In this document: piece by piece, positions 1 through 64,000 of the stretch
How the letters are laid out: each line of letters begins with the position of its first letter
How positions within the stretch are numbered: position 1 is the first letter of the stretch
DNA from: Ostreococcus lucimarinus
Taxonomy: Eukaryota
Assembly: GCA_000092065.1 (NCBI GenBank)
Contig: CP000600.1
Reading direction: 5' to 3' (one strand)
Length of the DNA stretch: 64,000 nt
Made by a program: the position numbers and the translations under genes
The notes under the pieces: model-generated
What the model was told of the DNA's origin: nothing
The model's input: only the letters and a program-made list of their open reading frames with translations
Database searches by the model: none

Positions 1-1246
1 CGAGGCGGGCGCCGAGCTGCTTGCCATCGGAGAAGACGAGCAACGCTGGACCATCCCACGCTTCTTGCATCCCAGCGTAATAATCGTAGAAATCATGAAC
101 TTCCGGGAACGTCGCATCGAGTTCGGGGTGGTTGCGGTGCGCTTCTGGCACAAGCAACATCATAGTCTCCGCCGGCGCGCGGCCGGTTCTCACCAGGAGC
201 TCCGCGACTCTGTCGAGGTTGGCGGAATCGGAGGCAGCCGGATTACAGATCGGGCGGAATTCCGGTTCACGACCGCCCCAGATCGGGTTCTCCATATCAG
301 CTTCCTTAGACGCCATCCAGTTCAAGTTACCTTGAAGGGTGTTGATCTCACCGTTGTGTCCCAAGAAACGCATCGGTTGCGAGAGTGGCCACTTCGGCGT
401 CGTGTTCGTGGAGAAACGGCGGTGGTAAATCGAGAACTGCGACTCGTAGTCGGGGTCTTCCAAATCCTTGTAGAACTTGCCCAACACCGCGGATCGAAGC
501 ATACCCTTGTACACAATCGTGCGGGAGCTCAAGGTGCAAATGTAGAAGCTCTCAGCTAACACGGCGTCGGAGCTCGCCGACTTTTCGCACGTCTTGCGCG
601 CGATGAACAACTTGCGCTCGAGCTCTTCGCGTTCCAAGCCCGCCCCGTCGACGAGAATCTGTTCGTGCACCGGGCACGTCATCTTCGCGAGCGGACCGAC
701 GACGGAGTTGTCCACCGGAACCGCACGCCAACCGAGCACCTTGAGGCCTTCGGCGACGCAGCTCGCCTCAAGAATCTTCTTCGCCTCAGCCGCCTTGGCA
801 CCGTCGGTGGGCAACATAACCATACCGACCGCCGAGGAGCCTTCAGAGAATCCACTGATACCATTCGCCGCGCACCACTTGTCCAAAAGCTTCCACGGAA
901 TGTGCGTCATGACACCGACACCATCACCAGAGTCGTTGTCCGCCGAGCACGCCCCGCGGTGCTCCATGCACCCGACAGCCATCAAGGAATCTTTCACAGT
1001 CTTGTGCGTGCGCTCACCCTTCAACGAAGCGATGAAACCGACCCCGCACGCATCATGCTCTTCCAAAAGCTGCGTGTTATCCACCGCACCGCCTTCATAC
1101 ACGGGCCAATCGCCGTACACCGACCCTCGCTCCGCCAGGCACACCGTCTTCGCGCGGTCGCGTCCCGGCACGCGCACCGTCGAGCACTTGGGCAACGCCG
1201 CGGGCTTACGCAACGTCACCGGGGACGGAGTAAACTTCTGCGCGAT
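1..1246 (-). CDS. Glutamate synthase (GOGAT), N-terminal amidotransferase domain; 3' part runs off the left edge of the window and the 5' exon is unresolved
   Basis: Reverse-strand translation gives ...NTQLLEEHDA-CGVGFIASLKGERTHKTVKDSLMAVGCMEH... and ...AASDSANLDRVAELLVRTGRAPAETMMLLVPEAHRNHPELDATFPEVHDFYDYYAGMQEAWDGPALLVFSDGKQLGARL. These are hallmark GOGAT class-II amidotransferase motifs (catalytic Cys1; FYDYY...WDGPALL). The gene is absent from the ORF track because it is truncated at the edge. There is no in-frame ATG between the upstream stop (about 1262) and the catalytic Cys. Confidence 0.8.
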   Translation of the reverse strand, partial: MAQKFTPSPVTLRKPAALPKCSTVRVPGRDRAKTVCLAERGSVYGDWPVYEGGAVDNTQLLEEHDACGVGFIASLKGERTHKTVKDSLMAVGCMEHRGACSADNDSGDGVGVMTHIPWKLLDKWCAANGISGFSEGSSAVGMVMLPTDGAKAAEAKKILEASCVAEGLKVLGWRAVPVDNSVVGPLAKMTCPVHEQILVDGAGLEREELERKLFIARKTCEKSASSDAVLAESFYICTLSSRTIVYKGMLRSAVLGKFYKDLEDPDYESQFSIYHRRFSTNTTPKWPLSQPMRFLGHNGEINTLQGNLNWMASKEADMENPIWGGREPEFRPICNPAASDSANLDRVAELLVRTGRAPAETMMLLVPEAHRNHPELDATFPEVHDFYDYYAGMQEAWDGPALLVFSDGKQLGARL

Positions 1247-1962
1247 GTAAATGATCACACTCTACCGTCAGTCTTCTTCGTTCGACGTTCGATCGACGCC
1301 TTCGCGCCTCGCCTTCGGCCCGTCTTTTAAACGCGCATTCGCCGTTCGTGATTCGTCGCGGGGTGACTCTTGGAAAACAAGCCCTAACCCCCTTCGCGCG
1401 TCGTCGCGCGCGTCTTACGCACCGCTTGGTTCCCCAACGCGCGCATCGTGCCCGCGCTCGCGCTCGCGACGTTTTTGTTACGCATCGCCTGCGCGTGTGC
1501 ACCATTTTTCGCCCCCACGCGCGCGCGATGGCGACGCGCGCGCGCATCCGTCACCGCGACGGGGCTTACGCGCGCGCCCATCGCTTGCATCGCCTTCGCT
1601 CGCTCGCGCGCCCTTCCGGCGCGCGCACGATCGCGACGACGATCAAAGAATTAACCAACCGTTCGTTCGTCCGCTTCGCGCACGACCGATCGTCAAGTCG
1701 CGACGTCACCGGTCGCGTTCTGACGTCGCGCGCGCGCAATCGCGTCGCCTTCGCGAAACGGTTCCGGTCGCCGTCGTCGTTTTTTTCATCACAAAGGCGA
1801 ATTCGTGTCTTCTCTACGCGAGTTTTGCGATCGACCGCGGTGACGTCGCGCGAGTGGATCGAATGTCGGGTGTCTCGGCACCTCGCCTGTGTGACAGTGT
1901 GACACCTGCGACACGGCCAGCATTGCGCGTCGCGCGCGCGGTGGGACGCGGAAGCCGAAAGA

Positions 1963-4506
1963 ATGGAGTCGAAAAATAAAGCTTCGCGTGAACGGACGCG
2001 AACGCGGCGAGCGCGGCGAGCGTCGATTGGGTGTCGCGCTTTCGCGGCGTTGGCGAGTTGGTGCTGCGCGTCGCGGGCGCGAGGCGCGCACGGACGCTCG
2101 TGCGGGACGTGGGACGTCGCGCGGGTGGCGAACGTGGTGAATGGAATTGAAATTATGATCAGTGGGGGCTCGAGGGTGGAGGAAGCGCCGCGGACGGTGT
2201 GGGTGAATGGACGAGAGCGCTGCGCGAGCGAGTCGTTCTCGACGACGGCGACGACGGCGACATGCGTCATCGTCGAAGCGAACGAAAGAGCGCTGCGTGC
2301 GGCGAGAGATTTTGTGCGAGAGTTTACGTCAGTAGGTCGTGTGCAAGTGTGGGTGGCGAGTTTGCCGCCACGACTGATCGTGGACGCAACGACGAATACG
2401 CGGCACGCGTTGCGTACGATGGACGACGTCCTGAACGCGACGCGGACGGAGACGGAGACGAAAGAAGCGGATTTCAGGGTTGCTACCACCCGTGTTTACG
2501 CGTCATTCACCGTCGATGATCGCCAGTACGAAGAGAGCGCGGAGTATAAAGCCTTTGTCATCGCAACGAGTCACGCGCTCGATTCAACATCAAGGATGAG
2601 AACGCCAATCGATCCGCCTCGCGCGGGTGGCGCCGAAATATTTCGTCTCGACCTTGCAAACGCAACAAAGACGATCGAATTCATTGATCATCACCGAACG
2701 CGGTCGTTTTATCGCGTGACGTGTTGCGTTTCGGTTGGGCGATCGACTTTTGTACTATCCTTCGACGACGGCTCAGAGTGCACCGTGCGGTCGCCGAGTC
2801 GCGATCCAGTAAGACACTTGCGAGGAACAACCAATGATCCTTGCGTCGCCAAAGATCTCAGCCTACCTTATCCGGACGATATCACGTTAGAGTTTACGCC
2901 AAGCGAGCGAGCGACGTTCGACGAGTACCGAGGATTTTATCGTGGAAGTTACGAGAAAATGATGCGAGCCAAATCGAAATTTGCGCTCGCGGTGAGATTT
3001 GATGAAGGCCCGCGCTTGAGAGCTACGGCGCGTTTTCGAGGTGTATCCTCATTTCGAGATTGTGAACGGCGAAAGAGTCTCACCGTAGAGCTCGACGGGC
3101 GAGGCGTGCGCTTGATGCCTGGTTCCTTCGGGACAAAATTCCTGCTGATCAGCCTGTGCATCGATGATCGATACGTAAAGACACACCTCGTGTTGTCGAT
3201 GGCGAAGGCGCTCGGGACGTTTCCGCACGCTTTTCGATACGTCAGGTTAAAAATACGCACACGTGGTCAGAAAAGAGTGGAACATTCTGGCTTATACCTG
3301 CTCATGGATGACCCAAAGTCTTCGCTCGAGCGCGCGCACAATCAGCTCTCCGTCGTCGTGCGCCGACGGTTCGATCCAGCGAGGAAGAATTTTACCAGTT
3401 CCAAGGGTGTGCCCGAAGTGAAATCTTATCCAAATACAGATATTGAAGCAATCGCAGGTCGCGTACGATACGAACGCGTCGTTCTCGCAAGCGAGAGCTG
3501 CGAAGATAAAGCTTGTTTCGACGTTTTGAACAATTTGATCGACCTAGAAGGCTACCTTAGTTGGATGGCGCTGATGACGTGGGTCGAGTCGGGCGATTAC
3601 GTCGATGAACTCTGGTTATACGCATCAAATGAGAATGATGGGAAGCACCGTTTCAAAGTTCACGCGTGGGACCCTGACGATTCTTTTGAGTCTTGTCATC
3701 ACGGCGGCGAAGATGCAATCGTTGGGCTAGGCAATCTCCTGTACTGCGCGGAGGGCGCCATCGATCGCGTACTCGTACGATCTGAAAGCATGCGTGCTCA
3801 TTACATCAAGATTCTCAACGAAGTTCTTCGAGATAGACTAAACGAGCGAGCACTTCGGGAGATCGTTGATGCGCAAGAAGGACAAATTCGTCGGCTCCTC
3901 AACGACGATGACACCGCTCTCGGCCTGCTTGAGCTTCGGGAAATCGAGCCATCGATCGATAGCGCGACGGAGGCTGTGAGTGAAATCATCGGTTCATTGC
4001 GTTATTACAGAGACGTGATAAATTTTCGCAGACGTTCCTTGTTGCGCGACGCAGAAGCTTACGCATCATTCGACCCGAGCGCCACGGCGTGGACGTCGCA
4101 ACCAACGGCGGACGATTGCGACGATGGTGCGCCTACATTAGTGACGCAAGTACGAAGTTATGATAGGATTGATCAAGATATTTTGCTCAAAGTCAGTGGT
4201 AATGGTGGATCATACGCGCTGAACGTGTCTTTTGATCCCATCGTTGTCTACAATGGCTCGACGTACGTCGCCACGCGAGACGAGTTCGTGCTGGAGAGAT
4301 GGTCTTCTGAACAACACGAAAATGTCACACGCATGGCGATGTCATCGCCATGCGTGAGAACTTTCATCGGGGGTGGATACATCGTTCTGAGTTCCATTTG
4401 CGATGACTCAATCCCTCACATGTTTTCACTGCATCATCGATTCTGGCATGGTTTTGCCAACGCGTCTTCGCCGATGATAGTTAGTCGCCTACTCGGATGT
4501 GTGTGA
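1963..4506 (+). CDS. CotH kinase-like domain protein (hypothetical)
   Basis: 847-aa ORF starting at an ATG. The central region DLEGYLSWMALMTWVESGDYVDELWLYASNENDGKHRFKVHAWDPDDSFESC resembles the CotH family signature (..NNYYLY..WDLDxSFG) from my recall of the family. The N-terminal part is low-complexity. Confidence 0.4.
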   Translation: MESKNKASRERTRTRRARRASIGCRAFAALASWCCASRARGAHGRSCGTWDVARVANVVNGIEIMISGGSRVEEAPRTVWVNGRERCASESFSTTATTATCVIVEANERALRAARDFVREFTSVGRVQVWVASLPPRLIVDATTNTRHALRTMDDVLNATRTETETKEADFRVATTRVYASFTVDDRQYEESAEYKAFVIATSHALDSTSRMRTPIDPPRAGGAEIFRLDLANATKTIEFIDHHRTRSFYRVTCCVSVGRSTFVLSFDDGSECTVRSPSRDPVRHLRGTTNDPCVAKDLSLPYPDDITLEFTPSERATFDEYRGFYRGSYEKMMRAKSKFALAVRFDEGPRLRATARFRGVSSFRDCERRKSLTVELDGRGVRLMPGSFGTKFLLISLCIDDRYVKTHLVLSMAKALGTFPHAFRYVRLKIRTRGQKRVEHSGLYLLMDDPKSSLERAHNQLSVVVRRRFDPARKNFTSSKGVPEVKSYPNTDIEAIAGRVRYERVVLASESCEDKACFDVLNNLIDLEGYLSWMALMTWVESGDYVDELWLYASNENDGKHRFKVHAWDPDDSFESCHHGGEDAIVGLGNLLYCAEGAIDRVLVRSESMRAHYIKILNEVLRDRLNERALREIVDAQEGQIRRLLNDDDTALGLLELREIEPSIDSATEAVSEIIGSLRYYRDVINFRRRSLLRDAEAYASFDPSATAWTSQPTADDCDDGAPTLVTQVRSYDRIDQDILLKVSGNGGSYALNVSFDPIVVYNGSTYVATRDEFVLERWSSEQHENVTRMAMSSPCVRTFIGGGYIVLSSICDDSIPHMFSLHHRFWHGFANASSPMIVSRLLGCV

Positions 4507-4529
4507 TGCATCTAAGTTGTATAGCAATC

Positions 4530-5432
4530 CTACTGCGGCGCTTCTGGGACCGGCGCCGCGGATTTCCACTCTGGTTTGAGCCCCCACAAACCCATATTCG
4601 GCCCACGTCTCGTCAAAAGCGCGATTTCGCCCAAGTTTGTCTTTAGCCAATCCACCGGTTGCTTCGTCTCGAGGATCAGCTGCTTCAGACTCCAATACGG
4701 TTGTCGCTCGAACAACCCGAAGAGGACATTTTCCAGGGCCTTCTTTTCCATGCGTTCCTTCTTTTCCTTCTTATTTGATGCGGCGTCGGTGAACCGAATC
4801 AAGTTTCTCGCCTTGGGCAGCGGCGCGAAACGCATCTCAGACGAGCTCTGCGTTACTCTCGTCTTAGTCTGTGCCTGAATCATGCGATCTTTACTAACTC
4901 TATGGTAATCGACATCGTCGATCGATGTCGGACGCATGTCTAACTTCAAGTCCACTTTGGCCTCGAGGGTGATGTCCGCCTGCCCGCTCGTCGTCCCCTC
5001 GCGAACGTCGGAAAACACGCGCATCGGCATATCACTCGGCTGATTGGCTAAAATGTACTGCTTCGGCACGCCGTTCGCCTCTTTTCCGGTGAGTTCCATG
5101 ATCGCGTGCGTCATGTGCTTGGTTTTGTCCTCCTGGAACGGGTCGACGAAGACGCGAACTGTGCCGATGGCGGGCTCGTCCTCCTCCTTGGTGTCCGTAT
5201 CCATGTCATCATCATCCGCCATCGCCTGCTTACTCGCCGCCGCGGCTTCGTGGAACACTCGCGAAACAAATTTCGGCACCTTGACTAACCACGCGTTGCG
5301 ATCGCCCCGCGTGGTGTCGAGCGCGGTGGGCCACAAATACGCCTTGAGCGCGTCGACGACGGCTTCTGGAATGTCCGCCTCCTTAATCCCGAGAATCTTG
5401 CACGCCTGGTGTCGCCAGTGCGCGCGATACAT
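4530..5432 (-). CDS. Transcription initiation factor IIF beta subunit (RAP30/TFIIF-beta)
   Basis: AWLVKVPKF near the N-terminus, and a C-terminal winged helix KKALENVLFGLFERQPYWSLKQLILETKQPVDWLKTNLGEIALLTRRGPNMGLWGLKPEW that matches RAP30. The start is set at the first in-frame ATG (MYRAHW...); the track start is a GTG. Confidence 0.8.
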   Translation of the reverse strand: MYRAHWRHQACKILGIKEADIPEAVVDALKAYLWPTALDTTRGDRNAWLVKVPKFVSRVFHEAAAASKQAMADDDDMDTDTKEEDEPAIGTVRVFVDPFQEDKTKHMTHAIMELTGKEANGVPKQYILANQPSDMPMRVFSDVREGTTSGQADITLEAKVDLKLDMRPTSIDDVDYHRVSKDRMIQAQTKTRVTQSSSEMRFAPLPKARNLIRFTDAASNKKEKKERMEKKALENVLFGLFERQPYWSLKQLILETKQPVDWLKTNLGEIALLTRRGPNMGLWGLKPEWKSAAPVPEAPQ

Positions 5433-5784
5433 CGACGGTGGACCATCCTTTCTCCACACTGGATCGTCATACTTCTCCGCACCCGCCCTGTGATGGATGA
5501 AACGCGCGCGTCGCTCGGTCAGTCGGCCCGTTCGCCCGGCGAGATCGACTCAAAACTTCCCCATCATCGCCCTCAACCTCCCTCCCGCCGCGCGTCGCGA
5601 CCGCGCACTGCGCGCACACGTACCCTAATCGCTCGTGATTCAACAATCCGAGCACCTGTTTCACCTTCCCCGCCGCCGTTCGCTTCTTCGTCAACCAATC
5701 CTTGATCGCCTGTTGCAACTCCTCCGAGTTCGCCGGCAACTCCTCGTCCTGCGTTCGCCATCGCGGCATCGCGCGCGCGTCGTC

Positions 5785-5792
5785 AGTCACCA

Positions 5793-5814
<22 letters not shown>
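5785..5814. repeat. (GTC)10 microsatellite
   Basis: Perfect gtc x10, visible directly in the sequence. On the minus strand it reads as a poly-Thr/Asp tract within a low-complexity leader. Confidence 0.85.
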
Positions 5815-5824
<10 letters not shown>

Positions 5825-6288
5825 CCTCGCGTCCCGCGCGTCGTCCGTCTCGTCCCCGCGCGCGTTCGCCTCCGCCCATCCATCCGTCGTCGTCGTTTCC
5901 TCGTCGTTTCCTCCCCCCCCCGCGCCGTCGCCGACGTCCTCGCGCGCGCGCGTCGCACCTCTTCGCTCATCCTCGCGCCTCCGCGCCGTCGCGCGCCCGT
6001 CGTCGTGTGCGGCGGCGTCCCGCGCGCGCGCGACGTCGCCGCGCCGAAATCCTCGCCTCGGCGCCCGCCGCCGACGTCGTCGCTGTGTACCCATACACCC
6101 GTACCCTTGAGTCGTGAACCGTCGACAAAAAGCACGGTCGCGCATCCATCGATCGCGTCGATCGCTCGCGCGCGCGCGACCCGCGCGGCGTCGATCGCTC
6201 GCGCGCGCCCGACCTCGCGACGCGGGTCGACGACGATCGCGCGTCGCGATCCGACGAACCGGGCACCCTCGACCGCACCGCGCGACCG

Positions 6289-7344
6289 ATGGATCGACAC
6301 GCGTTCTTCGCCGCGCAGGCGTGGTTGACGGCGACGACGACGCGCGCGCGCGACGGCGCGCGTGCGAGCGACGACGGCGACGGCGACGACGGCGCGACGC
6401 GCGAGCGCGAGGAGATATACGCCGGGACGTGCTCGTTTTCGTGCGCGGACGAGGAGCAGTACGAGACGCGGGCGATCGCGACGATGGACGGCGACGACGC
6501 GGCGGACGACGGGGAGGACGACGCGGCGGACGACGGGGAGGAGGACGCGGCGGAGAATGGAAGAGGGCGACGGCGCGCGCGGCCGCGCGGCGCGCTGGCG
6601 AGAGATGCGCAGCACTTGACGTTCGGGACGACGGCGACGCTGCGCGACCCGGCGAGCGTTCGAGTGTCGTTCGCGGCGGTGAAAACGACGTTCGGAGCGA
6701 GCTCGGGAACGGGGTCGGGATCGACGAGCGTGGGGGATGCGACGACGGCGAACGCGCGCGCGCGAATTGAGCTCGAGTGTGAGCTCGACGGTCAGACGTA
6801 CAGGATGTCGACGCGAACGTGCCGCGCCGTCGTGAAATCGTTCAAGGAGACGGCGCGATCGGGGCACACCGAGGCTTTTCCGCGGTATTTGAGCGTCATT
6901 TTCCCTCACGTCACCATGAACGTATACTCTGCCGCGGAATCCGACGCTTCGTGGGACGGTTTGCGCGCGCTCGCGCGCGCTTTGACGGACCCCGCGCTCG
7001 CGACGACGAAGACGACGACGACGACGAGCGAAAACTACGACGACGGACACGACACCGACCCCGACGGAAACGATCCGAGTCCAGTGGGCGTGGGGAAGCC
7101 GAATCCTCTTCCACGTTCGATCGGGAACGAGATCGATCTCGAGACTGTCGCGCTCGCGGACGCCGACGCCTTTGCCGCGCAGCGTTTCGCCGCCGACGCT
7201 CTCTGCGACGCCGCTCGGCTCCTCGTCGCCGACGGCGATCCGTGGCGAACGCTTTCGCACGACTTGCTCGCTCACGGCGTGCGCGACGTTTTCGCGGACG
7301 ATCCATCCGCGTACGCCGGGCGCGCTTTTCCAGGCGACAAGTAA
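6289..7344 (+). CDS. Hypothetical protein
   Basis: ATG-initiated 351-aa ORF with non-repetitive composition in its second half (...IELECELDGQTYRMSTRTCRAVVKSFKETARSGHTEAFPRYLSVIFPHVTMNVYS...). The overlapping minus-strand ORF is R-rich junk. No family recognised. Confidence 0.35.
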   Translation: MDRHAFFAAQAWLTATTTRARDGARASDDGDGDDGATREREEIYAGTCSFSCADEEQYETRAIATMDGDDAADDGEDDAADDGEEDAAENGRGRRRARPRGALARDAQHLTFGTTATLRDPASVRVSFAAVKTTFGASSGTGSGSTSVGDATTANARARIELECELDGQTYRMSTRTCRAVVKSFKETARSGHTEAFPRYLSVIFPHVTMNVYSAAESDASWDGLRALARALTDPALATTKTTTTTSENYDDGHDTDPDGNDPSPVGVGKPNPLPRSIGNEIDLETVALADADAFAAQRFAADALCDAARLLVADGDPWRTLSHDLLAHGVRDVFADDPSAYAGRAFPGDK

Positions 7345-7703
7345 AAGCGTGGACATCCAACCGGGCGATGCGAATCGTCGTATGCGTAAACAGTATGCTC
7401 ATGCGAATCGACAGGGGAGGGCGCCAGCGTGGTTGTCGCGAGGCGCGCCCGCGCCCGTACACCGAGTCGTGCGCTTTCGTCCTGTCGGCGATCGCGCGCG
7501 CGCGGCGCCGAGCGCTCGATCGCGAACGTTCATCCGTAAACGTCTCGATCGCACGCGCGCGCGTCGCGGACGGACGCGTCGTCGCGCGAGCCAGGCGACG
7601 CGCAAAGATCGACGCTCACGCGTTTTCACCCTTCGCGCGTCGTTCACGCGTTTTCCGCGCTTGACGACGCCGCGCGCATCGCACGCGCGCGCATCGACGC
7701 GAA

Positions 7704-8801
7704 ATGAGCGGTGATGGTTTTTTTACGTTCACCGACGCCGATCCGAGCCAGTGGCTGCCCAAAGGGATCGTGGACGAGCGCGAGGAACACGATGCGGGGG
7801 CGTACGCGTCGTTCGCGCTCCCGCAAGGCTCGGCGAGCAGGAGCGCGAGCGACGACAATTCTAGAGGCTCGTTCGATTCGTTTGGGGTGAAATCAAAAGT
7901 GCTCGGGAGCGTGTTGTACGATGATGAAGGATTGATTCCGCTGGGGCTCGGTGGACACGCGTACGTGGACAAGTCGACGTCGCCGAAGAGCACGGCGTCG
8001 CCGACGGCGGCGTTCGTGGCGGATGCGGAGTTCGGCGCGGCGGCGGCGAGTGGATCGAGATTACGTGGGCCTTCTGGTCCTCGACGCGCTGGTCAAGGAG
8101 TCGAGGAAGAAGAACAGCAAGTGGCATCCATAGAGGTCATGGCGAACGGTGGTTTGCGACTGCGCGTGACGCTGCTCGCGGCGGGATTCGTCATCGGCGC
8201 CAGCGGAGCGTCGATTCGAGAAATTATGCGTCACACCGGTTCGACGATTCAGTCTTGGACGCAGCAACCCGAAATGGGGGTATATCATCGTCCATGCCGC
8301 GTTTTCTGCATCCAAGGCTTGCCCGAATCCGTCATGGCGGCCTCGAATATCATCCACGAAGCCGTCGAGCGATACAAGGAGTTGTGCGAAGGGAAGCGCC
8401 GCGGAGAGTTTGTGCAGCGATTGCAGTACATTCGCGGCGTTGAATTCTCGTACCAACCGCCTCCGAAAAATGCTGTACCAAATGCTGCCTCCGTGAATGG
8501 CGCCACTCGTCAAGGTACGAATCCACTCCTGATGCCGAGGCAACCGACGAATGCGGCGAATGAAACCATGCGCCTCCTCGCCGCCGCGCAGGCGCAGCGA
8601 GCCGCTATGCAACATTACCAAAACCTTGCGACACAATCCTACGCCGCGGGGTTAGCCGCCGGTGCTAAGATGGGTCATGTTCCGGCGATATCGGCGATGT
8701 CGGCGATGCCAGACTCTGAGAATCCTTTTGCCGCCGCTCAAATGCCGAACCCAAGTGATTTTTTCACCGCGTTCAGCGCGCAAACTCGCCCGAATGTTTG
8801 A
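7704..8801 (+). CDS. KH-domain RNA-binding protein
   Basis: LRLRVTLLAAGFVIGASGASIREIMRHTGSTIQSW... is a type-I KH motif (VIGxxGxxI). ATG at 7704. Confidence 0.6.
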   Translation: MSGDGFFTFTDADPSQWLPKGIVDEREEHDAGAYASFALPQGSASRSASDDNSRGSFDSFGVKSKVLGSVLYDDEGLIPLGLGGHAYVDKSTSPKSTASPTAAFVADAEFGAAAASGSRLRGPSGPRRAGQGVEEEEQQVASIEVMANGGLRLRVTLLAAGFVIGASGASIREIMRHTGSTIQSWTQQPEMGVYHRPCRVFCIQGLPESVMAASNIIHEAVERYKELCEGKRRGEFVQRLQYIRGVEFSYQPPPKNAVPNAASVNGATRQGTNPLLMPRQPTNAANETMRLLAAAQAQRAAMQHYQNLATQSYAAGLAAGAKMGHVPAISAMSAMPDSENPFAAAQMPNPSDFFTAFSAQTRPNV

Positions 8802-8932
8802 TTGTACTGTCCAAGCGACGAATCTCAAGATTGTTGAACGAAGAGTTGATATTGAAGATATATAGCCAACCTTGGCGAATTCGCATGTAACCATTAGCGC
8901 CTTGAAAACTGATATTTTGTTTCTACAACAGT

Positions 8933-9622
8933 CTACGGCCTCGAAAAACGCAGAGGCTTGTCTCGCAAGTAATAAAGCTTTGCTCTGCGCACTTTCCTAC
9001 GCTCGACGACTTCCATCGCCTTAATATTCGGCGTGAACAGCGGAAACGACCGCTCGACGACGAGATTTCCTATCGCGCTTCGCAAGGTAAAGCTAGATCC
9101 CATCCCTCTGTGCCGCTTGGCGATGCAAATCCCCGTAAACGTCTGCGTGCGCCTGTTATTCTCCGGCACTTCGAGCGTCAACTTCACCACATCTCCCGGT
9201 CGAAACGGTACGATCGCGCGTTCTTTCGCCAACTCCTTCATGTGTTCCCTCTCAAGCGTCTCCATGATGTGTCCACATCGCTTAAAATAGCTCTTCCTTT
9301 TCCGCAGCGCCCGCGTCGGCGTCCACGGCGCCGCGCCGCCGCCCGCTTTCCCCCATCCCTCTTGCGTCGCCCCGGCCTCGAAGCTCGTCATCGGCGCCTC
9401 CATCCCGCGCGCCTCCGGTTTCAGTTTCTTCGTCGCGTTCGATCGATCGTGTTTGATCGCGCTCGCCGTCGACGTCGCGATCGCGCGTCGTCCCGTCGTC
9501 GCGCATCCGCGCGCATCGATCGTCGTCCCCGTCGTCGCGCGTCCCGCCTCGCGCGCGCCGCGCTCGCCCGCGCGCGCGCACCGCTCGAGCGCGCGTCCGA
9601 GCGCGCGCCACGCGAACGTCAT
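8933..9622 (-). CDS. Organellar ribosomal protein bL19 with N-terminal targeting extension
   Basis: C-terminal 115 aa KELAKERAIVPFRPGDVVKLTLEVPENNRRTQTFTGICIAKRHRGMGSSFTLRSAIGNLVVERSFPLFTPNIKAMEVVERRKVRRAKLYYLRDK is an unambiguous bL19 match. ATG at 9622; the R/A/T-rich leader is consistent with a presequence. Confidence 0.75.
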   Translation of the reverse strand: MTFAWRALGRALERCARAGERGAREAGRATTGTTIDARGCATTGRRAIATSTASAIKHDRSNATKKLKPEARGMEAPMTSFEAGATQEGWGKAGGGAAPWTPTRALRKRKSYFKRCGHIMETLEREHMKELAKERAIVPFRPGDVVKLTLEVPENNRRTQTFTGICIAKRHRGMGSSFTLRSAIGNLVVERSFPLFTPNIKAMEVVERRKVRRAKLYYLRDKPLRFSRP

Positions 9623-9736
9623 TTCGCGCCTCGCCGCCGTCCCTCGGCCGCGCCGCGTCCGATCGCGTCGTCGCGCTGTGCCGCCGCCCGAGGGTTACGC
9701 GCGCGACCGCACCGCGCGGCGCGCGTCGCGCTCGGC

Positions 9737-10930
9737 ATGCTGCGCGCGCGGCGCGCGTGCGAGGCGCTGATGCGCGCGACCGCGCGCGCGACGGCGTCGA
9801 CGCCCGAGGCGCGGGCCGGGGCGACGCCGACGCGCGCGGGACGCCGACGCGCGCGAAGGACGGTGACGCGGCGAACGACGACGACGCGCGCGACGGGACG
9901 CGAGGACGCCGATGGGGCGACGAGGAAACGACGCGTGGTGTTTCTCGGGACGCCGGAGTGCGCGAAGGAGGTGCTGGCGCGGGTGCTGGACGCGGCGGAG
10001 GGGAGGGAGAGCGCGTTCGAGGTCGCGGCGGTGGTGTCGCAGCCGGGACGACCGCGAGGGCGAGGAAGGAAGAGCGATGAAGCGGCGCCGAGCCCGGTGG
10101 CGGAGTTGGCGCTGCGGCGAGGGATGGCGGAAGACAGGGTGCTTTGTCCGGAGAAGGCGAACGAGGAGTGGTTTCTGGACGCGCTGCGCGCGCTCGACGT
10201 CGACTTGGCGGTGACGGCGGCGTACGGGAACTTTTTACCGCAGAAATTCTTGGATATTCCGAAATTAGGGACGTTGAACATCCATCCGAGTTTGTTGCCG
10301 CAGTGGCGAGGGGCGGCGCCCGTGCAACGCGCGTTGGAGAGTGGACAGAGCGAGACCGGCGTGTCGGTGGCGTACACCGTGCTCAAAATGGACGCCGGTC
10401 CCGTCCTCAGACAAGTCACTCGACCGCTTAAAGGGGATGAAAAGGCGCCTGATCTCTTGACTGAGCTCTTCGAGACGGGCGTGGGGGCGTTGTTGGAGGA
10501 ATTACCGTCGGTATTTGCCGGCGACGCGGCGGCTCGAGCGGTGCCTCAGAGCGAGGAAACGCTCAGCCACGCCGCGAAAGTGAGCCCAGAGGAGGGTGAA
10601 TTAGACTTCACGAAACAGTCCGCACTGGAGTGTCACAATAAAGTGCGTGCATTTGCGGGTTGGCCCGGAACGAAAGCGACTTTGAAGATTAAGGCAAACG
10701 GGGACGAAGAATCGAAAGAGGTGGTGCTCAAAATCATCACCACTCGTGTCTCTGCCGAGGGAGATGAAAAGGCGGCGAACGGTCAAGTCGAGGTAACGAA
10801 AAAATTACTTCGCGTACCATGTGCAGGGGGCGGTTGGTTAGAGGTGCTCGAGGTTCAGCCCCCCGGAAAGAAAGCGATGCCGGCGAACGCTTTCATCAAC
10901 GGGATCAAAGGCTCAACCGTCTTCATTTAA
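9737..10930 (+). CDS. FMT: Methionyl-tRNA formyltransferase (organellar)
   Basis: VVFLGTPECAKEVL...VVSQPGRPRGRG...NIHPSLLPQWRGAAPVQRALESGQSETGVSVAYTVLKMDAGPVL are Fmt N- and C-domain motifs. Start is the first ATG (MLRARRACEAL...), which gives an R-rich presequence. Confidence 0.8.
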   Translation: MLRARRACEALMRATARATASTPEARAGATPTRAGRRRARRTVTRRTTTTRATGREDADGATRKRRVVFLGTPECAKEVLARVLDAAEGRESAFEVAAVVSQPGRPRGRGRKSDEAAPSPVAELALRRGMAEDRVLCPEKANEEWFLDALRALDVDLAVTAAYGNFLPQKFLDIPKLGTLNIHPSLLPQWRGAAPVQRALESGQSETGVSVAYTVLKMDAGPVLRQVTRPLKGDEKAPDLLTELFETGVGALLEELPSVFAGDAAARAVPQSEETLSHAAKVSPEEGELDFTKQSALECHNKVRAFAGWPGTKATLKIKANGDEESKEVVLKIITTRVSAEGDEKAANGQVEVTKKLLRVPCAGGGWLEVLEVQPPGKKAMPANAFINGIKGSTVFI

Positions 10931-10972
10931 TCTCTAGCTCATTATCATAGCACAGCAGCTAAAGCTAAAACG

Positions 10973-11896
10973 CTAAAAGTCGTCATCGTCGTAATCACCA
11001 TCCGAATCATCCGCCCTTCGCATCGACTCGCCCGGACGTAACGCCCGTATGTGCTTGTGCGGGTACGTCCGACCGCACGTCTCGCATGGTTTATTCACTC
11101 CAAATAACTCCTCATCGCTAGCATCATCGTTCTCTTCGTCCGATGATGCATCGCTATCGACGTTTGTGACGGTTTTTTCAGCGAACGGATGTCCAGGAAG
11201 CGCGTCGTGCTTCGCCAACCATCGCGTCACGCGTTCTTCTTCAAAGTTTTCCGCGCCACCGAAGTCGTCGAGCGCGCACGTCGTAAACGTCAATCGCCCG
11301 CGCCTAAATATCAGCATCGCCGGAAGCGCGCTGATACGATGTTGTCGCATCAACGCCGAGTCGTGACTTGGCCTTATGCGCACGAACTTCGTTTTAGCGA
11401 ACACGGGCGCCAAGTCATCGCACACCTCGTCGATGCGAGCGCACTGCTCCGCGCCCTCCAACACCAGGTGCGCCACCACCCTCGAGCTCGCCCGCACGGT
11501 CTCCCCCAGCGCACTCTCTTTTATTTCCACGTATCTCGCTCTTCGTGCCTCCGCCGCGGCGATCGCCGCCGCGCCTTTAAGCTCTCGTAAGCGCGCCTCT
11601 TGAATCTCTCGCAGCGCCTCGTCGTCGTCGTCGTCACCGTCTGATCTCGCCCAATCTTCGTCGTCCGCGTCTTCTTCGCCGCATTCCCCGACCACGCCTT
11701 CCGCGATTCGCATCCTCGCCGTCGAGCGATCGACTTCGCGCAGCTCGCCGAGCATGCGCGCCGCTTCTTTTTGTTTCTTCACGTCCTCCTCGCAGCATCC
11801 ACCTGGCCGAGGAATGTGCGCGCCCGCCTCCCCCATGGCGTCCAGTTCATCGTCCACCCACGTGCGACACGCGCCGGCTTGACAGTCCACGCCCAT
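10973..11896 (-). CDS. Phosducin-like / thioredoxin-fold protein (PDCL3/TXNDC9-like) with C-terminal zinc ribbon
   Basis: LGELREVD...VVAHLVLEGAEQCARIDEVCDDLAPVFAKTKFVRIRPS...LPAMLIFRRGRL matches the phosducin-like thioredoxin fold. C-terminal CETCGRTYPHKH. ATG at 11896. Confidence 0.6.
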   Translation of the reverse strand: MGVDCQAGACRTWVDDELDAMGEAGAHIPRPGGCCEEDVKKQKEAARMLGELREVDRSTARMRIAEGVVGECGEEDADDEDWARSDGDDDDDEALREIQEARLRELKGAAAIAAAEARRARYVEIKESALGETVRASSRVVAHLVLEGAEQCARIDEVCDDLAPVFAKTKFVRIRPSHDSALMRQHRISALPAMLIFRRGRLTFTTCALDDFGGAENFEEERVTRWLAKHDALPGHPFAEKTVTNVDSDASSDEENDDASDEELFGVNKPCETCGRTYPHKHIRALRPGESMRRADDSDGDYDDDDF

Positions 11897-12008
11897 GAGG
11901 TCGCCGAGCGCGTCGTCCGAGCGCGCGCGCGCGTGTGACGACGGGCCGATGATGCCGCGTAAACCCTAGGTCGGGCCGCCCGCGCGGCTCGGCAGAGCGC
12001 GAAGCGCG

Positions 12009-13196
12009 ATGCTCGTCCGACGCCCGCGCCGAACGGCGCGCGCGAGTGCGATCGAAAATGTGTTTCGAGCGCGATGCGCGCGGTTCGCGGACGCGGCGCG
12101 CGGTGGCGAGGCGAGCACGAGCGGAAAGATGCCAGAGAAAGATGGTGTCGTCGACGTCGAGGGAGCGAAAGCGAGAGCTCGCGCGCGCGCTGAGATGCTC
12201 AAAGATGAGGAGTTGGCGTCGAAAGTGCGAGCGATGATGGTTTTTGATCGAGACGTCGTGCGCGCGCACAGAGATCGAGCGGCGTACTTGCAGAATGAGG
12301 CGCTGAAACGCAGGCCCGAGCGCGCGCCGGATGGGTTGTTGGACGAGCTCGCGAGGCGTTTGTTGGATCGGTTGTTCGATATCAAACGCGGATTTAAGCG
12401 CGTGGTCGTGCTTGGTGGTGCGAGCGAAGCGATCACGCGCAGATTATTAGCGGAAAGGGACGATGTGGAGAAGATTGTCGTCGTGGATTTGTCTCAAGAT
12501 ATGCTCAATTTCGTCGAGCGGCGCATCGGAGCCGAGCCAAGACGGCGAGACGGAGCGCCTGTGGAGGTATTGTACGTGCAAGGAGACGAAGAGAATTTGC
12601 CCATTCAAGAAAATTCGGTAGATGCCGTGATTAGTTGCTTAGGATTGCACTGGGTGAACGATTTACCCGGCGCCATGTCGCGCGCGGCGGCGGCGCTCGT
12701 TCCGGATGGTCTCTTCTTGTCGTGTATTTTTGGTGGTAACACTTTACAGGAGCTTCGTGTGGCGTGCGCGCTCGCCGAGACCGAGCATGAGGGTGGTGTT
12801 AGCCCTCGAGTCTCGCCTTTAGCGCACGTGCGCGATTGTGGGAGCTTGCTCGGTCGAGCCAACCTCACGCTTCCCGCCGTCGACGTCGACATCGTCACCG
12901 TCGGCTACGCCTCTCCCGACGAGCTCGTCGAGCATTTGCGCGCCATGGCCGAGACCAACTCTGGGTTAATGCGTCGTCATCTTCTCCCTCGCGCCACCGC
13001 GCGCGCGGCGAGCGCGATGTATTCCCAAAAGTTCCCCGCCCCCGACGCCCCCGACCCCGGCGCCGTCGAAGCCACGTTTGAGATCCTGTACATGACCGGC
13101 TGGCGTCCTCATTCGAGTCAGCAGACGGCCAAGCAGCGCGGCACCGCCACGGTGTCTCTGAGCGACTTGCAAAAGCACCTCGACGGCGACGCGTGA
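12009..13196 (+). CDS. NDUFAF5: Complex I assembly factor NDUFAF5-like SAM-dependent methyltransferase (mitochondrial)
   Basis: VVDLSQDML...VISCLGLHWVNDLPGAMSRAAAALVPDGLF...ILYMTGWRPHSSQQTAKQRGTATVSLSDL aligns closely with NDUFAF5. Basic N-terminal leader. Confidence 0.8.
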   Translation: MLVRRPRRTARASAIENVFRARCARFADAARGGEASTSGKMPEKDGVVDVEGAKARARARAEMLKDEELASKVRAMMVFDRDVVRAHRDRAAYLQNEALKRRPERAPDGLLDELARRLLDRLFDIKRGFKRVVVLGGASEAITRRLLAERDDVEKIVVVDLSQDMLNFVERRIGAEPRRRDGAPVEVLYVQGDEENLPIQENSVDAVISCLGLHWVNDLPGAMSRAAAALVPDGLFLSCIFGGNTLQELRVACALAETEHEGGVSPRVSPLAHVRDCGSLLGRANLTLPAVDVDIVTVGYASPDELVEHLRAMAETNSGLMRRHLLPRATARAASAMYSQKFPAPDAPDPGAVEATFEILYMTGWRPHSSQQTAKQRGTATVSLSDLQKHLDGDA

Positions 13197-13225
13197 CGCT
13201 CGACGCAAGCCGCGCCGCCGCGACG

Positions 13226-13375
13226 GAGCGCGCCTTGTAACGCGTACGAGCAAACAGTCAGCCCAACCCGATGTGAAGTTTTATGATTCACGAAAAAGTC
13301 GGACAAAAGATTCGTTCCCGCGCATTTTCGGAGCGCGCCTTGTAACGCGTACGAGCAAACAGTCAGCCCAACCCG
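13226..13375. repeat. Direct duplication of a ~45-bp unit (gagcgcgccttgtaacgcgtacgagcaaacagtcagcccaacccg) flanking an AT-richer spacer
   Basis: The same 45-mer occurs at about 13226–13270 and about 13331–13375, in the NDUFAF5 3' / bHLH 5' intergenic region. It contains a TGTAA motif. Confidence 0.6.
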
Positions 13376-13668
13376 CCGCGACGCCATCTCGATCGAAATC
13401 CGACGCGGTCCGACCGACCGCGGCGGTCGGATCGGCGGCGCGGGTGCCGCGCGCGCGGCCGGCTCGTCCGCACACGACGACGGTCGTCGCGATCCGCGAG
13501 CGCACGAACGCGTCGAACGACGGACGACCGCGCACGTCAACGTCTCTCTCGCGCGCGCGGTGCACCGCGCGCGCGCGCCGACGAACGCGCGTCGACGGAC
13601 GTCGATCGCGAGACGTTGGAAACCCTCGCGATCAGAGGACGACGAGCGCGATCGGCGACGCGCGCGCG

Positions 13669-14442
13669 ATGGACGGCGCGACGCCGACGGCGGATTGGTT
13701 GAGCGACTTTTTTGACTCCTTTGACGCGGATGACGTCGGGGCGTTCGACGGCGCGAACGCGTTCGCGGACGTGCCGACGGAGGTGATCGGGGGTGAGGGC
13801 CCTAGGGTTCGAGCGGCGGGGACGAAACGAAAGGCGACGGAGGAGGCTGACGGGAGTCAGGATGAACGCGTCGCGGTGACGGCGACCTCGGTGGCGGCGA
13901 CCTCGGTGGCGGCGACCACGGCGGCGGCGACCACGGCGACGGGACGCTCGAATGTGTTGAGCGAAGGGGCGAAGAAGACGAAGAGCACGCGGGAGAAGCG
14001 TCGACGCGACGTTTTGAACAGTCGCTTTGAGGAGCTCAGCGCGGTGCTCGAACCGGGTGAGTCGCAGGGTGAGTCGCAGTCGAAGGCGACGGTGGTGTTC
14101 GCGGCGACGGAGTTGATCAAGCGACTGCGTGTCGAACACGCGAGGTTAGCGAACATGATCATGCGATTCCAAGAGGATAACCTGCTAAAGACGGAGCTCA
14201 CCCAAAAGCTCGCTGCGGAACGCGATCAACTCATGCAAGAAAAGACGCATTTATTGCGAGAGAAGCTTCGCATCGAGGCACAGTTACAAGGTTTCTTGAC
14301 GAGCATGCCGTTTGCGTCTCCCGCGGATGGCATGGTGTCCACGAAATCGGCGAGCGGCGTCGCGGCGTGGACCGTGCCCATGCCCTTCATGCCGGCGAGC
14401 GAAGAAGGAGAAGACGTCACCTTGCGCGCCCCTGTGGCGTAA
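13669..14442 (+). CDS. bHLH-leucine-zipper transcription factor
   Basis: KTKSTREKRRRDVLNSRFEELSAVLEP...KATVVFAATELIKRLR has the basic-helix-loop-helix signature (ERxRR..LN..F..L), followed by heptad Leu repeats. Start is the first ATG after the upstream gene (MDGATPTADW...). Confidence 0.65.
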   Translation: MDGATPTADWLSDFFDSFDADDVGAFDGANAFADVPTEVIGGEGPRVRAAGTKRKATEEADGSQDERVAVTATSVAATSVAATTAAATTATGRSNVLSEGAKKTKSTREKRRRDVLNSRFEELSAVLEPGESQGESQSKATVVFAATELIKRLRVEHARLANMIMRFQEDNLLKTELTQKLAAERDQLMQEKTHLLREKLRIEAQLQGFLTSMPFASPADGMVSTKSASGVAAWTVPMPFMPASEEGEDVTLRAPVA

Positions 14443-14544
14443 CCAATTGTCTTATGACAAATCGACATGATTTACAATTGTACCTAAAATATCCTAGTCC
14501 TAGTAATTTGTGATCATTTGTAATTTGTGATCGCAGAAAACGAA

Positions 14545-17500
14545 TCACGTGAGCCCGAGTACGGTGCGGTAATCTCGTCCAGGTTTACACACGATGAAAT
14601 CCGCCATATCGTCATACTCATCTTGCGCGCCGCCTTCTTGCGCCACGACGGCGTCCAAGTAAGGATTTCGTATGCGTTTACGAGGCTTTGATGCAGAATT
14701 TTCCCGAGACGAAACGTTCGACGGGCAGCATTTCAACACCTCTCCGTCGACGTTTTGCACGCTCTCACCGAGACGCGACAAATTTTCGCTGTAGAGTTCG
14801 ATGTCATCCATCGCGAGCGCGTTACCAATAGCCACTAAACCGCGATCAAGCGGCGTGCCACTGTTCTTCACGAGCTGAAGCGCCCTTAAGTTGGTGAAAA
14901 CTCCGGCGCAAACAACCATAAACTGTCGTCGTTTGAGTTCAAACGACCTGAGCACCTTGACGTCGTACAGATGTGACATCTTATCCGTGTTGTGATGCAA
15001 GCGAATGCCAGCGAGGACTAACGATGCATTTCGACGTTGACTTTCCAAATGTTTTTGATTTCCATCCGTGCGCGAAAGCTTCGAAGCCGCGGAAATGCAA
15101 CGTTCGAATGAATGCGTAGCCAACGACACGAAGTTTGCCTCGACGTCGTCCAACGACTTCTGCTTTGAGTGCACATGGCGCCACAATATATCACCCGACT
15201 TGACTAGAATCGTCGTCAGAGCGATGAACGCATCTTGTTTCTCAATTTTACCGTGCTGATCGTTGTCAGATGATAAATCTGTGACGATTTCATTCAAGAC
15301 ACTGAGCAAATCGTTGAGCTCATCGGGTATGGATGTCAAGGAATAGCTCAAGGCCATTTTCAACATCTCTGACGCGGTCTTGACGCAATCTGGCAGAGGG
15401 AATCGTCGACGATGATACTGTAAGATCGTGCAAGCGATGTGACACGTAGGCTCGATGGGCAACTCACGCAATTGAATAATATCGTCCTCAAGCATGACGA
15501 CAGAAGCCGACGCCAAGTCTGCATTTTCCACCAATGGCAGCATAGTGTCCAGCAAGTTCAAAACTTCATTGATGATCCGATCCCACGTATCGATCACGGT
15601 GCGTGAATTATACGTCTCTTGGAGCTGATGGTGCAAAGATGTCACGAGCGCGGCAACAACACCTGAGACTGGGGCCTCTACGCCTGCGCGTCCGGCGGCT
15701 TCGTAATCACTTCTCGCAAGATGAGGTTTACCGTAAGACGCGACTTCCTTTGCGGCGTTTTCTAATTCATCATCCGTGAAAGAAGCGCGCATCAAGTCTT
15801 GTAAAACGCCAAGATCTGGTCCGTACGACGCATTACGGCTGACAGCGAGTTCGCACAGCGCTCTGAGCGTTTGAAGAGCATCCAAAGTGGTCTTTGTCGA
15901 CCACAAATCTGAGTTCGGCGCCAATTCCTTCTTATCGAAAGCAAACCAGTTGTCTCGCAATGTTTCGACGCATTGACGCGCGCATGTATTCATAAGTGTC
16001 GCGTACTGATTAGAAGCACGCATATCACCGGAAGAAACGCGCGCCACGCGCAACGTGTGGGCACAAATTTGCGTGATGTGACGCTGCAATTCCGGAGACC
16101 ATTCCGCATCGTCAGACGAGAGCCTGACGCAACTATCAATGCACAAAGCAGATGACACGTTCCCAGCCCGCGTGTTCTCAGAACCGCAACTGAGCTGAAG
16201 ATGCATGAAAAGTAATCGCGTGATCCAACTCTCCAGCGTCTCGCTCGTACCCTCGTCGATCTTAGGGTGTTCTAATTGTTCCAACATCTCCTTGAACCAC
16301 GTCGAGTACGACAGCATGGAATCGAGGACGACTTCAACGACTGGTACAAGTTTAGCCAATACGTGCGACTCCACTTTGTCGTTTGCATCATCGAAAGCAT
16401 CGGCGTCGACGAAGTTGATTTGTTCACCATCTGTGTCTCTGGCTGACTCGGCTTGAAGGATGAGACACTCGCTCAGAGCCGATAGCAATCGAAGCGAGTT
16501 CCGCAAAATTTCTCTATTCTTGACAGATTTGCCGCTCACGTCGAGCGCCAAAATCAATCCGAGCGAGCTCGTGAGGGATTGAATCGTCGCAAAACTCAGC
16601 GTAGGGGTCTCTCTTCGCTGCGATAACGCTCTCAAGATTTCATTGATCGATAAGATGGCGTCAACCTTTGCTTCTGCCTCAGCCTTTTGCAGCATCGCTT
16701 CGTCCGCAATGGACTCGCTCGTAATCAACGTCGTCGCGACGACGAAAGCGTGTTGTCGGACACTCGAGCGGTCATCCACCATCGCGCGTTCTAAAGCCGC
16801 GATACCTGCGTCAAGATGATTGCCGGCTCGCATCATGTCACCGAGCATTTGCAAGCCTAAAATAGTTTTCGAGCAGTCGTCCTCGACGCTTTCGAACAAA
16901 GCCATCACCGGCGCGACGCCAGAGATTTTGGAGAGCGCCGCTACCGCCCTGCGCGCGATATCTCCCCCCTCTTTGACGCTCAACTGGGGTAAATATTCAA
17001 CCGCTCGCTGAATTTCACTCGACATTCTGTCGACGTGCGGCGCCGCGTCCATCTGGACAATCTCCTCGAGCGCGCGAAGCGCCGCGCGCGTTTGAACGCC
17101 CGTCGACAGCCGAGACAACAACGCGCCGAGAATTTCCACGCAAATCTCCGAATCTCTGCGCGCGATCGCTCGCAATACGTGTGCGTCGCTTTCTTTCACC
17201 TCCTCGAGCACGTATTTCGCCATGCTCTCCAACGATCTCGCATCACACGCTCTCAGCGCTCGCTCGACGTCGCTCGCGCTCGCGCTCGCCTCTCGCGCGC
17301 GTCCCCACGCCCTCGCCTCGATCAACACCGCCAACGTCGCATCCTTCGCGTCCCCTAACCGACGCACGCTCGCGTCGTACTCTTCGCACACGCGCGTCGT
17401 GAACCTCTCGTCCATCGCCGCCGCCCTTCGCGTCGCTTCGAGCGCCCGTTCGAGCGCCCGCCCGCTCGTCGACGCCGTCGCGCACAGCGTCCCCAACCAC

Positions 17501-17913
17501 GTCTCCGTCTCCGTCTCCCTCTCCTCCGCCGTTTCCTCGTCCTCGTCCGCCCGTCCGTCCGTTGCATCGTCGCACGTCCGCATCATCGCTTCGCAACACG
17601 CCCGCGCGACGATTTCGAGCGCCTCGTCGTCGTCGTCGTCCCTCGTCGCCGTCGCCATCGCGCGCGCGCCCTCGAGCGCGCGTCGTCGACATCGCGCGTC
17701 GTCGTCTCGCGTCATCCCTCGTCCGTTCGCCACGCATCGCATCGCTCGCGCGAGGTTCTCGCGCGTCCACGCCGCGTCGACGATCGCGCGCGGCGTCGAC
17801 ATCGCGCGTCGTCGGTCGGCGTCGTCGAGTGTCGCGCGCGGCGTCGTCGTTTGAATCCGACGCGCCGTCTGAATCCGACGGACGCGCACACGGACGCGCG
17901 CGGAACTCGACAA
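14545..17913 (-). CDS. Large (1122 aa) alpha-helical protein of unknown function
   Basis: One uninterrupted ORF with complex, non-repetitive sequence throughout. C-terminal tail PRKRIRNPYLDAVVAQEGGAQDEYDDMADFIV. No family confidently recognised. Confidence 0.5.
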   Translation of the reverse strand: MSSSARVRVRVRRIQTARRIQTTTPRATLDDADRRRAMSTPRAIVDAAWTRENLARAMRCVANGRGMTRDDDARCRRRALEGARAMATATRDDDDDEALEIVARACCEAMMRTCDDATDGRADEDEETAEERETETETWLGTLCATASTSGRALERALEATRRAAAMDERFTTRVCEEYDASVRRLGDAKDATLAVLIEARAWGRAREASASASDVERALRACDARSLESMAKYVLEEVKESDAHVLRAIARRDSEICVEILGALLSRLSTGVQTRAALRALEEIVQMDAAPHVDRMSSEIQRAVEYLPQLSVKEGGDIARRAVAALSKISGVAPVMALFESVEDDCSKTILGLQMLGDMMRAGNHLDAGIAALERAMVDDRSSVRQHAFVVATTLITSESIADEAMLQKAEAEAKVDAILSINEILRALSQRRETPTLSFATIQSLTSSLGLILALDVSGKSVKNREILRNSLRLLSALSECLILQAESARDTDGEQINFVDADAFDDANDKVESHVLAKLVPVVEVVLDSMLSYSTWFKEMLEQLEHPKIDEGTSETLESWITRLLFMHLQLSCGSENTRAGNVSSALCIDSCVRLSSDDAEWSPELQRHITQICAHTLRVARVSSGDMRASNQYATLMNTCARQCVETLRDNWFAFDKKELAPNSDLWSTKTTLDALQTLRALCELAVSRNASYGPDLGVLQDLMRASFTDDELENAAKEVASYGKPHLARSDYEAAGRAGVEAPVSGVVAALVTSLHHQLQETYNSRTVIDTWDRIINEVLNLLDTMLPLVENADLASASVVMLEDDIIQLRELPIEPTCHIACTILQYHRRRFPLPDCVKTASEMLKMALSYSLTSIPDELNDLLSVLNEIVTDLSSDNDQHGKIEKQDAFIALTTILVKSGDILWRHVHSKQKSLDDVEANFVSLATHSFERCISAASKLSRTDGNQKHLESQRRNASLVLAGIRLHHNTDKMSHLYDVKVLRSFELKRRQFMVVCAGVFTNLRALQLVKNSGTPLDRGLVAIGNALAMDDIELYSENLSRLGESVQNVDGEVLKCCPSNVSSRENSASKPRKRIRNPYLDAVVAQEGGAQDEYDDMADFIVCKPGRDYRTVLGLT

Positions 17914-18050
17914 AGCGCGGCGCGGACGAACGCGTCGACGTCGGCGCTCGCGTCGGCGGCGCGCCTACACTCGACGGCGCCCACGCGCGAGTCGGCATGG
18001 CGCGCGCGCGCGCGCTCGCGCGATTGATGACGACGACGACGCGAGGCGTC

Positions 18051-18051
<1 letters not shown>

Positions 18052-18095
<44 letters not shown>
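18052..18095. repeat. (GAC)n microsatellite (~14 units), followed by an 18-bp tandem (aacgcggcgacg)x3
   Basis: Seen directly in the sequence. It lies in the leader upstream of the COX15 catalytic region and encodes poly-Thr in the long ORF frame. Confidence 0.8.
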
Positions 18096-18096
<1 letters not shown>

Positions 18097-18281
18097 CGCG
18101 GCGACGCGCGATGCCGATGCCGATGACGATGACGATGGGACGCGAGACGGTGACGCGCGCGCGCGCGAGCGCGAGTCGACGCGCGGTGCGCGAGTTTACG
18201 TCGCTCGGACGGCGCGGATGGGACGCGACGAGCGCGAACGCGACGACGAACGCGGCGACGAACGCGGCGACGAACGCGGCG

Positions 18282-19463
18282 ATGGCGAGCGCGGCGACGC
18301 GAGCGATGGTGAGAAGGATGCGGTCGACGATGGCGACGACGGCGCAGGCGACGCCGTCGATGACGTTGGTCGTCGGAGGCGAACGGGCGACGCGACGGGT
18401 GGCGTGGTGGCTCGGCGGAGGGTGCGCGTGGGTGTTCTCCATGGTCGTCCTGGGAGGGATGACGAGGCTGACGAGGAGCGGATTGTCGATGACGGATTGG
18501 AAGTTTGAGTACGAGCATCCACCGCTCACGGACGAGGATTGGGCGAAAGAGTTTGAAAAGTACAAGCAAAGCCCAGAGTACAAGAAGTCGAACTTGGGGA
18601 TGACGGTGGAGGAGTACAAATTTATTTATTGGATGGAGTACGGGCACCGCATGTGGGGGCGCGTTTTGGGGTTGTACTTCGTCGCCCCGCTCGCGTACTT
18701 TGCGTCGAAAGGGTACGTCACCTCGGCGTTGGCGAAGCGATTGGGAGTCTTCTTCGTTCTCGGCGCGGCGCAAGGCATGATTGGCTGGTGGATGGTGAAG
18801 AGCGGTCTCGAGGAGCAAGAGTTTTCGTACGACGTGCCGCGAGTGAGTCCGTATCGACTCGCCACACACTTGACGGGAGCGTTTACCATTTACACCGGTA
18901 TGCTTTGGACGACTTTGAACGTCATCTATCCCGTTTCGCCGAGTCAAAGCGCTGGAGCGAGCAAGGCGCTCATCGACGCGACGAAGCGTTTGCATCGCGT
19001 GGTGCACCCGCTCGCCGGTCTAATCGGCGTGACGGCCATCTCTGGAGCTTACGTCGCGGGCATGGATGCAGGTCGTGCTTACAACACATTTCCTTTGATG
19101 GGCGGACGCTGGATTCCAGAAGAGTACCTCGACCAGTGGGAGCAGAAAGGCTGGAGAAATTTCTTTGAAAACACCGCCGCGGTGCAGTTTGATCATCGCG
19201 TCCTCGCCTTGACCACCTTGGCGAGCGTATCAGCCGTTTGGCTCGGTCATCGAAATTCTACCGCATTGCATCCGAGAACTAGAATGCTTCTCCACGCCCT
19301 CCTCGCCACGACCGCGGGGCAGGTGACTCTCGGAGTCACCACGCTCCTTCATCATGTGCCCGTCGAGCTCGGCTCGGCGCACCAAGCGGGAGCGTTAACT
19401 CTGTTCACCGTTGTCTTAGCCTTAATGCACTCCTTAAGAGGGCCTAAACGCTTGCGAATTTAG
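18282..19463 (+). CDS. COX15: Heme A synthase COX15 (mitochondrial)
   Basis: WKFEYEHPPLTDEDWAKEFEKYKQSPEYKKSNLGMTVEEYKFIYWMEYGHRMWGRVLGLYF... with multiple TM helices and conserved His. Start placed at MASAATRAMVRRMRST (ATG at 18282). An alternative upstream ATG at 18111 would include the poly-Thr tract. Confidence 0.8.
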   Translation: MASAATRAMVRRMRSTMATTAQATPSMTLVVGGERATRRVAWWLGGGCAWVFSMVVLGGMTRLTRSGLSMTDWKFEYEHPPLTDEDWAKEFEKYKQSPEYKKSNLGMTVEEYKFIYWMEYGHRMWGRVLGLYFVAPLAYFASKGYVTSALAKRLGVFFVLGAAQGMIGWWMVKSGLEEQEFSYDVPRVSPYRLATHLTGAFTIYTGMLWTTLNVIYPVSPSQSAGASKALIDATKRLHRVVHPLAGLIGVTAISGAYVAGMDAGRAYNTFPLMGGRWIPEEYLDQWEQKGWRNFFENTAAVQFDHRVLALTTLASVSAVWLGHRNSTALHPRTRMLLHALLATTAGQVTLGVTTLLHHVPVELGSAHQAGALTLFTVVLALMHSLRGPKRLRI

Positions 19464-19504
19464 ACTGCTTGCTTGCTTTAATTGATTCATCGCTATTGAT
19501 TCTA

Positions 19505-20578
19505 TTACTGTTGATTTCCTAGCTCGCCTCGCGCTGCTCGCCACGAGAAGCTTCCCGTTTGCCTTCCAGGCAGCGATTCCCCGATGTCTACGGCTGGTTT
19601 ATCGAGCTCGAGCGACTCCATCGCATCTTGGGCCTCGAGCTCTTTCACCTCATTCGCCGGTATTTGCATCCTGAGCTCGCGCGTCAGGGCGTCGCAGCGA
19701 CTCTTGAGCCACGGCTCGTACACCTCGCCGCGACGACGGTAGAGCGGCTTCATATCCTTCGTGTAACGTTTAGTCACATCCACCACGCCTTCGACTGAAA
19801 AGGCGATGACGTACGACAATTGTTTGCCCCAACCCTGTTCGTACAGCAACGGCTTATCGCACACGTTCTCGCAAGGATCGCAGTGTAACCACCGCTTTTG
19901 GCGTTCCGAATACACCTCGGTCCACACGTGGTCGGTCCAGTCGAGGACCCAACGCGCGCGATACCCCATCGCTCGGCAGCACAGCGTGAACGCGTTCGCC
20001 CACTCCCCGCATCTACCGCGACGCGTGTCGAGCAGTTTGATTGCGGAATTATACCGCGGAAATCGCGTCTCGGCGCGACACGTCGAGCACTCGTACACCT
20101 CCGCGCGACTCGCTTCGCCCTCGCGCTCTTCCGCGCGCAGCGCTTCGCCTTGATCGGTGCGTTTCAACCTCGTCTCCGCGTTCCCGCACTTTTCGCACTT
20201 CGGTTTATCCACCCACTCGAAAAAATCTTCCTTGAACCAGCGCAAGAGCGCGAGCAGCGTGGCGTCCTCCAGACTCACGCCGTCCCCCTCGTCCGCGCCC
20301 GTCGTCGCCGTCGTCGCCGTCGTCCCGTCCGTCGCCTCCCTCTCCCTCTCCCTCGCCGTCGTCGCGCTCAATCGCATCACCGTTCTCTCTCCCTCGCGCC
20401 GCAGCGTCTCCGTCGGCATCGCGCTCGTCGCGCACGTCGTCGCGAGCTCGTCCTCGTGCGACGCCACCTGCGCCGCGCCCGCGCGCAGTCGCGCGTCGAA
20501 TCGCGCGCGCGCGGGCGTCGTCGTCGCGGCGTCGACGCGCGCGAACGCGTCTCGCAGCGCGCGCGCGTCGATCGTCAT
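19505..20578 (-). CDS. PNG1: Peptide:N-glycanase (PNGase, transglutaminase-like core)
   Basis: LLRWFKEDFFEWVDKPKCEKCG...YECSTCRAETRFPRYNSAIKLLDTRRGRCGEWANAFTLCCRAMGYRARWVLDWTDHVWTEVYS is near-identical in pattern to yeast Png1. The first in-frame ATG (MTIDARAL...) lies 107 aa upstream of the CxxC, the same spacing as in yeast. Confidence 0.85.
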   Translation of the reverse strand: MTIDARALRDAFARVDAATTTPARARFDARLRAGAAQVASHEDELATTCATSAMPTETLRREGERTVMRLSATTAREREREATDGTTATTATTGADEGDGVSLEDATLLALLRWFKEDFFEWVDKPKCEKCGNAETRLKRTDQGEALRAEEREGEASRAEVYECSTCRAETRFPRYNSAIKLLDTRRGRCGEWANAFTLCCRAMGYRARWVLDWTDHVWTEVYSERQKRWLHCDPCENVCDKPLLYEQGWGKQLSYVIAFSVEGVVDVTKRYTKDMKPLYRRRGEVYEPWLKSRCDALTRELRMQIPANEVKELEAQDAMESLELDKPAVDIGESLPGRQTGSFSWRAARGELGNQQ

Positions 20579-20743
20579 GCGCCGCACCGTGACGACATCG
20601 GCGACGCCGGAGACGCCGCATCGCGTCGCGTCGTCCTGGAGACGCTGGGTCGAAATCGCATCGTCCTGGAGACGCCGCGACGCCCGCGCGGCGCCAGATC
20701 GAGCGGCGACGCGCGTCGCGCCGCGCGTCCGGGACGCGTCGCG

Positions 20744-21694
20744 ATGACGAGCGAGGGCGCGACGACGACGACGACGGCGGCGGCGGCGGCGACGCGCGAA
20801 CCGCGGGTCGGCGAGAAACGCGCGCGACGCGACGACGACGACGACGAGGCGAACGGGCGACGCGACGGTGGGAAGACGACGACGGACGACGAGCGCGGCG
20901 GTGACGACGCGCGCGAGGACGGGAAAACGAACGAGGGGAAGACGAACGACGTCGCGAGCGAGGACGCGGCGAAAGCGACGACGAGCGGGTTCGGGAGCGC
21001 GCTCGCGAACGCGGGCTTCGGCGGCTTCGGCGGTTTGAAGAGCGCGGCGGCGAGCGGAGGGGGATTCGGAGGGTTCGCCGCGGCGAGCGCGAGCGCTGGA
21101 ACGGGTGGATTCGCGTCGAAAGCGGCGACGCCAGTGTTCGGTGGCGCGGTGGCCGCGCCCGTGGCGCTGTTCGGGGCGGGGAAGAAGAAGGAAACGACGA
21201 CGGAGGAGGACGAAGAGGGCGACGACGACCCAGAGCGCGAAGTCGCGAACGATTCTATCAAGCCAGTGGTGGAGTTGGAAGTCATCGAGACGAAAACTGG
21301 TGAGGAAGGTGAAACGTGTGCGTTTCGCACCGAAGGCGCGCTGTTTGAGTACGTCAACGACGCCGAGAATGGGTCGCGTTGGGTCGAGCGCGGCCGAGGA
21401 GACGTGAGGCTCAACGAGGGTGAAAACGGCTCTCGACTCGTCATGCGAGCTAAGGGAAACTTTCGTCTGATGCTCAACGCGGCGCTTTTCAAAGGTCAAA
21501 AGTTTCAGTTGATGGAAGGGGGCAAGGGGGTGTCGTTTACGTGCGTAAACGCGGCGTCTGGTGCCGACGCAAAGATGAGCACGTTTGCTCTGAAGATGCG
21601 CGCGGCGGCATCAAACGCGCAATCTCAGGCGGAGAACTTTCACGTAGCCGCGAAGAAAGCGATCGAAAAGCTATCCGAAGAAACACACAACTAA
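20744..21694 (+). CDS. FG-repeat nucleoporin with C-terminal Ran-binding domain (Nup50/Nup2-like)
   Basis: FG/GFGG repeats (SGFGSALANAGFGGFGG...GGFGGFAAAS...) are followed by a RanBD (...CAFRTEGALFEYVNDAENGSRWVERGRGDVRLNEGENGSRLVMRAKGNFRLMLNAALFKGQKFQ...). The upstream part of the 598-aa track ORF is antisense to PNGase and was discarded. Confidence 0.6.
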   Translation: MTSEGATTTTTAAAAATREPRVGEKRARRDDDDDEANGRRDGGKTTTDDERGGDDAREDGKTNEGKTNDVASEDAAKATTSGFGSALANAGFGGFGGLKSAAASGGGFGGFAAASASAGTGGFASKAATPVFGGAVAAPVALFGAGKKKETTTEEDEEGDDDPEREVANDSIKPVVELEVIETKTGEEGETCAFRTEGALFEYVNDAENGSRWVERGRGDVRLNEGENGSRLVMRAKGNFRLMLNAALFKGQKFQLMEGGKGVSFTCVNAASGADAKMSTFALKMRAAASNAQSQAENFHVAAKKAIEKLSEETHN

Positions 21695-21728
21695 CTACAA
21701 CTAGTCTACTAGCGAGTGCAATATACTT

Positions 21729-23903
21729 CTACGTTTGTACGAGAGCGTCCAGAGCTGTGAGGAGCGAGCGAATCTGCACTTTCGGCGCTTGTTCCAATCC
21801 TTTTCTGAATCTCCAGATCAACTTGAGCGCATCGTTGGCGGTATAATTGATCACAATTGGCAGATTTAAAGTTCTGTTACCGCCTTTTAACGATACGACG
21901 AGCGAACCAGGAGATAAAGCCCGAATCGCTGCGCGCGAATTCGGCGCAAACAAGTCCACTGGGACTTCGCGGCCGAGCGCTTCAAGAACCTTTTTCAGCT
22001 CCGATCGAGACAATTCAATTTTCCGCTTCGTGTTCATTAACGGCTCAATGATATGCATGCCATCTTGAGTCAGCATATAAAAGTCATCACGCTCTGATTG
22101 CTCCCAAATCTTGACACCCGACCAAACGCAGCTCATTCGCTTTGCGCCAGGTGAATCTATGCAGTGCTTCTTGACTCCTTCAGCGATATACACGATAGAC
22201 TTCTGTTGATTTGAGCGCGCGTAGAGGCAAGGGGCGATTTTTTCCGAGAATTTATCACCAAGACCAAACTCTTTTGCCAACTTTTTCACCAATGTGCTCG
22301 AAACTTTTGAGTAGACGTGCTTTGGTTCCGTGCGCTCATAAGCGCGGTCGACTTTTTCTGCGGTCGACTCCTTCGCCTGTGGTCCGGGAATCGGCGCCAC
22401 CTTTTTCAATAAGACTGCAAAAAATCCGCCCATGTCTTGTAAGTGAGGTACGAGCCTCATGCAGTGCTGCAATGGGATCGCCGTCGACTTGATGCGTTTT
22501 CCGAGATGGCCCATTCGCGCCAGCGACTGCGCCGGCGGCCACATCGATTTCGCAAACTTTCGCTTCAATCCAATGGGCACGGTCGAAGCTTGACTATCCT
22601 CGTACTTTGGATATTCTACTACGTTCCCTTCGACCATGGTCATCACGTTCCAAGTCGATATTCCCGGTCTGCGCAGTAACTCGGGAATTCGATCAGAAGC
22701 GTCGACAATTTCTAGCGCTCCACCGCACCGTTTGATGAGCTCTGCGACGACAGCCTCGTTTTCCACTGGGTTGAATGAGCACGTACTGTAAACCATATAT
22801 CCACCAACATTAAGGAGTGCCGCGCCACGCTGCGCAATGCGTAGCTGTAGCTTGTGAAGGCCCATGGCGAATTCGGGGCGCCATTCGGACCAAATCTGTG
22901 GGTTTTTCCTAAGCGTTCCGTCACCACTGCACGGAACATCACAAATGATACGATCGTAAGAGCCTTCTGGATATCTTCCTCCGCGTTCAGTCAATGCCTT
23001 ATCGGTGGTAGGTACGTTGATATTTGGATACCATTGAGCTTGGTGCGTCGTCACCATCAAATTCGCAGTGGCGTTGCGAAGCGCTGCACAGCGTCGTACT
23101 AGGAAATAACATCGCATCGGATTAATATCGTTCGCGATGACGCATCCAGACGCCGATCCTTCCTCTCCATTGACGTTGAGTGCCTCAAGTGCCTGCGTAG
23201 TTTTCGATCCAGGACTTGCGCAAAGGTCGAGCACGCGATGGTGCGGCTCGACTTGTAAAATTGCCGCGGGAACCATGGAATCCACCGCCTGTCGAGTGAG
23301 AACGCCGGTATTGTTGCACTTCACCAACCAACGCTGCAAATCTCTCAACATTGGATTTCGAGAGAACTTCAGGCTCATCTTGTCCACGCCGAGCTGCCAT
23401 CCGTCACACCACGGCAGGCGTGTTGGCGGCGGTATCAACCGTCCCCGGTCGTCCCTCGTTTCTCTCGCGTTTTGCAGAAAGTGTTTCGCCACGTTCAGCG
23501 CTTCGCGCACTTCTTCTCGTCTCGACGCCATAACGTTCATCCTAAATGTCACCGGTAAAGGCAATCGAAGGTACCTCAAAAAGTCTCTCCACTCGCCCTC
23601 GTCCACTATGCCCTGTCGTCTGTAGTACGTCTCAAACGACGTCTCCTCGTGCACCGAAAGCGTGCGCGAGAACCAAGGCGCGGACGTCCGCGGAAGCATG
23701 ATCGTTTCTGTCGTCGTCGTCGCCTCGTTCGCGCTGTTTCGTCGCCCAGCGTCATCAGCGTCATCGTCGTTCCTCGTCGCTTTCGCCGCCGCCTCGAGCG
23801 CCCTCGCGCGTTTCCTCGCGCGCACCATGCGCTTCGATCGCGATCGCTTCCCCGACACCGACGCACCGCCGATCGTGTCGTCATTCCACGCGTCGTGCTG
23901 CAT
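21729..23903 (-). CDS. NSUN2: NOL1/NOP2/Sun-family tRNA (cytosine-5)-methyltransferase (NSUN2-like)
   Basis: EGEWRDFLRYLRLPLPVTFRMN...VLDLCASPGSKTTQ...DRIICDVPCSGDGTLRKNPQIW...ALLNVGGYMVYSTCSFNPVENEAV are canonical NSUN motifs, including both catalytic Cys. Start is the first ATG (MQHDAW...). Confidence 0.85.
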   Translation of the reverse strand: MQHDAWNDDTIGGASVSGKRSRSKRMVRARKRARALEAAAKATRNDDDADDAGRRNSANEATTTTETIMLPRTSAPWFSRTLSVHEETSFETYYRRQGIVDEGEWRDFLRYLRLPLPVTFRMNVMASRREEVREALNVAKHFLQNARETRDDRGRLIPPPTRLPWCDGWQLGVDKMSLKFSRNPMLRDLQRWLVKCNNTGVLTRQAVDSMVPAAILQVEPHHRVLDLCASPGSKTTQALEALNVNGEEGSASGCVIANDINPMRCYFLVRRCAALRNATANLMVTTHQAQWYPNINVPTTDKALTERGGRYPEGSYDRIICDVPCSGDGTLRKNPQIWSEWRPEFAMGLHKLQLRIAQRGAALLNVGGYMVYSTCSFNPVENEAVVAELIKRCGGALEIVDASDRIPELLRRPGISTWNVMTMVEGNVVEYPKYEDSQASTVPIGLKRKFAKSMWPPAQSLARMGHLGKRIKSTAIPLQHCMRLVPHLQDMGGFFAVLLKKVAPIPGPQAKESTAEKVDRAYERTEPKHVYSKVSSTLVKKLAKEFGLGDKFSEKIAPCLYARSNQQKSIVYIAEGVKKHCIDSPGAKRMSCVWSGVKIWEQSERDDFYMLTQDGMHIIEPLMNTKRKIELSRSELKKVLEALGREVPVDLFAPNSRAAIRALSPGSLVVSLKGGNRTLNLPIVINYTANDALKLIWRFRKGLEQAPKVQIRSLLTALDALVQT

Positions 23904-24068
23904 CGCGTCGTCGCGCCTCGACGCGTCGACGTCCGCGCGCGCGCGTCTGCAGCGCTCGTCCGCACACGTCGACCGCGGGCGCGGCGAAGCGACGCGAGAG
24001 GCGGCGCGAGCGAGCGCTCGAGCGAGGGCGACGTCGTCAGTCGTCGAATTCTGACGCTCGACCGCGCG

Positions 24069-27000
24069 ATGACGACCGCGAGCCTCGCGTCGCCGCGCGA
24101 CGTCGCGGAGGAGGAGGACCGACGGGACCAACGACCATCGGCGACGAAACGAAGCGATGACGCGGCGTCTACGAGCGAGAACGACGTGCCTGAAGAATAC
24201 GCTGAGAACGCGAGTGCGGTGATACGCGAAACGCTCGATGGCTTCCTCGAGTACGTCGAGACGTGGGCGCAGAAGACGAGGGAGACCGCAGACAACTTGG
24301 GGGAGGAGGGTGTTTCAAATCGCGGGCCGCGCGCGAGCGGGAACGGGGCGAAGGATGCGATCGTCCTGAACGGCGATCCGCGCGAAAATATACGGATTGA
24401 AGATCTCGTCACGTGCGAAAATGCGCTGTTGAGCAAGACGACGATGATTTTAGCGCATTTAGGCGGCGAAGTCGAGCGGTTGAGCGCCGTGGCAGACGAA
24501 ACAATTTATCCGATGCTTACGACTTTCGGCGAGAGAGCGAATGATGCGGACGTGATGTCCGATGCAGAGTTACGAGATGCATTCGTTGGGAAATTAGAGC
24601 CGCTTCAAGACGCACTGTTATTCATGGATCAAGTCAGAGCGGTCGTGTGTAACTTGTTCACGCAACTCACGGTGGTGTATTCGACGTTCGCGGCATACAC
24701 GCCGTATCAAACTGTGCGTTTGGCGTGGTCATTCGATATGCTCGGTCGTGCACTAGCAATTGGAGTCGGAATTGATGAGGTGGTTAGGAACAATAGGGCG
24801 TTGCGGTCGGCGCTGATGAATTTCAAACGCGTGGTGCTGCTCCTTCGAGCCAATCCCGAGCAGTTCGGCATGAACGAAGTCGACGTCGTGAGCTTGGATT
24901 CGGCGGTTGCGATCATCGAAAATCAATTGCTCTCATCTTCATTCTTTGCCTCAGTGCTCACACAGCTCACAGAAACCGAACAACCTGATCGATTTATCAA
25001 GGAGCTCGCCGGCACAACTCTCGAGCTTCTCGAAAGCACGACGGCTCGATTGAATACCGACTCGGAGCGGTTGAACGATAAACGCACACTGCTGTCGTGT
25101 CTTTGCTTGACTATGCTTCATTCAGGATTAGTTCCCGATATAGCCGATAGAAAACTCTGCATGAAGGCGTGGGAAGTCTACAAGGTGTGCGTGCTGGTGT
25201 CGGTGACGACGACGGTTTCAGTGTGTCCAGGGGCAATACTAGAAGCGCATCTATCTCCAGCCGCACGAGAGTGCTTTCCTGATAATGGTTTAGAATCAGT
25301 GATCTCGTTTCGTCGAGAGACGCTCGAGACTCTGGATGAGACTTTCCCTGCGAAGCTCCTCGATTTGTTGTCGGCTTCAGTCGCCTGGCTCACCAAGTTT
25401 ACGGCGACACCAAACGTCTCGCATAGCTTATCGAGCACAATGAACGCTCGCACGAGTTTGTTTCAGGAGGGTATGAGACTGGTAAATCGACTGCGCCACT
25501 ATACTCAGGAGATCATACACCTCCACGTGTCTCTGGAGGCCCCGGTCACGAAGCGGCGGGTGCGACTCATCGCTCGCGCCGTGGAAATGTTGCAAGCCAT
25601 GTGCGAAGCTTTCACTCAAAATCTCAATTTGAGTTTGGAAGTGCAGCACGTGCTGAAATTTCTAGCAGATAGAATACATCGCATGATGGTACGTTTGAAA
25701 CGCTTCTGAGATCGATCGGCTCACATCTGACCTTTTCACGCAGGTTCCTACTCGGGAATTATTAGAAAACAAAATTTCGACGACGACGACGTCGAGTGGA
25801 TGGGAACGCTTAAAGGCTCAAATTTCGTCGGGAAAAGCCGAAAACAATAAACAGGACACCCTCGCGACGGTCAATATCGCAGGTAAGCTTTTCATTCTCC
25901 GTCTAGATGACGTACAAATTAAATTAATTATTTCATTTATTTAGTGCATGTTTTGTCTGGGCCGGCGACTCGAAAAAGGATGCATGTTCTTCGAATCTGC
26001 CTCGATGCGATCCGTGGAGCGAGTCTTCTCAGTGATGAAGATGTCGTGCTCGCATCTGAGTTCGTGGAACTCGTAGAAGTGCTCTCCACGTACCGCAAAA
26101 GCGTTCAAGATCAATGTGATACTTCCTTTTTATTTTTCACGAGGGAATTATTTCCGGTGTGTTTGGCTGATATTTACGTCAAGCCGAACGAATCTGGACG
26201 TCTTACTTTGCTTGTGAGTGCGTTTCGCAATTGTGAAACGTTATTAATGCGTGCTGGAGCGAGCGATAGCGAAGTGGCGACGTTTGACAATTATATTCGA
26301 ACGTCACTGGAGCGAGAAATAATTCAACCGCTTTGTCGAGATATTGAGACAGATTTGAGGTTGCATCTTCATTCTGCGCGCATAGCAGGCGTCATGAACA
26401 CGAATCCGTTCAAGGATGGCGTTCGAGACTTGTCGTTGTTCACGAATCTGCCGCCAATCTACACGTTGAAGCACCAGGTGCGAATATTATTTATTTAATT
26501 AATTGTGGCGAATTTGAAACTGACCGGATTTCGTCCTCGTCGTTGACAGATCGACATTCGTAATCGCGTCGAAGGTTATTTAAATCAGACCTTCCACAAT
26601 CACACGGCGATTGCTCTTCATAACTGGAAGGTGAGTGATAAAATAATTAATTTGTCCTACTTCGCAACCGAGCGAGCTGCCTTTTACGAAAACGACGACT
26701 AACGATCTATTCGCGCGCAGTCTTACGTGGAAATGAGAAATCTTGCGATAGAAAAGTACGGCTTACGCTGCGCCGAGATTGAGCTTCCGAGCCAGACGCT
26801 CGAACAAGGCTTGGATGTGTTGGAGCTGATGCGCAATATCCACGTCTTCGTGTCGAGGTACAACTACAACTTGAACACACAGTGCTTTGTCGAGAAGGCG
26901 AGCGCGGCGCTCGATCGCAAGCATCTGAACACCATAAGTATTCGGCATGTCGCCAACTCTATCAGAACGCACGGAACGGGCATCACGCACACGACCATCA

Positions 27001-27965
27001 ACTTTGCCTATCAGTACCTGGCGCAAAGATTTCAGATTTTCAACCAGTTTCTCTTTGACGACCACATCAGAAGTCAACTCATGAAAGAAGCTCGAATGGT
27101 GCACGCCGAGACAAAGGCTAAGAGTGATACTATCAAGTTAAGCTCAAAGCAAGCAGGATATCGCGCATCGACTGTGGACGAAAAGTTTGAGTACCCAGTC
27201 GAACGCGCCCTTCGAGTGATGCGCGACATTCGAAAGCTCGGTTTATCGAAGGACGGCTCTTCGTTCATCGACGAGTTCCGTGTGTTAGTGACTGAAATCG
27301 GTAATGCGCTCGGTTTTGTTCGCATGGTTCGTCTCGGTGCGATGCACTACAGCACCAACGCCGCCAAGTTTGTACCGAGTGCGCGCGGGTCGAAGTTCGC
27401 CCTCGATGAGAGCCTCGACGCCGACGGTTTGTCCGAGTGGACAAAGACGGCACTGAAAAATCTGCAGAGTGAATTAAAAGCCTTAAGCACAGGCGGTACC
27501 GATGGTACTGACTATTTTCAAGTCCTCGTATCGGTTTTTTCGACCGAGCTTCGAAAGGGTCACGAACACCTAAAAGACTTTTACTTGGTGCTTCCAGCGC
27601 TCACGATGAGCGCCGCTGAAACCATCCTGGCTTCAAAAGACAAGCTCGTGCGACGTGGTAAAGATTCACAGACCGCCACTTTCACCGATGATGGTTTAGC
27701 ACTTGGGATCGTGTACCTGCTGAGCGTCCTCGATCAACACGAAGCCTTCGATGCGCTGCATTGGTTTGAGTCCGCCTCGCACCACTTCGAAGCGGAGGAG
27801 AAGCGCGCAAACGAGGAAACCGGTGGCACTTTCGGCATTTTAGGTCGTAGCATCGACGAAAAGACCAAGCTTCAGGTCAAGTTGGATAAGATTGACGCGT
27901 TAAGGCGCGAGTTTGTACACTTGAAGCATTCACTCGTCGGCGCGCGAAGCTTTGTGAATTTGTAA
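24069..27965 (+). CDS. WASHC5: Strumpellin-like protein (WASH complex subunit 5 homolog), five exons
   Basis: Exons (±1 nt): 24069–25688, 25744–25882, 25945–26477, 26550–26630, 26721–27965, about 1200 aa in total (human strumpellin is 1159). Introns have canonical boundaries (GTACGT..CAG, GTAAGC..TAG, GTGCGA..CAG, GTGAGT..CAG) and are AT-richer than the exons. The segments ...HNWKSYVEMRNLAIEKYGLRCAEIEL... and ...RYNYNLNTQCFVEK... match the human strumpellin region ...[37 protein letters not shown] (my recall of the family). Confidence 0.5.
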
Positions 27966-28124
27966 TTGTAGACGCCTCGCCGCACTCAGCCACAGACGCT
28001 GTGAAAACCTCAGCTTTTCATCGTCATCTTCCAAACGTCATCGTCCGCCACATCACAGTCGCGCGCGCGTCGTCGTCGTAAAGTAAGTGATACTCTGCTC
28101 CAATACAACATCGCACGCCTCGTC

Positions 28125-29555
28125 ATGTCGTGCCAAGCGATGTTAAACACGCCCGCGCTCGCGCCGGCGGTGACATCCGTCGCCCACCGTCGCCCTAGCC
28201 GCCGAGGTGCTCGCGCGTTGACGCGCGCCAACGCCGGTGGTGCCATGGAGCAGCTCACGTTGAAGCCGATGAAGAAAATTGAAGGCACGGTTCGATTGCC
28301 GGGGTCTAAGTCGCTGTCAAACCGCATTCTGCTCCTCGCGGCGCTCGCAGAAGGAACGACCAAGGTGGAAAACTTGTTGGATAGCGACGACATTCGTTAC
28401 ATGGTTGACGCGCTTAAAGTTCTGGGGCTGTCCTTCACGGAAGACAGAGAGAACAACATTTTGGAAATCACCGGTTGTGGGGGTAAGCTCCCGGTCGAGG
28501 GCGCGGAGTTGTTCCTCGGTAACGCCGGGACGGCGATGCGACCGCTCACCGCCGCCGTGGCTGCGGCGGGTAAAGGCACGTTCATCCTCGATGGTGTCGA
28601 GCGTATGCGTGAAAGACCAATTCAAGATCTTGTTGATGGTTTGGTTCAGCTTGGTGTCAAGGCGGAGTGCACGATGGGTACGGGTTGCCCGCCGGTGAAG
28701 GTTGAGGCGAACGGCTTGCCTGGCGGTCGCGTCGAGCTCAGCGGTTCCGTGAGCTCGCAATACCTCACCGCGCTCCTCATGGCGGCCCCACTTTGCGAAG
28801 GGTCGATTGAAATCGTAATTGTCGATGAGCTCATCTCCAAACCGTACGTTGAGATGACTATCACACTCATGGAACGCTTCGGTGTCAAGGTAGAAAAGGC
28901 GGACGACCTCCAGAGCTTTAAGATTCAAGGCGGACAAAAGTACATCTCCCCGGGCAGTGCATTTGTTGAAGGCGATGCTTCGTCCGCTTCCTACTTCCTC
29001 GCCGGTGCCACCATCACCGGTGGTACCGTCACTGTCATCGGTTGCGGTTCGGAGAGCATCCAAGGCGACACAAACTTTGCGTACACGATGGAGCAAATGG
29101 GCGCGACGCTCGAGTGGGGTCCGAACTCGGTCACCTGCACCGGTCCCAAGGGCCCGCTCAAGGCGATTGATGTGAACATGAACGCCATGCCCGACGCTGC
29201 GATGACTCTTGCCGTCGCTGCACTCTTCGCTGACGGCATCACTACCATTCGTGATGTCGCGAGCTGGCGCGTGAAGGAAACCGAGCGCATGATTGCGATT
29301 TGCACCGAGCTGCGCAAGCTCGGTTGCGACGTCTTCGAAGGCGCGGATTACTGCGTCATCACCCCTCCTCACAAGCTCGACCCCCCGGCCAAGATGAAGG
29401 CCAACGTTGACATCGATACCTACGACGATCACCGCATGGCCATGGCTTTCGCCTTGGCCGCGTGCGGCGACGTCGACGTCGTCATCAACGACCCGAAGTG
29501 CACGAAGAAGACTTTCCCGACGTACTTTGACGTCCTCAAGTCCGTCGCCAAGTGA
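28125..29555 (+). CDS. aroA: 3-phosphoshikimate 1-carboxyvinyltransferase (EPSP synthase), plastid-targeted, stand-alone (not AROM)
   Basis: [22 protein letters not shown]...[11 protein letters not shown]...DHRMAMAF... are classic EPSPS motifs. A ~40-aa S/A/R-rich N-terminal transit peptide precedes them. Confidence 0.9.
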
Positions 29556-29663
29556 GCGTCGCGCGCATCTTCGACGTATTAGCTATTATAGAATTGGTGC
29601 AAGCTATCGTATATGAATCATTGGATAAATTTGTCTACCGTCCCCTCTCGCGAGTCGCGAAAC

Positions 29664-29951
29664 CTACTGCGGCGGCCCGCCCATTTGTTGCATCGATTGC
29701 GCGTTTAATTCCGCGAACCGCACCGACGTTCGCGCCGAGTGCTTCAGGAACTTTTCGCAGCACTTCGACACGCATCGCTCTTCGTCCTTCTCCAGCGTTT
29801 TCCTCCGAAACGACTGCACGCACGTCGAGAAGCACCGCTCCACCAAGTTGTTATACATCTTCAGGCTGTCTCGCGTCTGCATCGCTTCGATCATGCCCAT
29901 CATCTTCGCCTTGTCTTCCTCCGGGAACCCATCGAGCATGGCTGGGTCCAT
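29664..29951 (-). CDS. TIM9: Small Tim protein (Tim9/Tim10 family, twin CX3C)
   Basis: 95 aa. ...ERCFSTCVQSF...ERCVSKCCEKFLKHSARTSVRFAE has the twin Cx3C arrangement and the Tim9-like ...RISMRF.E tail. ATG confirmed. Confidence 0.8.
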   Translation of the reverse strand: MDPAMLDGFPEEDKAKMMGMIEAMQTRDSLKMYNNLVERCFSTCVQSFRRKTLEKDEERCVSKCCEKFLKHSARTSVRFAELNAQSMQQMGGPPQ

Positions 29952-30122
29952 GGCGACCTCGGTTTCGCTCGAGTCCGTCGCCGCGTCGCTCGGCGGCGTC
30001 TGCGGTGCCGCCGTCGCGGGCCGCCTTTCGACCCCGACCTAGGGTTCGGGCGCGCCCTCGATCGCGCGCGAAATCCGAGGCGCGGGCGTCCGAATGTGCC
30101 GGGGCGGGCGGGGCGGGTGTCC

Positions 30123-30165
30123 GAATGTCCGAATTGCGCGCACGTCCGCACTGTTTGCGCACACG
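30123..30165. promoter_or_regulatory. Conserved intergenic motif pair (CCGAATGTCCGAAT + CGCACTGTTTGCGCACACG) in the Tim9/AP2 divergent promoter
   Basis: The identical 19-mer and 14-mer recur at 52633–52677 in the DUF1279/MurE divergent promoter, in swapped order. CCGAATGT is locally repeated three times at 30090–30134. Confidence 0.35.
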
Positions 30166-30412
30166 ATACAGACGTCCGCGCGCGCGTGTGATCTTTCGCG
30201 CCGACGTCACGCGCGTCGAGAGGGCGCGCGCTCGGACGCGTCGCGCGCGAGCGGGGACGGGGCACAGCGCGACGCGACGGCGAGGAACGACGCGAAAGAT
30301 TGAGTCGCATCACCGCGCGCGCCGGGCGAGGACGACGCGCGCGAACGACGGCGAGAAGACGCGCGGAAGACGAGGGCGAAAGAGCGAGGGCGAAGGGCTC
30401 GGTGGGGGGAGT

Positions 30413-31528
30413 ATGAAGACGCGGGGACGGACGACGCGGGCGCGGTCGGAGGACGCGGGGGAAGAAAACGAGGGCGCGCGAGATGGAGACGCGGGGAAGG
30501 CGCCCGAGGGAGCGACGGAGGAAGCGGCGGTGCCGAATGATGATTTTCTGTGCCTGTTCGACGAGAGCGCGCGAGAAGAGCCGGCGACGCTGAACGGGGC
30601 GTGGGAGGACGTGTTCGCGCAGCATCATCACGCGAACGCACCGCAAGGCGGTGTGGAAGGAGGGTTTCATCAAGGCAGTGAAGACGCGGGTGAACACTTT
30701 CCACAATCTGGATACGTGGACACGGTGCAGTACAAGCTTCCGACGACGCGCCCAGGGGTGGCGTCGACGTCGAGAGGGCGCGTGACAAAATCGCGCAGCG
30801 GCACTAGAACGTCAGGTTCGAGGAAGCCAAAGCCGATATCTCAATCTTTACCACCACGCCCGCAAGCGATGATGGCTCCGCTACCTCAGCCGATGTCACC
30901 GATGATGTACCGTTCGCCGGGGGGCAAGCCGAGGTCTTCGAGGTACAACGGCGTGTGCCGCCACGCCAAGTCTGGGCGTTACGAGGCGCACGTCTGGTTG
31001 AGAGAGTCACGACGGCAAGTTTACCTAGGTGGACACCTGGAGGAAGAGTTTGCCGCCGAGGCTTTTGATATCATTGTGTTGAAGCTCGCACGCATCGGCG
31101 ATCGCTCTCGAACAGGAACGCGTCCGCTTAAAATGAACTTTCCCGAGTCTCGTTACGCAAACTTGATCGGTTTCATTGATTCTCTTACGCTCGATGAACT
31201 GATCATGGAGGTTCGCCGACATTCCGAAGGTTTTGCGAGGGGTAATTCGGGATACAGAGGGGTCACGCAACACTCGCCTAAGAAGTTTGAGGCGAGAGTC
31301 GGAGTGCCCCCGCAAAGCAAACACGTGTACTTGGGGCTCTACGATTCTGCCGAGAAAGCTGCGGTGGCGTACGACACCGCTCTCGTTCAAGCGAGGGGAC
31401 GGAGAGCTTCGACGAACTTTCCAATTTACAACTACGACGAGCACATTCGCCAATACGAAGAAGCAGTGGCGAGGAATCCGGCGCTCGAGCAACACGAGCA
31501 CGGGCAGTACGAAGATTTACAACGATGA
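30413..31528 (+). CDS. AP2/ERF-domain transcription factor (two AP2 domains)
   Basis: YNGVCRHAKSGRYEAHVWL....VYLGGHLEEEFAAEAFD and YRGVTQHSPKKFEARVGVP..SKHVYLGLYDSAEKAAVAYDTALVQARG are YRG/RAYD elements, present twice. Start is the first ATG downstream of Tim9 (MKTRGR...); the upstream part of the track ORF overlaps Tim9 in antisense. Confidence 0.7.
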   Translation: MKTRGRTTRARSEDAGEENEGARDGDAGKAPEGATEEAAVPNDDFLCLFDESAREEPATLNGAWEDVFAQHHHANAPQGGVEGGFHQGSEDAGEHFPQSGYVDTVQYKLPTTRPGVASTSRGRVTKSRSGTRTSGSRKPKPISQSLPPRPQAMMAPLPQPMSPMMYRSPGGKPRSSRYNGVCRHAKSGRYEAHVWLRESRRQVYLGGHLEEEFAAEAFDIIVLKLARIGDRSRTGTRPLKMNFPESRYANLIGFIDSLTLDELIMEVRRHSEGFARGNSGYRGVTQHSPKKFEARVGVPPQSKHVYLGLYDSAEKAAVAYDTALVQARGRRASTNFPIYNYDEHIRQYEEAVARNPALEQHEHGQYEDLQR

Positions 31529-31619
31529 AACGACCACGAACGACGACCACGATGATGTGACTTTTGAACCAAATGAAATGTAAAACATGTACAAAACGCA
31601 CGCAAATAAATAAGCTATC

Positions 31620-32729
31620 CTACTTCATCGTAAACTCGTCGCCCTCTTCAAGCGCGGGCCAGAGCTCGAGCGGCCCGGCGTCGAAAGCTTTTCCGACATC
31701 GTCGCCCTCACCCCAACGCACTTTTTGCACCAAAACTCGAACGCCCTTGCGCTGAGCCCGCGATAAATGTTTTGCGAACGATGGGCACGCCGCACCGTTA
31801 GGACGCATACCCATTGCGTCTGCTCTACTACAAATAAAAAGCACCGCCGGGTGGACGTCGGGACTCTTGGACGCGAGTTCGCTGAGCTCGCGCAAGTGCT
31901 CGATCGCCCTGGCGCTCACCACTTTTTCACCATCCGGGCCTTTCTGACCTCGTTTTCCCCATGGAAATATTCCCGCGCGCGCGTATGGCTCACCTTTCTT
32001 CGCGCTTGGAGAATACGCGGGGTGCGGCGACTGCTCTCGAGCTTGCGCCTCAACAAATTCTCTAGCGTAATCCGTGTCGACGACTTGCTTCACCTCCAAT
32101 ATCGTCGTCGACCCATCTTCGTGTTTCAAGGCAAAATCTGGTCGGTATGAATTCGACGCGCTCTCCGTCACTTCGCGCTTAAGAGTTTTCTGCGTCTTGA
32201 TTTCGTCTCTGATGATCGGCGACGCGTGCAGGCGGTCGTCCAGCGCCCCGTTCTCCAACAGCGCCAGAGCGATTTTCTCCACCAAGCTCGGATGCGCGCT
32301 CAACCACACCCCTCCCAAGTGTTCGTTCTCTCTCTCCTCGCACCGCAACAACCGACATATCAATTCACACTTTGGCGTCCCGTGCTGTCCGAGCGTCGTC
32401 GCCGTCACGCCCTTTTGCCGCGAGCACAGCGCGCGCGCTCCTTCCCGCAGTTTCCCTCCCGAGTCCAGATTCGGGACGTGCGCGATCGCGACGCTTTCAT
32501 CGCTCTTCACGCGCACGTCCGCGACGTACGGGCTCTTATTTCGCGCGCTCGGTCGTCGCATCACGACGACGTCCTCGAGCGCACCCAAGTCGACGAGCGT
32601 CGTCGCCGTCGTCGTCGCCGTCGATCGCGCGCGTTTCTTCCCTCCCGCGTCGCGACCCGCGTCGGCGTTCCGTTTCACGCCTCGCCCGCCGCGCGCGAAT
32701 CGCGCGAGACCGGCGACGACGCCGCGCAT
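31620..32729 (-). CDS. sfsA: SfsA-family (sugar fermentation stimulation protein A-like) protein with N-terminal extension
   Basis: RRPSARNKSPYVADVRV...IAHVPNLD...YRPDFALKHEDGSTTILEVKQVV...ARAIEHLRELSEL...AQRKGVRVLVQKV is colinear with E. coli SfsA (RFLADV..LHCPNTG..RIDFML..YIEVKSVT..KHLRELM..QQRGVEILAYK). ATG at 32729. Confidence 0.6.
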   Translation of the reverse strand: MRGVVAGLARFARGGRGVKRNADAGRDAGGKKRARSTATTTATTLVDLGALEDVVVMRRPSARNKSPYVADVRVKSDESVAIAHVPNLDSGGKLREGARALCSRQKGVTATTLGQHGTPKCELICRLLRCEERENEHLGGVWLSAHPSLVEKIALALLENGALDDRLHASPIIRDEIKTQKTLKREVTESASNSYRPDFALKHEDGSTTILEVKQVVDTDYAREFVEAQAREQSPHPAYSPSAKKGEPYARAGIFPWGKRGQKGPDGEKVVSARAIEHLRELSELASKSPDVHPAVLFICSRADAMGMRPNGAACPSFAKHLSRAQRKGVRVLVQKVRWGEGDDVGKAFDAGPLELWPALEEGDEFTMK

Positions 32730-32794
32730 CGCGCGACGCGCGTCCCGGTGTCCCGGTGTCCCGGCGGCATTCGGCGCCGCGCGACCACGGACCG

Positions 32795-33829
32795 ATGCCG
32801 CCCGACGACGCGCGCGCGAGCGCGAAAGATCGCTCGAGCGCTCCCGCGGAAACCTCCGTCGACGAGACGTCGCGCTACTTCACCGACGGCGAGCGCGAGT
32901 GGTACGACAGCGAACGAATCCGAGCGTGCGCGACGCACTTGCTCGAGCGGTGCGCGACGTGCGGCGAGGATCAGAGCGTGAGCAACGATTACTGGAGACG
33001 CGTGCAGCGGGAGAGGTACGTGCGAGCGGTCGCGACGCGGGTGGCGACGAAAGACGCCGCGAAACCGCGCAGAGTGGTGGTGGAGGTGGAGTGTCCGCTG
33101 TTCGCGCTCGCGCGCGGCGGAAACGCCGTCTTCAACGTGAGCGTCGTCGCGCCTCTGGAGAACTTGTACGCGAAGGTGCGCGAGCGCATAGCGAAGGTCG
33201 TCGAAAAATTAAGGCACGAAGGCTTTCCTTTCCAGGCTTCGGGCCTGGGAGAAGAAATCAATGATTACGTGAATCAATTCTACCTCTCCAGGATGGATTC
33301 TGAACGATACACGGAAAACGGCGTACACGTATTCACACACATTCTCTATCGCGATGAAACCCTGCTGGATTGCATGCCGACCGTGATTGCAAACCAACCG
33401 ACGTTGTCGAAGTTGATTACCGAAAAATCGATGGAATTACCTCCATATCCGCTACTTACGGCTGTCCTGAAGTCGTGCGTCCAACACATGTTTATCATCG
33501 CCGACGCGTACGAAAGCACGGTGCAGCAGTTGGGTGAACCGAATCATTCACTTTCGGACGAAATTTTCTGGATGAATCCAGGCGATACATTTCAGCGGCA
33601 CTTCGTCGATATGTGCAATTTTTTCAATCGTCCAGTAGACGATGTGCGTTTCGTGGCGTGCGATTCGGATAGAAAATTCTTCGTCGTGGAGCCGACGGAT
33701 ACGCCTGAGAAGTTGCATTTGAGAGACCAAACCGAATTAGTGATGGTAAACAGAGCTTTGATGTCTACGATTGAGTTTCTTCAGCACAGGGGAAGCAAGC
33801 TGTTCACACGACCAGCAGGGGGTGTTTAG
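32795..33829 (+). CDS. Hypothetical protein
   Basis: ATG-initiated 344-aa ORF with complex composition (...FTHILYRDETLLDCMPTVIANQPTLSKLITEKSMELPPYPLLTAVLKSCVQHMFIIADAYE...). No family recognised. Confidence 0.35.
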   Translation: MPPDDARASAKDRSSAPAETSVDETSRYFTDGEREWYDSERIRACATHLLERCATCGEDQSVSNDYWRRVQRERYVRAVATRVATKDAAKPRRVVVEVECPLFALARGGNAVFNVSVVAPLENLYAKVRERIAKVVEKLRHEGFPFQASGLGEEINDYVNQFYLSRMDSERYTENGVHVFTHILYRDETLLDCMPTVIANQPTLSKLITEKSMELPPYPLLTAVLKSCVQHMFIIADAYESTVQQLGEPNHSLSDEIFWMNPGDTFQRHFVDMCNFFNRPVDDVRFVACDSDRKFFVVEPTDTPEKLHLRDQTELVMVNRALMSTIEFLQHRGSKLFTRPAGGV

Positions 33830-33871
33830 CGTCCTAAAAACATTTGTACAATTAAATTATACAGTATCCGG

Positions 33872-34576
33872 CTAAGCGTGCTCGACGACGTCGTCAATCA
33901 TCGATTCTAATTCCCTCGCGAACGCGTGCGCGGGAAGCCCCATGACGTTAAAATAATCACCGACGATTCCTCGAATGAACACCGCCGCCGGTCCCTGTAT
34001 GCCGTACCCGCCCGCTTTATCGTACGGTTCCTTTGTCGCCACGTACGCCGCTATCTCCTCCGCCTTCAGTTCCGCGAATTCGACCCTCGTCGTCTCGCTA
34101 AAGCTCTTCCCATATATCTTCCCAGTCTTCTTCGAAATTTTACCACCGATGATCGCCACTCCCGTGTGCACTTTACTCTCCGACCGCGACAACGCTCGAA
34201 GCATCGCCGTCGCGCTCGCCGCGTCCGCCGGTTTCTCCATCGTCGTCCCATCCGCGGATTCCACCACGGTATCGGCGCCTATGATGACGTCGGGCATTTC
34301 GCTCCCTCGTTCGTTCGCGTCCCAATTTTCGTACACGTCCATCGCTTTCATCCACGCCGTCGCGCGCGCGTACGCCGCCGCGCCGTCGTAGTCTTCGTGC
34401 GGCAAATTCTCGGCGAACGCGCTCGGCGCGATGTCGCACTCGACGCCGACGACGTCGCGCAGGATCTCTCGGCGTCTCGGCGACGCCGACGCGAGGACGA
34501 CGTGCAGCGCGTTCAGCGCGCTCAGGCGGTGCAGGATCATCGCGCGTCGCGCGGTGCCGGGTCCGACGCCGCGCAT
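33872..34576 (-). CDS. maf: Maf-like nucleoside-triphosphate pyrophosphatase
   Basis: VVLASASPRRREIL...IIGADTVVESADGTTMEKPADAASATAMLRALSRSESKVHTGVAII... is the Maf/Ham1-type signature (SxSPRR). Start at an in-frame ATG (MRGVGPG...). Confidence 0.75.
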   Translation of the reverse strand: MRGVGPGTARRAMILHRLSALNALHVVLASASPRRREILRDVVGVECDIAPSAFAENLPHEDYDGAAAYARATAWMKAMDVYENWDANERGSEMPDVIIGADTVVESADGTTMEKPADAASATAMLRALSRSESKVHTGVAIIGGKISKKTGKIYGKSFSETTRVEFAELKAEEIAAYVATKEPYDKAGGYGIQGPAAVFIRGIVGDYFNVMGLPAHAFARELESMIDDVVEHA

Positions 34577-34743
34577 CGGGACGCGAGACGGTCGTCCCGG
34601 CGCGCGCGATCCGACGCGCGCCGTCTTCGCGAGTCGCACTGCGCGACGCGAGGCGACGACGAGAGAAGACGCGCGAAGACGGCGAAGACCGCGAAGACGG
34701 ACGCGTCGACGACGGGAAACCGACCGAGAGGCGACAGCGGCCG

Positions 34744-36006
34744 ATGGCGAGCGATGAACGCGAACAGCAGGCGCTGCAAAAGCGCCTGCTGGAGTGCCTG
34801 AAGCGACCGGAGAATTTGACGTGCGCGGAGTGCGCGATGCGACTGCCGCGATGGGCGTCGACGTCGCTCGGAGTGTTCTTTTGCACCAACTGCAGCGGAT
34901 CGCATCGCGGACTCGGGGTGCACATATCCAAGGTGAAGTCGACGACGCTGGACAAGTGGACCGAGGCGCAGGTGGCGCACATGGAACGCGTCGGGAACGC
35001 CAAAGCGAACGCGTATTGGGAGGCGAACGTGCGCGCAGGGGTGAAACCAGGAGCGACGAGCGGTCGGGATGCGTGCGAGAGGTTCATTAGGGATAAGTAC
35101 GAGCGACAGTTGTACAAGGATACGACGCGGGACGGGCCGGAGGCGTCGATTCACGCGAGCGCCTCCGCGCCCGCGGAAGCGGCGGTGCCGGCCGCGGTGC
35201 CGGCCCAGCAGAGTGGTGGTATGTTTGATTTGATGTCGTTGCACGAACCCGCGCCGGTTCAAGCGAGTGAAGCGTCGACGACGTTCGGTGGCAGTCAATG
35301 GACGGATTTCAACGTCGCGCCGGCGCCGACCGCGCAAGTTCAAGCGGCGCCGGCGCCGGCGCCGAACGCGGGAGTGATGGACCAATGGAGCGATTTCACG
35401 ACGTCCACCGCTGTGCAGGCTCAAAATTCCGTCGCGGACGATGGCTGGGGGGATTTTACTGCGGCACCGCCAGCTGTCGCGGCGCCGGTTGCCGTCGAGC
35501 CCGCGCAAGCGCAAAAACCTGAAATGTCAAAAAATGACATCATGAACTTGTTCGACGCTCCTGCGGTACCTGCGGCGACAGCTCCGAGCGCATCGGCTCC
35601 GATTGGAACAAACATGGCGATGGGGGGCTTCGATCAGCTTCAAGCGGGGATGATGCCGCAAGGTGGGCAGGGGATGATGGGGGGCTACGGTACACAAGTG
35701 CCGCCGCAGCAGCAGTACGCGATGCAACCGATGCCGGGGATGCAGCAACAGCAATACATGGGAGGCGCTCAACAGTATGGCTATCCACCGCAGCACCATT
35801 ATCCGCAAATGGGCGTCGGCATGATGCCGCAAATGGGAGGAATGATGCCGCAAATGGGAGGAATGATGCCGCAAATGGGGGGCACGATGCCGCAAATGGG
35901 GGGCGCCTCGACGTACGGCGCTCAACCGTACATGCAGGCACAACCGCAGGCGCCGCAGAGCCCCCCGAAGCCTGACACGCAAAACATTCCGGAATTCAAG
36001 TGGTGA
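34744..36006 (+). CDS. ArfGAP-domain protein with Q/M/G-rich C-terminus
   Basis: CAECAMRLPRWASTSLGVFFCTNCSGSHRGLGVHISKVKSTTLDKW is the ArfGAP C4 zinc finger with its arginine finger. The C-terminal low-complexity region (MMPQMGG x4) is encoded by a 27-bp tandem repeat. Confidence 0.8.
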   Translation: MASDEREQQALQKRLLECLKRPENLTCAECAMRLPRWASTSLGVFFCTNCSGSHRGLGVHISKVKSTTLDKWTEAQVAHMERVGNAKANAYWEANVRAGVKPGATSGRDACERFIRDKYERQLYKDTTRDGPEASIHASASAPAEAAVPAAVPAQQSGGMFDLMSLHEPAPVQASEASTTFGGSQWTDFNVAPAPTAQVQAAPAPAPNAGVMDQWSDFTTSTAVQAQNSVADDGWGDFTAAPPAVAAPVAVEPAQAQKPEMSKNDIMNLFDAPAVPAATAPSASAPIGTNMAMGGFDQLQAGMMPQGGQGMMGGYGTQVPPQQQYAMQPMPGMQQQQYMGGAQQYGYPPQHHYPQMGVGMMPQMGGMMPQMGGMMPQMGGTMPQMGGASTYGAQPYMQAQPQAPQSPPKPDTQNIPEFKW

Positions 36007-36053
36007 ATGATTAGGCTTAAAAATAGCATTCTTCAATTCATTACACGGCGTTC

Positions 36054-36922
36054 TCATTCATCGTCTTCCCACTCGTCGTCGTCTTCCCATTCGTCGTCGT
36101 CGTCGTCTTCCTCTTCTGGAGTAGGGGTCGCCGGTAATCCGCGTTCAGCTTGCGCGACCCTTCTTCGGCGTTCTTCGATCTCTTTTTGCTTACGAGTTCG
36201 CTCCGCGAGCACGCGAGCTTCTTCGTCTTTGATCGCTCTCGCCTCGCGCGCCTCCACCTCGTGCTTGAGTTTAATCACCCCCACGATCCCACCCACGATG
36301 GCGAAGATAAGCCCCAGAGCTTTCTTCAACCCTCCCGCGGCGTCTTTCACGTTATGTTCCTTGAGCATGGCCACCAATTTCGAAGGCAACGCCCCGCTCA
36401 TCTCTTCCAACTTTTCTCCATTCTTGTACAACTGATACGTCGGAAGCGCCTTGACGTTACACTTCTCCGCCACCGCCGGAACGGCTTCGATATCCACCCT
36501 CACGAAGCGTATGCGTTTAAATTCCGCCGTTCTCGCGAGCGTCTGCATGTACGGCGCCATGGATTTACTCGAAGGGCTGTAGTTCTGTTCGTCGAACGCG
36601 CGCGTCGGGCGACCCCCGCGTCCTCGTCAGTCCTCGCGTCCTCGGTCCTCGGTCCTCGGTCCTCGGTCCTCGATCCTCGATCCTCGCCTCGTTTCCCGCG
36701 CGTCCTCGGTCTCGTCCTCGCGACGGTCTCTCGTCGTCGTCGTCCGCGCTTCGCTTCCCGCGGTCTCGACGCGCGCGTCGGACGCACCGAGACGAACTCC
36801 ACGAGCACGAGCTGATCTTTCCTTCGCAGCGCGCGATCGAACGCCGTCGCCGTCGCGAGCGTCTCCACGCGCGAGAACGCCTTCATCTTTCGCGCCCCGC
36901 CGGCGCGTCGTCGCGTCGACAT
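36054..36922 (-). CDS. Thioredoxin-like membrane protein with a degenerate SPSS active site; two exons (36922–36788 and 36584–36054) split by a ~203-nt GC-rich intron
   Basis: Exon 1 reads MSTRRRAGGARKMKAFSRVETLATATAFDRALRRKDQLVLVEFVS and ends at TCG|GTGCGT. Exon 2 starts after ...GAACAG| with NYSPSSKSMAPYMQTLARTAEFKRIRFVRVDIE...KALPTYQLYKNGEKLEE. The joined sequence is colinear with a thioredoxin fold, where W-CGPC-K is replaced by Y-SPSS-K. It continues into one TM helix and an acidic tail. The ORF track shows the two exons as separate ORFs. Confidence 0.55.
36621..36690. repeat. Heptamer tandem repeat (TCCTCGG/TCCTCGA)n, about 9 units, inside the intron of the thioredoxin-like gene
   Basis: Seen directly in the sequence: tcctcggtcctcggtcctcggtcctcggtcctcgatcctcgatcctcg. 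Confidence 0.85.
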
Positions 36923-37091
36923 CCCGCGTCGTCGTCGTCGTCGTCGTCGAGTCGCGCTCTGCGGGTCAGGTTTACGCGCGCGTCGTCGCGCGTCGCTCGG
37001 GACACCGCGACGCGACGCGCGCGCGACGAGCGACGCGCCGCGCGACGAGCGACGACGCGCCGGTCGAGCGTCGAGCTCGACGCGCGCCCGG

Positions 37092-40000
37092 ATGAGCGAC
37101 AGCGAGAGCGATTACAGCGACGACGACGCGCACATCGGCGGCGGCGATCGGGATGCGGAGGAAACGTACGACGGCGCGGGAGGCGAGGCGACGCTGAACG
37201 TGGACGTCGGATCGTCGCTCACGAGCGCGGATTGGGCGGACATCGATAACTCGGACCTCGTGGCCAAGGTGCGCGGGAGCGCGGGGTTTCGAATCATGCG
37301 AGAGATTCAGCCGTGGGACGGGGCGCTGGACGCGCCGCCGGATTTGATGAAACGACACGTGTTTGAATACTTTTACACGCAGCGCAAGGACAGTGACTTT
37401 TATAAAAAGTTGGCCAAGGATTGCTTCCCGAGCGAGTACGAAAGAGCGGGGGCGGATAAATCGGAGAAGAAGCGGTTGGCGAACCTCTGGGCGGGGGCGG
37501 TTTTGGACGAGTTGAAGGCGATGCGAGACGGGGCGAAGCACACCTTGCGATGGATCAACGCCATCAAGGAAGCGCAGGCGGGTGATTTGTTATTTTTAAA
37601 GCGTGAGGCTCTGACTCACGGGCCCGGGAGCGTGCAGGAGATTGCCAGTCAAATTGTTTGGGACAACGTGAGTAATCGCATCAAGGATCAAACCTTTGCG
37701 GCGATGCACGCGTGGACGAACAAATCGGGTGCTCAATCCGGTGGCGTCGCGCGCATGTACAAGCATCAGCACGAACTCATCGATCAACTGGACAAGCACT
37801 ATGCCGCCATCGGGAAAATGCAAGAGGCGAAGAAGCCGTTACCCAAGCCGTTGCACGTCATCTTATCGACGCCGACGGGGTCGGGCAAGACGTTCACCGC
37901 CATTCTCGTTCACCTGCGTCTTTTGAAGGTCAAGTACCCGGACGCTATCTTGCTCTACTCAGTGCCGACGAAACAAGTTTTGAAGCGCGTTGGACAAGAG
38001 TGTGAAGCGCACGCGGTGCCGTACTGGACGGCGGCGCGCGACAACACGGGCGATGGAACGCTTCACCAAGTGCGTCGTCCGTATTCCATTCGTGATAAGG
38101 CTCGAAACAAGAAAGCACTTCGTGCGGCGCGTGCTATCGGTGAAAAGGTCAGCGCTGGTTCCGGTACGATTCAACAACAGCTCGAATACGCCGCAGATGT
38201 GGGTTACAAGCTCAAGGATCACGGCGCTGGTAAACCGGATATCATCATCGCGGATCTCAATACCACGGCGGCGTTGCTCAAAGCCTGCAAGGAAGAAAGC
38301 TCCAGCTCGTTCTACCACGAGTCTAAGATTCTTTTGTACTTTGACGAGCCGAATATGGGTATTCACCTCGATCCGAATGTTTTGGGTGTGGTTTCGTCTA
38401 TCCAGGCCAACATGCCGCTCACCGCCGTACTTGCTTCGGCGACCCTAGGCGCGTGGGAAGGTTTGGAGCCTTGGTGGCGCGGCCCGACCGATGCGAACCA
38501 AATTACTATTAGTTTGGAGCCGTACGAGTTGCCAATGGCGAAGCTCGCCGTTTTCAACGAAGGCACGAGCGAGTTTTCTCCCATGAGTCCGCTCAACTTG
38601 ATTGAAAATTATGCCGAATACCAACGAGTGATGGAGGATTACCGTTTGCCCACGCTTCTGTTGCGTCACTTGACAGCTCGACATGGTAATGATTTATTGC
38701 AGATTCAACCGCCCGGTGGACCTTGGGATAAGGTGCAGGGTGACGTGAAATCGTTGCGTTTGGCAATCGAACCGACGTTTACGAGCCTGTCGCAAAAAGA
38801 ATTTGAACGACTGCAAGGTCGATGGAAGATGGGCGAGGACGCTCCTACCAAGGTCGATGGCATCCGTGGTGCACTCTCAAAAGAGGGCGTCACTATGGTC
38901 GGTTGCTTGGATCCGCGCAAGGTGGCGTTCGAGCTCGCCGGCTTTGCTGACCAGGAGGCTTGGATCCAAGACGTTCATAAATTGAACAACAAGCTCAAGG
39001 AAGCGGAAAGAATGGTAAAAGAGAACGCCAAGGCTGAAAAACGCAAAAAGAAGGATGACGAAGACGAGGCTAAGGATGGTGGCGACGAAGGCGGCGTCGG
39101 AGTCGTGACTCTTCGACCGATGTTAAAGATTAGTCTCGCCGAAGCTCTCGAGGCTGACATCAACACCTTGGTCATGCTTTCTAAGGGTATCGCTTATGCG
39201 TGCGGGTCAGGCACAGAGCCTATGGTGAAACGTCTTTATAACCAAGCGTTGCTCACCGTTCCCGATTCTCTTCGAGGACGATCTCCGCCGCTCAACGTGC
39301 TGGTTGTCGACTACTCGTCCATTTACGGAACGGATTGTCCCGCGGTTGATACTTTGTTGTTGCAAGAGGATTTGGGTCGACTCTTAGCTTGGGAAGATCT
39401 TCAGCAGTTCCTTGGTCGTCTTCGACGCGATGGAACAGCCGTTTTCTACTCCAAGAAAACTCTTCGCCGGGCCGCTCTCGGCGCCGCGGTCGAAGAGGAA
39501 GAGACGACGGCGCTTATTGAATTCCAAAAGCTTGTTGAAAACTCTGTGCTGGATCTCGAAAAGGCTCAAAAACGCGACACCGACAGCGTCACCGCCCTCG
39601 TGACCAAGCTCTCTGCGTCTTCTGGTCGCAGTGCGGGAGAAGTCGCTTCGTACGTGTTGGCGTCTGTTATATCGTTTGCGCTATCTGCTCCGTCTCATCT
39701 CGATGGTGCGGGCGTGTACCCGGCGACCATCCCGGAGAGCGACAAAGAGCTCTTAGCCGCGATCACAAAGCGCGTGGAGGGTTACTCGGACGCATTGGAA
39801 AATGTGTTGAAAAAGATGTCGGAGCAAGTTCGTGCCGTGAGCGCGATCGAAGCCCTCTCGCTCTCTGCGAACCCGTTCGCCAGCCGTACCGGCGGCGCTC
39901 GCGTGCTCGGCATTGCTGCGCAAGTGTTGAAAATGCTGTACGATGCTGATATCCTCTCCGAAGAAGCACTCTTTGCTTGGGCTAATGCGAAGCGCAAAGA

Positions 40001-40109
40001 ACTTCTCGCTGAGTCAGACGGTGACGCTCGCTTCTTTGGCAAAGCAAAGCCATTCATTCAGTGGTTATCCGAAGCAAGCGATGAAGACAGCGATGAAGAA
40101 GAAGAATAG
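37092..40109 (+). CDS. SF2 helicase-like protein fused to a C-terminal W2 (eIF4G/eIF5/eIF2B-epsilon type) domain
   Basis: P-loop LSTPTGSGKTFTAI, motif II LLYFDEPNMG (DExx degenerated to DEPN), motif III LASATLG, motif VI-like FLGRLRRDG. The C-terminus ...ILSEEALFAWANAKRKELLAE...FIQWLSEASDEDSDEEEE has W2/AA-box character. ATG at 37092. Confidence 0.55.
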   Translation: MSDSESDYSDDDAHIGGGDRDAEETYDGAGGEATLNVDVGSSLTSADWADIDNSDLVAKVRGSAGFRIMREIQPWDGALDAPPDLMKRHVFEYFYTQRKDSDFYKKLAKDCFPSEYERAGADKSEKKRLANLWAGAVLDELKAMRDGAKHTLRWINAIKEAQAGDLLFLKREALTHGPGSVQEIASQIVWDNVSNRIKDQTFAAMHAWTNKSGAQSGGVARMYKHQHELIDQLDKHYAAIGKMQEAKKPLPKPLHVILSTPTGSGKTFTAILVHLRLLKVKYPDAILLYSVPTKQVLKRVGQECEAHAVPYWTAARDNTGDGTLHQVRRPYSIRDKARNKKALRAARAIGEKVSAGSGTIQQQLEYAADVGYKLKDHGAGKPDIIIADLNTTAALLKACKEESSSSFYHESKILLYFDEPNMGIHLDPNVLGVVSSIQANMPLTAVLASATLGAWEGLEPWWRGPTDANQITISLEPYELPMAKLAVFNEGTSEFSPMSPLNLIENYAEYQRVMEDYRLPTLLLRHLTARHGNDLLQIQPPGGPWDKVQGDVKSLRLAIEPTFTSLSQKEFERLQGRWKMGEDAPTKVDGIRGALSKEGVTMVGCLDPRKVAFELAGFADQEAWIQDVHKLNNKLKEAERMVKENAKAEKRKKKDDEDEAKDGGDEGGVGVVTLRPMLKISLAEALEADINTLVMLSKGIAYACGSGTEPMVKRLYNQALLTVPDSLRGRSPPLNVLVVDYSSIYGTDCPAVDTLLLQEDLGRLLAWEDLQQFLGRLRRDGTAVFYSKKTLRRAALGAAVEEEETTALIEFQKLVENSVLDLEKAQKRDTDSVTALVTKLSASSGRSAGEVASYVLASVISFALSAPSHLDGAGVYPATIPESDKELLAAITKRVEGYSDALENVLKKMSEQVRAVSAIEALSLSANPFASRTGGARVLGIAAQVLKMLYDADILSEEALFAWANAKRKELLAESDGDARFFGKAKPFIQWLSEASDEDSDEEEE

Positions 40110-40174
40110 GTCACACACACATCACATTTAATACAAATCAGTACACTAGTCAATTCAATCAGTCAATTTCTATT

Positions 40175-40966
40175 CTAAAATGCTATCCTATTACTTCCCG
40201 GAGCGGTGTACGCGACCTGGTGCGACGCGCAAAAGCCAAGCGACCGCAAACAGTCAGCGACGACATCTCTCCATGTAGCGACGGCGGCTTCAAACTTTAC
40301 CCTCGCGTCGTCATCCATGATCAAAGAGCTCGGTATACTCCACCCATACGCCAGTTCGCTCTCGTTGTCCACGCCGTCTCGTCGTCTACACTCTAACGAG
40401 TGTACGCTTAAACTGCACGACGATAACATCGCCGCCGCGCTTGACATAGACTCGGTCGGAAATGCGTACACGCACGGAAAATCCAATAATACTCCAGAGA
40501 CCGTCGGCGGTCCTATCGCGTCCGACTGCGCGTCAACGATATCGCTTATATCAATCACACCTTCGCGAGCGCGCAATGCCTCCAAAAGCGCCGCCTGGAC
40601 GCGCTCCCACGCGTCCGTCGCCGCCGTCCCGGTCGCCGGCTCCGGCGCGTGACCGCTCAAGTCGACGAAAATTCCCCGCCAATTCGACGCCTCGCGCGCC
40701 AGTACGCGGACATTCACCACAAACGTCGTTCCATGCATCGTCATAGCGCGCAGCTCGCGAGCATCGACGGCCAGAGTGCGCGCACATTCGCTCGAAAGCG
40801 TCGCCAAAAGTGCGGGCGTGACTCTCGGGGCGTAGTCGTTCATGAAGCTCGTGCGCGCACCGAGGGCGACGACGGCGAGGTCTCGGGCAAGAAGACGCGA
40901 CGTCGAGGCATCACACGTCGAGCGCGCGCGCACGATGGCGTCGACGGCGTCGAGGAGGGTTGACAT
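40175..40966 (-). CDS. Hypothetical protein
   Basis: ATG-initiated 263-aa ORF of complex composition. No family recognised. Confidence 0.4.
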   Translation of the reverse strand: MSTLLDAVDAIVRARSTCDASTSRLLARDLAVVALGARTSFMNDYAPRVTPALLATLSSECARTLAVDARELRAMTMHGTTFVVNVRVLAREASNWRGIFVDLSGHAPEPATGTAATDAWERVQAALLEALRAREGVIDISDIVDAQSDAIGPPTVSGVLLDFPCVYAFPTESMSSAAAMLSSCSLSVHSLECRRRDGVDNESELAYGWSIPSSLIMDDDARVKFEAAVATWRDVVADCLRSLGFCASHQVAYTAPGSNRIAF

Positions 40967-41121
40967 CGCGCGAAAGCGTGGTGCTCGCGGCGACGAGTGC
41001 GGTCAACCGTCGGCTGTGCGTCAAGAGTCTGCGTTTGTTGTACAAATAAAATCATCTAGATGCGTCTAAGCAATGCGCGAAGAAAGAATTGTGAAAGTAT
41101 CGGTGATCGAACTTTACTCGA

Positions 41122-43671
41122 TCACTCGATGGGAACCGCTTGGAAGATTACAGCGGAGCGGTCGACGCACACATAAGCGTTACGACGAAGCGAAGGCAAA
41201 ATCATAGCCTCCGCGGTGTATAAATCAGCCTCGGCGACATCATCGCCGGACACGAAGTCAAACGGTGTCTCCAATGCGGTGTCGAGAACGAGTTTCCATC
41301 GCTGGCCCTCGGGAGGGGTTGGAAGCTTCACGAAGGCTGGTTCGTGGTGCGCGTTGAAGGCGACGTAAAACTTTGGTGACTCCGTGGTATCCTGCAAAGT
41401 GAACGCCACAAATCGCGAATCTTCCTCCCAGAGCGGAACTTCAGGTTTATGTCCGTGCCATTGAATGTTCTCGGCGGTCGGAAACGCTGGAAGTCGGAAT
41501 GCACTGTTGTCCTTGCGAAGCGTGGTGAGTTGGCGGACGAATCTCGCAAGTCCTTCGCCGGCGAGTGGATCGTTTGCCTCGTCCCAATTAACCCAATTCA
41601 TCCAGTTATCGTGACAATACGTGTTGTTGTTACCGCACTTAGTGTGTCCGTATTCATCTCCCATGTACAACATCGGCACACCCTGAGCGACGAATAGTGC
41701 AACCATGAAGTTTCTCATTTGTCGATCTCGCAACGAGCAAATCTCAGGATCGCACGACTCACCATCGTCCTCGCACGTCAAACCGCAATTCCATGATTGG
41801 TTGTGCTCTTCCCCGTCGCGGTTCTCTTCTCCGTTTGCGATGTTGTTCTTCTCGTTGTACGTCACGCAGTCGCGCAACGTGAAACCGTCGTGAGCGGTGA
41901 CAAAGTTGATGCTCGCCGCGGGAGTTCTACCATCGGCGTAGAGCTCGGGGCTACCACACAAACGTTCGGCAAACAAACCAGCGTAACCATCAACGCCTCT
42001 GATGAAGTTACGCACGTCATCACGAAACTTCCCGTTCCACTCAGACCACACGCCAAAGTGCGGGAACGAACCGACTTGATACAATCCGCCGGCATCCCAC
42101 GCCTCGGCGATCAGCTTCGTCCCGGCCAACACGGGATCATTGCTAACGGCATCGATTAACGGTGGGTCTTGAAGCGGAGTTCCAATCGCCACCTCTTCTA
42201 ACATCGGTGTCTCTGCCGTTGATTCGCCAAAAATGTTTGCGCGATCCCACTCGCTTGAGGCGCGCGTGAGAATACTCGCCAAGTCAAATCTGAAGCCATC
42301 GATGTGATATTCGAGCACCCAGTAGCGCAAGCATTCGACGATAAATTCGCGCACCACTGCGTGGTTGCAATTCATTGTGTTACCGCATCCGCTGTAGTTG
42401 TAGAACTGCCCCTCCGGGGCGACCATGTAATACACGCGATTGTCCAAGCCTCGGAACGAGAGTGTCAAACCTTCCTCGTTCCCTTCAGCCGTGTGATTGA
42501 AGACCACATCCATGATGACCTCAATGCCGGCTCGATGTGCCTCTCGTACCATGTACTTGAACTCTTGAGCCGCCGCGCGACCGCAATCTTTGTCACCAGC
42601 CTCGGCGTATCGAGTCATCGGACTGAAAAAGTTGACGGTGCTGTATCCCCAAAAGTTTCTTCGAAATTCCCCCGTGGCTGGGTTCACGCTGTGATATTCC
42701 AACTCATTGAATTCATGGCAAGGCATGAGCTCAATAGCATTCACTCCCAGTGTCTTCAAGTACGGCAACGTCTCCACGAGCGCGGCGTATGTACCGGGTT
42801 GCGCCTTGGTTTTCAAATCCGCCGTCATCCCTCGAACGTGCGCCTCGTACACGACGAGGTCGCTCATCGGACGATTCGGCGAAGTCACGCCTTGCCAGTC
42901 AAAATCTTCTCGATCGTCCTTTTTATTCTTTTTCGGCACCGCACCCGCGTATTGCGGCCAGCAATCTTCGCTCCCGTCCGCCTTCTTACCCAGTTCGCCG
43001 TACCGAGGTCGACTCACCGTCGCCTTGGCGTACGGATCGAGCAAAACCTTACTGCGATCGAATCTGTGCCCTTTCTCGGGTTCGTACGGCCCATCGACTC
43101 TGTACCCATAAAGCACGTTCTCCGCACACTTCGGCAGCGCGACGTGCCACACGCTCCCAGTCTTATTGACTCTATCGTCGAGCTCAATCTCGGCGGTAAT
43201 CTCGCCCTTCGCCAACGCCTCGGGCGTCCACAACACCAAACTCACCGCCGTCGCCGACGACGAAAACACCGCAAAATTCACACTGTCATCCTTATCTCCT
43301 CTCACGCGCGTCGCTCCCAGCGCCTGCGCGTTCCCGCGCGTCGGCGTTTCGCACACGCCTCGCACCGCCGCCGGCGGCTTCGGCGGCGTCCGCGTCGTCG
43401 TCTTCACCACCGTCGTCATCGGCGCCTTCCCGCGCGCCATCGGCGGGTTCGCCTCCACCCTCCCGCTCGCTCCCGTCGTCGCGTCGCTTCGCGTCGTCGT
43501 CGTCGTCCGCGCTCGCGCGCGCGCGCTCGCGCGCCTCGTCCCCGTCCCAAACGTCCCCGTCCCCGTCCCCGTCCCTCCGCGCGTCGTCCCGCGCGCATCG
43601 CGCCTCGCGCGTCGCGCGTCGCATCGCGCGACGCGCGTCGTCGCCGCCGCCGTCGTCGTCGTCGCCGCCAT
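41122..43671 (-). CDS. ISA: Isoamylase-type starch debranching enzyme (GH13), plastid-targeted
   Basis: GH13 conserved regions: GFRFDLASIL (region II), LIAEAWDAGG (region III), NFVTAHDGFTLRD (region IV), plus an N-terminal CBM48-like segment. A~T/R-rich transit peptide. Confidence 0.85.
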   Translation of the reverse strand: MAATTTTAAATTRVARCDARRARRDARGTTRGGTGTGTGTFGTGTRRASARARARTTTTTRSDATTGASGRVEANPPMARGKAPMTTVVKTTTRTPPKPPAAVRGVCETPTRGNAQALGATRVRGDKDDSVNFAVFSSSATAVSLVLWTPEALAKGEITAEIELDDRVNKTGSVWHVALPKCAENVLYGYRVDGPYEPEKGHRFDRSKVLLDPYAKATVSRPRYGELGKKADGSEDCWPQYAGAVPKKNKKDDREDFDWQGVTSPNRPMSDLVVYEAHVRGMTADLKTKAQPGTYAALVETLPYLKTLGVNAIELMPCHEFNELEYHSVNPATGEFRRNFWGYSTVNFFSPMTRYAEAGDKDCGRAAAQEFKYMVREAHRAGIEVIMDVVFNHTAEGNEEGLTLSFRGLDNRVYYMVAPEGQFYNYSGCGNTMNCNHAVVREFIVECLRYWVLEYHIDGFRFDLASILTRASSEWDRANIFGESTAETPMLEEVAIGTPLQDPPLIDAVSNDPVLAGTKLIAEAWDAGGLYQVGSFPHFGVWSEWNGKFRDDVRNFIRGVDGYAGLFAERLCGSPELYADGRTPAASINFVTAHDGFTLRDCVTYNEKNNIANGEENRDGEEHNQSWNCGLTCEDDGESCDPEICSLRDRQMRNFMVALFVAQGVPMLYMGDEYGHTKCGNNNTYCHDNWMNWVNWDEANDPLAGEGLARFVRQLTTLRKDNSAFRLPAFPTAENIQWHGHKPEVPLWEEDSRFVAFTLQDTTESPKFYVAFNAHHEPAFVKLPTPPEGQRWKLVLDTALETPFDFVSGDDVAEADLYTAEAMILPSLRRNAYVCVDRSAVIFQAVPIE

Positions 43672-43874
43672 CGCGCGCGGTCGCGCGGTGCGGGCGCGCG
43701 TCGTCGCGAGGCGTTATCCGCGCGAAAAAGCGACGTTCGCGCGGCGCGTCTGGTGGCGTGCGTCGATCGGGCGGTCGCGAACATCGCGCATCGCGCGTAT
43801 TGCGCGCGCGTATTGTGCGCCGTGCGCACGCGATGGGTGCGCGCGATGCGCGTGCATAAATAAATAAACGACCC

Positions 43875-43914
43875 GGTCGGTCGGTCGGTCGGTCGGTCGG
43901 TCGGTCGGTCGGTC
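43875..43914. repeat. (GGTC)10 microsatellite
   Basis: Seen directly in the sequence, in the isoamylase/lumazine-synthase divergent intergenic region. Confidence 0.85.
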
Positions 43915-44361
43915 GCCCGACCGCGCGGCAAAAGGAAACGGGGGGGTTCTTCGCTCATCAGTCTGACCGCGCGCCGTCCTCTGTGACTTGGAATGTGACG
44001 ACACAGGGCCTTCATCAAGCTAGCGCGCCGCGCGGCGTCCGAGACGCCGCGTCGTCGCGAAGCGGATTGTCGAGCTCGAGCGCGCGGCCTTCTCGGTCGT
44101 CGTCTGAGGTAAGAAGCTTGTTTTCATTTGGAGAAAACTGATTAGGTGTACGAAATGTAGAATACGATCCTGTATTAGTACAATCGTGATGTGCAGACGC
44201 GAGACCCCCCTGGACGTCGCGCGCGCGCGTCGCGGCGCGCGTTGTTACGGGTCCGCCGACGCGCGACGTTCGGGCGGGCGCGGAACGCGCCGAAAACGCG
44301 TTCTAGGGTTGTGCGCCGCGACACTCGTCGTCGCGCGTCGCCGCGCCGCGATTCGCGATCG

Positions 44362-45087
44362 ATGGCCGCGACGCGCTCGACGCGCGTCGCGCGCGCGCCG
44401 CGCGTCGCGCTCGACGCGCGCGGACGCGCGCGCGCGCGCGTTCGCGCGAATCGCGCGCGAATCGCGCGCGAGGCGAAAAAGGGCGAGGCGGACGACGCCC
44501 CGACGCGGGCGCCGCTGCCGCGGGAGTACGAACACCACAGCCCGGGATCGGTGCAAGAGACGGACGACGCGGTGACGTTCGCGCACGAACGCGCGGAAGA
44601 GCGAGAGAAATGGGCGAAGACGACCGTCGTGCACGTGGGCGAGGGGTCGCGCGAACGCGTGCGCCTCGGCGTGTGCATCGGCGAGTTTCATAATAAACTC
44701 ATGGATCGCATGCTCGAGGACGCGCGCGTGAGCGCGGAGGCGATGGGAGCGACGATCGATAAGGTGGTGTGGGTGCCGGGGACGTACGAAGCGCCGCTGG
44801 TGGTGGAGAATATGTTGCAGGATCCGACGCTGGACGCGTGCGTCGTGTTGGGATACATCGAAAAGGGATCGACGCTGCACGGGCAAGAGATGGGGGCGAC
44901 GTTTTCCATCATCGCGAAGCAATTAGAGTTAGAGTATGGGAAACCGGTGGGAATGGGGATCATCGGACCGGGCGCGACGGCGGAACAGGCGGAGATGCGC
45001 GTGGCGTACGCGGGCAACGCCGTTCGCGCGAGCGTGCGCATGGCGAGAACGTTCGTGCCCGCGGAAGAAGACGTGGAGACGGCGTGA
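44362..45087 (+). CDS. ribH: 6,7-dimethyl-8-ribityllumazine synthase (RibH/RIB4), organelle-targeted
   Basis: RLGVCIGEFHNKLMDRMLEDA...KVVWVPGTYEAPLVVENML...DACVVLGYIEKGSTLHGQEMGATFSIIAKQLELEYGKPVGMGIIGPGATAEQAEMRVAY is colinear with bacterial lumazine synthase (RFGIVVARFN...VWVPGAFEIPL...[20 protein letters not shown]...). Start at the first ATG (MAATRSTRV...). Confidence 0.7.
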   Translation: MAATRSTRVARAPRVALDARGRARARVRANRARIAREAKKGEADDAPTRAPLPREYEHHSPGSVQETDDAVTFAHERAEEREKWAKTTVVHVGEGSRERVRLGVCIGEFHNKLMDRMLEDARVSAEAMGATIDKVVWVPGTYEAPLVVENMLQDPTLDACVVLGYIEKGSTLHGQEMGATFSIIAKQLELEYGKPVGMGIIGPGATAEQAEMRVAYAGNAVRASVRMARTFVPAEEDVETA

Positions 45088-45221
45088 GTCGTCGACGAGC
45101 GATCACCGACCGCGGGTGGCGTTTAGTTTAAATTTTTATCTCATGGTTAGGATTCTCACGCGACGCTCGCCGTCGTCTCGCTCGCGCTCGCCTCGCTCGG
45201 TCGCCGCACACGGTGACGCCG

Positions 45222-46436
45222 ATGCTCGCCGCCGCGCGTCGCCGCGCGTCCGCCGCGCGAGCGTCCACGGTCGAAGCGTGCGCGCGAGCGCTGGCGTCGG
45301 GGTCGGCGACGCGCGCGCGGGCGTCGGCGTGCGCGAACGCTGCGCGCGGGACGTGGGCCGAAGCATCGACTTCAACGCCGCCTCGCGCCGCGCACGCGAG
45401 CTCTTTCGTCGCTCGACGACCGAGAACGGGCGATGGTGAATATTTCCGTTCGTTCGCCGCGTCGGCGTCGACGTCTCACTCGTCGAGGGTGAAGGCGGAC
45501 GAAGAAGCGTCGTCGGCGTCGTCGGCGGCGACGCCGGCGCCCGAGGCGGAGAACACCTGGGTCGATCGCGTCGTTCCCTCGTCCTTGGTGCCGTACGCCA
45601 AGCTCGTGAGATTGGACCGACCTATCGGGACCGCGCTTTTGGCGTGGCCGTGCTTCTGGTCGATCGCGCTGGCGGCGGACGCGGGCGCGCTTCCGGACGC
45701 GCGTCTGCTCGGACTGTTCGGCGTCGGAGCGCTTCTTCTTCGAGGCGCGGGGTGCACGGTGAACGATCTGTGGGATCGAGACATCGATAATAAAGTTTCG
45801 CGCACGCGTAACCGCCCGATCGCGAGCGGGGCGGTGAGCGTTCCGAAAGCCATATTGTTTTTAGGCGCGCAACTCGCGCTCGGACTCGGCGTGTTGGTTC
45901 AGCTGAACGATTATTCAAAAATTCTGGGCGCGAGTTCGTTGGCTCTCGTCGCAGCGTATCCCGCCATGAAACGCATCACGAATTATCCACAGGCGTTTCT
46001 CGGGTTGACGTTTAATTGGGGGGCTTTGCTCGGCTGGGCCGCCGTGCACGGCTCGTGCGACTGGGGCGCGGTGCTGCCGCTCTACGCCTCAGGCGTGGCG
46101 TGGACTTTGGTGTACGACACTATTTATGCGCATCAAGATAAGCACGACGACGCCAAGGTCGGTATCAAGTCGACTGCGTTGCACTTTGGTAAAGACACAA
46201 AGAAATATTTAGGAGCGTTCGCGCTCGCCGGCACTTCGGCGCTTTGCGCATCTGGGGCGTACGTCGGTTTAGATTATCCGTTTTACGTCGGCGTCGCAAC
46301 CGCGACGTCACATTTGTTTTGGCAAATCGCGACGGTGGATTTGGACGATCGAGAAGACTGTGCGGCGAAGTTTCGCAGCAACTCGACGTACGGCGCACTG
46401 GTGTTCGCGGGGATAGTCGCAGGAAAGGTGTTTTGA
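45222..46436 (+). CDS. COQ2: 4-hydroxybenzoate polyprenyltransferase (COQ2/UbiA family), mitochondrial
   Basis: YAKLVRLDRPIGTALLAWPCFWSIALAA...NDLWDRDIDNKVSRTRNRPIASGAVS...YDTIYAHQDKHDDAKVGIKSTALHFG shows the UbiA Asp-rich motifs. Start at the first ATG (MLAAARRR...). Confidence 0.8.
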   Translation: MLAAARRRASAARASTVEACARALASGSATRARASACANAARGTWAEASTSTPPRAAHASSFVARRPRTGDGEYFRSFAASASTSHSSRVKADEEASSASSAATPAPEAENTWVDRVVPSSLVPYAKLVRLDRPIGTALLAWPCFWSIALAADAGALPDARLLGLFGVGALLLRGAGCTVNDLWDRDIDNKVSRTRNRPIASGAVSVPKAILFLGAQLALGLGVLVQLNDYSKILGASSLALVAAYPAMKRITNYPQAFLGLTFNWGALLGWAAVHGSCDWGAVLPLYASGVAWTLVYDTIYAHQDKHDDAKVGIKSTALHFGKDTKKYLGAFALAGTSALCASGAYVGLDYPFYVGVATATSHLFWQIATVDLDDREDCAAKFRSNSTYGALVFAGIVAGKVF

Positions 46437-46491
46437 TAGTATCTAGATAGATGAAATTGTTTATACGCGTATTCGGTTCTCATATTTTTCA

Positions 46492-49419
46492 TCACGCCGA
46501 CAGAGACGCATCAATGCTCTCGATACGCTCCTCGACGTCACCCCCCGCGGCGAGAGCGGCCAATTTTGCCATCGACAACATTCGTCGTTTTTCATCCTCA
46601 GCGGTACCGGCACGATTACCGATGGACGCCAACGTCTCGCTAGCTCGAGCGTACTTACCCATGCGAAGCTCCATCAACCAACGAAGATCGGGATGGGACG
46701 ACAAGAATCGTTCCAAGTCGCCGTGGAATTCTACCGGTAGGTCGCGCAACAACGCCGCTGCACGATCTTGCACTATGGCCAACTTACGATAGACAAAGTG
46801 CGCGAAAGTCTCTTCGCCGTCTTCTTGGGCACCTAGAAGCGTGCGCATATAATGATGAAGACGGCCCGTAGCATTCGGCGCGTCACAAATCTCGAAAAGC
46901 TCGGCGTAGCCAAAGTGAGCCTCTGCCACAGCGGCGACGGATTCGACGGACACATCAACGCCTTCCGTCAGGGAGCCACGTTGAGGACGATCTTGCTGTG
47001 GTACCGTTGTACTGTGCGTGGCGCACTCAAGAAGTGTGGGCAGGACCAACGCCCGATCGGCCACGTACTCATCGTGCGCTTCAATGCGGTCTGTCGAACT
47101 CGGCAGCGCTGCGTTGAGGTTTGCAGCCGAGGCGTCGAGCAACGGCGCCGCTGAAGCCATCAAGCGTGATCCTAGAACTGGAGCTAGCCCAACATGTGTC
47201 TTACTCAGCGCAGCTTCTTTGTAAAGAGTAATTGCCGTTTTCGACAGCGCGCGAAGGGCTTCGCGTGCTTCAATCTCACACGTCCAATTCACGCCAACGC
47301 TCGATGAAAACGGTGGATATAGCCCAGTACGTCGCCTTCTAAAATCGTTCGCCGCCTCCAAAGCCACTAGTAACCCGCGAGCACAAGTATCGAGCGTGAT
47401 CGCACGCTTTTCTAATGCCTTATTTTTCGCAAGATTCTTTTCTAAAACGTACACGACGGCTGGGAACATCAAGCGTGCTTCGCTCGAACGGCTGAAACAA
47501 ACTTCCACATCTGATCTTTCATCCAACGCGCTGTCGGTCTCTTTGATCGCAGCACCCGCATGCGTGACAATTTCTTCTAACATAGGTTTCATCTCATCGT
47601 CGACGGTGTGTTGCAAACCACGAAGCTGTGAAAGGGCTGCAATCATTTCACCGTGCATCAGTATCTCTGAGCGTTCCTCGGCGTTGATTTCGCTCCAGGC
47701 TCCGCTCTCGGTCAAGAAATCTAGAAAGAGTAGATGTCTGTTTAACTTTTCAGCACCGTGCTCTTCAATGGTTGGACCACCGCCACGGGTGGATTTGCCC
47801 GAAAGCTTCTTTGGCAACGCATCGACGAGACCTTTGCTCATCGTTGCAAACGGCGCAGCGTCGCTCACAAACGCTCCCGACGCTCGCAGGCGGGACTTCG
47901 TCTGACCAAGAGGACCACTTTGCCCGGCGAAGTAGTTTTCAAATTCTACGCGCACGCACTCACTCGCGTTCGTATCGTCCACCGGATTTGCACTGGGACT
48001 AGTCACGTGTGACGACGACCGCGTGGTGCGCTTCGGCGTCTCCTTTGCAGAACGCCGCGGGGTCGTCTGCCTCCCGCTCGCGTGCGGTTTGAACGTAGAA
48101 CAACCACTCTCTTTCGTCAAAATAAGCCACTCACCCGTACCGACGCGTTTAATGTCGATGATTGGTTCGTGGTTGGATGCGTCCATGCGCGCCGATACTC
48201 GAGAATAATCCACGCCTGAGAACATCACGGCGGAACCGTCGCCAGCGAGCACGAACGTATCCTCTCCATCGACGACAACTTTTGCGTGCAAGAAGTTATT
48301 GGGCAAAGCACCCGCGGGAGGCACGGCGGAGGCGATGAGGTTCATCGTATCCGTGCCGTGAGCGCGTTGAAAACGATGGAGCGATCCTCTACCGTCGCAC
48401 TCGACGAGCACGGTGATGTCCACGCCAGCCTTCGTCAGCGTCCAATCTGCAGAAACGAAGACGATATTGGAAGACACGCGCAACGATTTCTGAATTTTCT
48501 TACCGAGCTTGTGCACATGCGCCAAAGTGGGCGACTTCTCCGACACCGAAACGTCGAGCGACCATTCCTCGAGCTTTCCATCCGCCACGCAAACGAGCAA
48601 TCGTCGCTTCGTTTCCGTCGAACCATCGACAAAGCTGAGCGATCGCACGCCCCCCACATTCACTCTTCGACTTAAAAGCGCACCAGCCGCCATCGTGGCA
48701 GACCTGATCGCTCCCCAAGCTCGACTCTTTCCCGGAGTTTTCATCGGCGAGCCCGGCGCGCTCCCTCCGTTCCCCTCCTCCTCTTCTTCGTCGTGCATAT
48801 CATCCACCCAATGACTCGTATTCGTTCGATCAAACACTTTCCACGTCACCCCATCCTTTCCATCGCTCTCGACCGCGTAGAGATTCCCATTAGAATCCCC
48901 CACCACCGCGCGCGCCGTCCCGCTCGTCGTCTCCGTCGCCGCGCACCGCGTCGCCCTCGCGCGCGCCCCCTTCACCTCCACGTACGCCGTCTCGATCGCC
49001 GTCGCTCGCATCGTCGGCGAGTACACATCTCTCACGTACGCCCCATCCCCCGCCTCCGTGAACACCACGCACGCATCATCGTCGACGAACGTCGCGACTT
49101 CGCACGCGTCTCGCAAGCCCAAGTCCCGCGCCGCGTCCAGCGCGCGCCACCGCATCGGTTCCCGTCCCCCCGGGCGCGCGCGTTCGACGCAGAACGCGCG
49201 TCCAACGTCGCGCGCTCTCGTTTCATCGTCCTCCGCGCCGTGCGCCCGCGTCAGCGCTCCGTCGCGTCGCTCGCCGCGCATCCAGACGTTTGTCCCATCG
49301 CTCGCGTTCGCGCGCGATTTCCGCGCGTCCAGCCCCCCGCGCGGGCGCGCGTCGGCGTCGATCGCGCGCGCGATGCCCTCGCGCGCGTCCTCCGCGCGCG
49401 CGGCGTCGTCGCGCGGCAT
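46492..49419 (-). CDS. NUP133: Nucleoporin Nup133-like (N-terminal beta-propeller plus C-terminal alpha-solenoid)
   Basis: C-terminal ...FLSSHPDLRWLMELRMGKYARASETLASIGNRAGTAEDEKRRMLSMAKLAALAAG parallels human Nup133 ...[48 protein letters not shown] (my recall). 975 aa. ATG at 49419. Confidence 0.55.
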   Translation of the reverse strand: MPRDDAARAEDAREGIARAIDADARPRGGLDARKSRANASDGTNVWMRGERRDGALTRAHGAEDDETRARDVGRAFCVERARPGGREPMRWRALDAARDLGLRDACEVATFVDDDACVVFTEAGDGAYVRDVYSPTMRATAIETAYVEVKGARARATRCAATETTSGTARAVVGDSNGNLYAVESDGKDGVTWKVFDRTNTSHWVDDMHDEEEEEGNGGSAPGSPMKTPGKSRAWGAIRSATMAAGALLSRRVNVGGVRSLSFVDGSTETKRRLLVCVADGKLEEWSLDVSVSEKSPTLAHVHKLGKKIQKSLRVSSNIVFVSADWTLTKAGVDITVLVECDGRGSLHRFQRAHGTDTMNLIASAVPPAGALPNNFLHAKVVVDGEDTFVLAGDGSAVMFSGVDYSRVSARMDASNHEPIIDIKRVGTGEWLILTKESGCSTFKPHASGRQTTPRRSAKETPKRTTRSSSHVTSPSANPVDDTNASECVRVEFENYFAGQSGPLGQTKSRLRASGAFVSDAAPFATMSKGLVDALPKKLSGKSTRGGGPTIEEHGAEKLNRHLLFLDFLTESGAWSEINAEERSEILMHGEMIAALSQLRGLQHTVDDEMKPMLEEIVTHAGAAIKETDSALDERSDVEVCFSRSSEARLMFPAVVYVLEKNLAKNKALEKRAITLDTCARGLLVALEAANDFRRRRTGLYPPFSSSVGVNWTCEIEAREALRALSKTAITLYKEAALSKTHVGLAPVLGSRLMASAAPLLDASAANLNAALPSSTDRIEAHDEYVADRALVLPTLLECATHSTTVPQQDRPQRGSLTEGVDVSVESVAAVAEAHFGYAELFEICDAPNATGRLHHYMRTLLGAQEDGEETFAHFVYRKLAIVQDRAAALLRDLPVEFHGDLERFLSSHPDLRWLMELRMGKYARASETLASIGNRAGTAEDEKRRMLSMAKLAALAAGGDVEERIESIDASLSA

Positions 49420-49541
49420 CGCGACGACGCGTCGGCGTGTGCGGCGTCGTCGGCGCGCGCGCCATCGCTCCGCCGAGACATCCGCGCGCGGAGGACGCGC
49501 GCGGCGTCGATTCGTCGCGCGGCGACCGGCGACGTCGAGCG

Positions 49542-50711
49542 ATGGGGCTGTACGACGACTTGCCCGAGGTGACGCGCGCGGAGGCGGGCGCGCGCGCGCG
49601 AGAGGGCGGCGAGGGCGCGGCGGGCGGTTGGGGCGGGACGACGACGACGACGACGACGGAAGCGACGACGGAAGCGACGACGACGAAGGAAGGAGGCGCG
49701 AGCGAAGCGATGCGCGCGAAGGGCGCGATCGGGGGGAAGGCGGGCGTGCTGCGCGCGCAGGCGAACGCGCTCAGGGCGGCGCGGTCGAGGACGCTTCGGG
49801 ACGCGGAGGCGAGACGCGCCGAGTCGAAGAAACGCGCGCGAGAGCGAAAAGAGGACTCGAGAGGAGGCGAGGACGAGGTAAAAACGATCGAAGTCGCCGT
49901 GGCGAGCGATGAGGAGGAGACGGATGATGTGGACGATGGGTACGATCCGGCGGCGCCGAACGACTACGAGCGAACGCTCGCGGAGAGAGCGGAGCGGGCG
50001 AGACGGAGACGGGATTTAAACGCGAACGAGGAGTTGCGAAAGGAGTTAGAATCGAAGAGAAAAGCGATGGAGTCGCAGAGATCGGCGATGGATCGCGAGG
50101 AGGTGTTGGGGGTGGATGGTCGAGAGGCTCGGCGACGGCGGCTGGCGATGGGCCGAGACGCGGGCGCGAGTCGAGATACAAACAGCGCTAGTGGCGCTCA
50201 GAAGGCGAACAAAGGGAAGAGCGCGGCGGAGAAAATGATGGAAAAAATGGGTTGGACGAAAGGTCGAGGCTTGGGTAAGTCTGAGCAAGGGATGACGACG
50301 CCTCTGGAGGTCCGAAAAGACTCGGCGACGAGCGGTAAAATCGTCAACGCGGCGCCGGTGATTTTCGAAAAGAAAAAAGTACCGCTGCGCGGTAAGCCGA
50401 CGCCAGTGCTCTTGCTTCGTAACGTCGTGCTCGCGGGCGAAGTCGTCGATACGCTCGAAGACGACGTCGCCGAGCACTGCGAAAAGTTTGGCGACGTGGT
50501 TCGAGTTTTCATCTTTGAGATCGAAGAAGAGGGTTTCGCCAAAGAAGAGACGGTTCGTATATTCGTCGAGTTCGTCGACACGAAGACCGCCATAAGCGCA
50601 GGTGCCGAGCTCGATGGTCGCGTGTTCGCGAACCGAGTCGTCAAGGCGAGCTATTATGATGTCGAAAGATTCGAAGCCGGCGATTTGGGCCCGCAAGCGG
50701 GCGAAACGTAA
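49542..50711 (+). CDS. RBM17: Splicing factor SPF45/RBM17 (plant DRT111-like): G-patch plus C-terminal UHM
   Basis: Starts MGLYDDLPEV (human SPF45 starts MSLYDDLGVE). PNDYERTLAERAERARRRR. G-patch MMEKMGWTKGRGLGKSEQGMTTPLEV. UHM-type RRM ...VLLLRNVVLAGEVVDTLEDDVAEHCEKFGDVVRVFIFEI...IFVEFVDTKTAISAGAELDGRVFANRVVKASYYDVERF. Confidence 0.8.
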   Translation: MGLYDDLPEVTRAEAGARAREGGEGAAGGWGGTTTTTTTEATTEATTTKEGGASEAMRAKGAIGGKAGVLRAQANALRAARSRTLRDAEARRAESKKRARERKEDSRGGEDEVKTIEVAVASDEEETDDVDDGYDPAAPNDYERTLAERAERARRRRDLNANEELRKELESKRKAMESQRSAMDREEVLGVDGREARRRRLAMGRDAGASRDTNSASGAQKANKGKSAAEKMMEKMGWTKGRGLGKSEQGMTTPLEVRKDSATSGKIVNAAPVIFEKKKVPLRGKPTPVLLLRNVVLAGEVVDTLEDDVAEHCEKFGDVVRVFIFEIEEEGFAKEETVRIFVEFVDTKTAISAGAELDGRVFANRVVKASYYDVERFEAGDLGPQAGET

Positions 50712-50837
50712 TCTAGGAGCACTCCTCGCATAGCGCTAGCAAACACATAGACGCCTTAGTTTTTGTCTCGATGACGCAGTTGATTGATTTACACGCAACA
50801 AGCCAGTAGAGCTACGACTCGACTCGAATTCTTCTTC

Positions 50838-51644
50838 TCATTCCGTCTTCGTCTTTCCCCGCGTCGACTCGCGCGTCGGAAACGTGACCACAGCCAAAAC
50901 ACTCGCCGTGACTATTATGACGCACCCGACGATCATTAAAAGCAACCCGTACTCCGACGATGAATTCGAAATCGCCTTCTCGACGTGCTTACGCGCAGCC
51001 TTGAGCCCTTCTCGCGAAAACGCGCGTCGAGCCGCCGCGTAATCCGCCGTCAACACGTGCGTCATCTTATCCGTCTTCGAGTACAACCGCACCATCGCCA
51101 ACGCGATCGCGCTCGTTATTCTCGCGAATTTCTTCTGAATGTACGTCAACGGCACCGGGACGTCGTGCTCGGCGCCCTCCGTCCCGAACGTCTCCGTCGC
51201 GAACCTTCGCGCGCTGTCCCCGTCCTCCTCCGGCGTCACCTCTCGCGCGTACGCCTTGCCCCCGCGCAGCAGACACCAGCTCGGTGTTCTCTTCACCACG
51301 AATCTAAACCGATCGTACGTCTCCGGGGACTCTCGCGCGTCGATCGTCGCCGCGACGACGCCGTCGTCCAGGAGCGCGTCCTTCGCCAGCGCCAAAGCCC
51401 TCTCCGCGCGCGCGCCTCTGGGACCGTCGCCGTCGGTGAACAGCACCAGCCACGTCCCCGCGGTCTGCCCGCTCGACGCTTGCGTTTCGCGCTCGAACGA
51501 GGCGTCGTCCAGGCGAGGAAGGCCGCGAAGGGTGGGGACGACGGCGAGCGCGCGGGACGCCGACGCGAGGACGAAGACGACGGCGAGGGCGACGCGCGAC
51601 GCGCGACGGCGGCGCGCGCGGAACGTCGTCGTCGTCACCGTCAT
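50838..51644 (-). CDS. Hypothetical membrane protein with a possible thioredoxin-like fold (signal peptide, C-terminal TM)
   Basis: ATG at 51644 (MTVTTTTF...). Hydrophobic leader RVALAVVFVLASASRALA. C-terminal TM helix GLLLMIVGCVIIVTASVLAVV. No CxxC. Confidence 0.4.
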   Translation of the reverse strand: MTVTTTTFRARRRRASRVALAVVFVLASASRALAVVPTLRGLPRLDDASFERETQASSGQTAGTWLVLFTDGDGPRGARAERALALAKDALLDDGVVAATIDARESPETYDRFRFVVKRTPSWCLLRGGKAYAREVTPEEDGDSARRFATETFGTEGAEHDVPVPLTYIQKKFARITSAIALAMVRLYSKTDKMTHVLTADYAAARRAFSREGLKAARKHVEKAISNSSSEYGLLLMIVGCVIIVTASVLAVVTFPTRESTRGKTKTE

Positions 51645-51809
51645 GGACGCGTCGCGCGCGCGAGACGTCGTCACCGCGCGCCGGAGCGCGGATCTGTGAC
51701 GCGTCTCGCGCGCGAGACGTCTCGCGCGCGTCCGCGCCGAGATATTTTTAGAGACGTCTGATATTGCATGTTGTACTTCTCGTGTCGATCGCCGCGAACG
51801 AGCGCGCGA

Positions 51810-51826
51810 TCACTCACTCGCCCGGT

Positions 51827-51857
<31 letters not shown>

Positions 51858-52394
51858 GTCGACCTCCTTGCCGAACCACTTGGCCACCATCGGCGTCAGC
51901 GCCACCGTCGGCCCGAACCTAATCGGCGAACTCGCCTTATGCGCCGCGTACGCCAGCGCGAACGTCCCGAACTGTTCGCTCGTCGCGTTCACGCTGATCC
52001 CAATCTTATCCAACAGGCTCGCCACGTCCACCCCGCCCGCGACGAGAAAATAAAACACCGTGATCGAAATCAAGCTCAGCGAAATCGACGTCGCCAGATA
52101 CGCCGACCCGTACCGCTTGAGCAATTTCTTCGCCATGTCCATGCGCGACGTCCCGAGCTCTTCCGCGCCCTCGCTCGCGCCCTCGCCCGTCTCCGTCCCT
52201 CCCGCCGCGCCGCCGCCGTTCTTGAACACCTTCCACAGCCCCGCCTCGAGTCCCCACTTTCGCGTCGTCGCGTCGATCTCTCGCTCCTTCGCGTTCTTCG
52301 CCTTCGCCCGCGTCGTCGTCGTCGTTCGCGCCGTCGCGCGTCGCCGTCGCGTCGCGCGTCGCGCGCGCTTCGCCGTTCGCGTCGCGTCGTCCAT
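51810..52394 (-). CDS. DUF1279/FAM210-family mitochondrial membrane protein
   Basis: C-terminal LLKRYGSAYLATSISLSLISITVFYFLVAGGVDVASLLDKIGISVN matches the FAM210/DUF1279 core. Start at an in-frame ATG (MDDATRTAKR...). The rest of the 649-aa track ORF is antisense to MurE and was discarded. Confidence 0.6.
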
Positions 52395-52397
52395 CGC

Positions 52398-52436
<39 letters not shown>

Positions 52437-52632
52437 GATTCGCGTCGTCGCGATTCGCGTCGTCGCGCGCGTCGTCGCGCGTCGCGATCGCGCGCCGTTC
52501 GCGACGGGCGCGATTCTCGCGCGGTGCATCGCGCGCGCGGCGTCGCGCGCGCGGCGCAATCGCGACGCCGCGGATCGCGACGACGCGCATCGCGACGACG
52601 CGATTGCGCCGGACGATGCATAAAACAATACG

Positions 52633-52677
52633 CGCACTGTTTGCGCACACGTATGTAGACACCGAATGTCCGAATAC
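52633..52677. promoter_or_regulatory. Second copy of the CGCACTGTTTGCGCACACG + CCGAATGTCCGAAT motif pair (DUF1279/MurE divergent promoter)
   Basis: Exact 19-mer and 14-mer shared with 30123–30165. Confidence 0.35.
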
Positions 52678-52802
52678 ACACCTTTCATATAATAACCACA
52701 CAAACACCGATCGAGCAAACCCAGCCCGACGCCGCGTCGGATTCGCCAACCGCCGGCGGCGGCGCGCGATCGCACACGACGCCGCGCCGCGCGGACGCCG
52801 CG

Positions 52803-54941
52803 ATGTCGCGCGTCTCGAGCGCGACGCGCCGATGCGTCGCGCGACGCCCGTCCGCGGCGACGCTCGGACGCGCGACGGGACGACCGCGCGCGACGACGCG
52901 ACGACGGACGACGCGCGGTTGCCCTCGCGAGGACGCGCGAGGACGCGCGACGCGCGCGCGAGCGACGACGCGGGACGCGCGCGCGAGCGACGACGACGAG
53001 GGATGCGACGACGACGCGCGCGACGACGTCGGGACGGGCGCGGCGCGCGCGCACGCGGAGATCGGGCGCGAGGAGGATGAGGAGGGCGACGCGGAGGCGC
53101 TGCTGCGAGAGATTTTCGAAGACGCGGGCGTCGACGCGAGGTGGATCGCGCTGGAGGACGACGAGGACGTGGAGATATCGGGAATAGCGAACGATGTGAA
53201 CGCGCTGTTGAGCGGGGATCTGTTCGTGTGCGGGTCGGCGCGAGAGGGAGGGGCGATGGAGGACGCGGCGAGGGAAGCCGTGGCGGCGGGCGCGGTGGCG
53301 GTGGTTTCGGAACGCGCGATCGAGGGGTTGGCGGATGTCCCGATCGCCGTGGTCGAGGACGTGGACGAGGCGTTGGCGGATATCGCGAGAGTGTTTTACG
53401 GCGATCCGTCCAAGGCGCTGACGGCGATCGCGCTGACGGGGAGCGTGGGGAAGACGACGACGTCGTACCTCGTGAAAGCCGTCTTCGAGGAGGCGGATAT
53501 TCGCATGGGGCTCGTCGGGTCGAATGGGAATTACGTCGGCGATGAACTCAAGCTCACGGCGCAGGGTGGGGTGTGGGAGAGCGATGAAGAAGACACCACG
53601 CGCGGTCGCACGAGCACGGCGCCGGGGTGGTTGGCACCGTATCGAGGCAAGTACGAATTCGAAGAGCGCGGTTCGGACGCGCTTCAGTTTCAGCAACTCA
53701 CCGCGGGCATCGCCGATAACGGCGCGCAGGCGGCGGTGATGGAGGTGAGCGCGGAACAAGTGCGGCGAAAGGCGACGCGTGGGATGAACTTTGACATCGT
53801 CGCACTGACGTCACCGCTCGAAGGCCCGGACGCGATGAGCGATCGGCGTAAGGATTATCGAGGGTTGGACGCTGAGTACTCGTCGCACGTCGCCGAGGTC
53901 TTCAAAGCGCTCGAAGACGCCGAGACGCAGCGAGCGGTGATCAACGTGGATGCGATTGATGACAACGATAAGACCCCTTATCACGAGTTATGCAAAGAAC
54001 ACGCCAAGGGCGTTCCTCAGTTGACGTATTCTGTGGATCCCGAAAACCCGAACGGGGCGGACGTTTACCCCGCGCGCGTCGACTATTCCCTCTTCGAGAC
54101 GGCGGTGTCGCTGAGCACGCCCGCTGGCAACGTCGAGGTCGTCGTCGGTCTCGTGGGTGAGCATATGGTCAACGCGATCTGTTGCGCTACCGCGATAGGT
54201 CTCGCGGCGGAAATTCCCCTCGACGTCATCGCCGCCGGATTGGAGGCGACGGATTCGATTCCAGGGCGCATGGAGCTCGTGGACGCGGGTCAAGATTTTT
54301 CGGTGTTGGTGGATAGCGCGAACACTCCCGAAGCGATCAGAAGTGTGATTGATAGCGTCAAAGCGACGAATTGTAGGCGAGTCATCACCGTCATCGGTTG
54401 TGAGGGCGAAATGGCGGAGAGCGAACGAGGGCAGCGCGCCGTCATCGGTAAGACGGTGCACGACCATTCGGACGTCGTCTTCGTCACGAACGATTCCCCC
54501 AAGGCTGAGGACCCGTACAAAATCCTTGAAGACATCTGCGCTGGATTTAGAGACGAAATTTATTCCAAGCCCGGCATGGAGGACGAGGCGCTGTTCCCAT
54601 TCTTGAAGGACATGTACGAGGTGCACGAAAACGCCCAATACGAGTGCATGCGGCTTCAAAACTTAGTTCGTAGATACGTCATGGTGGACCGGTACCACGC
54701 CATTCGCGCCGCCATCGGTATGGCGGAGCGCGATGACGTGGTGCTCATCATAGGTCGCGGCGCGAAGGATTACTTTGTCGTCGGTCGCGAGAAGCATTGG
54801 TTCGACGACGTCGTCGAGGCTCGAGACGCGCTTCAGAAAATCGGCGCCATTCAGGACAGCGGCGTCGACACCCACAACCTTCCGTGGATGTCCCTCGCCG
54901 CTCGAGCCACCAATCCGGGCGCGGGTAACTTACTCGGATAA
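52803..54941 (+). CDS. murE: MurE-like Mur ligase (UDP-MurNAc-tripeptide synthetase homolog), organelle-targeted
   Basis: Mur ligase N, central and C domains: GDLFVCGSAREGG...GAVAVVSE...VPIAVVEDVDEALADIARVFYGDPSKALTAIALTGSVGKTTTSYL.... The MurE-specific DNPR motif region is conserved as VFVTNDSPKAEDPYKILEDICAG (E. coli: [22 protein letters not shown]). An R/T/A-rich ~90-aa leader precedes it. ATG at 52803. Confidence 0.8.
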   Translation: MSRVSSATRRCVARRPSAATLGRATGRPRATTRRRTTRGCPREDARGRATRARATTRDARASDDDEGCDDDARDDVGTGAARAHAEIGREEDEEGDAEALLREIFEDAGVDARWIALEDDEDVEISGIANDVNALLSGDLFVCGSAREGGAMEDAAREAVAAGAVAVVSERAIEGLADVPIAVVEDVDEALADIARVFYGDPSKALTAIALTGSVGKTTTSYLVKAVFEEADIRMGLVGSNGNYVGDELKLTAQGGVWESDEEDTTRGRTSTAPGWLAPYRGKYEFEERGSDALQFQQLTAGIADNGAQAAVMEVSAEQVRRKATRGMNFDIVALTSPLEGPDAMSDRRKDYRGLDAEYSSHVAEVFKALEDAETQRAVINVDAIDDNDKTPYHELCKEHAKGVPQLTYSVDPENPNGADVYPARVDYSLFETAVSLSTPAGNVEVVVGLVGEHMVNAICCATAIGLAAEIPLDVIAAGLEATDSIPGRMELVDAGQDFSVLVDSANTPEAIRSVIDSVKATNCRRVITVIGCEGEMAESERGQRAVIGKTVHDHSDVVFVTNDSPKAEDPYKILEDICAGFRDEIYSKPGMEDEALFPFLKDMYEVHENAQYECMRLQNLVRRYVMVDRYHAIRAAIGMAERDDVVLIIGRGAKDYFVVGREKHWFDDVVEARDALQKIGAIQDSGVDTHNLPWMSLAARATNPGAGNLLG

Positions 54942-54943
54942 CC

Positions 54944-55015
54944 GCGCCGTCGCGCCGTCGCGCCGTCGCGCCGTCGCGCCGTCGCGCCGTCGCGCCGTCG
55001 CGCGCGCGCGCGCGC
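54944..55015. repeat. (CGCCGTCG)~7 octamer tandem repeat followed by a (CG)n run, immediately 3' of the MurE stop
   Basis: Seen directly in the sequence. Confidence 0.85.
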
Positions 55016-55090
55016 GTCTCGACGTCTCGACATCTGTATCACACGACGCGACGCCGCTAGCTTGTCACCGACATCGCGCACCCTCACCGT

Positions 55091-55351
55091 CTACTCGTCC
55101 TCCGCGAACAGCTCGTTCGCCTTTCGCATCACCGCCGCGACGTTTTCCCTGATGCACGCGCGCTCCTCCGCCAGTTTCGTCACCCGTCGTTCCATCGCGT
55201 CGCGCAGCTTTGCCCCGCTCGCGCGCGCGCGTCGCGCGTCCTCGCCCGCGCGCGCGCACGCGTCCGCCATCTCGCGCGTCGCGCGTTCGCACGCGTCCGC
55301 GAGCGCCGCGCGCGTCGCTCGCTCGCTCGCGTCGTCGTCGTCGTCGCGCAT
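55091..55351 (-). CDS. Possible small coiled-coil protein (86 aa), hypothetical
   Basis: ATG-initiated ORF MRDDDDDASERATRAALADACERATREMADACARAGEDARRARASGAKLRDAMERRVTKLAEERACIRENVAAVMRKANELFAEDE. It starts with the inverted copy of the same ATGCGCGACGACGACGACGACGCG motif that begins the divergent ankyrin gene. Weak support. Confidence 0.25.
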   Translation of the reverse strand: MRDDDDDASERATRAALADACERATREMADACARAGEDARRARASGAKLRDAMERRVTKLAEERACIRENVAAVMRKANELFAEDE

Positions 55352-55422
55352 CGCGTCGCCGTGTCGCGTCTCGGACGTCTCGGACGTCGCCGCGACACTT
55401 CGCGACGCCGACGCCGCGCGCG

Positions 55423-56931
55423 ATGCGCGACGACGACGACGACGCGATGCGCGACGACGCGACGGCGACGCGGTCGACGACGGCGACGACGGGACGCGCG
55501 TGCGCGCGCGCGCGCGACCTCGCGGACGCCGCGCGAAAGGGGTGCCGAGAATGCTACGCGCGTCTGCATCGCGACGAGTACGGATCGCCGCCGTGGAGGC
55601 GCGACGACGACGCGATGCGCGACGACGACGAGGAGACGTACCTGGGATACAGTCTGCGCGGCGTGCGAGAGGCGCTGCAGACGCTGGTGGACGCGACGAC
55701 GATGAAGGACGTCGAGAGGGAACGCGACGACGACGACGCGAAGGCGCGCGCGTCGATCGAGCGCGAGACGCGGCGATCGTTCGCGCTTTGGATTCTTGAG
55801 TTCATGACCGAGCGAGAGTACGAGTGGAAACACATAAACGCGCGAGATTTTCCGAGTCTTGAAGATGGGTTCCGCGTGCTGCGGGAGATTCGATATTTGA
55901 TTTGGAAAATCGGCGACGTCGAGATTCTGCGGGCGGCGGCGAACGTCCGAGAGAGCCATCCCGGGACGGGCGCGCCTCTGGGGGACGGTTTGAGAAATCT
56001 GGACATGTTCGATCACTCAAACTTTGTGATTGCATATTTCCATGTTCCCGTTGAGATCTATCGATTCTATCACGAAGAAATGCCATCGTTGGTGCCAGAT
56101 TTGGAAGATCGGAAAAAATGCAAAGTCTTAGCGACGCAAGGCGGATTGTATCGGAAAAACATGAGCGAATGGTGGTGCGTTGTCGATTATCTTCTCGCGA
56201 TAGGTTACGAGTGGCCCGTGGAAACGATGGCGAAACTTGTTCATTGGCACAGAAAGTTTGACGACACCGAGAAGAAGGCGCTCGAAGATTACAAAGCGGC
56301 CGGGTGCCCGTATCATCCCCGCGTAGTTCGCGAGGCGGCAAAGCAAGGAAGTCTGGATGCTCTCAAGTGGCTGCGTGAGAAAAATGCGCCTTTCGACAAG
56401 TACGCGGTGAGCTGGGCGGCGAATTCCGGGCAAGTGGAGACGCTTAAGTATCTTGTGCAAGAAATCAAGGTCAAACCGGATCCGATGATGTGCGCGCGAG
56501 CGGCCGAGGCGGGCGAGTTGACCGCTTTGCAGACATTGCACGAAGCCGGCGTTCCGTGGGATAAGCGATGTATAATCGCCGCGGCGAAGGAGAAAAAATC
56601 CAAGAAGAAGCGCAAGCGCGAGGAATGGAGTTCGTGGAATAAGCTCGGTCGCATTCGATGTCTGCAATTCGCGCTCGCCTACGGCTGTCCGGGCGCCGAA
56701 GACGCGCTCGCCCTCTCCGACCAAATCTCGGAGAACACCCGCATCTACCTTCGCCAAGTCGTCCGATGCCCCGGCATCAACCACTGGTTCTTCCGAATCA
56801 GCCGCATCCTCGGCAAAACGGTGCAAACCAAGATGCCCGCCGCGGAGCGAACCGTCCTCGAAGTCTGCACCAACGAGCTCCGACTTCGACAACTGAATTT
56901 CGAGAGCGACGCCTTCGCCGGCATCGTTTAG
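55423..56931 (+). CDS. Ankyrin-repeat-containing protein (hypothetical)
   Basis: Three ~33-aa repeats: AAKQGSLDALKWLREKNAPFD / AANSGQVETLKYLVQEIKVKPD / AAEAGELTALQTLHEAGVPWD. The N-terminal domain is unrecognised. Start at the first ATG of the MRDDDDDAMRDD leader. Confidence 0.45.
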   Translation: MRDDDDDAMRDDATATRSTTATTGRACARARDLADAARKGCRECYARLHRDEYGSPPWRRDDDAMRDDDEETYLGYSLRGVREALQTLVDATTMKDVERERDDDDAKARASIERETRRSFALWILEFMTEREYEWKHINARDFPSLEDGFRVLREIRYLIWKIGDVEILRAAANVRESHPGTGAPLGDGLRNLDMFDHSNFVIAYFHVPVEIYRFYHEEMPSLVPDLEDRKKCKVLATQGGLYRKNMSEWWCVVDYLLAIGYEWPVETMAKLVHWHRKFDDTEKKALEDYKAAGCPYHPRVVREAAKQGSLDALKWLREKNAPFDKYAVSWAANSGQVETLKYLVQEIKVKPDPMMCARAAEAGELTALQTLHEAGVPWDKRCIIAAAKEKKSKKKRKREEWSSWNKLGRIRCLQFALAYGCPGAEDALALSDQISENTRIYLRQVVRCPGINHWFFRISRILGKTVQTKMPAAERTVLEVCTNELRLRQLNFESDAFAGIV

Positions 56932-57112
56932 ATCGACGCGCGCGCGAGCGACGCCACACGATACATTTTTCACCGCGATCCACGACCCTGTGACCCTATC
57001 GCGACGCCGATTCCAAAAATCCAATCGCTTCGCGACGACGTCGCCTTCGCCGCTCGCCTTCGCCGCCCTCTCGTCCACCCTCTTCGCCCGCAGACGCCCG
57101 CGCGCGCGCATC

Positions 57113-58838
57113 ATGCTCGCCAGGCGCGCCCGAAACGTCCGCGCCCTCGCGCACCGCGCGCTGTTCGCGCGCGCGAACGCCTCCGCGGCGTCCGCGGCCG
57201 ACGCGGCGCCGATCTGGACCGGCGACGACGACGATCGGGCGTCGGACGCGACGAACGTTTGGACGCGTCACGGCGCGCCGGAGGCGCGATCGTTCGCGCA
57301 TCGCGGGATATTGGCCGGCGATGACACCAAGGTGAGCGCTCAGCGCGCGCGCGGCGCGGAGGTGGACGAACGAGGCGAGAGGAGGGCGCGCGGAGGCGAG
57401 AAGAGGGCGATCCGCGGGGGGTTTCGAGGACGCGCGAGGCGGGGACGGCGCGAGGCGACGACGCGAGAGAGAGAGCGCGGCGAGGAGAGAGGGATGGTGA
57501 CTGACGATGGAGGCGTGAATGAATTTGTAGGTGACCACGCTCGCGAACGGGCTTCGCGTGGCGACGGAGGCGGTTCCGTACGCGGAGACGGCGACGGTGG
57601 GCGTCTGGATCGACGCCGGGTCTCGATACGAGGACGCGCAGACAAACGGAACGGCGCACTTCCTGGAGCACATGGCGTTTAAGGGCACGAAGACGCGATC
57701 TGCATCGGGATTGGAAGAAGAGATCGAGAACATGGGTGGTCACTTGAACGCGTACACGAGCCGAGAGCAGACGACGTATTACGCCAAGGTTTTCAAAAAG
57801 GACGTCGGCGCGGCGGTGGACATTTTGAGCGACATCTTGCAAAACTCTGCGTTGGAGAACGCGCAAATCGAGCGTGAGCGCGGCGTGATTCTTCGTGAGA
57901 TGGAAGAAGTTGAAAAGGACATCGAAGAAGTGCTCTTCGACCACTTGCATGCGACGGCTTTTCAGCAAACGTCCCTCGGGACGACGATTCTCGGATCGGA
58001 CAAGTGCGTGCGCTCGGTGACGCAAGAAGACTTGCAAACGTACATCAAGACCCACTACACCGCCCCGCGCATGGTCGTTGTTGGCACCGGTGCGGTTGAT
58101 CACGATGAGCTCGTCAAGCTCGCCGAAAAGGCTTTCGCCAGCCTCCCGACGGAGGGTGCGAGCACCAACGCGCTCGTCGCCAAGAACCCGGGACACTTCA
58201 CCGGTAGCGAGGTGCGCATCCGCGATGACGACATGACCACGGTGAACTTCGCCGTGGCGTTCAAGGGCGCGTCTTGGACGTCTCCCGATGCCGTCCCGCT
58301 CATGGTCATGCAAGCCATGCTCGGGAGCTGGGATAAGCAAGCCATCGGCGCGGATGACATGATGTCCCCGCTCGCGCAAGCGTTCTCCGCCAACAAGCTC
58401 GGTAACTCGTTCATGGCGTTCAACACCAACTACGCCGACACCGGTTTGTTCGGTGTGCACGTTTCGAGCGATAACATCGACGGTCTCGACGATACCGCGT
58501 TCGCGGTGATGAGAGAGTTCCAAAACCTCATCTATTGCCCGGAGGAGAATGACTTGTTGCGCGCCAAGGAAGCGCTCAAGTCGTCCTTGTTGTTGCACTC
58601 TGAATCCGGCACCAGCGCGGTGGCGGAAGAAGTTGGTCGTCAACTTTTGACGTACGGCAAACGCATGTCGCGCGCCGAATTGTTCGCGCGCATCGACGAC
58701 GTCAACATCGAAACCGTCAAGTCTGTCGCGTGGAAGTACATTCGCGACCAAGAACTCGCGATCGCCGCCATCGGCCCGACTCAGTTCTTGCCCGACTACC
58801 TGTGGTTCCGCACGTCCACCTACAACAACTTCTATTAG
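57113..58838 (+). CDS. MPPB: Mitochondrial processing peptidase beta subunit (M16), two exons: 57113–57331 and 57531–58838
   Basis: Exon 1 MLARRARNVRALAHRALFARANASAASAADAAPIWTG...RGILAGDDTK is presequence-like and ends at AAG|GTGAGC. The 199-nt intron ends ...tttgtag|. Exon 2 begins VTTLANGLRVATEAVPYAETATVGVWIDAGSRYE...HFLEHMAFKGT (inverted zinc motif HxxEH). Phase 0 on both sides. The junction recreates the conserved ...TxVTTLxNGLRVAxE N-terminus. Confidence 0.8.
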
Positions 58839-58948
58839 CTTTAAAGCGACTTTTTAATCGACGTCAAACACATGTATAGCTACTCGGCGACCCACCGCGT
58901 ATTTTCTTTTCGCTACGAATATGATTACAACTAGGGCGAACTACGTCG

Positions 58949-59401
58949 TCAGTGATGGTCATCGTCGTCGTGTTCAAAGTGCGGTGCGTGACCGTAAATC
59001 AACGTGTCACCGTCGTGATAAAATCTATAGAACACCCAAAACCACATCACCGCGCCGAATCCGGTGCCCAACGCCTTGTGCGCGAAGGACGCGTCGTGCA
59101 GCGTCACGCCCTCGTGCGTCACCCCGCCACCTCCGCTCGCTGCGCGTCGTAAAACCAACGAGTGCGATGTCAGTCGATGGATGCTGGTGTCATGCGTGTT
59201 TCGCGCGCTTTCGCTCGATACGCGCGCGCGTGGATGCGACGCGACGTTGGAGCGCGCGCGCGCGTCGAACGATCACGAGCGCGACGACGACGCGTCTGTT
59301 GACGCACCGAAACCGCGCGACGCCCCTGAGGCGGGGCGCATCGGTTGAGCTAATCGTAATCTCGCGCCGAGACGCAACAGAGCACCGCGCGCGGCGGACA
59401 T
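58949..59401 (-). CDS. NDUFB2: Complex I subunit NDUFB2 (AGGG)-like; probable two exons (59401–59308 and 59139–58949)
   Basis: Exon 2 ...SGGGGVTHEGVTLHDASFAHKALGTGFGAVMWFWVFYRFYHDGDTLIYGHAPHFEHDD parallels human NDUFB2 AGGG...[33 protein letters not shown]. Exon 1 MSAARGALLRLGARLRLAQPMRPASGASRGF ends at G|GTGCGT. The acceptor is ttttacgacgcgcag|CG. The track start is TTG. Confidence 0.5.
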
Positions 59402-59553
59402 CGTGCGCGGAAGACGGTCGTTGGGCGACGCGTTGTGAGGTTTAGCGCGCCGGCGCAAAGACGTCGAGGCGAAGACGTCGAGGCGAGAACGCTGGCGGGC
59501 ACGCGCCGTCGTAGAGGACAACATAAAGCTACGTATGAATCGGTAGGTTTGAA

Positions 59554-61038
59554 TTACACCGCGCTGGCGGCGAGCATGGCGCGCGCCTCTTTGAAAATCA
59601 AACGCGTCAAGAGCAAACCGGCGCACAAATCTGCGACGTAGAGCATGTAAAACACGTGATTCCAATCGTCCGAAAAAGATGTAATGAAGCCGGTGAGCAT
59701 GGGACCGATGGCGGCACCGATAGATCCCGTACCGTCGATGATCGCGGTCACGGTCGCGAGCGCTCGGGAGTTACCCTTTAAGCTTTCGTGCGTACCCAAA
59801 TCCGCGCTCACCGCGGTGGTGATGAGGGCGTACGGGCCATTGACGAGCATACCGCTGAGAGCCATGAGACCGAGGTTCATGGACATCGATCGTGACCCGA
59901 ACTCGCGATACATGTACAGCACGGGGATGGATAAGTACACGAAACCGGCCGCAGTCATCGATCGCGCGTTGTACTTGTCGCTGACGTATCCGGCTAAAAT
60001 CCCGCCCAAAATCCCGCCGAGATCAAAGACGATGCTCAATTCACCCGCCTTCGCCGCGCTCAGATAATTCCCCGCGATTTCAGTGCGTTCGATGTAAAAC
60101 GGCAGCCAGTACAAGAACGTGTACGCGACAAGCTTGGTGAAGAATAGGCAGAGCGAAAACGTAATCACGCCGGGAATTTTGAGCGCCGCGACGAAACCCA
60201 CCGCTTTTTCGCGCTCCGTGCCTCGCGAGGAGCCACCTTCGATCAACCTACGCCGCGCCATGGACTCTTCATCGAACTCATCCAACGCAGTCGCCGAAGA
60301 CGACGACGTCGGGGCGTTCGCCGGGGGCAGCCCGACGTCTTCCGGAGCGACGACGAGAAAGTTCCAAACCAACATCCCCGTCACCATCATCAACACCCCA
60401 GGAATGATAAAACTCATCCCCCAGTTCGAATTCCGAAGCGCAGAAGCGGCCAAAATGCTCCCGAGCATGTTCCCCACCGACGTGTGCGCGTTCCACACGC
60501 CCATGATCAACCCTCTCTTACCCTTACCGAACCAGTTCCCCATGACGCTCACCACCGACGGCCATCCCGTCGATTGCATCACTCCCGCCACCATTTGCAC
60601 CGCGACGTAATACCAAACGCTGTGCACGTTCCAATAATACCCCATCCCGAACATCGACACCCAAAACCCACTCATCAGCATCCCAAACGTCAAAAACTTT
60701 CTCAAATCCATCCTATCGCCGATGTGTCCGCTGAAAAACATCCCCACGCTGTAGCTCGCCAAAAACGCGAAATCGCACGTCCCGATCACCGTCGTCCCGT
60801 CCTCGCCGTCGAACGGCGCCCATCCCCGCGCGCCCATCTTCACGCTCTCCTCGTCCGGGTGCAACACGCTCTTCACGATGCTCGGCGGCTTTCTCGACGC
60901 GTGATACATCGCGTACGCCGCGAACGTCACCGCCAGCACCAAGCTCCGATGTTGGCTCGCCGTCAGCGGTCGTCGCCGTCTGTTCAGATACGCCCGGATC
61001 CCCGGCGCGACGCGCTTCGCGTTCGCCGCCGAATCCAT
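59554..61038 (-). CDS. MFS organophosphate:Pi antiporter (glycerol-3-phosphate transporter / G3Pp family)
   Basis: 12-TM MFS pattern. ...[56 protein letters not shown] is diagnostic of the GlpT/UhpC/G3Pp family. Start at the first ATG (MDSAANAK...). Confidence 0.75.
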
Positions 61039-61173
61039 CCCGCGTCGTCGATTTAAATCTCCAATCGCGCGCGCCTCCTCGTCGCTCTCCTCGTCGCTCG
61101 TCGCCGTCGCGCCGTCGCGCGCGTCGTCGCTCGAGTCCGAGCTCGCGCCGTCGCGCGCGCGCGCGTCGTCGCG

Positions 61174-61204
<31 letters not shown>

Positions 61205-61262
61205 GCGTCGCGATCTCTCGTCGCGCACACGTCGACGCGCCGCCCGGCGCCGCGCGCGCGCC

Positions 61263-62084
61263 ATGGCGCCGCGCGCGCGGCGCATCGACGCGCCGCGCGT
61301 CGCCCGCGCGGACGCGCGCGCGACGTCGACGCTCGGCGACGCGTGCGCGTCGTGCGACGCGTGCGCGTGCGACGACTGCGGCGGATTCATCGTCGACGGT
61401 GGACCGGCGTACGGGCCGAAGCGCGCGCTCGGGGCGCACTTCAGATCGGGCGCGCGCGAGTGGTTCGACACGAGCGGGATGTGCGGGTGCGAGCGACACG
61501 CGCGCGAGGCGTGCGAGACGTGCGAGACGACGCTGCGGCTCGACGGGTTCGCGGGGGGCGGGGATCACGCCGAGTATAACGAGTTCGTGCGACAGTATTT
61601 GCGCGCGGTGCGTCTGCACTGCGACGCGAAGCGTGAGAGTCGCGAGGGCGCGCGCGACGCGTACCATCCGAGCGCGCGACGCGGGACGGCGGTGGAGTGG
61701 GCGAGGGACGGCGCTCTTTTGGGCGCGCTCGTCGTGGCGGCGATTCACTTGAGCCTCAAGCGCGCGAAATCGAAGCGCGGTTCCGACGCGGAGTCGTCGA
61801 GGGTGCTGCAGATGTACGTCGCTTTACTCTGGCGTCGGCCGTTCCCTGAGACGGCGGATCTGATGGACGTCATCGCGAGCGCGGTCCGGAGCGCCGACGC
61901 CGACGCCCGAGCGAAGATTTTTGACGCCCTCGACAAGCCGCGATCGAACGACTTGATGGACTTTGAGGACGCCATTGAGACGCTGATGAGAAGTATGCAG
62001 GCCGGCAGAGTTCTGGGCGTCCGCGACGACTTCATAGCCGCCTTGACCGCGTTGAAGGCCGCGTTGAGCAGAAATCTGCGGTAG
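61263..62084 (+). CDS. Hypothetical protein
   Basis: ATG-initiated 273-aa ORF. Cys-rich N-terminal segment (CASCDACACDDCGG...CGCERHAREACETCE). No family recognised. Confidence 0.3.
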   Translation: MAPRARRIDAPRVARADARATSTLGDACASCDACACDDCGGFIVDGGPAYGPKRALGAHFRSGAREWFDTSGMCGCERHAREACETCETTLRLDGFAGGGDHAEYNEFVRQYLRAVRLHCDAKRESREGARDAYHPSARRGTAVEWARDGALLGALVVAAIHLSLKRAKSKRGSDAESSRVLQMYVALLWRRPFPETADLMDVIASAVRSADADARAKIFDALDKPRSNDLMDFEDAIETLMRSMQAGRVLGVRDDFIAALTALKAALSRNLR

Positions 62085-62773
62085 CGCCGACGCGCGCGCC
62101 GTCGTCGCGCGCGCGCTCTCGCGCGGCGTTCGTCATTCTCACCACTCGCGCTCAGTCTCCGTCGCTCTCACTAGTCTCGCGTAGTTTCCGTTAGTCTCAC
62201 TAGTCTCACTAGTCTCGTTTGTAGTCTCGCCGTTTGCGCTCGCGTCGACGCCGCACACGATGGCGCCGCGAACTACATCGACATTCTCTTTGATCGTGCC
62301 GACAGCGAGGTTATCGCATTCGATGAAGTGCACCGCTTGGCCTCGACGTACCTCGAGGTGTACGACGCGGTCTATACTCCGGATTTAGCCATTAAGTTCC
62401 CCTCCAAGATGACTAAGGCGCTTGGCGCGTTGGCTAAAGCGCTCTTGCACTAGAAAGGCTTGGTTTTCAATTAGAGCCCCTGATTCTTGTAGTTGTATCG
62501 CCAACGGTCGCCGCCATCGCGGCCGCGATCGTGCGTAGAGATTTATTTCTATCACCGCAATCCGGTGCCGAAACCGAATTCGTCGCGATTCGAATTTCAC
62601 TTTTCCTTGTCTCGCGCGGCGTCTCCGCGCGCCCTACTGGTTAACCTGAAGCCGAGGGTCCCAGCATCAGCAAACTCGCGCCGCAGTCTCGCGCGCCCGG
62701 CGCCCGTACGACCGTGTCGCGCATCACGCGCGCCCAGTAACGTATCCACACTCGCGGAGACACACCGAGAACG

Positions 62774-63370
62774 ATGCACGCCGCCGCACACGCGCGCACG
62801 AGCGCTTTCGCCGGCGCAATCCTTGTCCCGAAGCGCGCCGCTGTTCGATCGCGAAACGCGCGCGCCGCGCCCGTGCGCGCGGCGACGACGGAAGAGCGAC
62901 AAGAGCTGTGCAAAGCGGAAATCCCCCCGCACTTGCCGCGAGCGGATTTCGTGAAACAAATGTATCGATGGGCGACGAGCGAGTTCGCGGAGTCCGGGCT
63001 ATCGCGCTACGGCAAGCGCATGGCCGTGGAGTGCATAAACGAGTTAGAAAACGGCGATACGAATGGCGTCTTGGTGCGGTTGTACGATTTCGAAGACGGT
63101 AAGGAAGTTGAAATCGCGCGGTTGATCGCGCAAATGGACGACGAAAAGGTGCAGGTGTGGGACACCATCGTGCCCACGAAGGACGGGGGCATCGAAAAGA
63201 TGAACAGAGACGGCAAGGATAAATTCATCGATGGACGGTTTTTTGTCATTTCTCGACCGTTGCCCGCGAACGAAAACGCCAACGCAGCTTTGAAGGCGAT
63301 GATTAAAAATTTGATGTTGGCCATCAACGCTTACTACTCCTTCGGTTCTCCTTTTGCGGAGGATTTCTAG
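62774..63370 (+). CDS. Hypothetical, probably organelle-targeted small protein
   Basis: ATG at 62774. A/R-rich leader MHAAAHARTSAFAGAILVPKRAAVRSRNARAAPVRA is followed by a globular part ...VLVRLYDFEDGKEVEIARLIAQMDDEKVQVWDTIVPTKDGG...LKAMIKNLMLAINAYYSFGSPFAEDF. No family recognised. Confidence 0.35.
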   Translation: MHAAAHARTSAFAGAILVPKRAAVRSRNARAAPVRAATTEERQELCKAEIPPHLPRADFVKQMYRWATSEFAESGLSRYGKRMAVECINELENGDTNGVLVRLYDFEDGKEVEIARLIAQMDDEKVQVWDTIVPTKDGGIEKMNRDGKDKFIDGRFFVISRPLPANENANAALKAMIKNLMLAINAYYSFGSPFAEDF

Positions 63371-63523
63371 GTCATCGCAGAAGAGCTTTTTCTCCGCGTC
63401 TCGCGGCGGGCGCTTCCGCCCGACCATCGAGCTATATACGTTTAAAAGTTGATCACGCGCACGATGATGTAAGCCTACATTTTCTATTCACTAAAAATCT
63501 ACGACACCTCCTCTCACGCGCCC

Positions 63524-63856
63524 TCAATCCATCCCTCGCATGTACCGCACGCGGTCCACGAGCGCCTTGAAGCTCTTCGGCTCATTCACCGCTAATTCAG
63601 CCAAAATCTTCCGATCCACGCACACGTTCTCCGCCGTGAGCGAGTTAATAAACTCATTATACCGCACTCCGTGCTCCCGCGTCGCCGCGTTGATTCGCGT
63701 GATCCACAGCGCGCGCCAATCGCGTTTTTTATTCCGTCGATCGCGGTACTGGTACTGCCACGCCTTCTCCACGCGATTCCGCGCGATTTTGACGCACGAT
63801 TTCGCTCGACCGCGGAACCCTTTGGCGGCTTTGAAGATCTTATCCTTGATCGCCAT
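63524..63856 (-). CDS. Organellar ribosomal protein bL20
   Basis: MAIKDKIFKAAKGFRGRAKSCVKIARNRVEKAWQYQYRDRRNKKRDWRALWITRINAATREHGVRYNEFINSLTAENVCVDRKILAELAVNEPKSFKALVDRVRYM is a full-length bL20 match. Start at the ATG (MAIKD); the track start is a GTG further upstream. Confidence 0.8.
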   Translation of the reverse strand: MAIKDKIFKAAKGFRGRAKSCVKIARNRVEKAWQYQYRDRRNKKRDWRALWITRINAATREHGVRYNEFINSLTAENVCVDRKILAELAVNEPKSFKALVDRVRYMRGMD

Positions 63857-64000
63857 CGTCCGCGACGCCCCGACGCCGTCGACGCGCGCGCGTCGCGATG
63901 CGGACTCGCGCCGTCGCGGCGCGCGCGCGTCCCCACACTGTCTTGAGTCATGATCCATCACCACAAAATAAATAACACAATCATAGACTTAAAAACACCT

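What the first reader, a model, noticed from the sequence alone, without database searches (positions are those of the whole stretch)
9622..9737. Array of very short bidirectional promoters (66–225 bp between divergent ATGs)
Divergent start-to-start spacings are: bL19/FMT 115 bp (both organellar translation components, suggesting co-regulation); PNGase/Nup50-like 165 bp (20578/20744); NSUN2/strumpellin 165 bp (23903/24069); SfsA/hypothetical 66 bp (32729/32795); Maf/ArfGAP 168 bp (34576/34744); Nup133/SPF45 123 bp (49419/49542); small ORF/ankyrin 72 bp; MFS/hypothetical 225 bp (61038/61263). The PNGase/Nup50 spacer also contains a direct repeat tcgtcctggagacgc x2.
Basis: seen in the sequence. 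Interest (0 to 1): 0.5.

Follow-up and report, generated by a model that had tools for sequence, protein, structure and literature searches.

The report
Short head-to-head gene spacers in Ostreococcus
The short gaps between back-to-back genes are real, but they are the normal, already published layout of the very compact nuclear genome of the green picoalga Ostreococcus lucimarinus, not a special array of co-regulated gene pairs.

Summary
The window is the reference nuclear genome of Ostreococcus lucimarinus CCE9901: six ORFs are identical to its RefSeq proteins. All eight ATG-to-ATG spacings were reproduced (66-225 bp), and I found six more head-to-head junctions.

They are typical of this genome. 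There are about 40 genes in 62 kb. Median gaps are 165 nt (divergent), 65 nt (convergent) and 262 nt (tandem). Published mean intergenic length in Ostreococcus is under 200 bp, and about 2,288 head-to-head transcript pairs were counted in O. tauri.

The divergent spacers share composition, not a module. GC is 0.71-0.82, CpG makes up 25% of dinucleotides and TA 0.9%, so there is no TATA. Convergent spacers are AT-rich.

Spacer length and sequence are not conserved between Ostreococcus-like relatives. Within the species these spacers are the most polymorphic class.

bL19/FMT adjacency holds only where the whole gene order holds, and is absent in two more distant relatives. One short AAACCCT-like motif is conserved there.

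The 15-bp repeat is real but polymorphic. 'Strumpellin' is really SWIP/WASHC4. Three of the eight pairs involve ORFs absent at the same site in sister species.

Promoter function is inferred, because no TSS data were available.

Verdict: already known, low interest.

The parts
9623..9736 (.). bL19(-)/FMT(+) divergent spacer, 114 nt, GC 0.82. It holds AGGGTT (AACCCT in the sense of bL19) at 9691-9696.
   Evidence: Invariant in 7 population sequences. The orthologous spacer is 168 nt in L017 and about 440 nt in L019.
8933..9622 (-). Organellar ribosomal protein bL19, 229 aa. The Pfam domain starts at residue 121, so there is a long N-terminal presequence.
   Evidence: The N-terminus aligns from M1 with the L017 orthologue.
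9737..10930 (+). Methionyl-tRNA formyltransferase, 397 aa. A second in-frame ATG lies at M12 (9770).
   Evidence: The L017 orthologue also starts MLRA.
11897..12008 (.). It holds a conserved AAACCCTAG block at 11962.
   Evidence: Spacer lengths are 112/113/118 in three species.
17803..17996 (.). It is a polymorphism hotspot.
20579..20743 (.). PNGase(-)/RanBD-protein(+) spacer, 165 nt, with the 15-mer at 20631-20645 and 20661-20675.
   Evidence: The repeat region differs between strains. The spacer is 58 nt in L017 and 246 nt in L019.
23904..24068 (.). NSUN2(-)/SWIP-WASHC4(+) spacer, 165 nt.
   Evidence: The spacer is 311 nt between ATGs in L023.
32730..32794 (.). SfsA(-)/hypothetical 344-aa ORF(+) spacer, 65 nt, with (GTCCCGGT)x3.
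   Evidence: The 344-aa ORF equals XP_001422574.1. It is absent between SfsA and Maf in L023 and L025. Only 5 homologous clusters exist among 1.84 billion representatives.
34577..34743 (.). Maf(-)/ArfGAP(+) spacer, 167 nt, or 203 nt if Maf starts at M13 as in the RefSeq 222-aa model.
   Evidence: The spacer is 192 nt in L023.
49420..49541 (.). Nup133(-)/SPF45-like(+) spacer, 122 nt.
   Evidence: The spacer is 154 nt in L027.
52689..52802 (.).
55352..55422 (.). Small 86-aa ORF(-)/ankyrin ORF(+) spacer, 71 nt. A perfect 29-nt inverted repeat (55327-55355 / 55419-55447) contains both ATGs.
   Evidence: The ankyrin ORF is absent at this site in L027 and L028. All indels in its N-terminus within the population are in frame.
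61039..61262 (.). MFS(-)/hypothetical 273-aa ORF(+) spacer, 224 nt.
   Evidence: The 273-aa ORF equals XP_001422583.1 and has no counterpart in L028.

Best explanation
These are the ordinary 5'-to-5' intergenic spacers of the streamlined nuclear genome of Ostreococcus lucimarinus.

Shown:
- The window is that genome.
- Genes are packed at about one per 1.55 kb.
- Head-to-head spacers are 65-225 nt, tail-to-tail spacers are mostly 23-153 nt, and tandem spacers are mostly 134-570 nt.
- Every head-to-head spacer is an extremely CpG-rich, TA-depleted stretch. The CpG-rich zone runs about 120-300 nt into both coding regions, like a small CpG island.
- Tail-to-tail spacers are AT-rich.

Inferred:
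- Each CpG-rich block is an unmethylated, nucleosome-poor region. RNA polymerase II starts from it in both directions, without a TATA box and with 5' UTRs of a few tens of nucleotides.
- A spacer is 'bidirectional' because two core promoters are squeezed back to back. It is not a selected shared regulatory module.
- Pairings are inherited by conserved gene order and are mostly functionally arbitrary.
- Spacer length and most of the sequence drift freely. Only short motifs are kept, such as an AAACCCT (telo-box-like) element about 45-90 nt upstream of some ATGs.
For: Identity of the genome: ORFs are identical to XP_001422578.1, XP_001422574.1, XP_001422583.1, XP_001422569.1, XP_001422735.1 and XP_001422739.1 of O. 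lucimarinus CCE9901.

Gene map and spacer statistics by orientation.

Composition: divergent spacers have GC 0.71-0.82, CpG 0.254 and TA 0.009. Convergent spacers have GC 0.29-0.40 in 11 of 15 cases. CGCGCG and CGACGCG occur in 14 of 14 divergent spacers. There is a 5'-to-3' gradient in GC and CpG along genes.

No conservation of length or sequence between sister species: bL19/FMT is 114/168/~440 nt and PNGase/RanBD is 165/58/246 nt.

Within-species SNP density is 0.040 per site in divergent spacers against 0.0045 in CDS.

AACCCT: 5 of 18 window hits lie within 100 nt upstream of an ATG (p=0.0012). The motif is kept in orthologous spacers.

Literature:
- Intergenic mean under 200 bp (PMC3236181, PMC2850359).
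- 2,288 head-to-head transcript pairs in O. tauri (PMC4035068).
- In O. tauri, 5mCG falls to a minimum and 6mA peaks at the ATG/TSS (bioRxiv 10.64898/2026.07.10.737489).
- Micromonas transcript-level intergenic distances are 167-211 nt (PMC4815162).
- Footprinting inferred fewer bidirectional regulatory elements in Ostreococcus than in yeast (Piganeau et al. 2009, as summarised in PMC2850359).
Against: No TSS, RNA-seq or chromatin data were examined for this locus, so initiation inside the spacers is inferred and not shown.

Some spacers are invariant in the population sample (bL19/FMT 0 of 114 sites, Nup133/SPF45 1 of 122). The Phd-like/methyltransferase spacer keeps its length (112/113/118) across three species. 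Some constraint therefore exists.

Strand alternation in this region (33 of 46 junctions) exceeds random orientation. This hints at selection on arrangement that a pure drift view does not predict.

No GC-skew switch marking two opposed transcription units was detected.
Confidence: 0.8

Rival explanations
1. Selected co-regulation modules. Head-to-head pairs, bL19/FMT above all, are kept together because one shared bidirectional promoter element coordinates their expression.
For: Both bL19 and FMT carry N-terminal presequences and serve organellar translation. The pair is present in two other Ostreococcus-like species. The spacer is invariant in 7 population sequences. A telo-box-like AAACCCT in the sense of bL19 is kept in L017. 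In land plants, telo-boxes mark genes of the translation apparatus (own knowledge, not tested here).
Against: In those species the entire gene order of about 20 kb is conserved, so the adjacency carries no specific signal. FMT has other upstream neighbours in L021 and L030, while the FMT/Phd-like tail-to-tail pair does persist in L021. The motif is missing in L019, where the spacer is about 440 nt with a microsatellite. The other 13 pairs join unrelated functions. Published footprinting inferred few bidirectional elements in Ostreococcus (PMC2850359, citing Piganeau 2009).
Confidence: 0.12
2. Annotation artefact. Many first ATGs are not the true starts (internal starts, missed 5' exons, spurious ORFs in stop-poor GC-rich DNA), so the true spacers are much wider or the transcription units overlap.
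For: Three genes in the window clearly lack their N-terminal exon in the long ORF: thioredoxin, the M16 peptidase and GOGAT (Pfam matches start at profile positions 36, 40 and 24). RefSeq starts Maf at M13, and uses shorter models for EPSPS and isoamylase. The 86-aa ORF is weakly supported, and its 'convergent' side is GC-rich (0.76), unlike other 3' spacers. hyp344, the ankyrin ORF and hyp273 lack orthologues at the site in sister species.
Against: Six starts equal RefSeq models. N-termini align from residue 1-8 with orthologues for bL19, PNGase, NSUN2, SPF45, Phd-like, the 1085-aa ORF, MFS and Nup133. The next in-frame ATG is usually far downstream, at M26 to M234. Indels in the ankyrin N-terminus are all in frame across 10 strains. 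hyp344 has 66-77% identical homologues elsewhere. The sharp CpG-rich versus AT-rich contrast matches the assigned orientations at 25 of 29 strand-switch junctions: all 14 divergent and 11 of 15 convergent.
Confidence: 0.08

Closest known systems
Genome compaction of Ostreococcus and other Mamiellales (O. tauri and O. lucimarinus genome papers; Piganeau et al. 2009 phylogenetic footprinting by neighbour orientation)
   Same: Same organism and same feature: intergenic regions average under 200 bp, and thousands of head-to-head pairs exist (PMC3236181, PMC2850359, PMC4035068). Micromonas shows 167-211 nt between transcripts (PMC4815162).
   Different: Nothing essential. This window is one local sample of that genome.
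Mammalian CpG-island bidirectional promoters (head-to-head genes under 1 kb apart, TATA-less; own knowledge)
   Same: Head-to-head genes, extreme CpG richness and almost no TA dinucleotides. In O. tauri, 5mCG is depleted at gene starts (bioRxiv 10.64898/2026.07.10.737489).
   Different: In mammals they are a distinct minority class enriched for co-expressed, often related genes. Here they are the default state of about a third of junctions, the spacers are ATG-to-ATG 65-225 nt, and the partners are unrelated. Co-expression is untested.
Yeast divergent promoters that share one nucleosome-depleted region (own knowledge)
   Same: A compact genome with two initiation sites at the edges of one short intergenic region.
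   Different: Yeast promoters are AT-rich and divergent spacers are several hundred bp. PMC2850359 (citing Piganeau 2009) reports fewer bidirectional regulatory elements in Ostreococcus than in yeast.
Plant telo-box (AAACCCTA[A/G]) promoter element (own knowledge)
   Same: AAACCCT(A/G/C) lies 46-89 nt upstream of several ATGs and is conserved in orthologous spacers, including the one upstream of bL19.
   Different: Only 5 sites in the window, some matching only the 6-nt core. Protein binding and function are untested.

Membership tests
Ostreococcus lucimarinus CCE9901 nuclear genome | Encoded proteins identical to the reference annotation | tested here: met
   Six ORFs are identical over their full length to XP_001422569.1, XP_001422574.1, XP_001422578.1, XP_001422583.1, XP_001422735.1 and XP_001422739.1. 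The record is 549,133 bp.
Bidirectional promoter (operational definition) | Two protein-coding genes on opposite strands, head-to-head | tested here: met
   14 such junctions among 39. Orientations are supported by Pfam, by orthologues and by the CpG-rich/AT-rich spacer contrast.
Bidirectional promoter (operational definition) | Transcription start sites less than 1 kb apart | not testable with these tools
   ATGs are 66-225 bp apart in 11 pairs, so TSSs are either closer than that or overlapping. No TSS data were available.
Bidirectional promoter (functional definition) | A shared cis-element drives both genes, and the partners are co-expressed | not testable with these tools
   No expression data could be used. 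The supplement of PMC2850359 lists L19 but not FMT. Indirect evidence is weak: spacers are not conserved and one short motif is conserved.
CpG-island-type promoter | High CpG density and GC content, no TATA box | tested here: met
   CpG is 0.254 of dinucleotides against 0.148 in the window. GC is 0.73 and TA 0.009. The CpG-rich zone spans -150 to about +120 around ATGs.
CpG-island-type promoter | Unmethylated, nucleosome-depleted state | not testable with these tools
   Known only from O. tauri in the literature: 5mCG minimum and 6mA peak at the ATG (bioRxiv 10.64898/2026.07.10.737489).
Conserved functional gene pair (bL19/FMT) | Adjacency retained beyond blocks of general synteny | tested here: not met
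   The pair is kept in L017 and L019, where all neighbouring genes are also collinear. It is lost in L021 and L030.
   The ORFs at 24069-27965 hit WASH-4_N (4.6e-59), WASH-7_mid and WASH-7_C, which are the SWIP/WASHC4 families.

The most novel reading that the evidence does not exclude
Gene orientation in this genome may not be random. Strands alternate more often than chance: 33 of 46 junctions here, and 2,288 head-to-head transcript pairs were counted in O. tauri (a count that cannot be turned cleanly into a fraction of junctions). Two genes then share one CpG-island-like start region and two share one AT-rich end region. Streamlining could select for this, because a tandem junction needs both a terminator and a promoter (median 262 nt, against 165 and 65). 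The shared start regions are also the polymorphism hotspots of the population, with about nine times the SNP density of coding sequence. That would fit promoter-centred recombination and GC-biased gene conversion building the CpG islands and the 5'-to-3' GC gradient.
Probability: 0.25. Interest if true: 0.35.

Novelty: already known. Interest (0 to 1): 0.12.

Why it matters
It matters little as a discovery. Very short intergenic regions and abundant head-to-head pairs are textbook features of Ostreococcus, and neighbour orientation was already analysed genome-wide (Piganeau et al. 2009, via PMC2850359; PMC4035068).

The practical value is modest:
- The window gives well-defined minimal promoter candidates of 65-225 bp for algal engineering.
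- It shows a clean compositional rule (CpG-rich 5' spacers, AT-rich 3' spacers) that can check gene orientation and start calls.
- It offers one candidate motif (AAACCCT).

If the strand-alternation excess and the promoter-centred polymorphism hold genome-wide, they would bear on how streamlining and recombination shape minimal eukaryotic genomes.

Tried and rejected
- GC-skew switch within divergent spacers, as a mark of two opposed transcription units: not significant (Wilcoxon p=0.12; sense-strand skew upstream of ATGs p=0.43).
- Global alignment of orthologous spacers: scores are only 1.4-6.3 SD above mononucleotide shuffles, which the CG-repeat composition inflates. MAFFT shows only short blocks.
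- Unbiased k-mer enrichment in divergent spacers gave only CG-repeat words (CGCGCG, CGACGCG), which is composition and not a discrete motif.
- The 15-bp repeat as a regulatory element: rejected. Only 1 of 6 near-identical strains has even one exact copy, and other spacers carry 15-17 nt repeats too.
- Lineage-specific ORFs as genes born at bidirectional promoters: 3 of 3 are head-to-head with a conserved gene. About 70% of genes here have a head-to-head neighbour, so this is not significant. hyp344 also has 66-77% identical homologues elsewhere.
- RNA genes hidden in the spacers: no tRNA and no Rfam hit at gathering score.
- Co-expression from the O. tauri diel microarray supplement: FMT is not listed.
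- Tandem Repeats Finder at low score was too noisy in this CG-rich DNA to be informative.
- The sigma-70 promoter/terminator scan was not used, because it does not apply to a eukaryote.
- The Derelle 2006 and Piganeau 2009 papers are not held in the library.
Full report
**What the window is.** The window has GC 0.60 and is packed with long ORFs on both strands. Six ORFs are identical over their full length to RefSeq proteins of Ostreococcus lucimarinus CCE9901, on a 549,133-bp record. They are UbiA (XP_001422578.1), the 344-aa hypothetical (XP_001422574.1), the 273-aa hypothetical (XP_001422583.1), the RanBD protein (XP_001422569.1), Nup133 (XP_001422735.1) and the MFS transporter (XP_001422739.1). 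Metagenome contigs L001-L016 are 99.0-99.5% identical and serve as a population sample of the same species. The window is therefore a stretch of a published nuclear chromosome of a green picoalga.

**Check of the observation.** All eight spacings are reproduced from first-ATG ORFs. The unnamed 'small ORF' is 55091-55351 (-) and the ankyrin ATG is at 55423.

Pfam confirms bL19, FMT, the PNGase-type transglutaminase/Rad4 protein, a RanBD protein, NSUN2, SfsA, Maf, ArfGAP, a G-patch+RRM (SPF45-like) protein and an MFS transporter. Nup133 rests on a sub-threshold Pfam hit plus source names.

One label is wrong. The ORFs 24069-25709, 25980-26498 and 26733-27965 hit WASH-4_N, WASH-7_mid and WASH-7_C. 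This is SWIP/WASHC4, split into three ORF pieces, and not strumpellin.

The 15-mer repeat is present at 20631 and 20661.

**Gene map.** I combined three sources: Pfam, gene calls on related contigs, and tblastn against other Ostreococcus-like species. The related loci are L017, L019, L023, L025, L027 and L028, which show 72-74% nucleotide identity where alignable and collinear gene order. This gives about 40 genes between 1963 and 63958, or 0.65 genes per kb, with 86% of the DNA inside ATG-to-stop spans.

Some of my first ORF picks were wrong and were corrected:
- The real gene at 51810-52688 is a minus-strand FAM210-domain protein, head-to-head with MurE at 114 nt.
- At 5.4-7.4 kb, the conserved gene is the plus-strand 351-aa ORF.

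**Are the spacers unusual?** They are not. The 14 divergent gaps have median 165 nt, the 15 convergent gaps median 65 nt, and the 10 tandem gaps median 262 nt. A head-to-head spacer that must serve two gene starts is no shorter than expected from the rest of the window.

The literature gives the same picture:
- O. tauri intergenic regions average below 200 bp (PMC3236181, PMC2850359).
- 2,288 head-to-head transcript pairs involving 3,884 transcripts were counted in O. tauri (PMC4035068).
- In the sister genus Micromonas, evidence-based transcripts lie 167-211 nt apart on average, and convergent pairs often overlap (PMC4815162).
- Orientation-dependent footprinting between O. tauri and O. lucimarinus has been published. 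It was summarised as indicating fewer bidirectional regulatory elements than in yeast (Piganeau et al. 2009, as cited in PMC2850359). I could not read the original.

**What the spacers have in common.** They share composition, not a module.
- Divergent spacers have GC 0.71-0.82. CpG makes up 25.4% of dinucleotides, against 14.8% in the window. TA makes up 0.9%, so a TATA box is essentially excluded.
- The only enriched words are CG repeats, such as CGCGCG and CGACGCG, each present in 14 of 14 spacers.
- The CpG-rich zone extends from -150 to about +120 of the ATGs. It then decays along the genes to GC 0.56 and drops to 0.44-0.46 just after stop codons.
- Convergent spacers are AT-rich, with GC 0.29-0.40 in 11 of 15.

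This contrast independently supports the assigned orientations. It makes the head-to-head spacers resemble small CpG islands. In O. tauri, 5mCG reaches its minimum and 6mA its maximum at the ATG/TSS (bioRxiv 10.64898/2026.07.10.737489). That fits open, unmethylated start regions, but for this locus it remains an inference.

**Conservation.** Gene order, including bL19/FMT, is conserved in the other Ostreococcus-like contigs. Spacer lengths are not conserved:
- bL19/FMT: 114, 168 and about 440 nt. The longest holds a TGATGACCGA-type microsatellite.
- PNGase/RanBD: 165, 58 and 246 nt.
- NSUN2/SWIP: 165 and 311 nt.
- Nup133/SPF45: 122 and 154 nt.
- Phd-like/methyltransferase is the exception and keeps its length: 112, 113 and 118 nt.

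Alignments show only short conserved blocks.

Within the species, SNP density is 0.040 per site in divergent spacers and 0.0045 at all three codon positions. Most of the most polymorphic 100-nt bins lie in divergent spacers. Individual spacers differ: bL19/FMT has 0 variable sites of 114, while the 1085-aa ORF/COX15 spacer has 20 of 194.

**bL19/FMT.** The adjacency is not informative, because it occurs only where all neighbours are collinear. In two more distant relatives, FMT follows a different plus-strand gene (L021, FMT 60% identical, GC 0.70; L030, 66% identical). The tail-to-tail FMT/Phd-like pair does persist in L021.

One positive hint remains. AACCCT, read in the sense of bL19, lies 74 nt from the bL19 ATG and 46 nt from the FMT ATG. 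It recurs as AAACCCT in the L017 spacer. The same core is kept upstream of the methyltransferase gene in all three species, and upstream of the bHLH gene in L019 as well as in this window. In the window, 5 of 18 occurrences lie within 100 nt upstream of an ATG (p=0.0012). The motif resembles the plant telo-box, which from my own knowledge is linked to translation-apparatus genes. This is a lead, not evidence of co-regulation.

**The 15-bp repeat.** It is statistically unusual for that spacer (16 of 2000 shuffles). However, other spacers contain 15-17 nt repeats too. These include (GTCCCGGT)x3 in SfsA/hyp344 and CGAAGAC-type repeats in Maf/ArfGAP. Among six near-identical strains, only one has even a single exact copy, and the central 45 bp of that spacer exists as several haplotypes. 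It is best read as slippage-prone low-complexity DNA.

**Start-codon caveats.**
- Maf is annotated from M13 in RefSeq, which makes the spacer 203 nt instead of 167.
- FMT has a second ATG at M12.
- Thioredoxin, the M16 peptidase and GOGAT clearly lack 5' exons in their long ORFs, so their spacers are undefined.
- The 86-aa ORF is only weakly supported.
- For most listed pairs the first ATG is supported by RefSeq identity or by N-terminal alignment to orthologues.

**Partners absent in sister species.**
- The 344-aa ORF sits in about 1.1 kb that the others lack between SfsA and Maf.
- The ankyrin ORF is absent in L027 and L028.
- The 273-aa ORF is absent in L028.

These ORFs look real. Two are RefSeq models. 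The 344-aa ORF has 66-77% identical homologues, though only five clusters among 1.84 billion representatives. Indels in the ankyrin N-terminus are all in frame in the population.

**Verdict.** 'Bidirectional promoter' holds in the weak sense that two TATA-less, CpG-rich start regions are squeezed back to back. It is unproven in the strong sense of shared elements and co-regulation, and for bL19/FMT the comparative evidence is mostly negative.

The least ordinary things seen are side observations:
- an excess of strand alternation (29 of 39 junctions, and 33 of 46 with L032);
- the very sharp compositional contrast between 5' and 3' spacers;
- polymorphism concentrated in 5' spacers.

Noticed in passing
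window 1963-63958, plus L032 1-8740: Gene strands alternate more often than chance: 29 of 39 junctions switch strand (p=0.003), and 33 of 46 after adding 8.7 kb beyond the window end (p=0.0045). Without the weak 86-aa ORF the count is 27 of 38 (p=0.014). Two contigs from more distant relatives show 7 of 14.
   Followed up: partly
window, all intergenic spacers: There is a sharp compositional rule. 5'-5' spacers have GC 0.71-0.82 with CpG at 25% of dinucleotides. 3'-3' spacers have GC 0.29-0.40. Tandem spacers are intermediate. GC and CpG fall steadily from the 5' to the 3' end of genes (0.75 to 0.56).
   Followed up: yes
window 17900-17996, 20600-20700, 43700-44300, 52700-52800, 6100-6288: Among near-identical strains, the most polymorphic 100-nt bins lie in head-to-head spacers. 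SNP density there is about nine times that of coding sequence. The three codon positions show equal SNP density, which is itself odd.
   Followed up: partly
window 9691, 11962, 13621, 30041, 44305: A telo-box-like AACCCT/AAACCCTA motif lies 46-89 nt upstream of ATGs (5 of 18 window hits, p=0.0012). It is conserved in orthologous spacers of sister species for bL19/FMT, the methyltransferase gene and the bHLH gene.
   Followed up: partly
window 55327-55355 and 55419-55447: A perfect 29-nt inverted repeat contains the ATGs of both the 86-aa ORF (-) and the ankyrin ORF (+), so both proteins begin MRDDDDDA. Only 3 of 2000 dinucleotide shuffles reach this length. One strain (L011) has ACG in place of the ankyrin ATG.
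   Followed up: partly
window 32795-33829, 55423-56931, 61263-62084: Three ORFs (344 aa, ankyrin 502 aa, 273 aa) have no counterpart at the same site in sister-species contigs. The 344-aa ORF sits in about 1.1 kb absent between SfsA and Maf elsewhere, and belongs to a tiny family (5 clusters among 1.84 billion representatives).
   Followed up: partly
window 24069-27965: A SWIP/WASHC4 (WASH complex) gene lies in three ORF pieces, with gaps at 25710-25979 and 26499-26732 that are presumably two introns. It sits in the lowest-GC part of the window (0.49-0.53). The same three-piece structure occurs in L023.
   Followed up: no
window 54942-55010: A (GCCGTCGC)n microsatellite of about 7 copies follows the MurE stop codon directly. 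It makes this nominally 3'-3' spacer GC-rich (0.76) and length-polymorphic, with 18 deleted sites among strains.
   Followed up: no
L019 about 9800-10050: In a lower-GC Ostreococcus-like relative, the bL19/FMT spacer is expanded to about 440 nt by a TGATGACCGA-type microsatellite.
   Followed up: no
window 36054-36560, 57672-58838, 1-982: The long ORFs of thioredoxin, the M16 peptidase and GOGAT start inside their Pfam domains (profile positions 36, 40 and 24). Each must therefore have an upstream 5' exon, and the spacers next to them are undefined.
   Followed up: no
window divergent spacers: Spacer lengths cluster at 112/114/114/122 nt and at 165/165/167 nt. With only 11 values this may be chance.
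   Followed up: no

What the first reader, a model, noticed from the sequence alone, without database searches (positions are those of the whole stretch)
24069..27965. Strumpellin (WASH complex) homolog as a five-exon gene with AT-rich canonical introns in an otherwise almost intron-free region
Three separate track ORFs (23649–25709, 25944–26498, 26727–27965) plus two short unlisted exons join in frame through four introns with textbook splice sites (GTACGT, GTAAGC, GTGCGA, GTGAGT; ..CAG/..TAG). The ~1200-aa product has blocks resembling strumpellin (YVEMRNLAIEKYGL / NYNLNTQCF). The WASH complex is generally reported absent from land plants. A green-lineage alga keeping strumpellin would be phylogenetically informative. 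These introns are also markedly AT-richer than the flanking exons, unlike the GC-rich introns elsewhere in the window.
Basis: partly seen in the sequence, partly recalled or inferred. Interest (0 to 1): 0.65.

Follow-up and report, generated by a model that had tools for sequence, protein, structure and literature searches.

The report
Ostreococcus SWIP gene, not strumpellin
The five-exon gene is real, but it encodes SWIP (WASH complex subunit 4), not strumpellin, in the tiny green alga Ostreococcus lucimarinus, a genus where the WASH actin machinery was already reported in 2012, so the finding is ordinary.

Summary
Exons 24069-25688, 25744-25882, 25945-26477, 26550-26630 and 26721-27965 join in frame through four GT..AG introns of 55, 62, 72 and 90 nt to give a 1205-aa protein.

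The name is wrong. Pfam finds no strumpellin domain. It finds the three SWIP/WASHC4 domains end to end (E 6e-69, 3.6e-124, 6e-42), each running unbroken across the splice junctions.

The window is Ostreococcus lucimarinus: the neighbouring EPSP synthase is 436/436 identical to XP_001422572.1.

- **Gene model.** All four introns sit at the same places in three other Ostreococcus lineages, and two of those genes were spliced in silico to intact ORFs. dN/dS is 0.08. A Mantoniella antarctica transcript-derived protein is collinear over all four junctions. That gene has introns at the positions of window introns 1, 3 and 4.
- **Prior knowledge.** WASH and Arp2/3 were reported in Ostreococcus in 2012. 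Public pipelines already label these ORFs 'WASH complex subunit 7'. This is known biology with one subunit mislabelled.
- **Not tested.** Whether Ostreococcus has strumpellin, FAM21 and CCDC53.
- **Unexplained.** Conserved A/T-only blocks with an AATTAATTA core lie in introns 2-4 and nowhere else in the 64 kb.

The parts
23904..24068 (.). 165-bp spacer shared with the divergently transcribed NSUN2-like methyltransferase gene (21729-23903, minus strand). Presumed bidirectional promoter.
   Evidence: ORF map and called genes. 24069 is the first in-frame ATG of ORF 23649-25709. Promoter function is inferred.
24069..25688 (+). Exon 1 (540 codons): variable N-terminus and most of the WASH-4_N domain.
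   Evidence: Environmental gene callers start at the same ATG. The conserved sequence begins around PEEY in the orthologues.
25689..25743 (+). Intron 1: 55 nt, GTACGT..CAG, CTGAC branch-like motif, GC 0.49, phase 0.
   Evidence: The position is kept in L005, L006 and L008, and at the same codon in Mantoniella. An in-frame stop at 25707-25709 ends the unspliced ORF.
25744..25882 (+). Exon 2 (139 nt): end of WASH-4_N, including an insert of about 19 aa with a GW.R motif that is shared with Mantoniella.
   Evidence: The invariant residues P542 and D578 lie in this exon.
25883..25944 (+). Intron 2: 62 nt, GTAAGC..TAG, GC 0.26, phase 1, no clear CTGAC motif. It resembles the short AT-rich 'BOC1' intron type.
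   Evidence: The position is kept in four Ostreococcus lineages. Mantoniella's nearest intron lies 12 codons downstream. The residue spacing D..L..LSGP..R matches other eukaryotes exactly.
25916..25933 (.). A/T-only block 1 (AAATTAAATTAATTATTT). The conserved A/T-rich stretch continues to the 3' splice site of intron 2.
   Evidence: column identity 0.78 in the block against 0.36 in the rest of the intron.
25945..26477 (+). Exon 3 (533 nt): start of the WASH-7_mid domain.
26478..26549 (+). Intron 3: 72 nt, GTGCGA..CAG, ACTGACC branch-like motif, GC 0.375, phase 0.
   Evidence: An intron at the same codon and phase in Mantoniella is shown to be spliced by comparing transcript with genome.
26483..26504 (.). 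A/T-only block 2 (AATATTATTTATTTAATTAATT), directly after the donor of intron 3. It holds the window's only TTAATTAA and the in-frame TAA that ends ORF 25944-26498.
26550..26630 (+). Exon 4 (27 codons): IDIRNRVEGYLNQTFHNHTAIALHNWK.
   Evidence: D766, Y774, L775, F779, W790 invariant. Present in Mantoniella mRNA.
26631..26720 (+). Intron 4: 90 nt, GTGAGT..CAG, GACTAACG branch-like motif, GC 0.44, phase 0.
   Evidence: Both spliced and intron-retained isoforms of the homologous Mantoniella intron are seen in MMETSP transcripts.
26638..26653 (.). A/T-only block 3 (ATAAAATAATTAATTT), directly after the donor of intron 4.
   Evidence: It is degenerate in lineage L006.
26721..27965 (+). Exon 5 (414 codons plus TAA): rest of WASH-7_mid and all of WASH-7_C.
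   Evidence: It is 46-53% identical to SWIP of animals, Fabomonas and Rhodelphis.

Best explanation
The locus is the single-copy Ostreococcus lucimarinus orthologue of SWIP (WASHC4, KIAA1033, formerly 'WASH complex subunit 7'). It is expressed from a five-exon gene with four short spliceosomal introns.

What is shown: the exon structure, the domain content, orthology, and strong purifying selection.

What is inferred from established knowledge of the WASH complex (Derivery 2009, Jia 2010, Dostal 2023): the protein is the large alpha-helical scaffold that pairs with strumpellin. Together with FAM21 and CCDC53 it holds WASH1 in a regulated pentamer on endosomal membranes. There, WASH1's VCA tail activates Arp2/3 to build the branched-actin patches needed for retromer/retriever-type cargo sorting.
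For: - Pfam: WASH-4_N covers residues 66-647, WASH-7_mid 648-1011 and WASH-7_C 1032-1202, at 233, 415 and 144 bits against cut-offs of 25.
- Homologues: an exhaustive HMMER search found 1317 at E<=0.001. Named hits in the word-indexed search are WASH complex subunit 4/7.
- Collinearity: the model aligns without breaks at any junction to transcript-derived full-length SWIPs. It also aligns to the 1205-aa Mantoniella antarctica protein, 43% identity over residues 62-1202.
- Intron conservation: all four introns keep their position, GT..AG ends and branch-like motifs in three other Ostreococcus lineages, while their lengths differ by indels that are not multiples of three.
- Orthologue integrity: the spliced orthologues are intact at 1201 and 1190 aa. 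dN/dS is 0.084 with dS 2.2, and differences by codon position are 246/182/618.
- Population: the window differs from four environmental contigs at 3 sites in the gene, all synonymous.
- Transcript evidence in a relative: removing two GT..AG introns at the positions of window introns 3 and 4 from Mantoniella genomic DNA reproduces an MMETSP transcript protein at 280/282.
- Organism: the neighbouring EPSP synthase is 436/436 identical to O. lucimarinus XP_001422572.1.
- Literature: WASH and Arp2/3 are reported in Ostreococcus (PMC3298513).
Against: - No RNA evidence from O. lucimarinus itself was available.
- The exact 1205-aa product is not in the 15-billion-protein collection, so no public model matches mine residue for residue.
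- The start codon is not independently supported, because the N-termini of the orthologues diverge.
- Strumpellin, FAM21 and CCDC53 were not found or sought successfully in Ostreococcus. My one attempt returned only mammals.
- The endosomal function is inference by homology. No solved SWIP structure exists to compare by sequence.
Confidence: 0.93

Rival explanations
1. One reading: the gene encodes strumpellin (WASHC5).
For: It belongs to the same complex, has a similar size (about 1200 aa) and is all-helical, so it is easy to confuse from memory.
Against: There is no PF10266 match at E<=0.01, while three SWIP domains score 144-415 bits. BLASTP against a probe that itself scores 1676 bits on PF10266 gives a best E of 2.1. 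All named homologues are WASHC4 / 'subunit 7'.
Confidence: 0.01
2. Three separate genes or decaying pseudogene fragments, as prokaryote-style gene callers split it (546, 172 and 410 aa).
For: Metagenome annotations list three ORFs. Unspliced reading stops inside introns 1 and 3.
Against: The pieces are consecutive parts of one protein family and are collinear with full-length relatives. Two short coding exons fill the gaps exactly. dN/dS is 0.08, and in-silico splicing leaves the frame intact in two other Ostreococcus lineages. Population differences are all synonymous.
Confidence: 0.02
3. SWIP is kept, but not as part of a canonical five-subunit WASH complex. For example, it could work only with strumpellin, or in another membrane-trafficking role, in a cell with a very reduced endomembrane system.
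For: The other three or four subunits were not checked here. Related genera (Micromonas) are reported to have lost Arp2/3 and WASH altogether. SWIP can bind membranes independently of retromer (bioRxiv 10.1101/2022.08.16.504073).
Against: WASH1 and Arp2/3 are reported in Ostreococcus. Strong purifying selection acts over the whole length, including the C-terminal domain. From general knowledge, SWIP is unstable without its partners in every system studied.
Confidence: 0.1
4. The gene model is right in outline but differs in detail: another start codon, or regulated retention of an intron giving other isoforms.
For: The N-termini diverge between lineages. In another Ostreococcus lineage intron 4 is 90 nt, in frame and free of stops (P0063). 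Mantoniella transcripts include intron-retained forms.
Against: 24069 is the first in-frame ATG and lies 165 bp from the neighbouring gene. In this window every intron, if retained, meets a stop or shifts the frame.
Confidence: 0.15

Closest known systems
SWIP / WASHC4 / KIAA1033 of animals, amoebae and other protists (Pfam PF14745 + PF14744 + PF14746)
   Same: It has the same three domains in the same order, at a similar total length (1205 aa against about 1100-1200). Identity is 30-34% over the full length, and 46-53% in the C-terminal 414 aa. Dozens of residues are invariant, including the YxEMR..A..K.GL and NxxxxxF blocks.
   Different: It has inserts specific to this algal order: about 19 aa in exon 2 and about 19 aa in exon 5. 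The N-terminus is acidic and divergent. No biochemical data exist for any green-lineage SWIP.
Mantoniella antarctica SWIP (EukProt EP00740 P018191, from MMETSP1468 transcripts)
   Same: Same order of green algae. It is also 1205 aa, 43% identical, and shares the exon-2 insert. It has introns at the same codon and phase as window introns 1, 3 and 4.
   Different: The Mantoniella gene has 9 introns of 68-181 nt with no A/T-only blocks. Its second intron lies 12 codons downstream of window intron 2.
Strumpellin / WASHC5 (PF10266)
   Same: It is a partner subunit in the same complex, with similar size and helical character.
   Different: There is no detectable sequence similarity. It is a different protein family.
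BOC1 introns of Mamiellophyceae (short, AT-rich, no branch motif; PMC3879977, PMC3491373)
   Same: Introns 2 and 3 meet the published size and GC limits: 62 nt at 26% GC and 72 nt at 37.5% GC. Intron 2 has no clear branch motif.
   Different: The gene lies among high-GC single-exon genes, on a contig or chromosome of about 549 kb, not in a long low-GC tract. Introns 1, 3 and 4 have CTGAC/CTAAC branch-like motifs, as canonical introns do. BOC1 introns are described as lacking any conserved motif, whereas these carry a conserved AATTAATTA block.

Membership tests
SWIP / WASHC4 | N-terminal domain PF14745 (WASH-4_N) above the Pfam gathering score | tested here: met
   233.5 bits against a cut-off of 25; residues 66-647 cover profile positions 7-572 of 572.
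SWIP / WASHC4 | Central domain PF14744 (WASH-7_mid) above the gathering score | tested here: met
   414.8 bits; residues 648-1011 cover profile positions 1-343 of 346.
SWIP / WASHC4 | C-terminal domain PF14746 (WASH-7_C) above the gathering score | tested here: met
   143.7 bits; residues 1032-1202 cover profile positions 1-173 of 175.
SWIP / WASHC4 | Full-length collinearity with recognised SWIP proteins | tested here: met
   Alignment A1 with six full-length relatives. BLASTP to Mantoniella P0460 covers residues 62-1202. Named hits are WASH complex subunit 4/7.
SWIP / WASHC4 | Co-occurrence with the other WASH subunits (WASH1, FAM21, CCDC53, strumpellin) and with Arp2/3 in the same genome | tested here: inconclusive
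   WASH1 and Arp2/3 in Ostreococcus rest on the literature only (PMC3298513). My strumpellin search returned only mammals. There is no strumpellin in this window. FAM21 and CCDC53 were not sought.
SWIP / WASHC4 | Physical assembly into the pentamer and endosomal localisation | not testable with these tools
   Needs co-purification and imaging.
Strumpellin / WASHC5 | Match to Pfam PF10266 | tested here: not met
   No match at E<=0.01. A true strumpellin probe scores 1676 bits on the same model. The pairwise BLASTP best E is 2.1.
Canonical spliceosomal introns of Mamiellophyceae | GT..AG ends with a GTGCGT-like donor | tested here: met
   GTACGT, GTAAGC, GTGCGA and GTGAGT with CAG/TAG. GT is kept in all four lineages, with one acceptor reading AAG in L008 intron 3.
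Canonical spliceosomal introns of Mamiellophyceae | CTGAC-type branch motif upstream of the acceptor | tested here: inconclusive
   Present and conserved in introns 1, 3 and 4. Not evident in intron 2.
Canonical spliceosomal introns of Mamiellophyceae | Removal from mRNA | not testable with these tools
   No O. lucimarinus transcripts were available. The evidence is indirect: Mantoniella introns at the positions of window introns 3 and 4 are spliced in MMETSP transcripts, and all four junctions are collinear with Mantoniella mRNA-derived protein.
BOC1 introns | Length under 75 nt and GC under 43% | tested here: inconclusive
   Met by introns 2 and 3. Not met by intron 1 (GC 0.49) or intron 4 (90 nt, GC 0.44).
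BOC1 introns | Location in the low-GC BOC1 region of the big outlier chromosome | tested here: not met
   The window mean GC is about 0.60 with single-exon neighbours. The largest record carrying the neighbouring RefSeq protein is 549 kb. The chromosome itself was not identified directly.

The most novel reading that the evidence does not exclude
The A/T-only AATTAATTA blocks in introns 2-4 could be a functional, gene-specific cis element that has not been described in Ostreococcus. For example, they could be a binding site controlling splicing or intron retention of SWIP, or a palindromic DNA site for a transcription factor housed in introns because intergenic space is so short. They would then be more than a by-product of AT-rich intron definition.
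Probability: 0.25. Interest if true: 0.4.

Novelty: already known. Interest (0 to 1): 0.15.

Why it matters
It matters little. The result corrects a name (SWIP, not strumpellin) and supplies a well-supported five-exon model for a gene that prokaryote-style callers split into three ORFs. It adds a second WASH-complex subunit to the published report of WASH1 in Ostreococcus. That supports the view that this very small photosynthetic eukaryote keeps endosomal Arp2/3 regulation that angiosperms and Micromonas have lost. The conserved intronic A/T blocks are the only element that might repay further work. Gene targeting in O. tauri (my recollection, not checked here) would make them testable.

Tried and rejected
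- **Full-length homologue search.** Searching with the 1205-aa model returned nothing at E<=1e-10, although its own exon-5 part finds 282 relatives. I treat this as a tool quirk with the long pasted query.
- **Solved structures.** No relative was found by sequence.
- **Strumpellin in Ostreococcus.** I spent the last homologue search on a human-like WASHC5 probe. All 120 listed hits were mammals, so this gave no information and wasted a search.
- **Derivery & Gautreau 2010.** This survey of WASH-complex conservation is not held in the library.
- **Longer proteins clustered with the exon-3 ORF.** I hoped they were spliced transcripts. They are unspliced exon-1 fragments ending in intron 1.
- **Regex and ORF-based splice scan of the window.** It produced mostly false positives in this GC-rich DNA.
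- **Two candidate introns elsewhere.** The gap 58838-58921 and the A/T run at 18618 are not introns.
- **BOC1 origin of the gene.** Rejected on context, but not proven by a chromosome assignment.
Full report
**What is there**

Reading the DNA and joining 24069-25688, 25744-25882, 25945-26477, 26550-26630 and 26721-27965 gives 3618 nt. This translates to 1205 aa with only the terminal stop.

| Intron | Length (nt) | Ends | GC |
|---|---|---|---|
| 1 | 55 | GTACGT..CAG | 0.49 |
| 2 | 62 | GTAAGC..TAG | 0.26 |
| 3 | 72 | GTGCGA..CAG | 0.375 |
| 4 | 90 | GTGAGT..CAG | 0.44 |

Exon GC is 0.54, 0.47, 0.47, 0.43 and 0.51. The coordinates and splice sites are therefore exactly as reported. The 'markedly AT-richer' description fits introns 2 and 3 only. 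24069 is the first in-frame ATG. It lies 165 bp from the start of a divergently oriented NSUN2-like methyltransferase gene.

**What it encodes**

Pfam finds no strumpellin domain. It finds three domains:

| Domain | Residues | E-value |
|---|---|---|
| WASH-4_N | 66-647 | 6e-69 |
| WASH-7_mid | 648-1011 | 3.6e-124 |
| WASH-7_C | 1032-1202 | 6.2e-42 |

This is the architecture of SWIP / WASHC4 / KIAA1033, formerly called 'WASH complex subunit 7'.

I tested the strumpellin idea directly. I used a human-like WASHC5 sequence written from memory and validated it first. It scores 1676 bits on PF10266 and is 99% identical to primate WASHC5. BLASTP of this probe against the 1205-aa product gives a best E of 2.1. 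The probe has no tblastn hit of note in the window.

**Which organism**

The neighbouring EPSP synthase ORF (28125-29555) is 436/436 identical to Ostreococcus lucimarinus CCE9901 XP_001422572.1. Four environmental contigs, three of them Tara Oceans assemblies, are 98.8-99.6% identical to the window over 21 kb. The window is a run of about 43 back-to-back single-ORF genes. That fits an intron-poor Mamiellophyceae chromosome.

**Is the gene model right?**

Four lines of evidence agree.

- *Domain continuity.* The Pfam matches run unbroken through all four junctions.
- *Collinearity with relatives.* The spliced protein aligns without breaks to transcript-derived full-length SWIPs from Fabomonas, Rhodelphis, Dracoamoeba and others. 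Invariant residues flank each junction: P542, D578, D766, W790 and Y793.
- *Conservation in other Ostreococcus.*
  - I fetched orthologous loci from three other lineages at 68-71% DNA identity.
  - All four introns sit at the same positions, with GT..AG and the CTGAC/CTAAC motifs kept. Intron lengths differ by indels that are not multiples of three, and the exons are gap-free.
  - Splicing the orthologues at these positions gives intact proteins of 1201 and 1190 aa.
  - Window against L005 gives dN 0.186, dS 2.2 and dN/dS 0.084, with 246/182/618 differences at codon positions 1/2/3.
  - Within the species, the gene differs from the four environmental contigs at three sites, all synonymous. The introns are identical.
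- *Transcript evidence from a relative.*
  - A cluster of MMETSP1468 transcripts belongs to Mantoniella antarctica (EukProt EP00740).
  - Removing two GT..AG introns of 102 and 116 nt from its genomic locus L010, at the positions of window introns 3 and 4, reproduces transcript protein P0332 at 280/282 residues.
  - The full-length Mantoniella protein (P0460, also 1205 aa) aligns to my model over residues 62-1202. This includes exon 2 with its order-specific insert and exon 4.
  - Mapping P0460 onto L010 shows 9 introns in Mantoniella. Its introns 1, 4 and 5 coincide in codon and phase with window introns 1, 3 and 4. Its intron 2 lies 12 codons downstream of window intron 2.

No RNA from O. 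lucimarinus itself was available. The exact 1205-aa sequence is not in the public protein collection.

**How it most likely works**

Shown here: a conserved, selected, full-length SWIP orthologue.

Inferred from established work on the WASH complex (Derivery et al. 2009, Jia et al. 2010, and Dostal et al. 2023, whose preprint was seen):

- SWIP is the large helical scaffold that pairs with strumpellin.
- With FAM21 and CCDC53 it holds WASH1 in a regulated pentamer on endosomes.
- WASH1 then activates Arp2/3 to make branched actin for cargo retrieval.

Kollmar et al. 2012 report WASH1 and Arp2/3 in Ostreococcus species, but not in Micromonas or Chlorella (PMC3298513). A working complex in Ostreococcus is therefore likely. 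Strumpellin, FAM21 and CCDC53 were not examined successfully here.

**Comparison with what is known, and novelty**

The premise that WASH is absent from the plant lineage is only partly true.

- WASH was reported in 2012 in Ostreococcus, Physcomitrella, Selaginella and conifers, with loss in eudicots.
- A 2024 review states that it is absent from seed plants (PMC11397296).
- My searches include a Taxus chinensis SWIP fragment, KAH9317641.1.
- JGI/IMG and Tara annotations already name the ORF fragments of this very gene 'WASH complex subunit 7'.
- No paper in the searchable library pairs Ostreococcus with strumpellin, KIAA1033, WASHC4, WASHC5 or FAM21. Kollmar 2012 mentions SWIP only as background. 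The explicit statement may therefore be unpublished, but it follows directly from public data.

I rate this as already known, with a useful correction of the subunit name and of the exon structure.

**An unexplained detail**

The three longest A/T-only runs in the whole 64 kb are 18, 22 and 16 nt long. They lie in introns 2, 3 and 4 of this gene.

- The pattern AATTAATTAWTT, allowing one mismatch, occurs at just these three sites, against 0.13 expected.
- The blocks abut a splice site: the 3' site in intron 2 and the donor in introns 3 and 4.
- They are kept in the other Ostreococcus lineages even though synonymous sites are saturated.

| Columns compared across the four lineages | Pairwise identity |
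|---|---|
| A/T blocks (introns 2, 3, 4) | 0.78, 0.73, 0.64 |
| Rest of those introns | 0.36-0.43 |
| Third codon positions | 0.49 |
| First and second codon positions | 0.78 |

One caveat applies: low-complexity A/T sequence aligns easily, so these figures partly reflect conserved composition.

The blocks are absent from the homologous Mantoniella introns. No paper was found for this motif in Ostreococcus. Introns 2 and 3 fit the published size and GC definition of BOC1 introns. However, the gene is not in a low-GC tract, and BOC1 introns are described as having no conserved motif. I could not distinguish between a splicing-definition signal, a regulatory site and an all-frame stop trap.

**Verdict**

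The gene is real and correctly delimited, the subunit name is wrong, and the biology is already known. Interest is low.

Noticed in passing
window 25916-25933, 26483-26504, 26638-26653: A/T-only blocks with an AATTAATTA core lie in introns 2-4 of the SWIP gene. They are the three longest A/T runs in 64 kb and the only matches to AATTAATTAWTT. They are conserved in three other Ostreococcus lineages despite saturated synonymous sites, and are absent from the homologous Mantoniella introns. Their function is unknown.
   Followed up: partly
window 28125-29555: The EPSP synthase ORF is 476 aa, but RefSeq XP_001422572.1 starts at Met41 (436 aa). The extra 40 residues ([40 protein letters not shown]) look like a plastid transit peptide. 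Orthologous ORFs in other Ostreococcus lineages are also 472-474 aa, so the public model may be truncated at the N-terminus.
   Followed up: partly
P0063 (another Ostreococcus lineage; no window coordinates): In this lineage the counterpart of intron 4 is 90 nt, in frame and free of stop codons. A gene caller read straight through it, adding 30 residues. Retention there would not trigger a premature stop, unlike in the window.
   Followed up: no
L010 420-5080 (Mantoniella antarctica): The Mantoniella SWIP gene has 9 introns against 4 in Ostreococcus. MMETSP transcripts include intron-retained isoforms (P0331/P0298) and a 33-aa in-frame insert in P0460 that looks like a retained intron.
   Followed up: partly
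window 24069-27965, compared with the whole window: The SWIP exons have the lowest third-position GC in the window (0.47-0.62, against mostly 0.65-0.83). Other long genes are also low (847, 724, 1085, 1005 and 975 aa: 0.575-0.637). GC in 1-kb windows swings from 0.47 to 0.73.
   Followed up: no
window 36957-37222 (minus strand) and 44109-44178 (plus strand): A crude scan suggests two possible further introns. One is GC-rich (GC 0.73-0.75, ending ..CCTGACCCGCAG) upstream of the small gene at 36054-36560. The other is short and AT-rich (70 nt, GC 0.34) upstream of the gene at 44362-45087. Neither was verified.
   Followed up: no
window 21729-43000 (via L001-L004): Neighbouring genes, in locus order from precomputed Pfam hits: COX15, Rad4, RanBP1, NSUN2-like methyltransferase, SWIP, EPSP synthase, Tim10, an AP2-domain protein (faint hit), SfsA, Maf, ArfGAP, and a protein with a W2 domain. 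Gene order around SWIP is kept in the other Ostreococcus lineages.
   Followed up: no
tool behaviour: The word-indexed homologue search returned no hit for the pasted 1205-aa protein, yet found 282 relatives for its last 410 residues. A negative result from that tool with long pasted queries should not be trusted.
   Followed up: partly

What the first reader, a model, noticed from the sequence alone, without database searches (positions are those of the whole stretch)
30090..30170. Shared 19-nt + 14-nt motif in two unrelated bidirectional promoters
CGCACTGTTTGCGCACACG and CCGAATGTCCGAAT occur exactly in both the Tim9/AP2 intergenic region (30123–30165, with CCGAATGT repeated three times) and the DUF1279/MurE intergenic region (52633–52677), in opposite relative order. 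Exact 19-mers are unlikely by chance in 64 kb. This could be a core promoter or TSS element, a transcription-factor site, or the remnant of a small mobile element that targets promoters.
Basis: seen in the sequence. Interest (0 to 1): 0.55.

Follow-up and report, generated by a model that had tools for sequence, protein, structure and literature searches.

The report
Dispersed 19-bp promoter word in Ostreococcus
The two shared motifs are real, and the 19-base one is an exactly repeated word sitting between back-to-back genes at 14 or more places in Ostreococcus genomes, most likely a docking site for an unknown DNA-binding protein, with the 14-base motif as its occasional partner site.

Summary
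Observation confirmed. The window is Ostreococcus lucimarinus-type nuclear DNA. CGCACTGTTTGCGCACACG (m1) lies at 30147-30165 and 52633-52651. CCGAATGTCCGAAT (m2) lies at 30121-30134 and 52662-52675. All four are on the + strand, and the order is swapped between the two promoters.

A metagenome scan for m1 (A or G at position 17) found 12 further distinct Ostreococcus-type loci. There is no similarity outside the 19 bases. All 14 loci are intergenic. All 10 whose neighbours can be resolved lie between divergent genes, about 50-400 bp from the start codons. The neighbouring genes have unrelated functions (H4|H3, TrpB|DBP5, GluRS, ClpP, ASF1, RNase Z and others).

Degenerate copies keep the core ACTGTTT(G/A)C. 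Three promoters carry two same-strand copies 93-105 bp apart.

m2 was found only beside m1, at three loci, 10-17 bp away, in three different arrangements. It is nearly invariant across strains.

The orthologous O. tauri promoters lack both motifs. No RNA family, terminal inverted repeats or target-site duplications were found.

Best reading: a lineage-specific two-part cis-regulatory module bound by sequence-specific proteins. This is a new member of a known kind. The factor, the position relative to transcription starts and the origin of the copies are unresolved.

The parts
30147..30165 (+). m1 copy 1: 19-mer CGCACTGTTTGCGCACACG in the Tim9|AP2 divergent intergenic region
   Evidence: Exact match. 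Kept in 11 of 12 near-identical strains, with one C-to-T change in L004. The most divergent lineage, L001, keeps CGgACTGTTTGCGCgtgCG.
30121..30134 (+). m2 copy 1: CCGAATGTCCGAAT (8-bp tandem unit CCGAATGT / CCGAAT), 12 nt upstream of m1
   Evidence: Exact match. Invariant in 12 strains; only the last base changes in L001.
30090..30097 (+). Extra single CCGAATGT unit 23 nt upstream of m2 copy 1
   Evidence: Less conserved: 3 of 11 columns vary among close strains, and L001 has TTCGAATC..TCGAATCGAA here.
52633..52651 (+). m1 copy 2 in the DUF1279|MurE divergent intergenic region
   Evidence: Exact match. Most strains read ...GCGCACGCG, with G at position 17. The L237/L238 lineage has TTTGCACATAC / TTTGTACATAC, which are changes at CpG sites.
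52662..52675 (+). m2 copy 2, 10 nt downstream of m1 copy 2 and followed by a TATA-like CATATAATAAC
   Evidence: Exact match. Invariant in all 24 strain sequences.
7379..7397 (-). Degenerate m1-like copy CATACTGTTTACGCATACG (4 mismatches, core ACTGTTTAC), flanked by two ATGCGAATCG units at 7368-7377 and 7401-7410
   Evidence: Lies between the stop of ORF 6289-7344 (+) and the ATG of ORF 7704-8801 (+).
13243..13261 (-). Degenerate m1-like copy CTGACTGTTTGCTCGTACG (5 mismatches) inside the first unit (13225-13270) of a 46-nt direct repeat
   Evidence: Intergenic, downstream of the stop of ORF 12009-13196 (+).
13348..13366 (-). Second identical degenerate m1-like copy, in the second 46-nt unit (13330-13375), 105 nt from the first
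29664..29951 (-). Tim9 gene; its ATG is 196 nt left of m1 copy 1
   Evidence: identical to O. lucimarinus XP_001422729.
30414..31528 (+). AP2-domain gene; its ATG is about 249 nt right of m1 copy 1
   Evidence: 371-aa gene call, PF00847.
51810..52527 (-). DUF1279/FAM210 gene (start codon uncertain: 52527 or further in)
   Evidence: PF06916. Gene callers extend the ORF through the motifs, which is probably spurious.
52803..54941 (+). MurE-like Mur ligase gene; its ATG is 152 nt right of m1 copy 2

Best explanation
m1 (consensus CGCAC-TGTTTG-CGCAC-RCG, core ACTGTTT[G/A]C) is a dispersed cis-element of Ostreococcus (O. lucimarinus-type) promoters. It is most likely the binding site of a sequence-specific DNA-binding protein with a long footprint. 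Its internal CGCAC...CGCAC direct repeat, 11 bp apart, suggests two contacts on one face of the helix. It lies in the short intergenic regions between divergently transcribed genes of unrelated function. In this it behaves like a general promoter-organising or regulatory site rather than a pathway-specific switch. m2 (CCGAATGT CCGAAT, an 8-bp tandem) is a second, separate site for a partner factor. It occurs only 10-17 bp from m1, in any order and orientation, so the two form a flexible two-site module.

Shown: the copies, their positions, their sharp boundaries, the m1-m2 association, and the conservation pattern.

Inferred: that proteins bind, and that binding affects transcription or promoter chromatin.
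For: (1) m1 is non-random in the window.

(2) A metagenome scan for the exact 19-mer (R at position 17) returned the two window loci plus 12 other distinct loci. These have the Ostreococcus signature: GC 0.57-0.66 and CpG observed/expected 1.54-1.90. One such locus lies in the same assemblies as window-type locus 1 but on other contigs of 276-734 kb. Flanking proteins cluster with O. lucimarinus and O. tauri proteins.

(3) No column within 90 nt on either side is conserved next to the motif.

(4) All 14 loci are intergenic. All 10 resolvable cases lie between divergent genes with ATGs about 50-400 bp away (one at 610). The genes are functionally unrelated.

(5) 5 of the 6 ACTGTTTRC cores in the window are intergenic.

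(6) Orthologous copies persist while adjacent sequence diverges: in the H4|H3 promoter (L267 vs L296) and the TrpB|DBP5 promoter (L289 vs L334-337). The core ACTGTTTG is invariant in 37 strain sequences at the two window loci.

(7) m2 at up to 2 mismatches occurs in about 350 kb of Ostreococcus-type DNA only next to m1, at three loci in three different arrangements. It varies in 1 of 28 alignment columns against 28% for the surrounding intergenic DNA.

(8) There are no Rfam or tRNA hits.
Against: No binding protein is known and none was tested.

At orthologous sites m1 as a whole is not less variable than its surroundings: 9 of 38 columns vary against 28%. One lineage lost the GCGC part at locus 2 through CpG transitions. 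Constraint is therefore clear only for the 8-9 bp core and for m2.

The mismatch spectrum looks bimodal: many exact or 1-mismatch copies, a few with 3-5 mismatches. This is unusual for an ordinary transcription-factor site and would also fit recent copying followed by decay. However, the scan required exact matches, so the spectrum is biased.

The motif is absent from the orthologous O. tauri promoters. No transcription-start or expression data were available.
Confidence: 0.6

Rival explanations
1. Core-promoter or transcription-start element. The 19-mer positions the start site, or the pre-initiation complex, of one or both genes of a bidirectional pair. The 16-19 nt INR-FPR element of oomycetes is an example of this kind.
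For: The motif is always upstream of start codons in very short intergenic regions. It is long and sharply bounded. Three promoters have two copies 93-105 bp apart, roughly the spacing expected for paired divergent starts. A TATA-like box follows m2 at locus 2.
Against: Paired copies lie on the same strand, not mirrored toward the two genes. The motif's strand shows no relation to the nearer gene, and distances to ATGs range from about 47 to 610 bp. Only a small minority of promoters carry it: 2 exact and 3 degenerate copies in 64 kb.
Confidence: 0.13
2. Relic of a templated or mobile insertion. The identical 19-mers are identical by descent: footprints, solo termini or filler DNA of an element that lands in open promoter chromatin. 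They are decaying neutrally.
For: Fourteen exact copies stand against only a few 3-5-mismatch copies. Whole-motif variability at orthologous sites is similar to the background. One lineage shows CpG decay. The motif is absent from the O. tauri orthologous promoters. Local tandem duplications carry the motif along, in 83-nt and 46-nt units.
Against: There is no homology beyond 19 nt, no inverted partner and no consistent target-site duplication; only 2 of 13 loci have matching 3-nt flanks, in CG-rich DNA. Nineteen bp is far shorter than any known autonomous or miniature element. The core is invariant across 37 strain sequences, and the motif is kept in the H4|H3 promoter where both immediate flanks diverged. 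A separate 14-mer sits tightly next to it in three different arrangements, which one inserted unit does not explain.
Confidence: 0.12
3. Chromatin or replication landmark rather than a transcription site: for example an origin-recognition site, or a boundary or nucleosome-excluding site that happens to lie in nucleosome-free bidirectional promoters.
For: The flanking genes have no common function. The motif prefers divergent intergenic regions. The word is long and information-rich, with a few tens of copies per 13-Mb genome at most.
Against: No direct evidence. Sequence-defined origins are known only in budding yeasts (my own knowledge). Two exact copies lie 22.5 kb apart with further degenerate copies in the same 64 kb, which is denser than needed for origins.
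Confidence: 0.07
4. RNA-level element: a 5'-UTR motif, a small non-coding RNA, or a short coding piece.
For: The motifs lie within about 50-250 nt of start codons and could be transcribed. Automatic gene callers sometimes run ORFs through them.
Against: There are no Rfam or tRNA hits. Flanks are not conserved between copies. The reading frame and the strand relative to the downstream gene differ between loci. Ostreococcus lacks RNAi machinery (my own knowledge).
Confidence: 0.04
5. Chance coincidence of two words in a CG-rich genome.
For: A 14-mer shared twice in 64 kb is not unusual by itself. The genome is full of low-complexity CG-rich repeats.
Against: 0 of 100 shuffles gave 2 matches for the 19-mer. 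There are 12 further exact copies elsewhere in Ostreococcus DNA. m2 lies within 10-17 nt of m1 at three loci and nowhere else.
Confidence: 0.01

Closest known systems
General regulatory factor sites of yeast promoters (Reb1, Abf1, Rap1 sites)
   Same: Long, well-defined words placed in the nucleosome-free region of many functionally unrelated, often bidirectional, promoters. They frequently sit next to a second site in flexible arrangement.
   Different: The sequence is unrelated. No binding protein is known in Ostreococcus, and no effect on chromatin or transcription has been shown. The comparison rests on my own knowledge of yeast, not on a test here.
Plant telo-box (AAACCCTA) with site II / other paired promoter words
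   Same: A short dispersed promoter word that co-occurs with a partner word in variable order. A telo-box-like CCTAGGGTT sits 107 nt upstream of m1 at locus 1, and the L001 lineage has GGGTTTAGGGTTTAGG there.
   Different: m1 and m2 are different sequences. A telo-box is present at only 2 of 14 m1 loci. m1 is twice as long.
Oomycete INR-FPR core promoter (16-19 nt)
   Same: A lineage-specific promoter word of about 19 nt in a compact genome.
   Different: INR-FPR is anchored at the start site and oriented with the gene. Here orientation and distance to the gene are not fixed, and only a minority of promoters carry the word.
Forkhead-type consensus TRTTKRY (TGTTTGC / TGTTTAC)
   Same: The m1 core reads TGTTTGC. 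The degenerate copies read TGTTTAC, which is exactly the allowed G/A alternation.
   Different: This is a resemblance recalled from memory. Forkhead-domain proteins are not known in green algae (my own knowledge). The conserved word extends well beyond 7 bp. Not tested.
Miniature transposable elements / solo terminal repeats
   Same: Many identical short copies dispersed over chromosomes, in non-coding DNA.
   Different: There are no terminal inverted repeats, no target-site duplications and no internal sequence. The length is only 19 bp, and copies are kept at orthologous sites.
Plant/algal snRNA upstream sequence element (type-3 promoter USE)
   Same: A conserved upstream word followed, at locus 2, by a TATA-like box.
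   Different: The USE reported for O. lucimarinus is CCCRTAA (PMC8287931), not m1 or m2. No snRNA or other RNA gene lies downstream.

Membership tests
Sequence-specific protein-binding cis-regulatory element | Recurs at many independent loci far more often than chance, with sharp boundaries | tested here: met
   Fourteen distinct loci carry the exact 19-mer and no flank column is conserved.
Sequence-specific protein-binding cis-regulatory element | Located in promoter / upstream regions rather than at random | tested here: met
   14 of 14 loci are intergenic. 10 of 10 resolvable loci lie between divergent genes. 5 of 6 core matches in the window are intergenic.
Sequence-specific protein-binding cis-regulatory element | Evolves more slowly than the surrounding non-coding DNA | tested here: inconclusive
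   Variable alignment columns: m2 1 of 28 and core ACTGTTTG 0 of 16, against 28% background. Whole m1 is 9 of 38, no better than background. m1 is kept in the H4|H3 and TrpB|DBP5 promoters while neighbouring bases diverge.
Sequence-specific protein-binding cis-regulatory element | A protein binds it and binding changes expression | not testable with these tools
   Needs EMSA, DAP-seq or a reporter assay.
Core promoter / initiator element | Fixed orientation and distance relative to the transcription start | tested here: not met
   Tested against ATGs only, because no start-site data exist. Distances are about 47-610 bp, the strand is unrelated to the nearer gene, and duplicate copies lie on the same strand.
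MITE / transposon remnant | Terminal inverted repeats and target-site duplication, with shared internal or flanking sequence | tested here: not met
   No flank similarity. No inverted partner nearby. Matching 3-nt flanks at only 2 of 13 loci.
Known RNA family (Rfam) or tRNA-derived element | Match to a covariance model or a tRNA fold | tested here: not met
   0 Rfam hits at gathering threshold and 0 tRNAs in the window.
E2F site | TTTSSCGC consensus | tested here: not met
   m1 reads TTTGCGC, one S short of the consensus. TTTCCCGC, TTTGGCGC and GCGGGAA are absent within 250 nt of the 14 copies. The consensus is from my own knowledge.
snRNA-type USE (type-3 promoter) | USE consensus of the species upstream of a TATA box and an snRNA gene | tested here: not met
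   The O. lucimarinus USE is CCCRTAA. No RNA gene lies downstream.
LUX/GARP binding site (GATWCG) for m2 | CGAATC / GATTCG core | tested here: not met
   m2 reads CGAATG, one base off. True CGAATC units occur in the L001 variant of the distal unit and beside the degenerate copy at 7368-7410. GATTCG occurs 12 times near m1 against 6.9 expected, which is only a weak excess.

The most novel reading that the evidence does not exclude
The 19-mer and the 14-mer are docking sites of an Ostreococcus-lineage-specific promoter-organising system that marks bidirectional promoters, and a giant virus has copied the system. A 105-kb NCLDV contig comes from the same JGI sample as a chromosome-scale O. lucimarinus-type assembly. 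In what looks like its terminal inverted repeat it carries three units of CCGAATGTCCGAA, about 15 nt of spacer, then TGTGCGCAAC (which shares TGTGCGCAA with the reverse complement of m1). It also carries ten tandem GTACCGAATGTCCGAACC units and green-algal telomere-like TTTAGGG repeats. If real, a virus lacking its own RNA polymerase would be recruiting a host promoter factor through arrays of the host's own cis-element.
Probability: 0.12. Interest if true: 0.75.

Novelty: new member of a known kind. Interest (0 to 1): 0.5.

Why it matters
Ostreococcus is the smallest free-living eukaryote and a transformable model alga. Its intergenic regions are about 200 bp and it has few transcription factors, yet hardly any of its cis-elements have been defined. 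This finding gives an unusually clean handle: a 19-bp word repeated exactly in at least 14 bidirectional promoters, plus a strictly associated 14-bp partner. It can be used to fish out the binding proteins, to ask how two genes share one tiny promoter, and to follow motif turnover between sister species, since the O. tauri orthologous promoters carry a different shared word. It does not change any general principle. It is a good, testable lead in algal regulatory genomics.

Tried and rejected
- Rfam at gathering threshold and the tRNA scan of the window found nothing.
- The whole-window repeat finder was swamped by CG-rich low-complexity families and did not report the motifs.
- My own k-mer enrichment over 194-214 kb was likewise dominated by CG-rich and coding words.
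- 14-mer scans of viral contigs returned essentially chance hits from phages, including iteron-like arrays of GTCCGAAT in unrelated phages. This showed that 14-mers are too short for the big collections, so the single metagenome scan used the 19-mer.
- About 40 of the 83 metagenome hits are one recurrent non-Ostreococcus locus that lacks the CG-rich Ostreococcus signature. About a dozen more are singletons of the same kind. All were discarded on CpG observed/expected and context.
- L305 (GC 0.48) could not be assigned to an organism.
- Orthologous O. tauri regions carry neither motif. L014 and L015 have different synteny.
- The virus capsid homology search gave no named relatives. The virus module TGTGCGCAACCCTAAAC is otherwise found only in an unrelated phage coding region.
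- Literature searches for the words in either orientation found only primers. The 2009 Ostreococcus footprinting paper is not held.
The CCE9901 ALG9-like protein was not on record.
- Telo-box, E2F, CCAAT and ACGT-type words are not enriched around m1.

Full report
**Source and observation**

The window is nuclear DNA of an Ostreococcus lucimarinus-type alga. The Tim9 protein encoded at 29664-29951 (-) is identical to O. lucimarinus CCE9901 XP_001422729. The same protein occurs on hundreds of marine metagenome contigs.

- The 19-mer CGCACTGTTTGCGCACACG (here m1) lies at 30147-30165 and 52633-52651.
- The 14-mer CCGAATGTCCGAAT (m2) lies at 30121-30134 and 52662-52675.
- All four are on the + strand. 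m2 precedes m1 by 12 nt at the first locus and follows it by 10 nt at the second.
- No other site in the window comes within 3 mismatches of m1, and no shuffle reproduced two copies.
- The 14-mer alone would not be significant. Its adjacency to m1 at both loci is.
- Small corrections: CCGAATGT occurs twice at locus 1 (30090, 30121), and the third unit is CCGAAT+TG. The composites span 30121-30165 and 52633-52675.
- The gene labels hold: Tim9|AP2 and DUF1279(FAM210)|MurE, both divergent pairs.

**m1 is a dispersed word, not a two-promoter oddity**

Test scans showed that 14-mers drown in chance hits in the large collections. I therefore spent the one metagenome scan on CGCACTGTTTGCGCACRCG. It returned 83 stretches.
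- About 40 are one recurrent non-Ostreococcus locus.
- About a dozen are singletons of the same kind.
- Seven are the two window loci.
- 24 fall into 12 new distinct loci with the Ostreococcus signature: GC 0.57-0.66 and CpG observed/expected 1.54-1.90, like the known loci.

Flanking proteins are in 90%-identity clusters with O. lucimarinus CCE9901 or O. tauri proteins. One new locus (TrpB|DBP5) lies in the same three long-contig assemblies (ERZ10646592, ERZ10646569, ERZ10646630) that hold window-type locus 1, but on other contigs of 276-734 kb. One genome therefore carries copies on separate large contigs, probably different chromosomes. For a 13-Mb genome the chance expectation for this word is about 2e-4 copies.

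**Anatomy and placement**

Aligning the 14 copies on the motif shows no conserved column next to it within 90 nt on either side. The element is 19 bp with sharp edges.

All 14 copies are intergenic. In the 10 cases where both neighbours are visible, the genes point away from the motif. Possible start codons lie about 50-400 bp away, with one at 610.

The gene pairs are:
- Tim9|AP2
- DUF1279|MurE
- RPA1|Bd3614-type deaminase
- RNase Z|coiled-coil protein
- histone H4|H3
- GluRS|alpha/beta hydrolase
- CUE|ALG9-like
- ASF1|LON-domain protein
- TrpB|DBP5
- RING|unknown

ABCG, ClpP, Pho88 and one more gene sit at contig ends, with only one neighbour visible. I see no functional theme. The motif's strand shows no relation to the nearer gene.

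The word has an internal direct repeat, CGCAC at positions 1-5 and 12-16, around TGTTTG.

Degenerate copies keep the core ACTGTTT(G/A)C and a terminal (A/G)CG:
- In the window: CATACTGTTTACGCATACG at 7379-7397 (-), and CTGACTGTTTGCTCGTACG twice, at 13243-13261 and 13348-13366 (-). The last two lie in a 46-nt direct repeat.
- Elsewhere: CACACTGTTTACCCACACG, CGCACTGTCTGCGCACACG and CACACTGTTTGCGCACACG.

In the RNase Z and GluRS promoters a second near-perfect copy lies 93-95 nt upstream on the same strand. In the RNase Z promoter this arose by tandem duplication of an 83-nt block. Of six ACTGTTTRC cores in the window, five are intergenic and one is in the last codons of a gene.

**m2 is a satellite of m1**

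m2 (up to 2 mismatches) occurs at only three loci, each time next to m1:
- Locus 1: m2, 12 nt, m1.
- Locus 2: m1, 10 nt, m2.
- RPA1|deaminase promoter: m1, 17 nt, m2 on the opposite strand.

CGAAT pairs at 8-bp spacing are otherwise almost absent. Three arrangements of the same two words argue for two separable sites rather than one inserted unit.

**Conservation**

Strain sequences came from metagenomes: 13 for locus 1 and 24 for locus 2.
- m2 varies in 1 of 28 alignment columns.
- The m1 core ACTGTTTG varies in 0 of 16 columns.
- The rest of the two intergenic regions varies in 28% of columns.
- m1 as a whole varies in 9 of 38 columns, no better than background.

The divergent lineage L001 reads CGgACTGTTTGCGCgtgCG at locus 1. 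Most strains have G at position 17 at locus 2. The L237/L238 lineage has lost the GCGC part through CpG transitions.

Conversely, in the H4|H3 promoter the 19-mer is intact between two lineages whose immediately adjacent bases differ on both sides. In the TrpB|DBP5 promoter a related lineage keeps CGgACTGTTTGCcCACACG.

The orthologous O. tauri promoters (Tim9|AP2 and TrpB|DBP5) cannot be aligned and carry neither motif. Constraint is therefore clear for the core and for m2. The outer and 3' positions of m1 turn over.

**Interpretation**

The best-supported reading is a lineage-specific, two-part cis-regulatory module. m1 would be the site of a factor with a long footprint, used in a subset of mostly bidirectional promoters of housekeeping genes. 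m2 would be the site of a partner. This works like the general regulatory factor sites of yeast promoters, or like plant telo-box/site II pairs. That is an analogy, not membership.

Rivals:
- **Strict start-site element.** This fits poorly with same-strand duplicates and variable distances. It cannot be excluded without 5'-end data.
- **Mobile or templated-insertion origin.** There are no inverted repeats, no target duplications and no shared flanks. Still, the many exact copies against few decayed ones, and the near-neutral behaviour of the 3' half, keep it alive as an account of how copies arise.
- **RNA-level roles.** These are unlikely: no Rfam hits, no flank conservation, inconsistent strand and frame.
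- **Other known words.** The snRNA USE of O. lucimarinus is CCCRTAA, the E2F consensus is missed by one base, and known plant words are not enriched nearby. The core matches the forkhead-type consensus TRTTKRY, including the G/A alternation. I regard this as a resemblance only.

I found no mention of either word in the searchable literature. The 2009 Ostreococcus footprinting paper could not be read. The motif may have been listed there.

**Side observation: a giant-virus contig**

One viral hit is not obviously chance. Two NCLDV contigs (GC 0.32, with a capsid-like gene) come from JGI sample 3300046167, which also yielded a 545-kb O. lucimarinus-type contig. Both contigs end with the same sequence, which contains:
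- degenerate TTTAGGG repeats;
- three units of CCGAATGTCCGAA(T), about 15 nt of spacer, then TGTGCGCAACCCTAAAC;
- ten tandem GTACCGAATGTCCGAACC units.

TGTGCGCAA is shared with the reverse complement of m1. The virus has no named relatives, and nothing similar exists elsewhere in IMG/VR. This could be host-motif mimicry by a virus that depends on host transcription, or it could be coincidence. I give it about 0.12.

**Verdict**

This is a new member of a known kind (promoter cis-element), of moderate interest, and directly testable.

Noticed in passing
L126 13700-14337 and L136 9400-9795 (IMGVR_UViG_3300046167_000859 / _000786): Giant-virus contigs (GC 0.32) come from the same sample as an O. 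lucimarinus-type chromosome-scale contig. Both end in an identical region with TTTAGGG-like repeats, three [CCGAATGTCCGAA + about 15 nt + TGTGCGCAACCCTAAAC] units and ten tandem GTACCGAATGTCCGAACC units. This may be a terminal inverted repeat that mimics the host m2/m1 module.
   Followed up: partly
L011 3741 and L328 2418 (O. tauri); L285 37; L267 11601: The two O. tauri promoters orthologous to m1-bearing promoters both contain TCATCACTCGT(C/G)G instead of m1. In 214 kb of O. lucimarinus-type DNA the same 10-mer occurs only twice, both times close to m1 (6 nt away in L285; in the H4|H3 promoter in L267). It may be a third promoter word, with motif turnover between sister species.
   Followed up: partly
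window 13225-13270 and 13330-13375: An exact 46-nt direct repeat (GGAGCGCGCCTTGTAACGCGTACGAGCAAACAGTCAGCCCAACCCG), with units 105 nt apart, lies in the intergenic region after ORF 12009-13196. Each unit carries a degenerate m1 core.
   Followed up: partly
window 7368-7410: A degenerate m1 copy is bracketed by two ATGCGAATCG units. These contain CGAATC, the reverse complement of the plant LUX/GARP site GATTCG. This hints that CGAAT-type partner sites come in variants.
   Followed up: no
window 30038-30046; L001 orthologous position: A telo-box-like CCTAGGGTT lies 107 nt upstream of m1 at locus 1. In the divergent lineage L001 it is two full telomere units (GGGTTTAGGGTTTAGG).
   Followed up: partly
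L237 and L238, about 2830-2850 (locus 2 orthologues): In one Ostreococcus lineage the 3' half of m1 changed at three CpG sites within 10 nt (GCGCACGCG to GCACATACA), while the surrounding promoter is nearly unchanged. The pattern looks like methyl-CpG deamination after loss of protection.
   Followed up: no
L256 (reverse strand), about 8400-8600: Tandem duplication of an 83-nt promoter block (GACCGAGTCCCCCCGTACCTTTGAGTCATGACCC...m1) in the RNase Z promoter gives two m1 copies 95 nt apart.
   Followed up: partly
window 54943-55011: A perfect tandem array of the 8-nt unit CGCGCCGT (about 8 copies) lies just after the MurE stop codon.
   Followed up: no
window 51810-53759 (-) and the L227-L244 gene calls: Automatic gene calls extend the DUF1279 ORF upstream through m1 and m2, almost to the MurE start, because the GC-rich DNA lacks stop codons. 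The start codons of these models are unreliable.
   Followed up: no
L130/L184, L133, L108/L163, L160 (viral-contig hits): Unrelated phages carry iteron-like arrays of GTCCGAAT(G) units. This shows the same octamer is used as a repeated protein-binding word elsewhere. No relation to Ostreococcus.
   Followed up: partly

What the first reader, a model, noticed from the sequence alone, without database searches (positions are those of the whole stretch)
36054..36922. Thioredoxin-fold protein with SPSS instead of CGPC, TM anchor and acidic tail; the intron carries a heptamer microsatellite
Joining the two ORFs gives a 221-aa protein colinear with thioredoxin, but with the W-C-G-P-C-K active site replaced by Y-S-P-S-S-K. 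It is followed by one TM helix and a D/E/W-rich tail (EWEDDDEWEDDE). This points to a redox-inactive thioredoxin-like scaffold. The splice junction falls exactly at the active-site position, and the intron contains (CCTCGGT)n, which could be polymorphic.
Basis: seen in the sequence. Interest (0 to 1): 0.55.

Follow-up and report, generated by a model that had tools for sequence, protein, structure and literature searches.

The report
Cysteine-free membrane-anchored thioredoxin-like protein
This is a real two-exon gene of the tiny marine green alga Ostreococcus lucimarinus that encodes a membrane-anchored thioredoxin look-alike with both catalytic cysteines replaced by serine; it belongs to a little-studied green-algal family and is a moderately interesting, not extraordinary, pseudo-enzyme.

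Summary
On the minus strand, exon 1 (36922-36788) and exon 2 (36584-36054) flank a 203-nt GT-AG intron. They encode a 221-aa protein with a thioredoxin fold (Pfam PF00085, E=1.5e-18), YSPSSK in place of WCGPCK, one transmembrane helix, a charged helix and an acidic, tryptophan-bearing tail.

The splice junction is established without RNA. O. tauri and a second lineage have the same gene without an intron, and their DNA reads EFVS-NYSPSSKS across exactly this point. Five other loci carry an intron at the identical phase-0 site. None of 78 frame-preserving alternative junctions produces a cysteine.

The thioredoxin domain is under strong purifying selection (dN/dS 0.04-0.16). The family spans the Chlorophyta. 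Tetraselmis-like sequences keep WC(A/V)PC, several lineages keep only the second cysteine, and Mamiellales and Pyramimonas have none.

The heptamer array (36630-36686, 8 copies) is real. One environmental contig that is 99.4% identical to the window carries one unit fewer, so the array varies in length.

The most likely function is a non-catalytic binding module tethered to a membrane. This is inferred, not shown. The O. tauri orthologue is already in databases as "Thioredoxin-like fold", with no functional study found.

The parts
36788..36922 (-). Exon 1, codons 1-45. It encodes a conserved basic N-terminus (MSTRRRAGGARKM) and the first strand-helix-strand of the thioredoxin fold, ending ...LVLVEFVS.
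   Evidence: The N-terminal peptide is conserved in orthologues, and the O. tauri annotated protein P0055 starts at the equivalent Met.
36585..36787 (-). Spliceosomal intron, 203 nt, phase 0: GTGCGT donor, ACTGAC branch-like motif, CAG acceptor.
   Evidence: The gap in DNA alignment A1 against the intronless O. tauri locus L003 equals exactly this interval. Introns sit at the same site in L001, L008, L010, L012 and L009.
36626..36631 (-). ACTGAC, the putative branch point, 42 nt upstream of the acceptor.
   Evidence: It is conserved in all five Ostreococcus-like introns while the rest of the intron diverges. The Micromonas-like L009 has GCTAAC instead.
36630..36686 (.). Heptamer microsatellite: (GAGGAYC)n on the gene strand, GTCCTCG on the + strand, 8 copies.
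   Evidence: Tandem Repeats Finder. Unique in the window. Environmental allele L014 has one unit fewer, and L013 has the same length with a different unit order. The 96%-identical relative L001 lacks the array.
36054..36584 (-). Exon 2, codons 46-221 plus the TGA stop (36056-36054).
36564..36581 (-). Y47-S48-P49-S50-S51-K52, the degenerate counterpart of the WCGPCK active site.
   Evidence: HMMER alignment to 1ERW and other thioredoxins. S48, S51 and K52 are invariant in 14 family members. Serine is kept although the codon class switches between AGY and TCN.
36441..36443 (-). P93, which aligns with the thioredoxin cis-proline in the substrate-binding loop (KALPTYQ).
   Evidence: Invariant across both family alignments and aligned to MPTFQ of human thioredoxin.
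36273..36320 (-). Transmembrane helix A134-I149 (ALGLIFAIVGGIVGVI), with Gly/Ala spaced as small-xxx-small motifs.
   Evidence: Hydropathy and shuffle test. AlphaFold2 places it in a continuous helix 128-192. A hydrophobic segment is present at this position in all orthologues.
36135..36272 (-). Charged K/R/E-rich helix, residues 150-195.
   Evidence: AlphaFold2 helix. It has 14 K+R and 11 D+E and evolves fast.
36057..36134 (-). Acidic tail with tryptophans, residues 196-221, net charge -18.
   Evidence: Acidic tails with aromatic residues recur in Ostreococcus-like, Bathycoccus-like (inferred), Tetraselmis, Pedinophyceae, Myrmecia and Pyramimonas relatives.

Best explanation
This is a functional two-exon gene of Ostreococcus lucimarinus CCE9901. 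It encodes a single-pass membrane protein whose N-terminal domain is a cytosolic-type (thioredoxin 1 / h-type) thioredoxin fold with both catalytic cysteines replaced by serine.

Shown here: the gene model, the fold, the loss of the cysteines, strong purifying selection on the domain, and membership of a Chlorophyta-wide family. In that family the active site runs from WC(A/V)PC (Tetraselmis-like), through forms keeping only the second cysteine, to no cysteine (Mamiellales, Pyramimonas).

Inferred: the domain no longer transfers electrons. It acts instead as a non-catalytic binding module. The residues that stay invariant are S48, S51, K52, the cis-proline loop KALPTYQ and the EEMSGAxP loop. 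In classical thioredoxins the equivalent segments form the substrate-binding groove. The protein would therefore hold a partner without forming a mixed disulfide.

There is no signal peptide, and about 130 residues precede the only hydrophobic helix. The thioredoxin-like domain therefore most likely faces the cytosol, with the charged helix and acidic tail on the far side of the membrane. Glycine spacing in the helix hints at helix-helix packing. Which membrane it sits in, and what the partner is, are unknown.

The intron is an old Mamiellales intron that two Ostreococcus lineages have lost. Its heptamer array is an ordinary, recently expanded, length-variable microsatellite with no sign of function.
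For: - **Gene model.** Searches give the exons and the spliced product. Intronless orthologous DNA reads across the junction. Introns occupy the same phase-0 site in six loci, with conserved GTGCGT / ACTGAC / CAG signals. An MMETSP transcript of a Micromonas-like orthologue (inferred lineage) has the contiguous sequence VEFVAGWSTSSKSM.
- **Species.** The neighbouring 1005-aa ORF is identical to XP_001422576.1 of O. lucimarinus CCE9901.
- **Fold.** Pfam PF00085 matches at 67 bits. PDB sequence matches reach E about 1e-15 to thioredoxin 1 and h-type thioredoxins. The AlphaFold2 model shows a thioredoxin fold plus a long helix. The top Foldseek match is 1ERW, target-normalised TM-score 0.85.
- **No cysteine rescue.** None of 78 alternative junctions yields a cysteine. 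The protein has a single cysteine, C87, which is alanine in P0012, P0014 and P0024.
- **Selection.** dN/dS in the thioredoxin domain is 0.04-0.16 at dS 0.8-1.5, against about 0.5-0.6 or saturation in the tail. Serines 48, 50 and 51 persist through switches between the AGY and TCN codon classes.
- **Family breadth and active-site decay.**
- **No signal peptide.** The highest 10-residue hydropathy in the first ~40 residues is 1.06.
Against: - No experiment or RNA data from O. lucimarinus itself was available.
- The binding-module mechanism rests on analogy with the thioredoxin substrate groove, not on any observed partner.
- Topology is ambiguous by the positive-inside rule: flank charges are 0 and +1.
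- The invariant serines could have a role of their own, such as phosphorylation or ligand contact, which a 'dead scaffold' reading does not capture.
- The acidic tail is missing in the Micromonas-like clade, so its contribution to a common mechanism is unclear.
- The AlphaFold2 model is only moderately confident (mean pLDDT 73, pTM 0.48).
Confidence: 0.6

Rival explanations
1. The protein is a decoy or regulator of the genuine thioredoxin system. It keeps the thioredoxin surface and so competes at a membrane for thioredoxin reductase or thioredoxin targets, without turning them over. This is a special case of non-catalytic binding.
For: It is most similar to cytosolic thioredoxin 1 / h-type thioredoxins, and the groove-forming loops are invariant. 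From general knowledge, Cys-to-Ser thioredoxin mutants are used as dominant-negative or trapping-deficient controls.
Against: Nothing here indicates contact with a reductase. Family members with intact WC(A/V)PC exist, which fits an ancestral enzyme better than an ancestral inhibitor.
Confidence: 0.15
2. The working part is the C-terminal region. The charged helix and polyacidic tail would bind cations such as Ca2+ or a basic partner on the far side of the membrane, and the thioredoxin-like domain would be only a stable cytosolic handle.
For: Net charge of -18 over 26 residues. Acidic tails with aromatic residues recur across distant Chlorophyta. From general knowledge, calsequestrin combines cysteine-free thioredoxin folds with an acidic Ca2+-binding tail.
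Against: The tail evolves fast (dN/dS 0.5-0.6 or saturated) while the thioredoxin domain is the strongly constrained part. The Micromonas-like clade has no acidic tail.
Confidence: 0.1
3. The protein is still redox-active by an unconventional route, for example through the single Cys87 (which aligns with human thioredoxin Cys69) or through glutathionylation.
For: One cysteine remains, and it aligns with a regulatory cysteine of human thioredoxin (alignment).
Against: C87 is alanine in several orthologues (P0012, P0014, P0024). There is no second cysteine and no in-frame TGA.
Confidence: 0.07
4. It is not a real gene: two chance ORFs, or a decaying pseudogene of a thioredoxin.
For: The exact 221-aa, 209-aa, 168-aa and 140-aa products are absent from the 15-billion-protein collection, so no such model seems to have been deposited for this species.
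Against: dN/dS is far below 1. Orthologues exist across the Mamiellales and beyond. MMETSP transcripts exist for related members. Synteny with the ArfGAP and W2-domain genes is conserved.
Confidence: 0.01

Closest known systems
Ostreococcus tauri XP_022841361.1 / UniProt A0A096PBR7, 'Thioredoxin-like fold' (222 aa)
   Same: It is the orthologue. It has the same architecture, the same NYSPSSKSM motif and the same neighbouring ArfGAP gene, with about 66% identity over the whole protein.
   Different: The O. tauri gene has no intron. It carries only an automatic name, and no functional study was found.
Cytosolic thioredoxin 1 / h-type thioredoxin (human TXN; Chlamydomonas Trx h1), including the engineered C32S/C35S mutant 1ERW
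   Same: It is colinear over about 105 residues at 30-36% identity. It has the same fold, cis-proline loop and Gly-Ala loop.
   Different: Nature has made the double Cys-to-Ser change here. The protein also has a basic N-terminal extension, a transmembrane helix, a charged helix and an acidic tail.
TMX family (thioredoxin-related transmembrane proteins 1-5). Their features are taken from general knowledge.
   Same: A thioredoxin-like domain is followed by one transmembrane helix and a tail. TMX2 (SNDC) and TMX5 (CRFS) have degenerate motifs, and TMX4 has an acidic tail.
   Different: There is no signal peptide here, so the domain is probably not lumenal. No cysteine remains at all. The 60 best PDB sequence matches are classical thioredoxins, the Grx3 thioredoxin domain and ERdj5, with no chain named as a TMX.
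N-terminal thioredoxin-like domain of Grx3/PICOT/TXNL2 (PDB 2DIY, 2WZ9)
   Same: It is among the best PDB matches (E about 1e-12 to 4e-13). From general knowledge it is also a thioredoxin domain lacking the first cysteine and used for protein interaction. Several chlorophyte relatives of this family keep only the second cysteine (WSAPC, WSQPC, WNxxC).
   Different: No glutaredoxin domain follows; Pfam finds only PF00085. This family is membrane-anchored.
Other cysteine-free thioredoxin folds (PDI b/b' domains, ERp29, calsequestrin, Dim1/TXNL4A, phosducin-like proteins). These are cited from general knowledge.
   Same: The principle is the same: a thioredoxin fold kept as a binding or structural module after the loss of redox chemistry.
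   Different: There is no specific sequence relationship. The only trace is a weak Phosducin hit at E=0.035, below the Pfam cut-off. The architecture and taxonomic range differ.

Membership tests
Thioredoxin fold / Pfam PF00085 | Sequence match above the curated cut-off | tested here: met
   67.1 bits against a cut-off of 23.5, residues 23-120 on profile positions 5-102 of 103.
Thioredoxin fold / Pfam PF00085 | Beta-alpha-beta-alpha-beta-alpha-beta-beta-alpha topology with a cis-proline loop | tested here: met
   AlphaFold2 secondary structure E19-22, H25-32, E38-44, H55-61, E70-76, H81-86, E94-99, E102-108, H112-123. Foldseek target-normalised TM-score is 0.85 to 1ERW. P93 is invariant.
Catalytic thioredoxin (thiol-disulfide oxidoreductase) | CxxC (WCGPC) active-site dithiol | tested here: not met
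   The motif is YSPSSK. No cysteine is reachable by any of 78 alternative junctions. Orthologues read SPSS, STSS, SSSS or SQGS.
Catalytic thioredoxin (thiol-disulfide oxidoreductase) | Disulfide reductase activity; reduction by thioredoxin reductase | not testable with these tools
   This needs a biochemical assay.
TMX (thioredoxin-related transmembrane proteins) | N-terminal signal peptide placing the thioredoxin domain in the ER lumen | tested here: not met
   The N-terminus MSTRRRAGGARKMKAFSRVETL is basic. The highest 10-residue hydropathy in the first ~40 residues is 1.06.
TMX (thioredoxin-related transmembrane proteins) | Thioredoxin domain followed by a single transmembrane helix and a tail | tested here: met
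   Transmembrane helix A134-I149 followed by a 72-residue tail.
TMX (thioredoxin-related transmembrane proteins) | At least one cysteine in the CxxC-derived motif | tested here: not met
   SPSS.
TMX (thioredoxin-related transmembrane proteins) | Closer in sequence to TMX domains than to cytosolic thioredoxins | tested here: inconclusive
   The 60 best PDB matches are thioredoxin 1 / h-type / mitochondrial thioredoxins, Grx3 and ERdj5, with no chain named TMX. No direct pairwise comparison with TMX sequences was run.
Grx3/PICOT | Thioredoxin-like domain followed by monothiol glutaredoxin domain(s) | tested here: not met
   Pfam finds only PF00085. The C-terminal half is a transmembrane helix plus a charged region.
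Tail-anchored membrane proteins | Single transmembrane helix within about 30-40 residues of the C-terminus | tested here: not met
   72 residues follow the helix.
Selenoprotein (Ostreococcus has many, from general knowledge) | In-frame TGA at the redox position | tested here: not met
   Codons 48-51 are AGC CCT TCG AGT. The only TGA in frame is the terminal stop.
U2-type spliceosomal intron | GT donor, AG acceptor, branch-like CTRAY motif, and exact colinearity with intronless orthologues | tested here: met
   GTGCGT ... ACTGAC (42 nt before the acceptor) ... CAG. The alignment gap against L003 equals the intron. Six loci carry an intron at the same site and two lack it.
U2-type spliceosomal intron | Spliced transcript observed in this species | not testable with these tools
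   No O. lucimarinus transcript was retrievable. The only transcript evidence comes from MMETSP orthologues of other species.
Microsatellite | Head-to-tail short units that vary in length among individuals | tested here: met
   8 copies of a 7-nt unit. L014 is 99.4% identical over 2.4 kb and has one unit fewer.

The most novel reading that the evidence does not exclude
This is an uncharacterised Chlorophyta-wide family of membrane-tethered, cytosol-facing thioredoxin paralogues. It records the stepwise conversion of an enzyme into a pseudo-enzyme: WC(A/V)PC in Tetraselmis-like sequences, only the second cysteine in Trebouxiophyceae, Pedinophyceae and Cymbomonas, and none in Mamiellales and Pyramimonas. 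The thioredoxin groove stays under strong selection even in one of the smallest free-living eukaryotic genomes. That would imply an important thiol-independent membrane function, such as an adaptor or holdase for an as yet unknown client, that has not been described for thioredoxins in algae.
Probability: 0.4. Interest if true: 0.5.

Novelty: new variant of a known kind. Interest (0 to 1): 0.33.

Why it matters
Cysteine-free thioredoxin folds are a familiar theme, so the principle is not new. What this locus adds is fourfold.

- **A corrected gene model.** None of the four exact products I tried for this locus (the 221-aa and 209-aa spliced forms and the two single-ORF products) is in a 15-billion-protein collection.
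- **A family with a traceable history.** It is a green-algal family with a distinctive architecture: a basic N-terminus, a thioredoxin 1 / h-type domain, a transmembrane helix, a charged helix and an acidic tail with aromatic residues. The loss of the catalytic cysteines can be followed step by step across lineages. That makes it a tidy natural system for asking what a thioredoxin surface does once redox chemistry is gone.
- **A clean case of intron loss.** The intron occupies one conserved site in some close relatives and is absent in others.
- **A usable strain marker.** The intronic heptamer array varies in length in wild populations.

O. tauri is genetically tractable, so the function is testable.

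Tried and rejected
- **AlphaFold-database fold search.** The library was not available, so I found no structure-level relatives with UniProt names beyond the PDB.
- **Second word-indexed homologue search.** I ran it with an alignment of distant members (A3). It returned only 6 proteins, all Tetraselmis-like, Cymbomonas-like or already known. It did not show whether Chlamydomonas or land plants have members.
- **Three literature searches** and one paper check found nothing on this family or on the intron position.
- **Rfam scan** of 35900-37200 found no RNA family, so there is no known intron-hosted RNA such as a snoRNA.
- **Selenocysteine** is rejected, because there is no in-frame TGA.
- **Alternative splice sites restoring a cysteine** are rejected.
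- **Tail-anchored protein** is rejected, because the tail is too long.
- **Twin-arginine or transit-peptide reading of the RRR N-terminus** is rejected. No hydrophobic region follows, the thioredoxin fold starts by residue ~19, and the peptide is conserved in sequence, which targeting peptides usually are not.
- **Atg8-interacting motif in the tail** is rejected, because there is no [W/F/Y]xx[L/I/V] pattern.
- **Triple serine codon-class switch tied to intron loss.** This first looked special. Class switches also occur at five other conserved serines in this gene, so it only shows that serine is selectively kept.

Full report
**What is in the sequence**

The region lies in a GC-rich (about 60%), very compact stretch. 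The neighbouring 1005-aa ORF at 37092-40109 is identical to XP_001422576.1 of Ostreococcus lucimarinus CCE9901. The window therefore comes from that picoalga.

On the minus strand an ORF opens at ATG 36922 and a second ORF runs to the TGA stop at 36056-36054. Joining 36922-36788 to 36584-36054 removes 203 nt (GTGCGT...ACTGAC...AACAG). The product is a 221-aa protein reading ...LVLVEFVS|NYSPSSKSMAPYM....

**Is the splice real?**

No transcript of this species could be retrieved, but the comparative evidence is strong.

- The O. tauri orthologue (cluster of P0003, member XP_022841361.1 "Thioredoxin-like fold") and a second lineage (P0004) are encoded by uninterrupted genomic ORFs. Both sit next to the same ArfGAP gene.
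- In the DNA alignment, the gap in O. tauri coincides exactly with window 36787-36585.
- Four other Ostreococcus-like loci (L001, L008, L010, L012) and one Micromonas-like locus (L009) carry an intron at the identical phase-0 position. Their lengths are 165, 168, 132, 256 and 233 nt. "Micromonas-like" and "Bathycoccus-like" are my inferred lineage labels.
- The Ostreococcus-like introns share only GTGCGT, (G)ACTGAC 35-60 nt before the end, and CAG. L009 has GTGAGT, GCTAAC and CAG. Conserved splice signals in otherwise unrelated intron sequence are what a real intron should show.
- An MMETSP transcript (P0010) of a Micromonas-like species has the contiguous VEFVAGWSTSSKSM.
- I enumerated every GT/GC-AG pair that keeps the reading frame into exon 2. 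There are 78. None introduces a cysteine, and only 36788/36584 reproduces the orthologue sequence.

The intron is therefore ancestral to Ostreococcus plus Micromonas and has been lost in at least two Ostreococcus lineages. The junction lies one codon before Y47, the Trp-equivalent. It is next to the active-site motif rather than exactly inside it.

**What the protein is**

- Pfam Thioredoxin matches at E=1.5e-18, 67 bits against a cut-off of 23.5.
- The best solved-structure matches are cytosolic thioredoxins. The top match is 1ERW, the engineered human C32S/C35S mutant, whose WSGPSK aligns with YSPSSK.
- An AlphaFold2 model built on 14 family sequences (mean pLDDT 73) shows the canonical thioredoxin topology for residues 19-123, then one long helix 128-192.
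- Foldseek again ranks 1ERW first, with a target-normalised TM-score of 0.85. Human, yeast and Chlamydomonas h-type thioredoxins and the thioredoxin domain of Grx3/TXNL2 are among the matches that follow.
- The hydrophobic core A134-I149 has a 19-residue hydropathy of 2.05, reached by 5 of 2000 shuffles.
- The protein has a single cysteine (C87). The last 26 residues have net charge -18. The first ~40 residues hold no signal-peptide-like hydrophobic stretch.

**Is it under selection?**

I built spliced coding sequences for eight loci and codon-aligned them.

| Region | dN/dS | Note |
|---|---|---|
| Thioredoxin domain (codons 14-123) | 0.04-0.16 | dS 0.8-1.5 |
| Tail (codons 151-221) | about 0.5-0.6 | or saturated |

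In a 14-sequence alignment the invariant residues include S48, S51, K52, M54, P56 and Y57. They also include the loop K90-A91-P93-T94-Y95-Q96 and E106-M107-G109-A110-P112. From established knowledge of thioredoxin-substrate complexes, these segments correspond to the active-site turn, the cis-proline loop and the Gly-Ala loop that form the substrate groove.

Serines 48, 50 and 51 are encoded by AGC/TCG/AGY in the intron-bearing lineages and by TCC/AGC/TCS in the intronless ones. Such codon-class switches are common at conserved serines in this gene. They show that serine itself is maintained by selection.

**How wide is the family?**

An exhaustive profile search of 1.84 billion representative proteins found full-length matches with the same architecture outside the Mamiellales. 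The active-site motifs are, and the species names.

| Source | Protein(s) | Active-site motif |
|---|---|---|
| Tetraselmis striata and two related sequences | P0114, P0240, P0242 | WC(A/V)PC |
| Myrmecia bisecta | P0117 | WNSVC |
| Pedinophyceae sp. YPF-701 | P0131 | NVTPC |
| Cymbomonas tetramitiformis | P0111 | SASC |
| Unnamed metagenome proteins | P0140, P0227, P0097, P0212 | WSQPC, WSAPC, WNPGC, WNTTC |
| Pyramimonas sp. (P0135); unnamed relatives (P0119, P0125) | P0135, P0119, P0125 | no cysteine |

The family is therefore Chlorophyta-wide, and the catalytic dithiol has decayed stepwise. All Mamiellales members lack both cysteines. The basic N-terminus, the hydrophobic helix and, in most lineages, an acidic tail with aromatic residues recur. 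The Micromonas-like clade instead has IEEWEAEEEE right after the helix and a basic end.

**How it most likely works**

Shown: it is a selected, expressed-in-relatives, cysteine-free thioredoxin fold on a single-pass membrane protein.

Inferred:
- It cannot carry out thiol-disulfide exchange.
- Its conserved groove binds a partner non-covalently.
- With no signal peptide and about 130 folded residues before the only hydrophobic helix, the domain probably stays in the cytosol. The charged helix and acidic tail would lie across the membrane.
- With 72 residues after the helix it is not a classical tail-anchored protein.
- The flank charges (0 and +1) do not settle the orientation.

Rivals are a decoy for the thioredoxin system, a cation-binding tail as the main functional part, and residual redox activity through C87. 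The last is unlikely, because C87 is alanine in some orthologues.

**Comparison with known families**

It is a member of the thioredoxin-fold superfamily but fails the defining CxxC feature of catalytic thioredoxins.

It resembles TMX proteins in domain order. It lacks their signal peptide and any cysteine in the motif, and its nearest sequence relatives are cytosolic thioredoxins.

Like the thioredoxin domain of Grx3/PICOT it has lost the nucleophilic cysteine, but no glutaredoxin domain follows.

I found no publication on the family. The O. tauri orthologue carries only an automatic name.

The exact 221-aa, 209-aa, 168-aa and 140-aa products of this locus are absent from the 15-billion-protein collection. 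O. lucimarinus therefore seems to lack a correct model, although a differently drawn model cannot be excluded.

**The repeat**

Tandem Repeats Finder gives 8.0 copies of a 7-nt unit at 36630-36686 with 96% matches. It is unique in the window.

A 96%-identical relative (L001) has an octamer-like (CGAGGACG)n array instead. L008 has (GCGT)n.

A pattern scan of metagenome contigs found two contigs that are 99.4-99.5% identical to the window over 2.4-4 kb. L014 has one heptamer fewer. L013 has the same length but a different order of the C and T unit variants.

Nothing suggests a function. GC-rich tandem repeats are frequent in non-coding parts of this window, and Rfam finds no RNA in the region.

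**Verdict**

This is a new variant of a known kind: a cysteine-free, membrane-anchored thioredoxin paralogue family limited, as far as seen, to green algae. Interest is modest. It is a neat pseudo-enzyme series, a clean intron presence/absence case and a gene-model correction, but nothing that overturns expectations.

Noticed in passing
window 36884-36886 (codon M13) and 36922: Met13 is invariant in all 14 aligned family members. The Pyramimonas and Cymbomonas proteins start at the equivalent Met, without the basic MxxRRRxGxARK extension. This hints at an alternative start codon, giving isoforms with and without the basic N-terminus.
   Followed up: partly
window 36567-36578, compared with L003 and L005: All three serines of the SPSS motif use the opposite serine codon class (AGY versus TCN) in the two intronless lineages. 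Class switches also occur at five other conserved serines of the gene, so this mainly shows selection for serine. The coincidence with intron loss remains unexplained.
   Followed up: partly
window 34744-36006 (+), repeat at 35803-35904: The convergent neighbour is an ArfGAP gene (420 aa). Its C-terminus holds a 21-nt tandem repeat coding (GGMMPQM)n, 4.7 copies at 90% matches. Its stop lies only 47 nt from the stop of the thioredoxin-like gene.
   Followed up: no
window 36923-37091: A 169-nt divergent intergenic region lies between this gene and the 1005-aa W2-domain gene (37092-40109, XP_001422576.1). It is filled with (GAC)n and 19-23-nt GC-rich tandem repeats (36927-36949, 37008-37074). It is presumably a shared bidirectional promoter.
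   Followed up: no
L001 3001-3795 (protein P0001); P0035-P0038; P0005; P0006: Prokaryote-style gene callers on metagenome contigs produce artefactual proteins here. One is a 264-aa read-through of a 165-nt stop-free intron. Others are exon-1 read-throughs, including one NCBI entry from GCA_977009625.1. Others are exon-2 ORFs that begin inside the intron and are named 'thioredoxin 1'.
   Followed up: yes
window 36054-36922: The exact spliced products (221 aa and 209 aa) and the single-ORF products (168 aa and 140 aa) are not in the 15-billion-protein collection, although the neighbouring gene's product is. The O. lucimarinus annotation probably lacks a correct model for this gene.
   Followed up: partly
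window 54943-55003 and 43874-43915: Two other perfect microsatellites occur in the window: (CGCGCCGT) x 7.6 and (CGGT) x 10.5, both 100% matches. Many degenerate GC-rich tandem arrays are also present, for example at 52309-53052 and 61065-61349.
   Followed up: no
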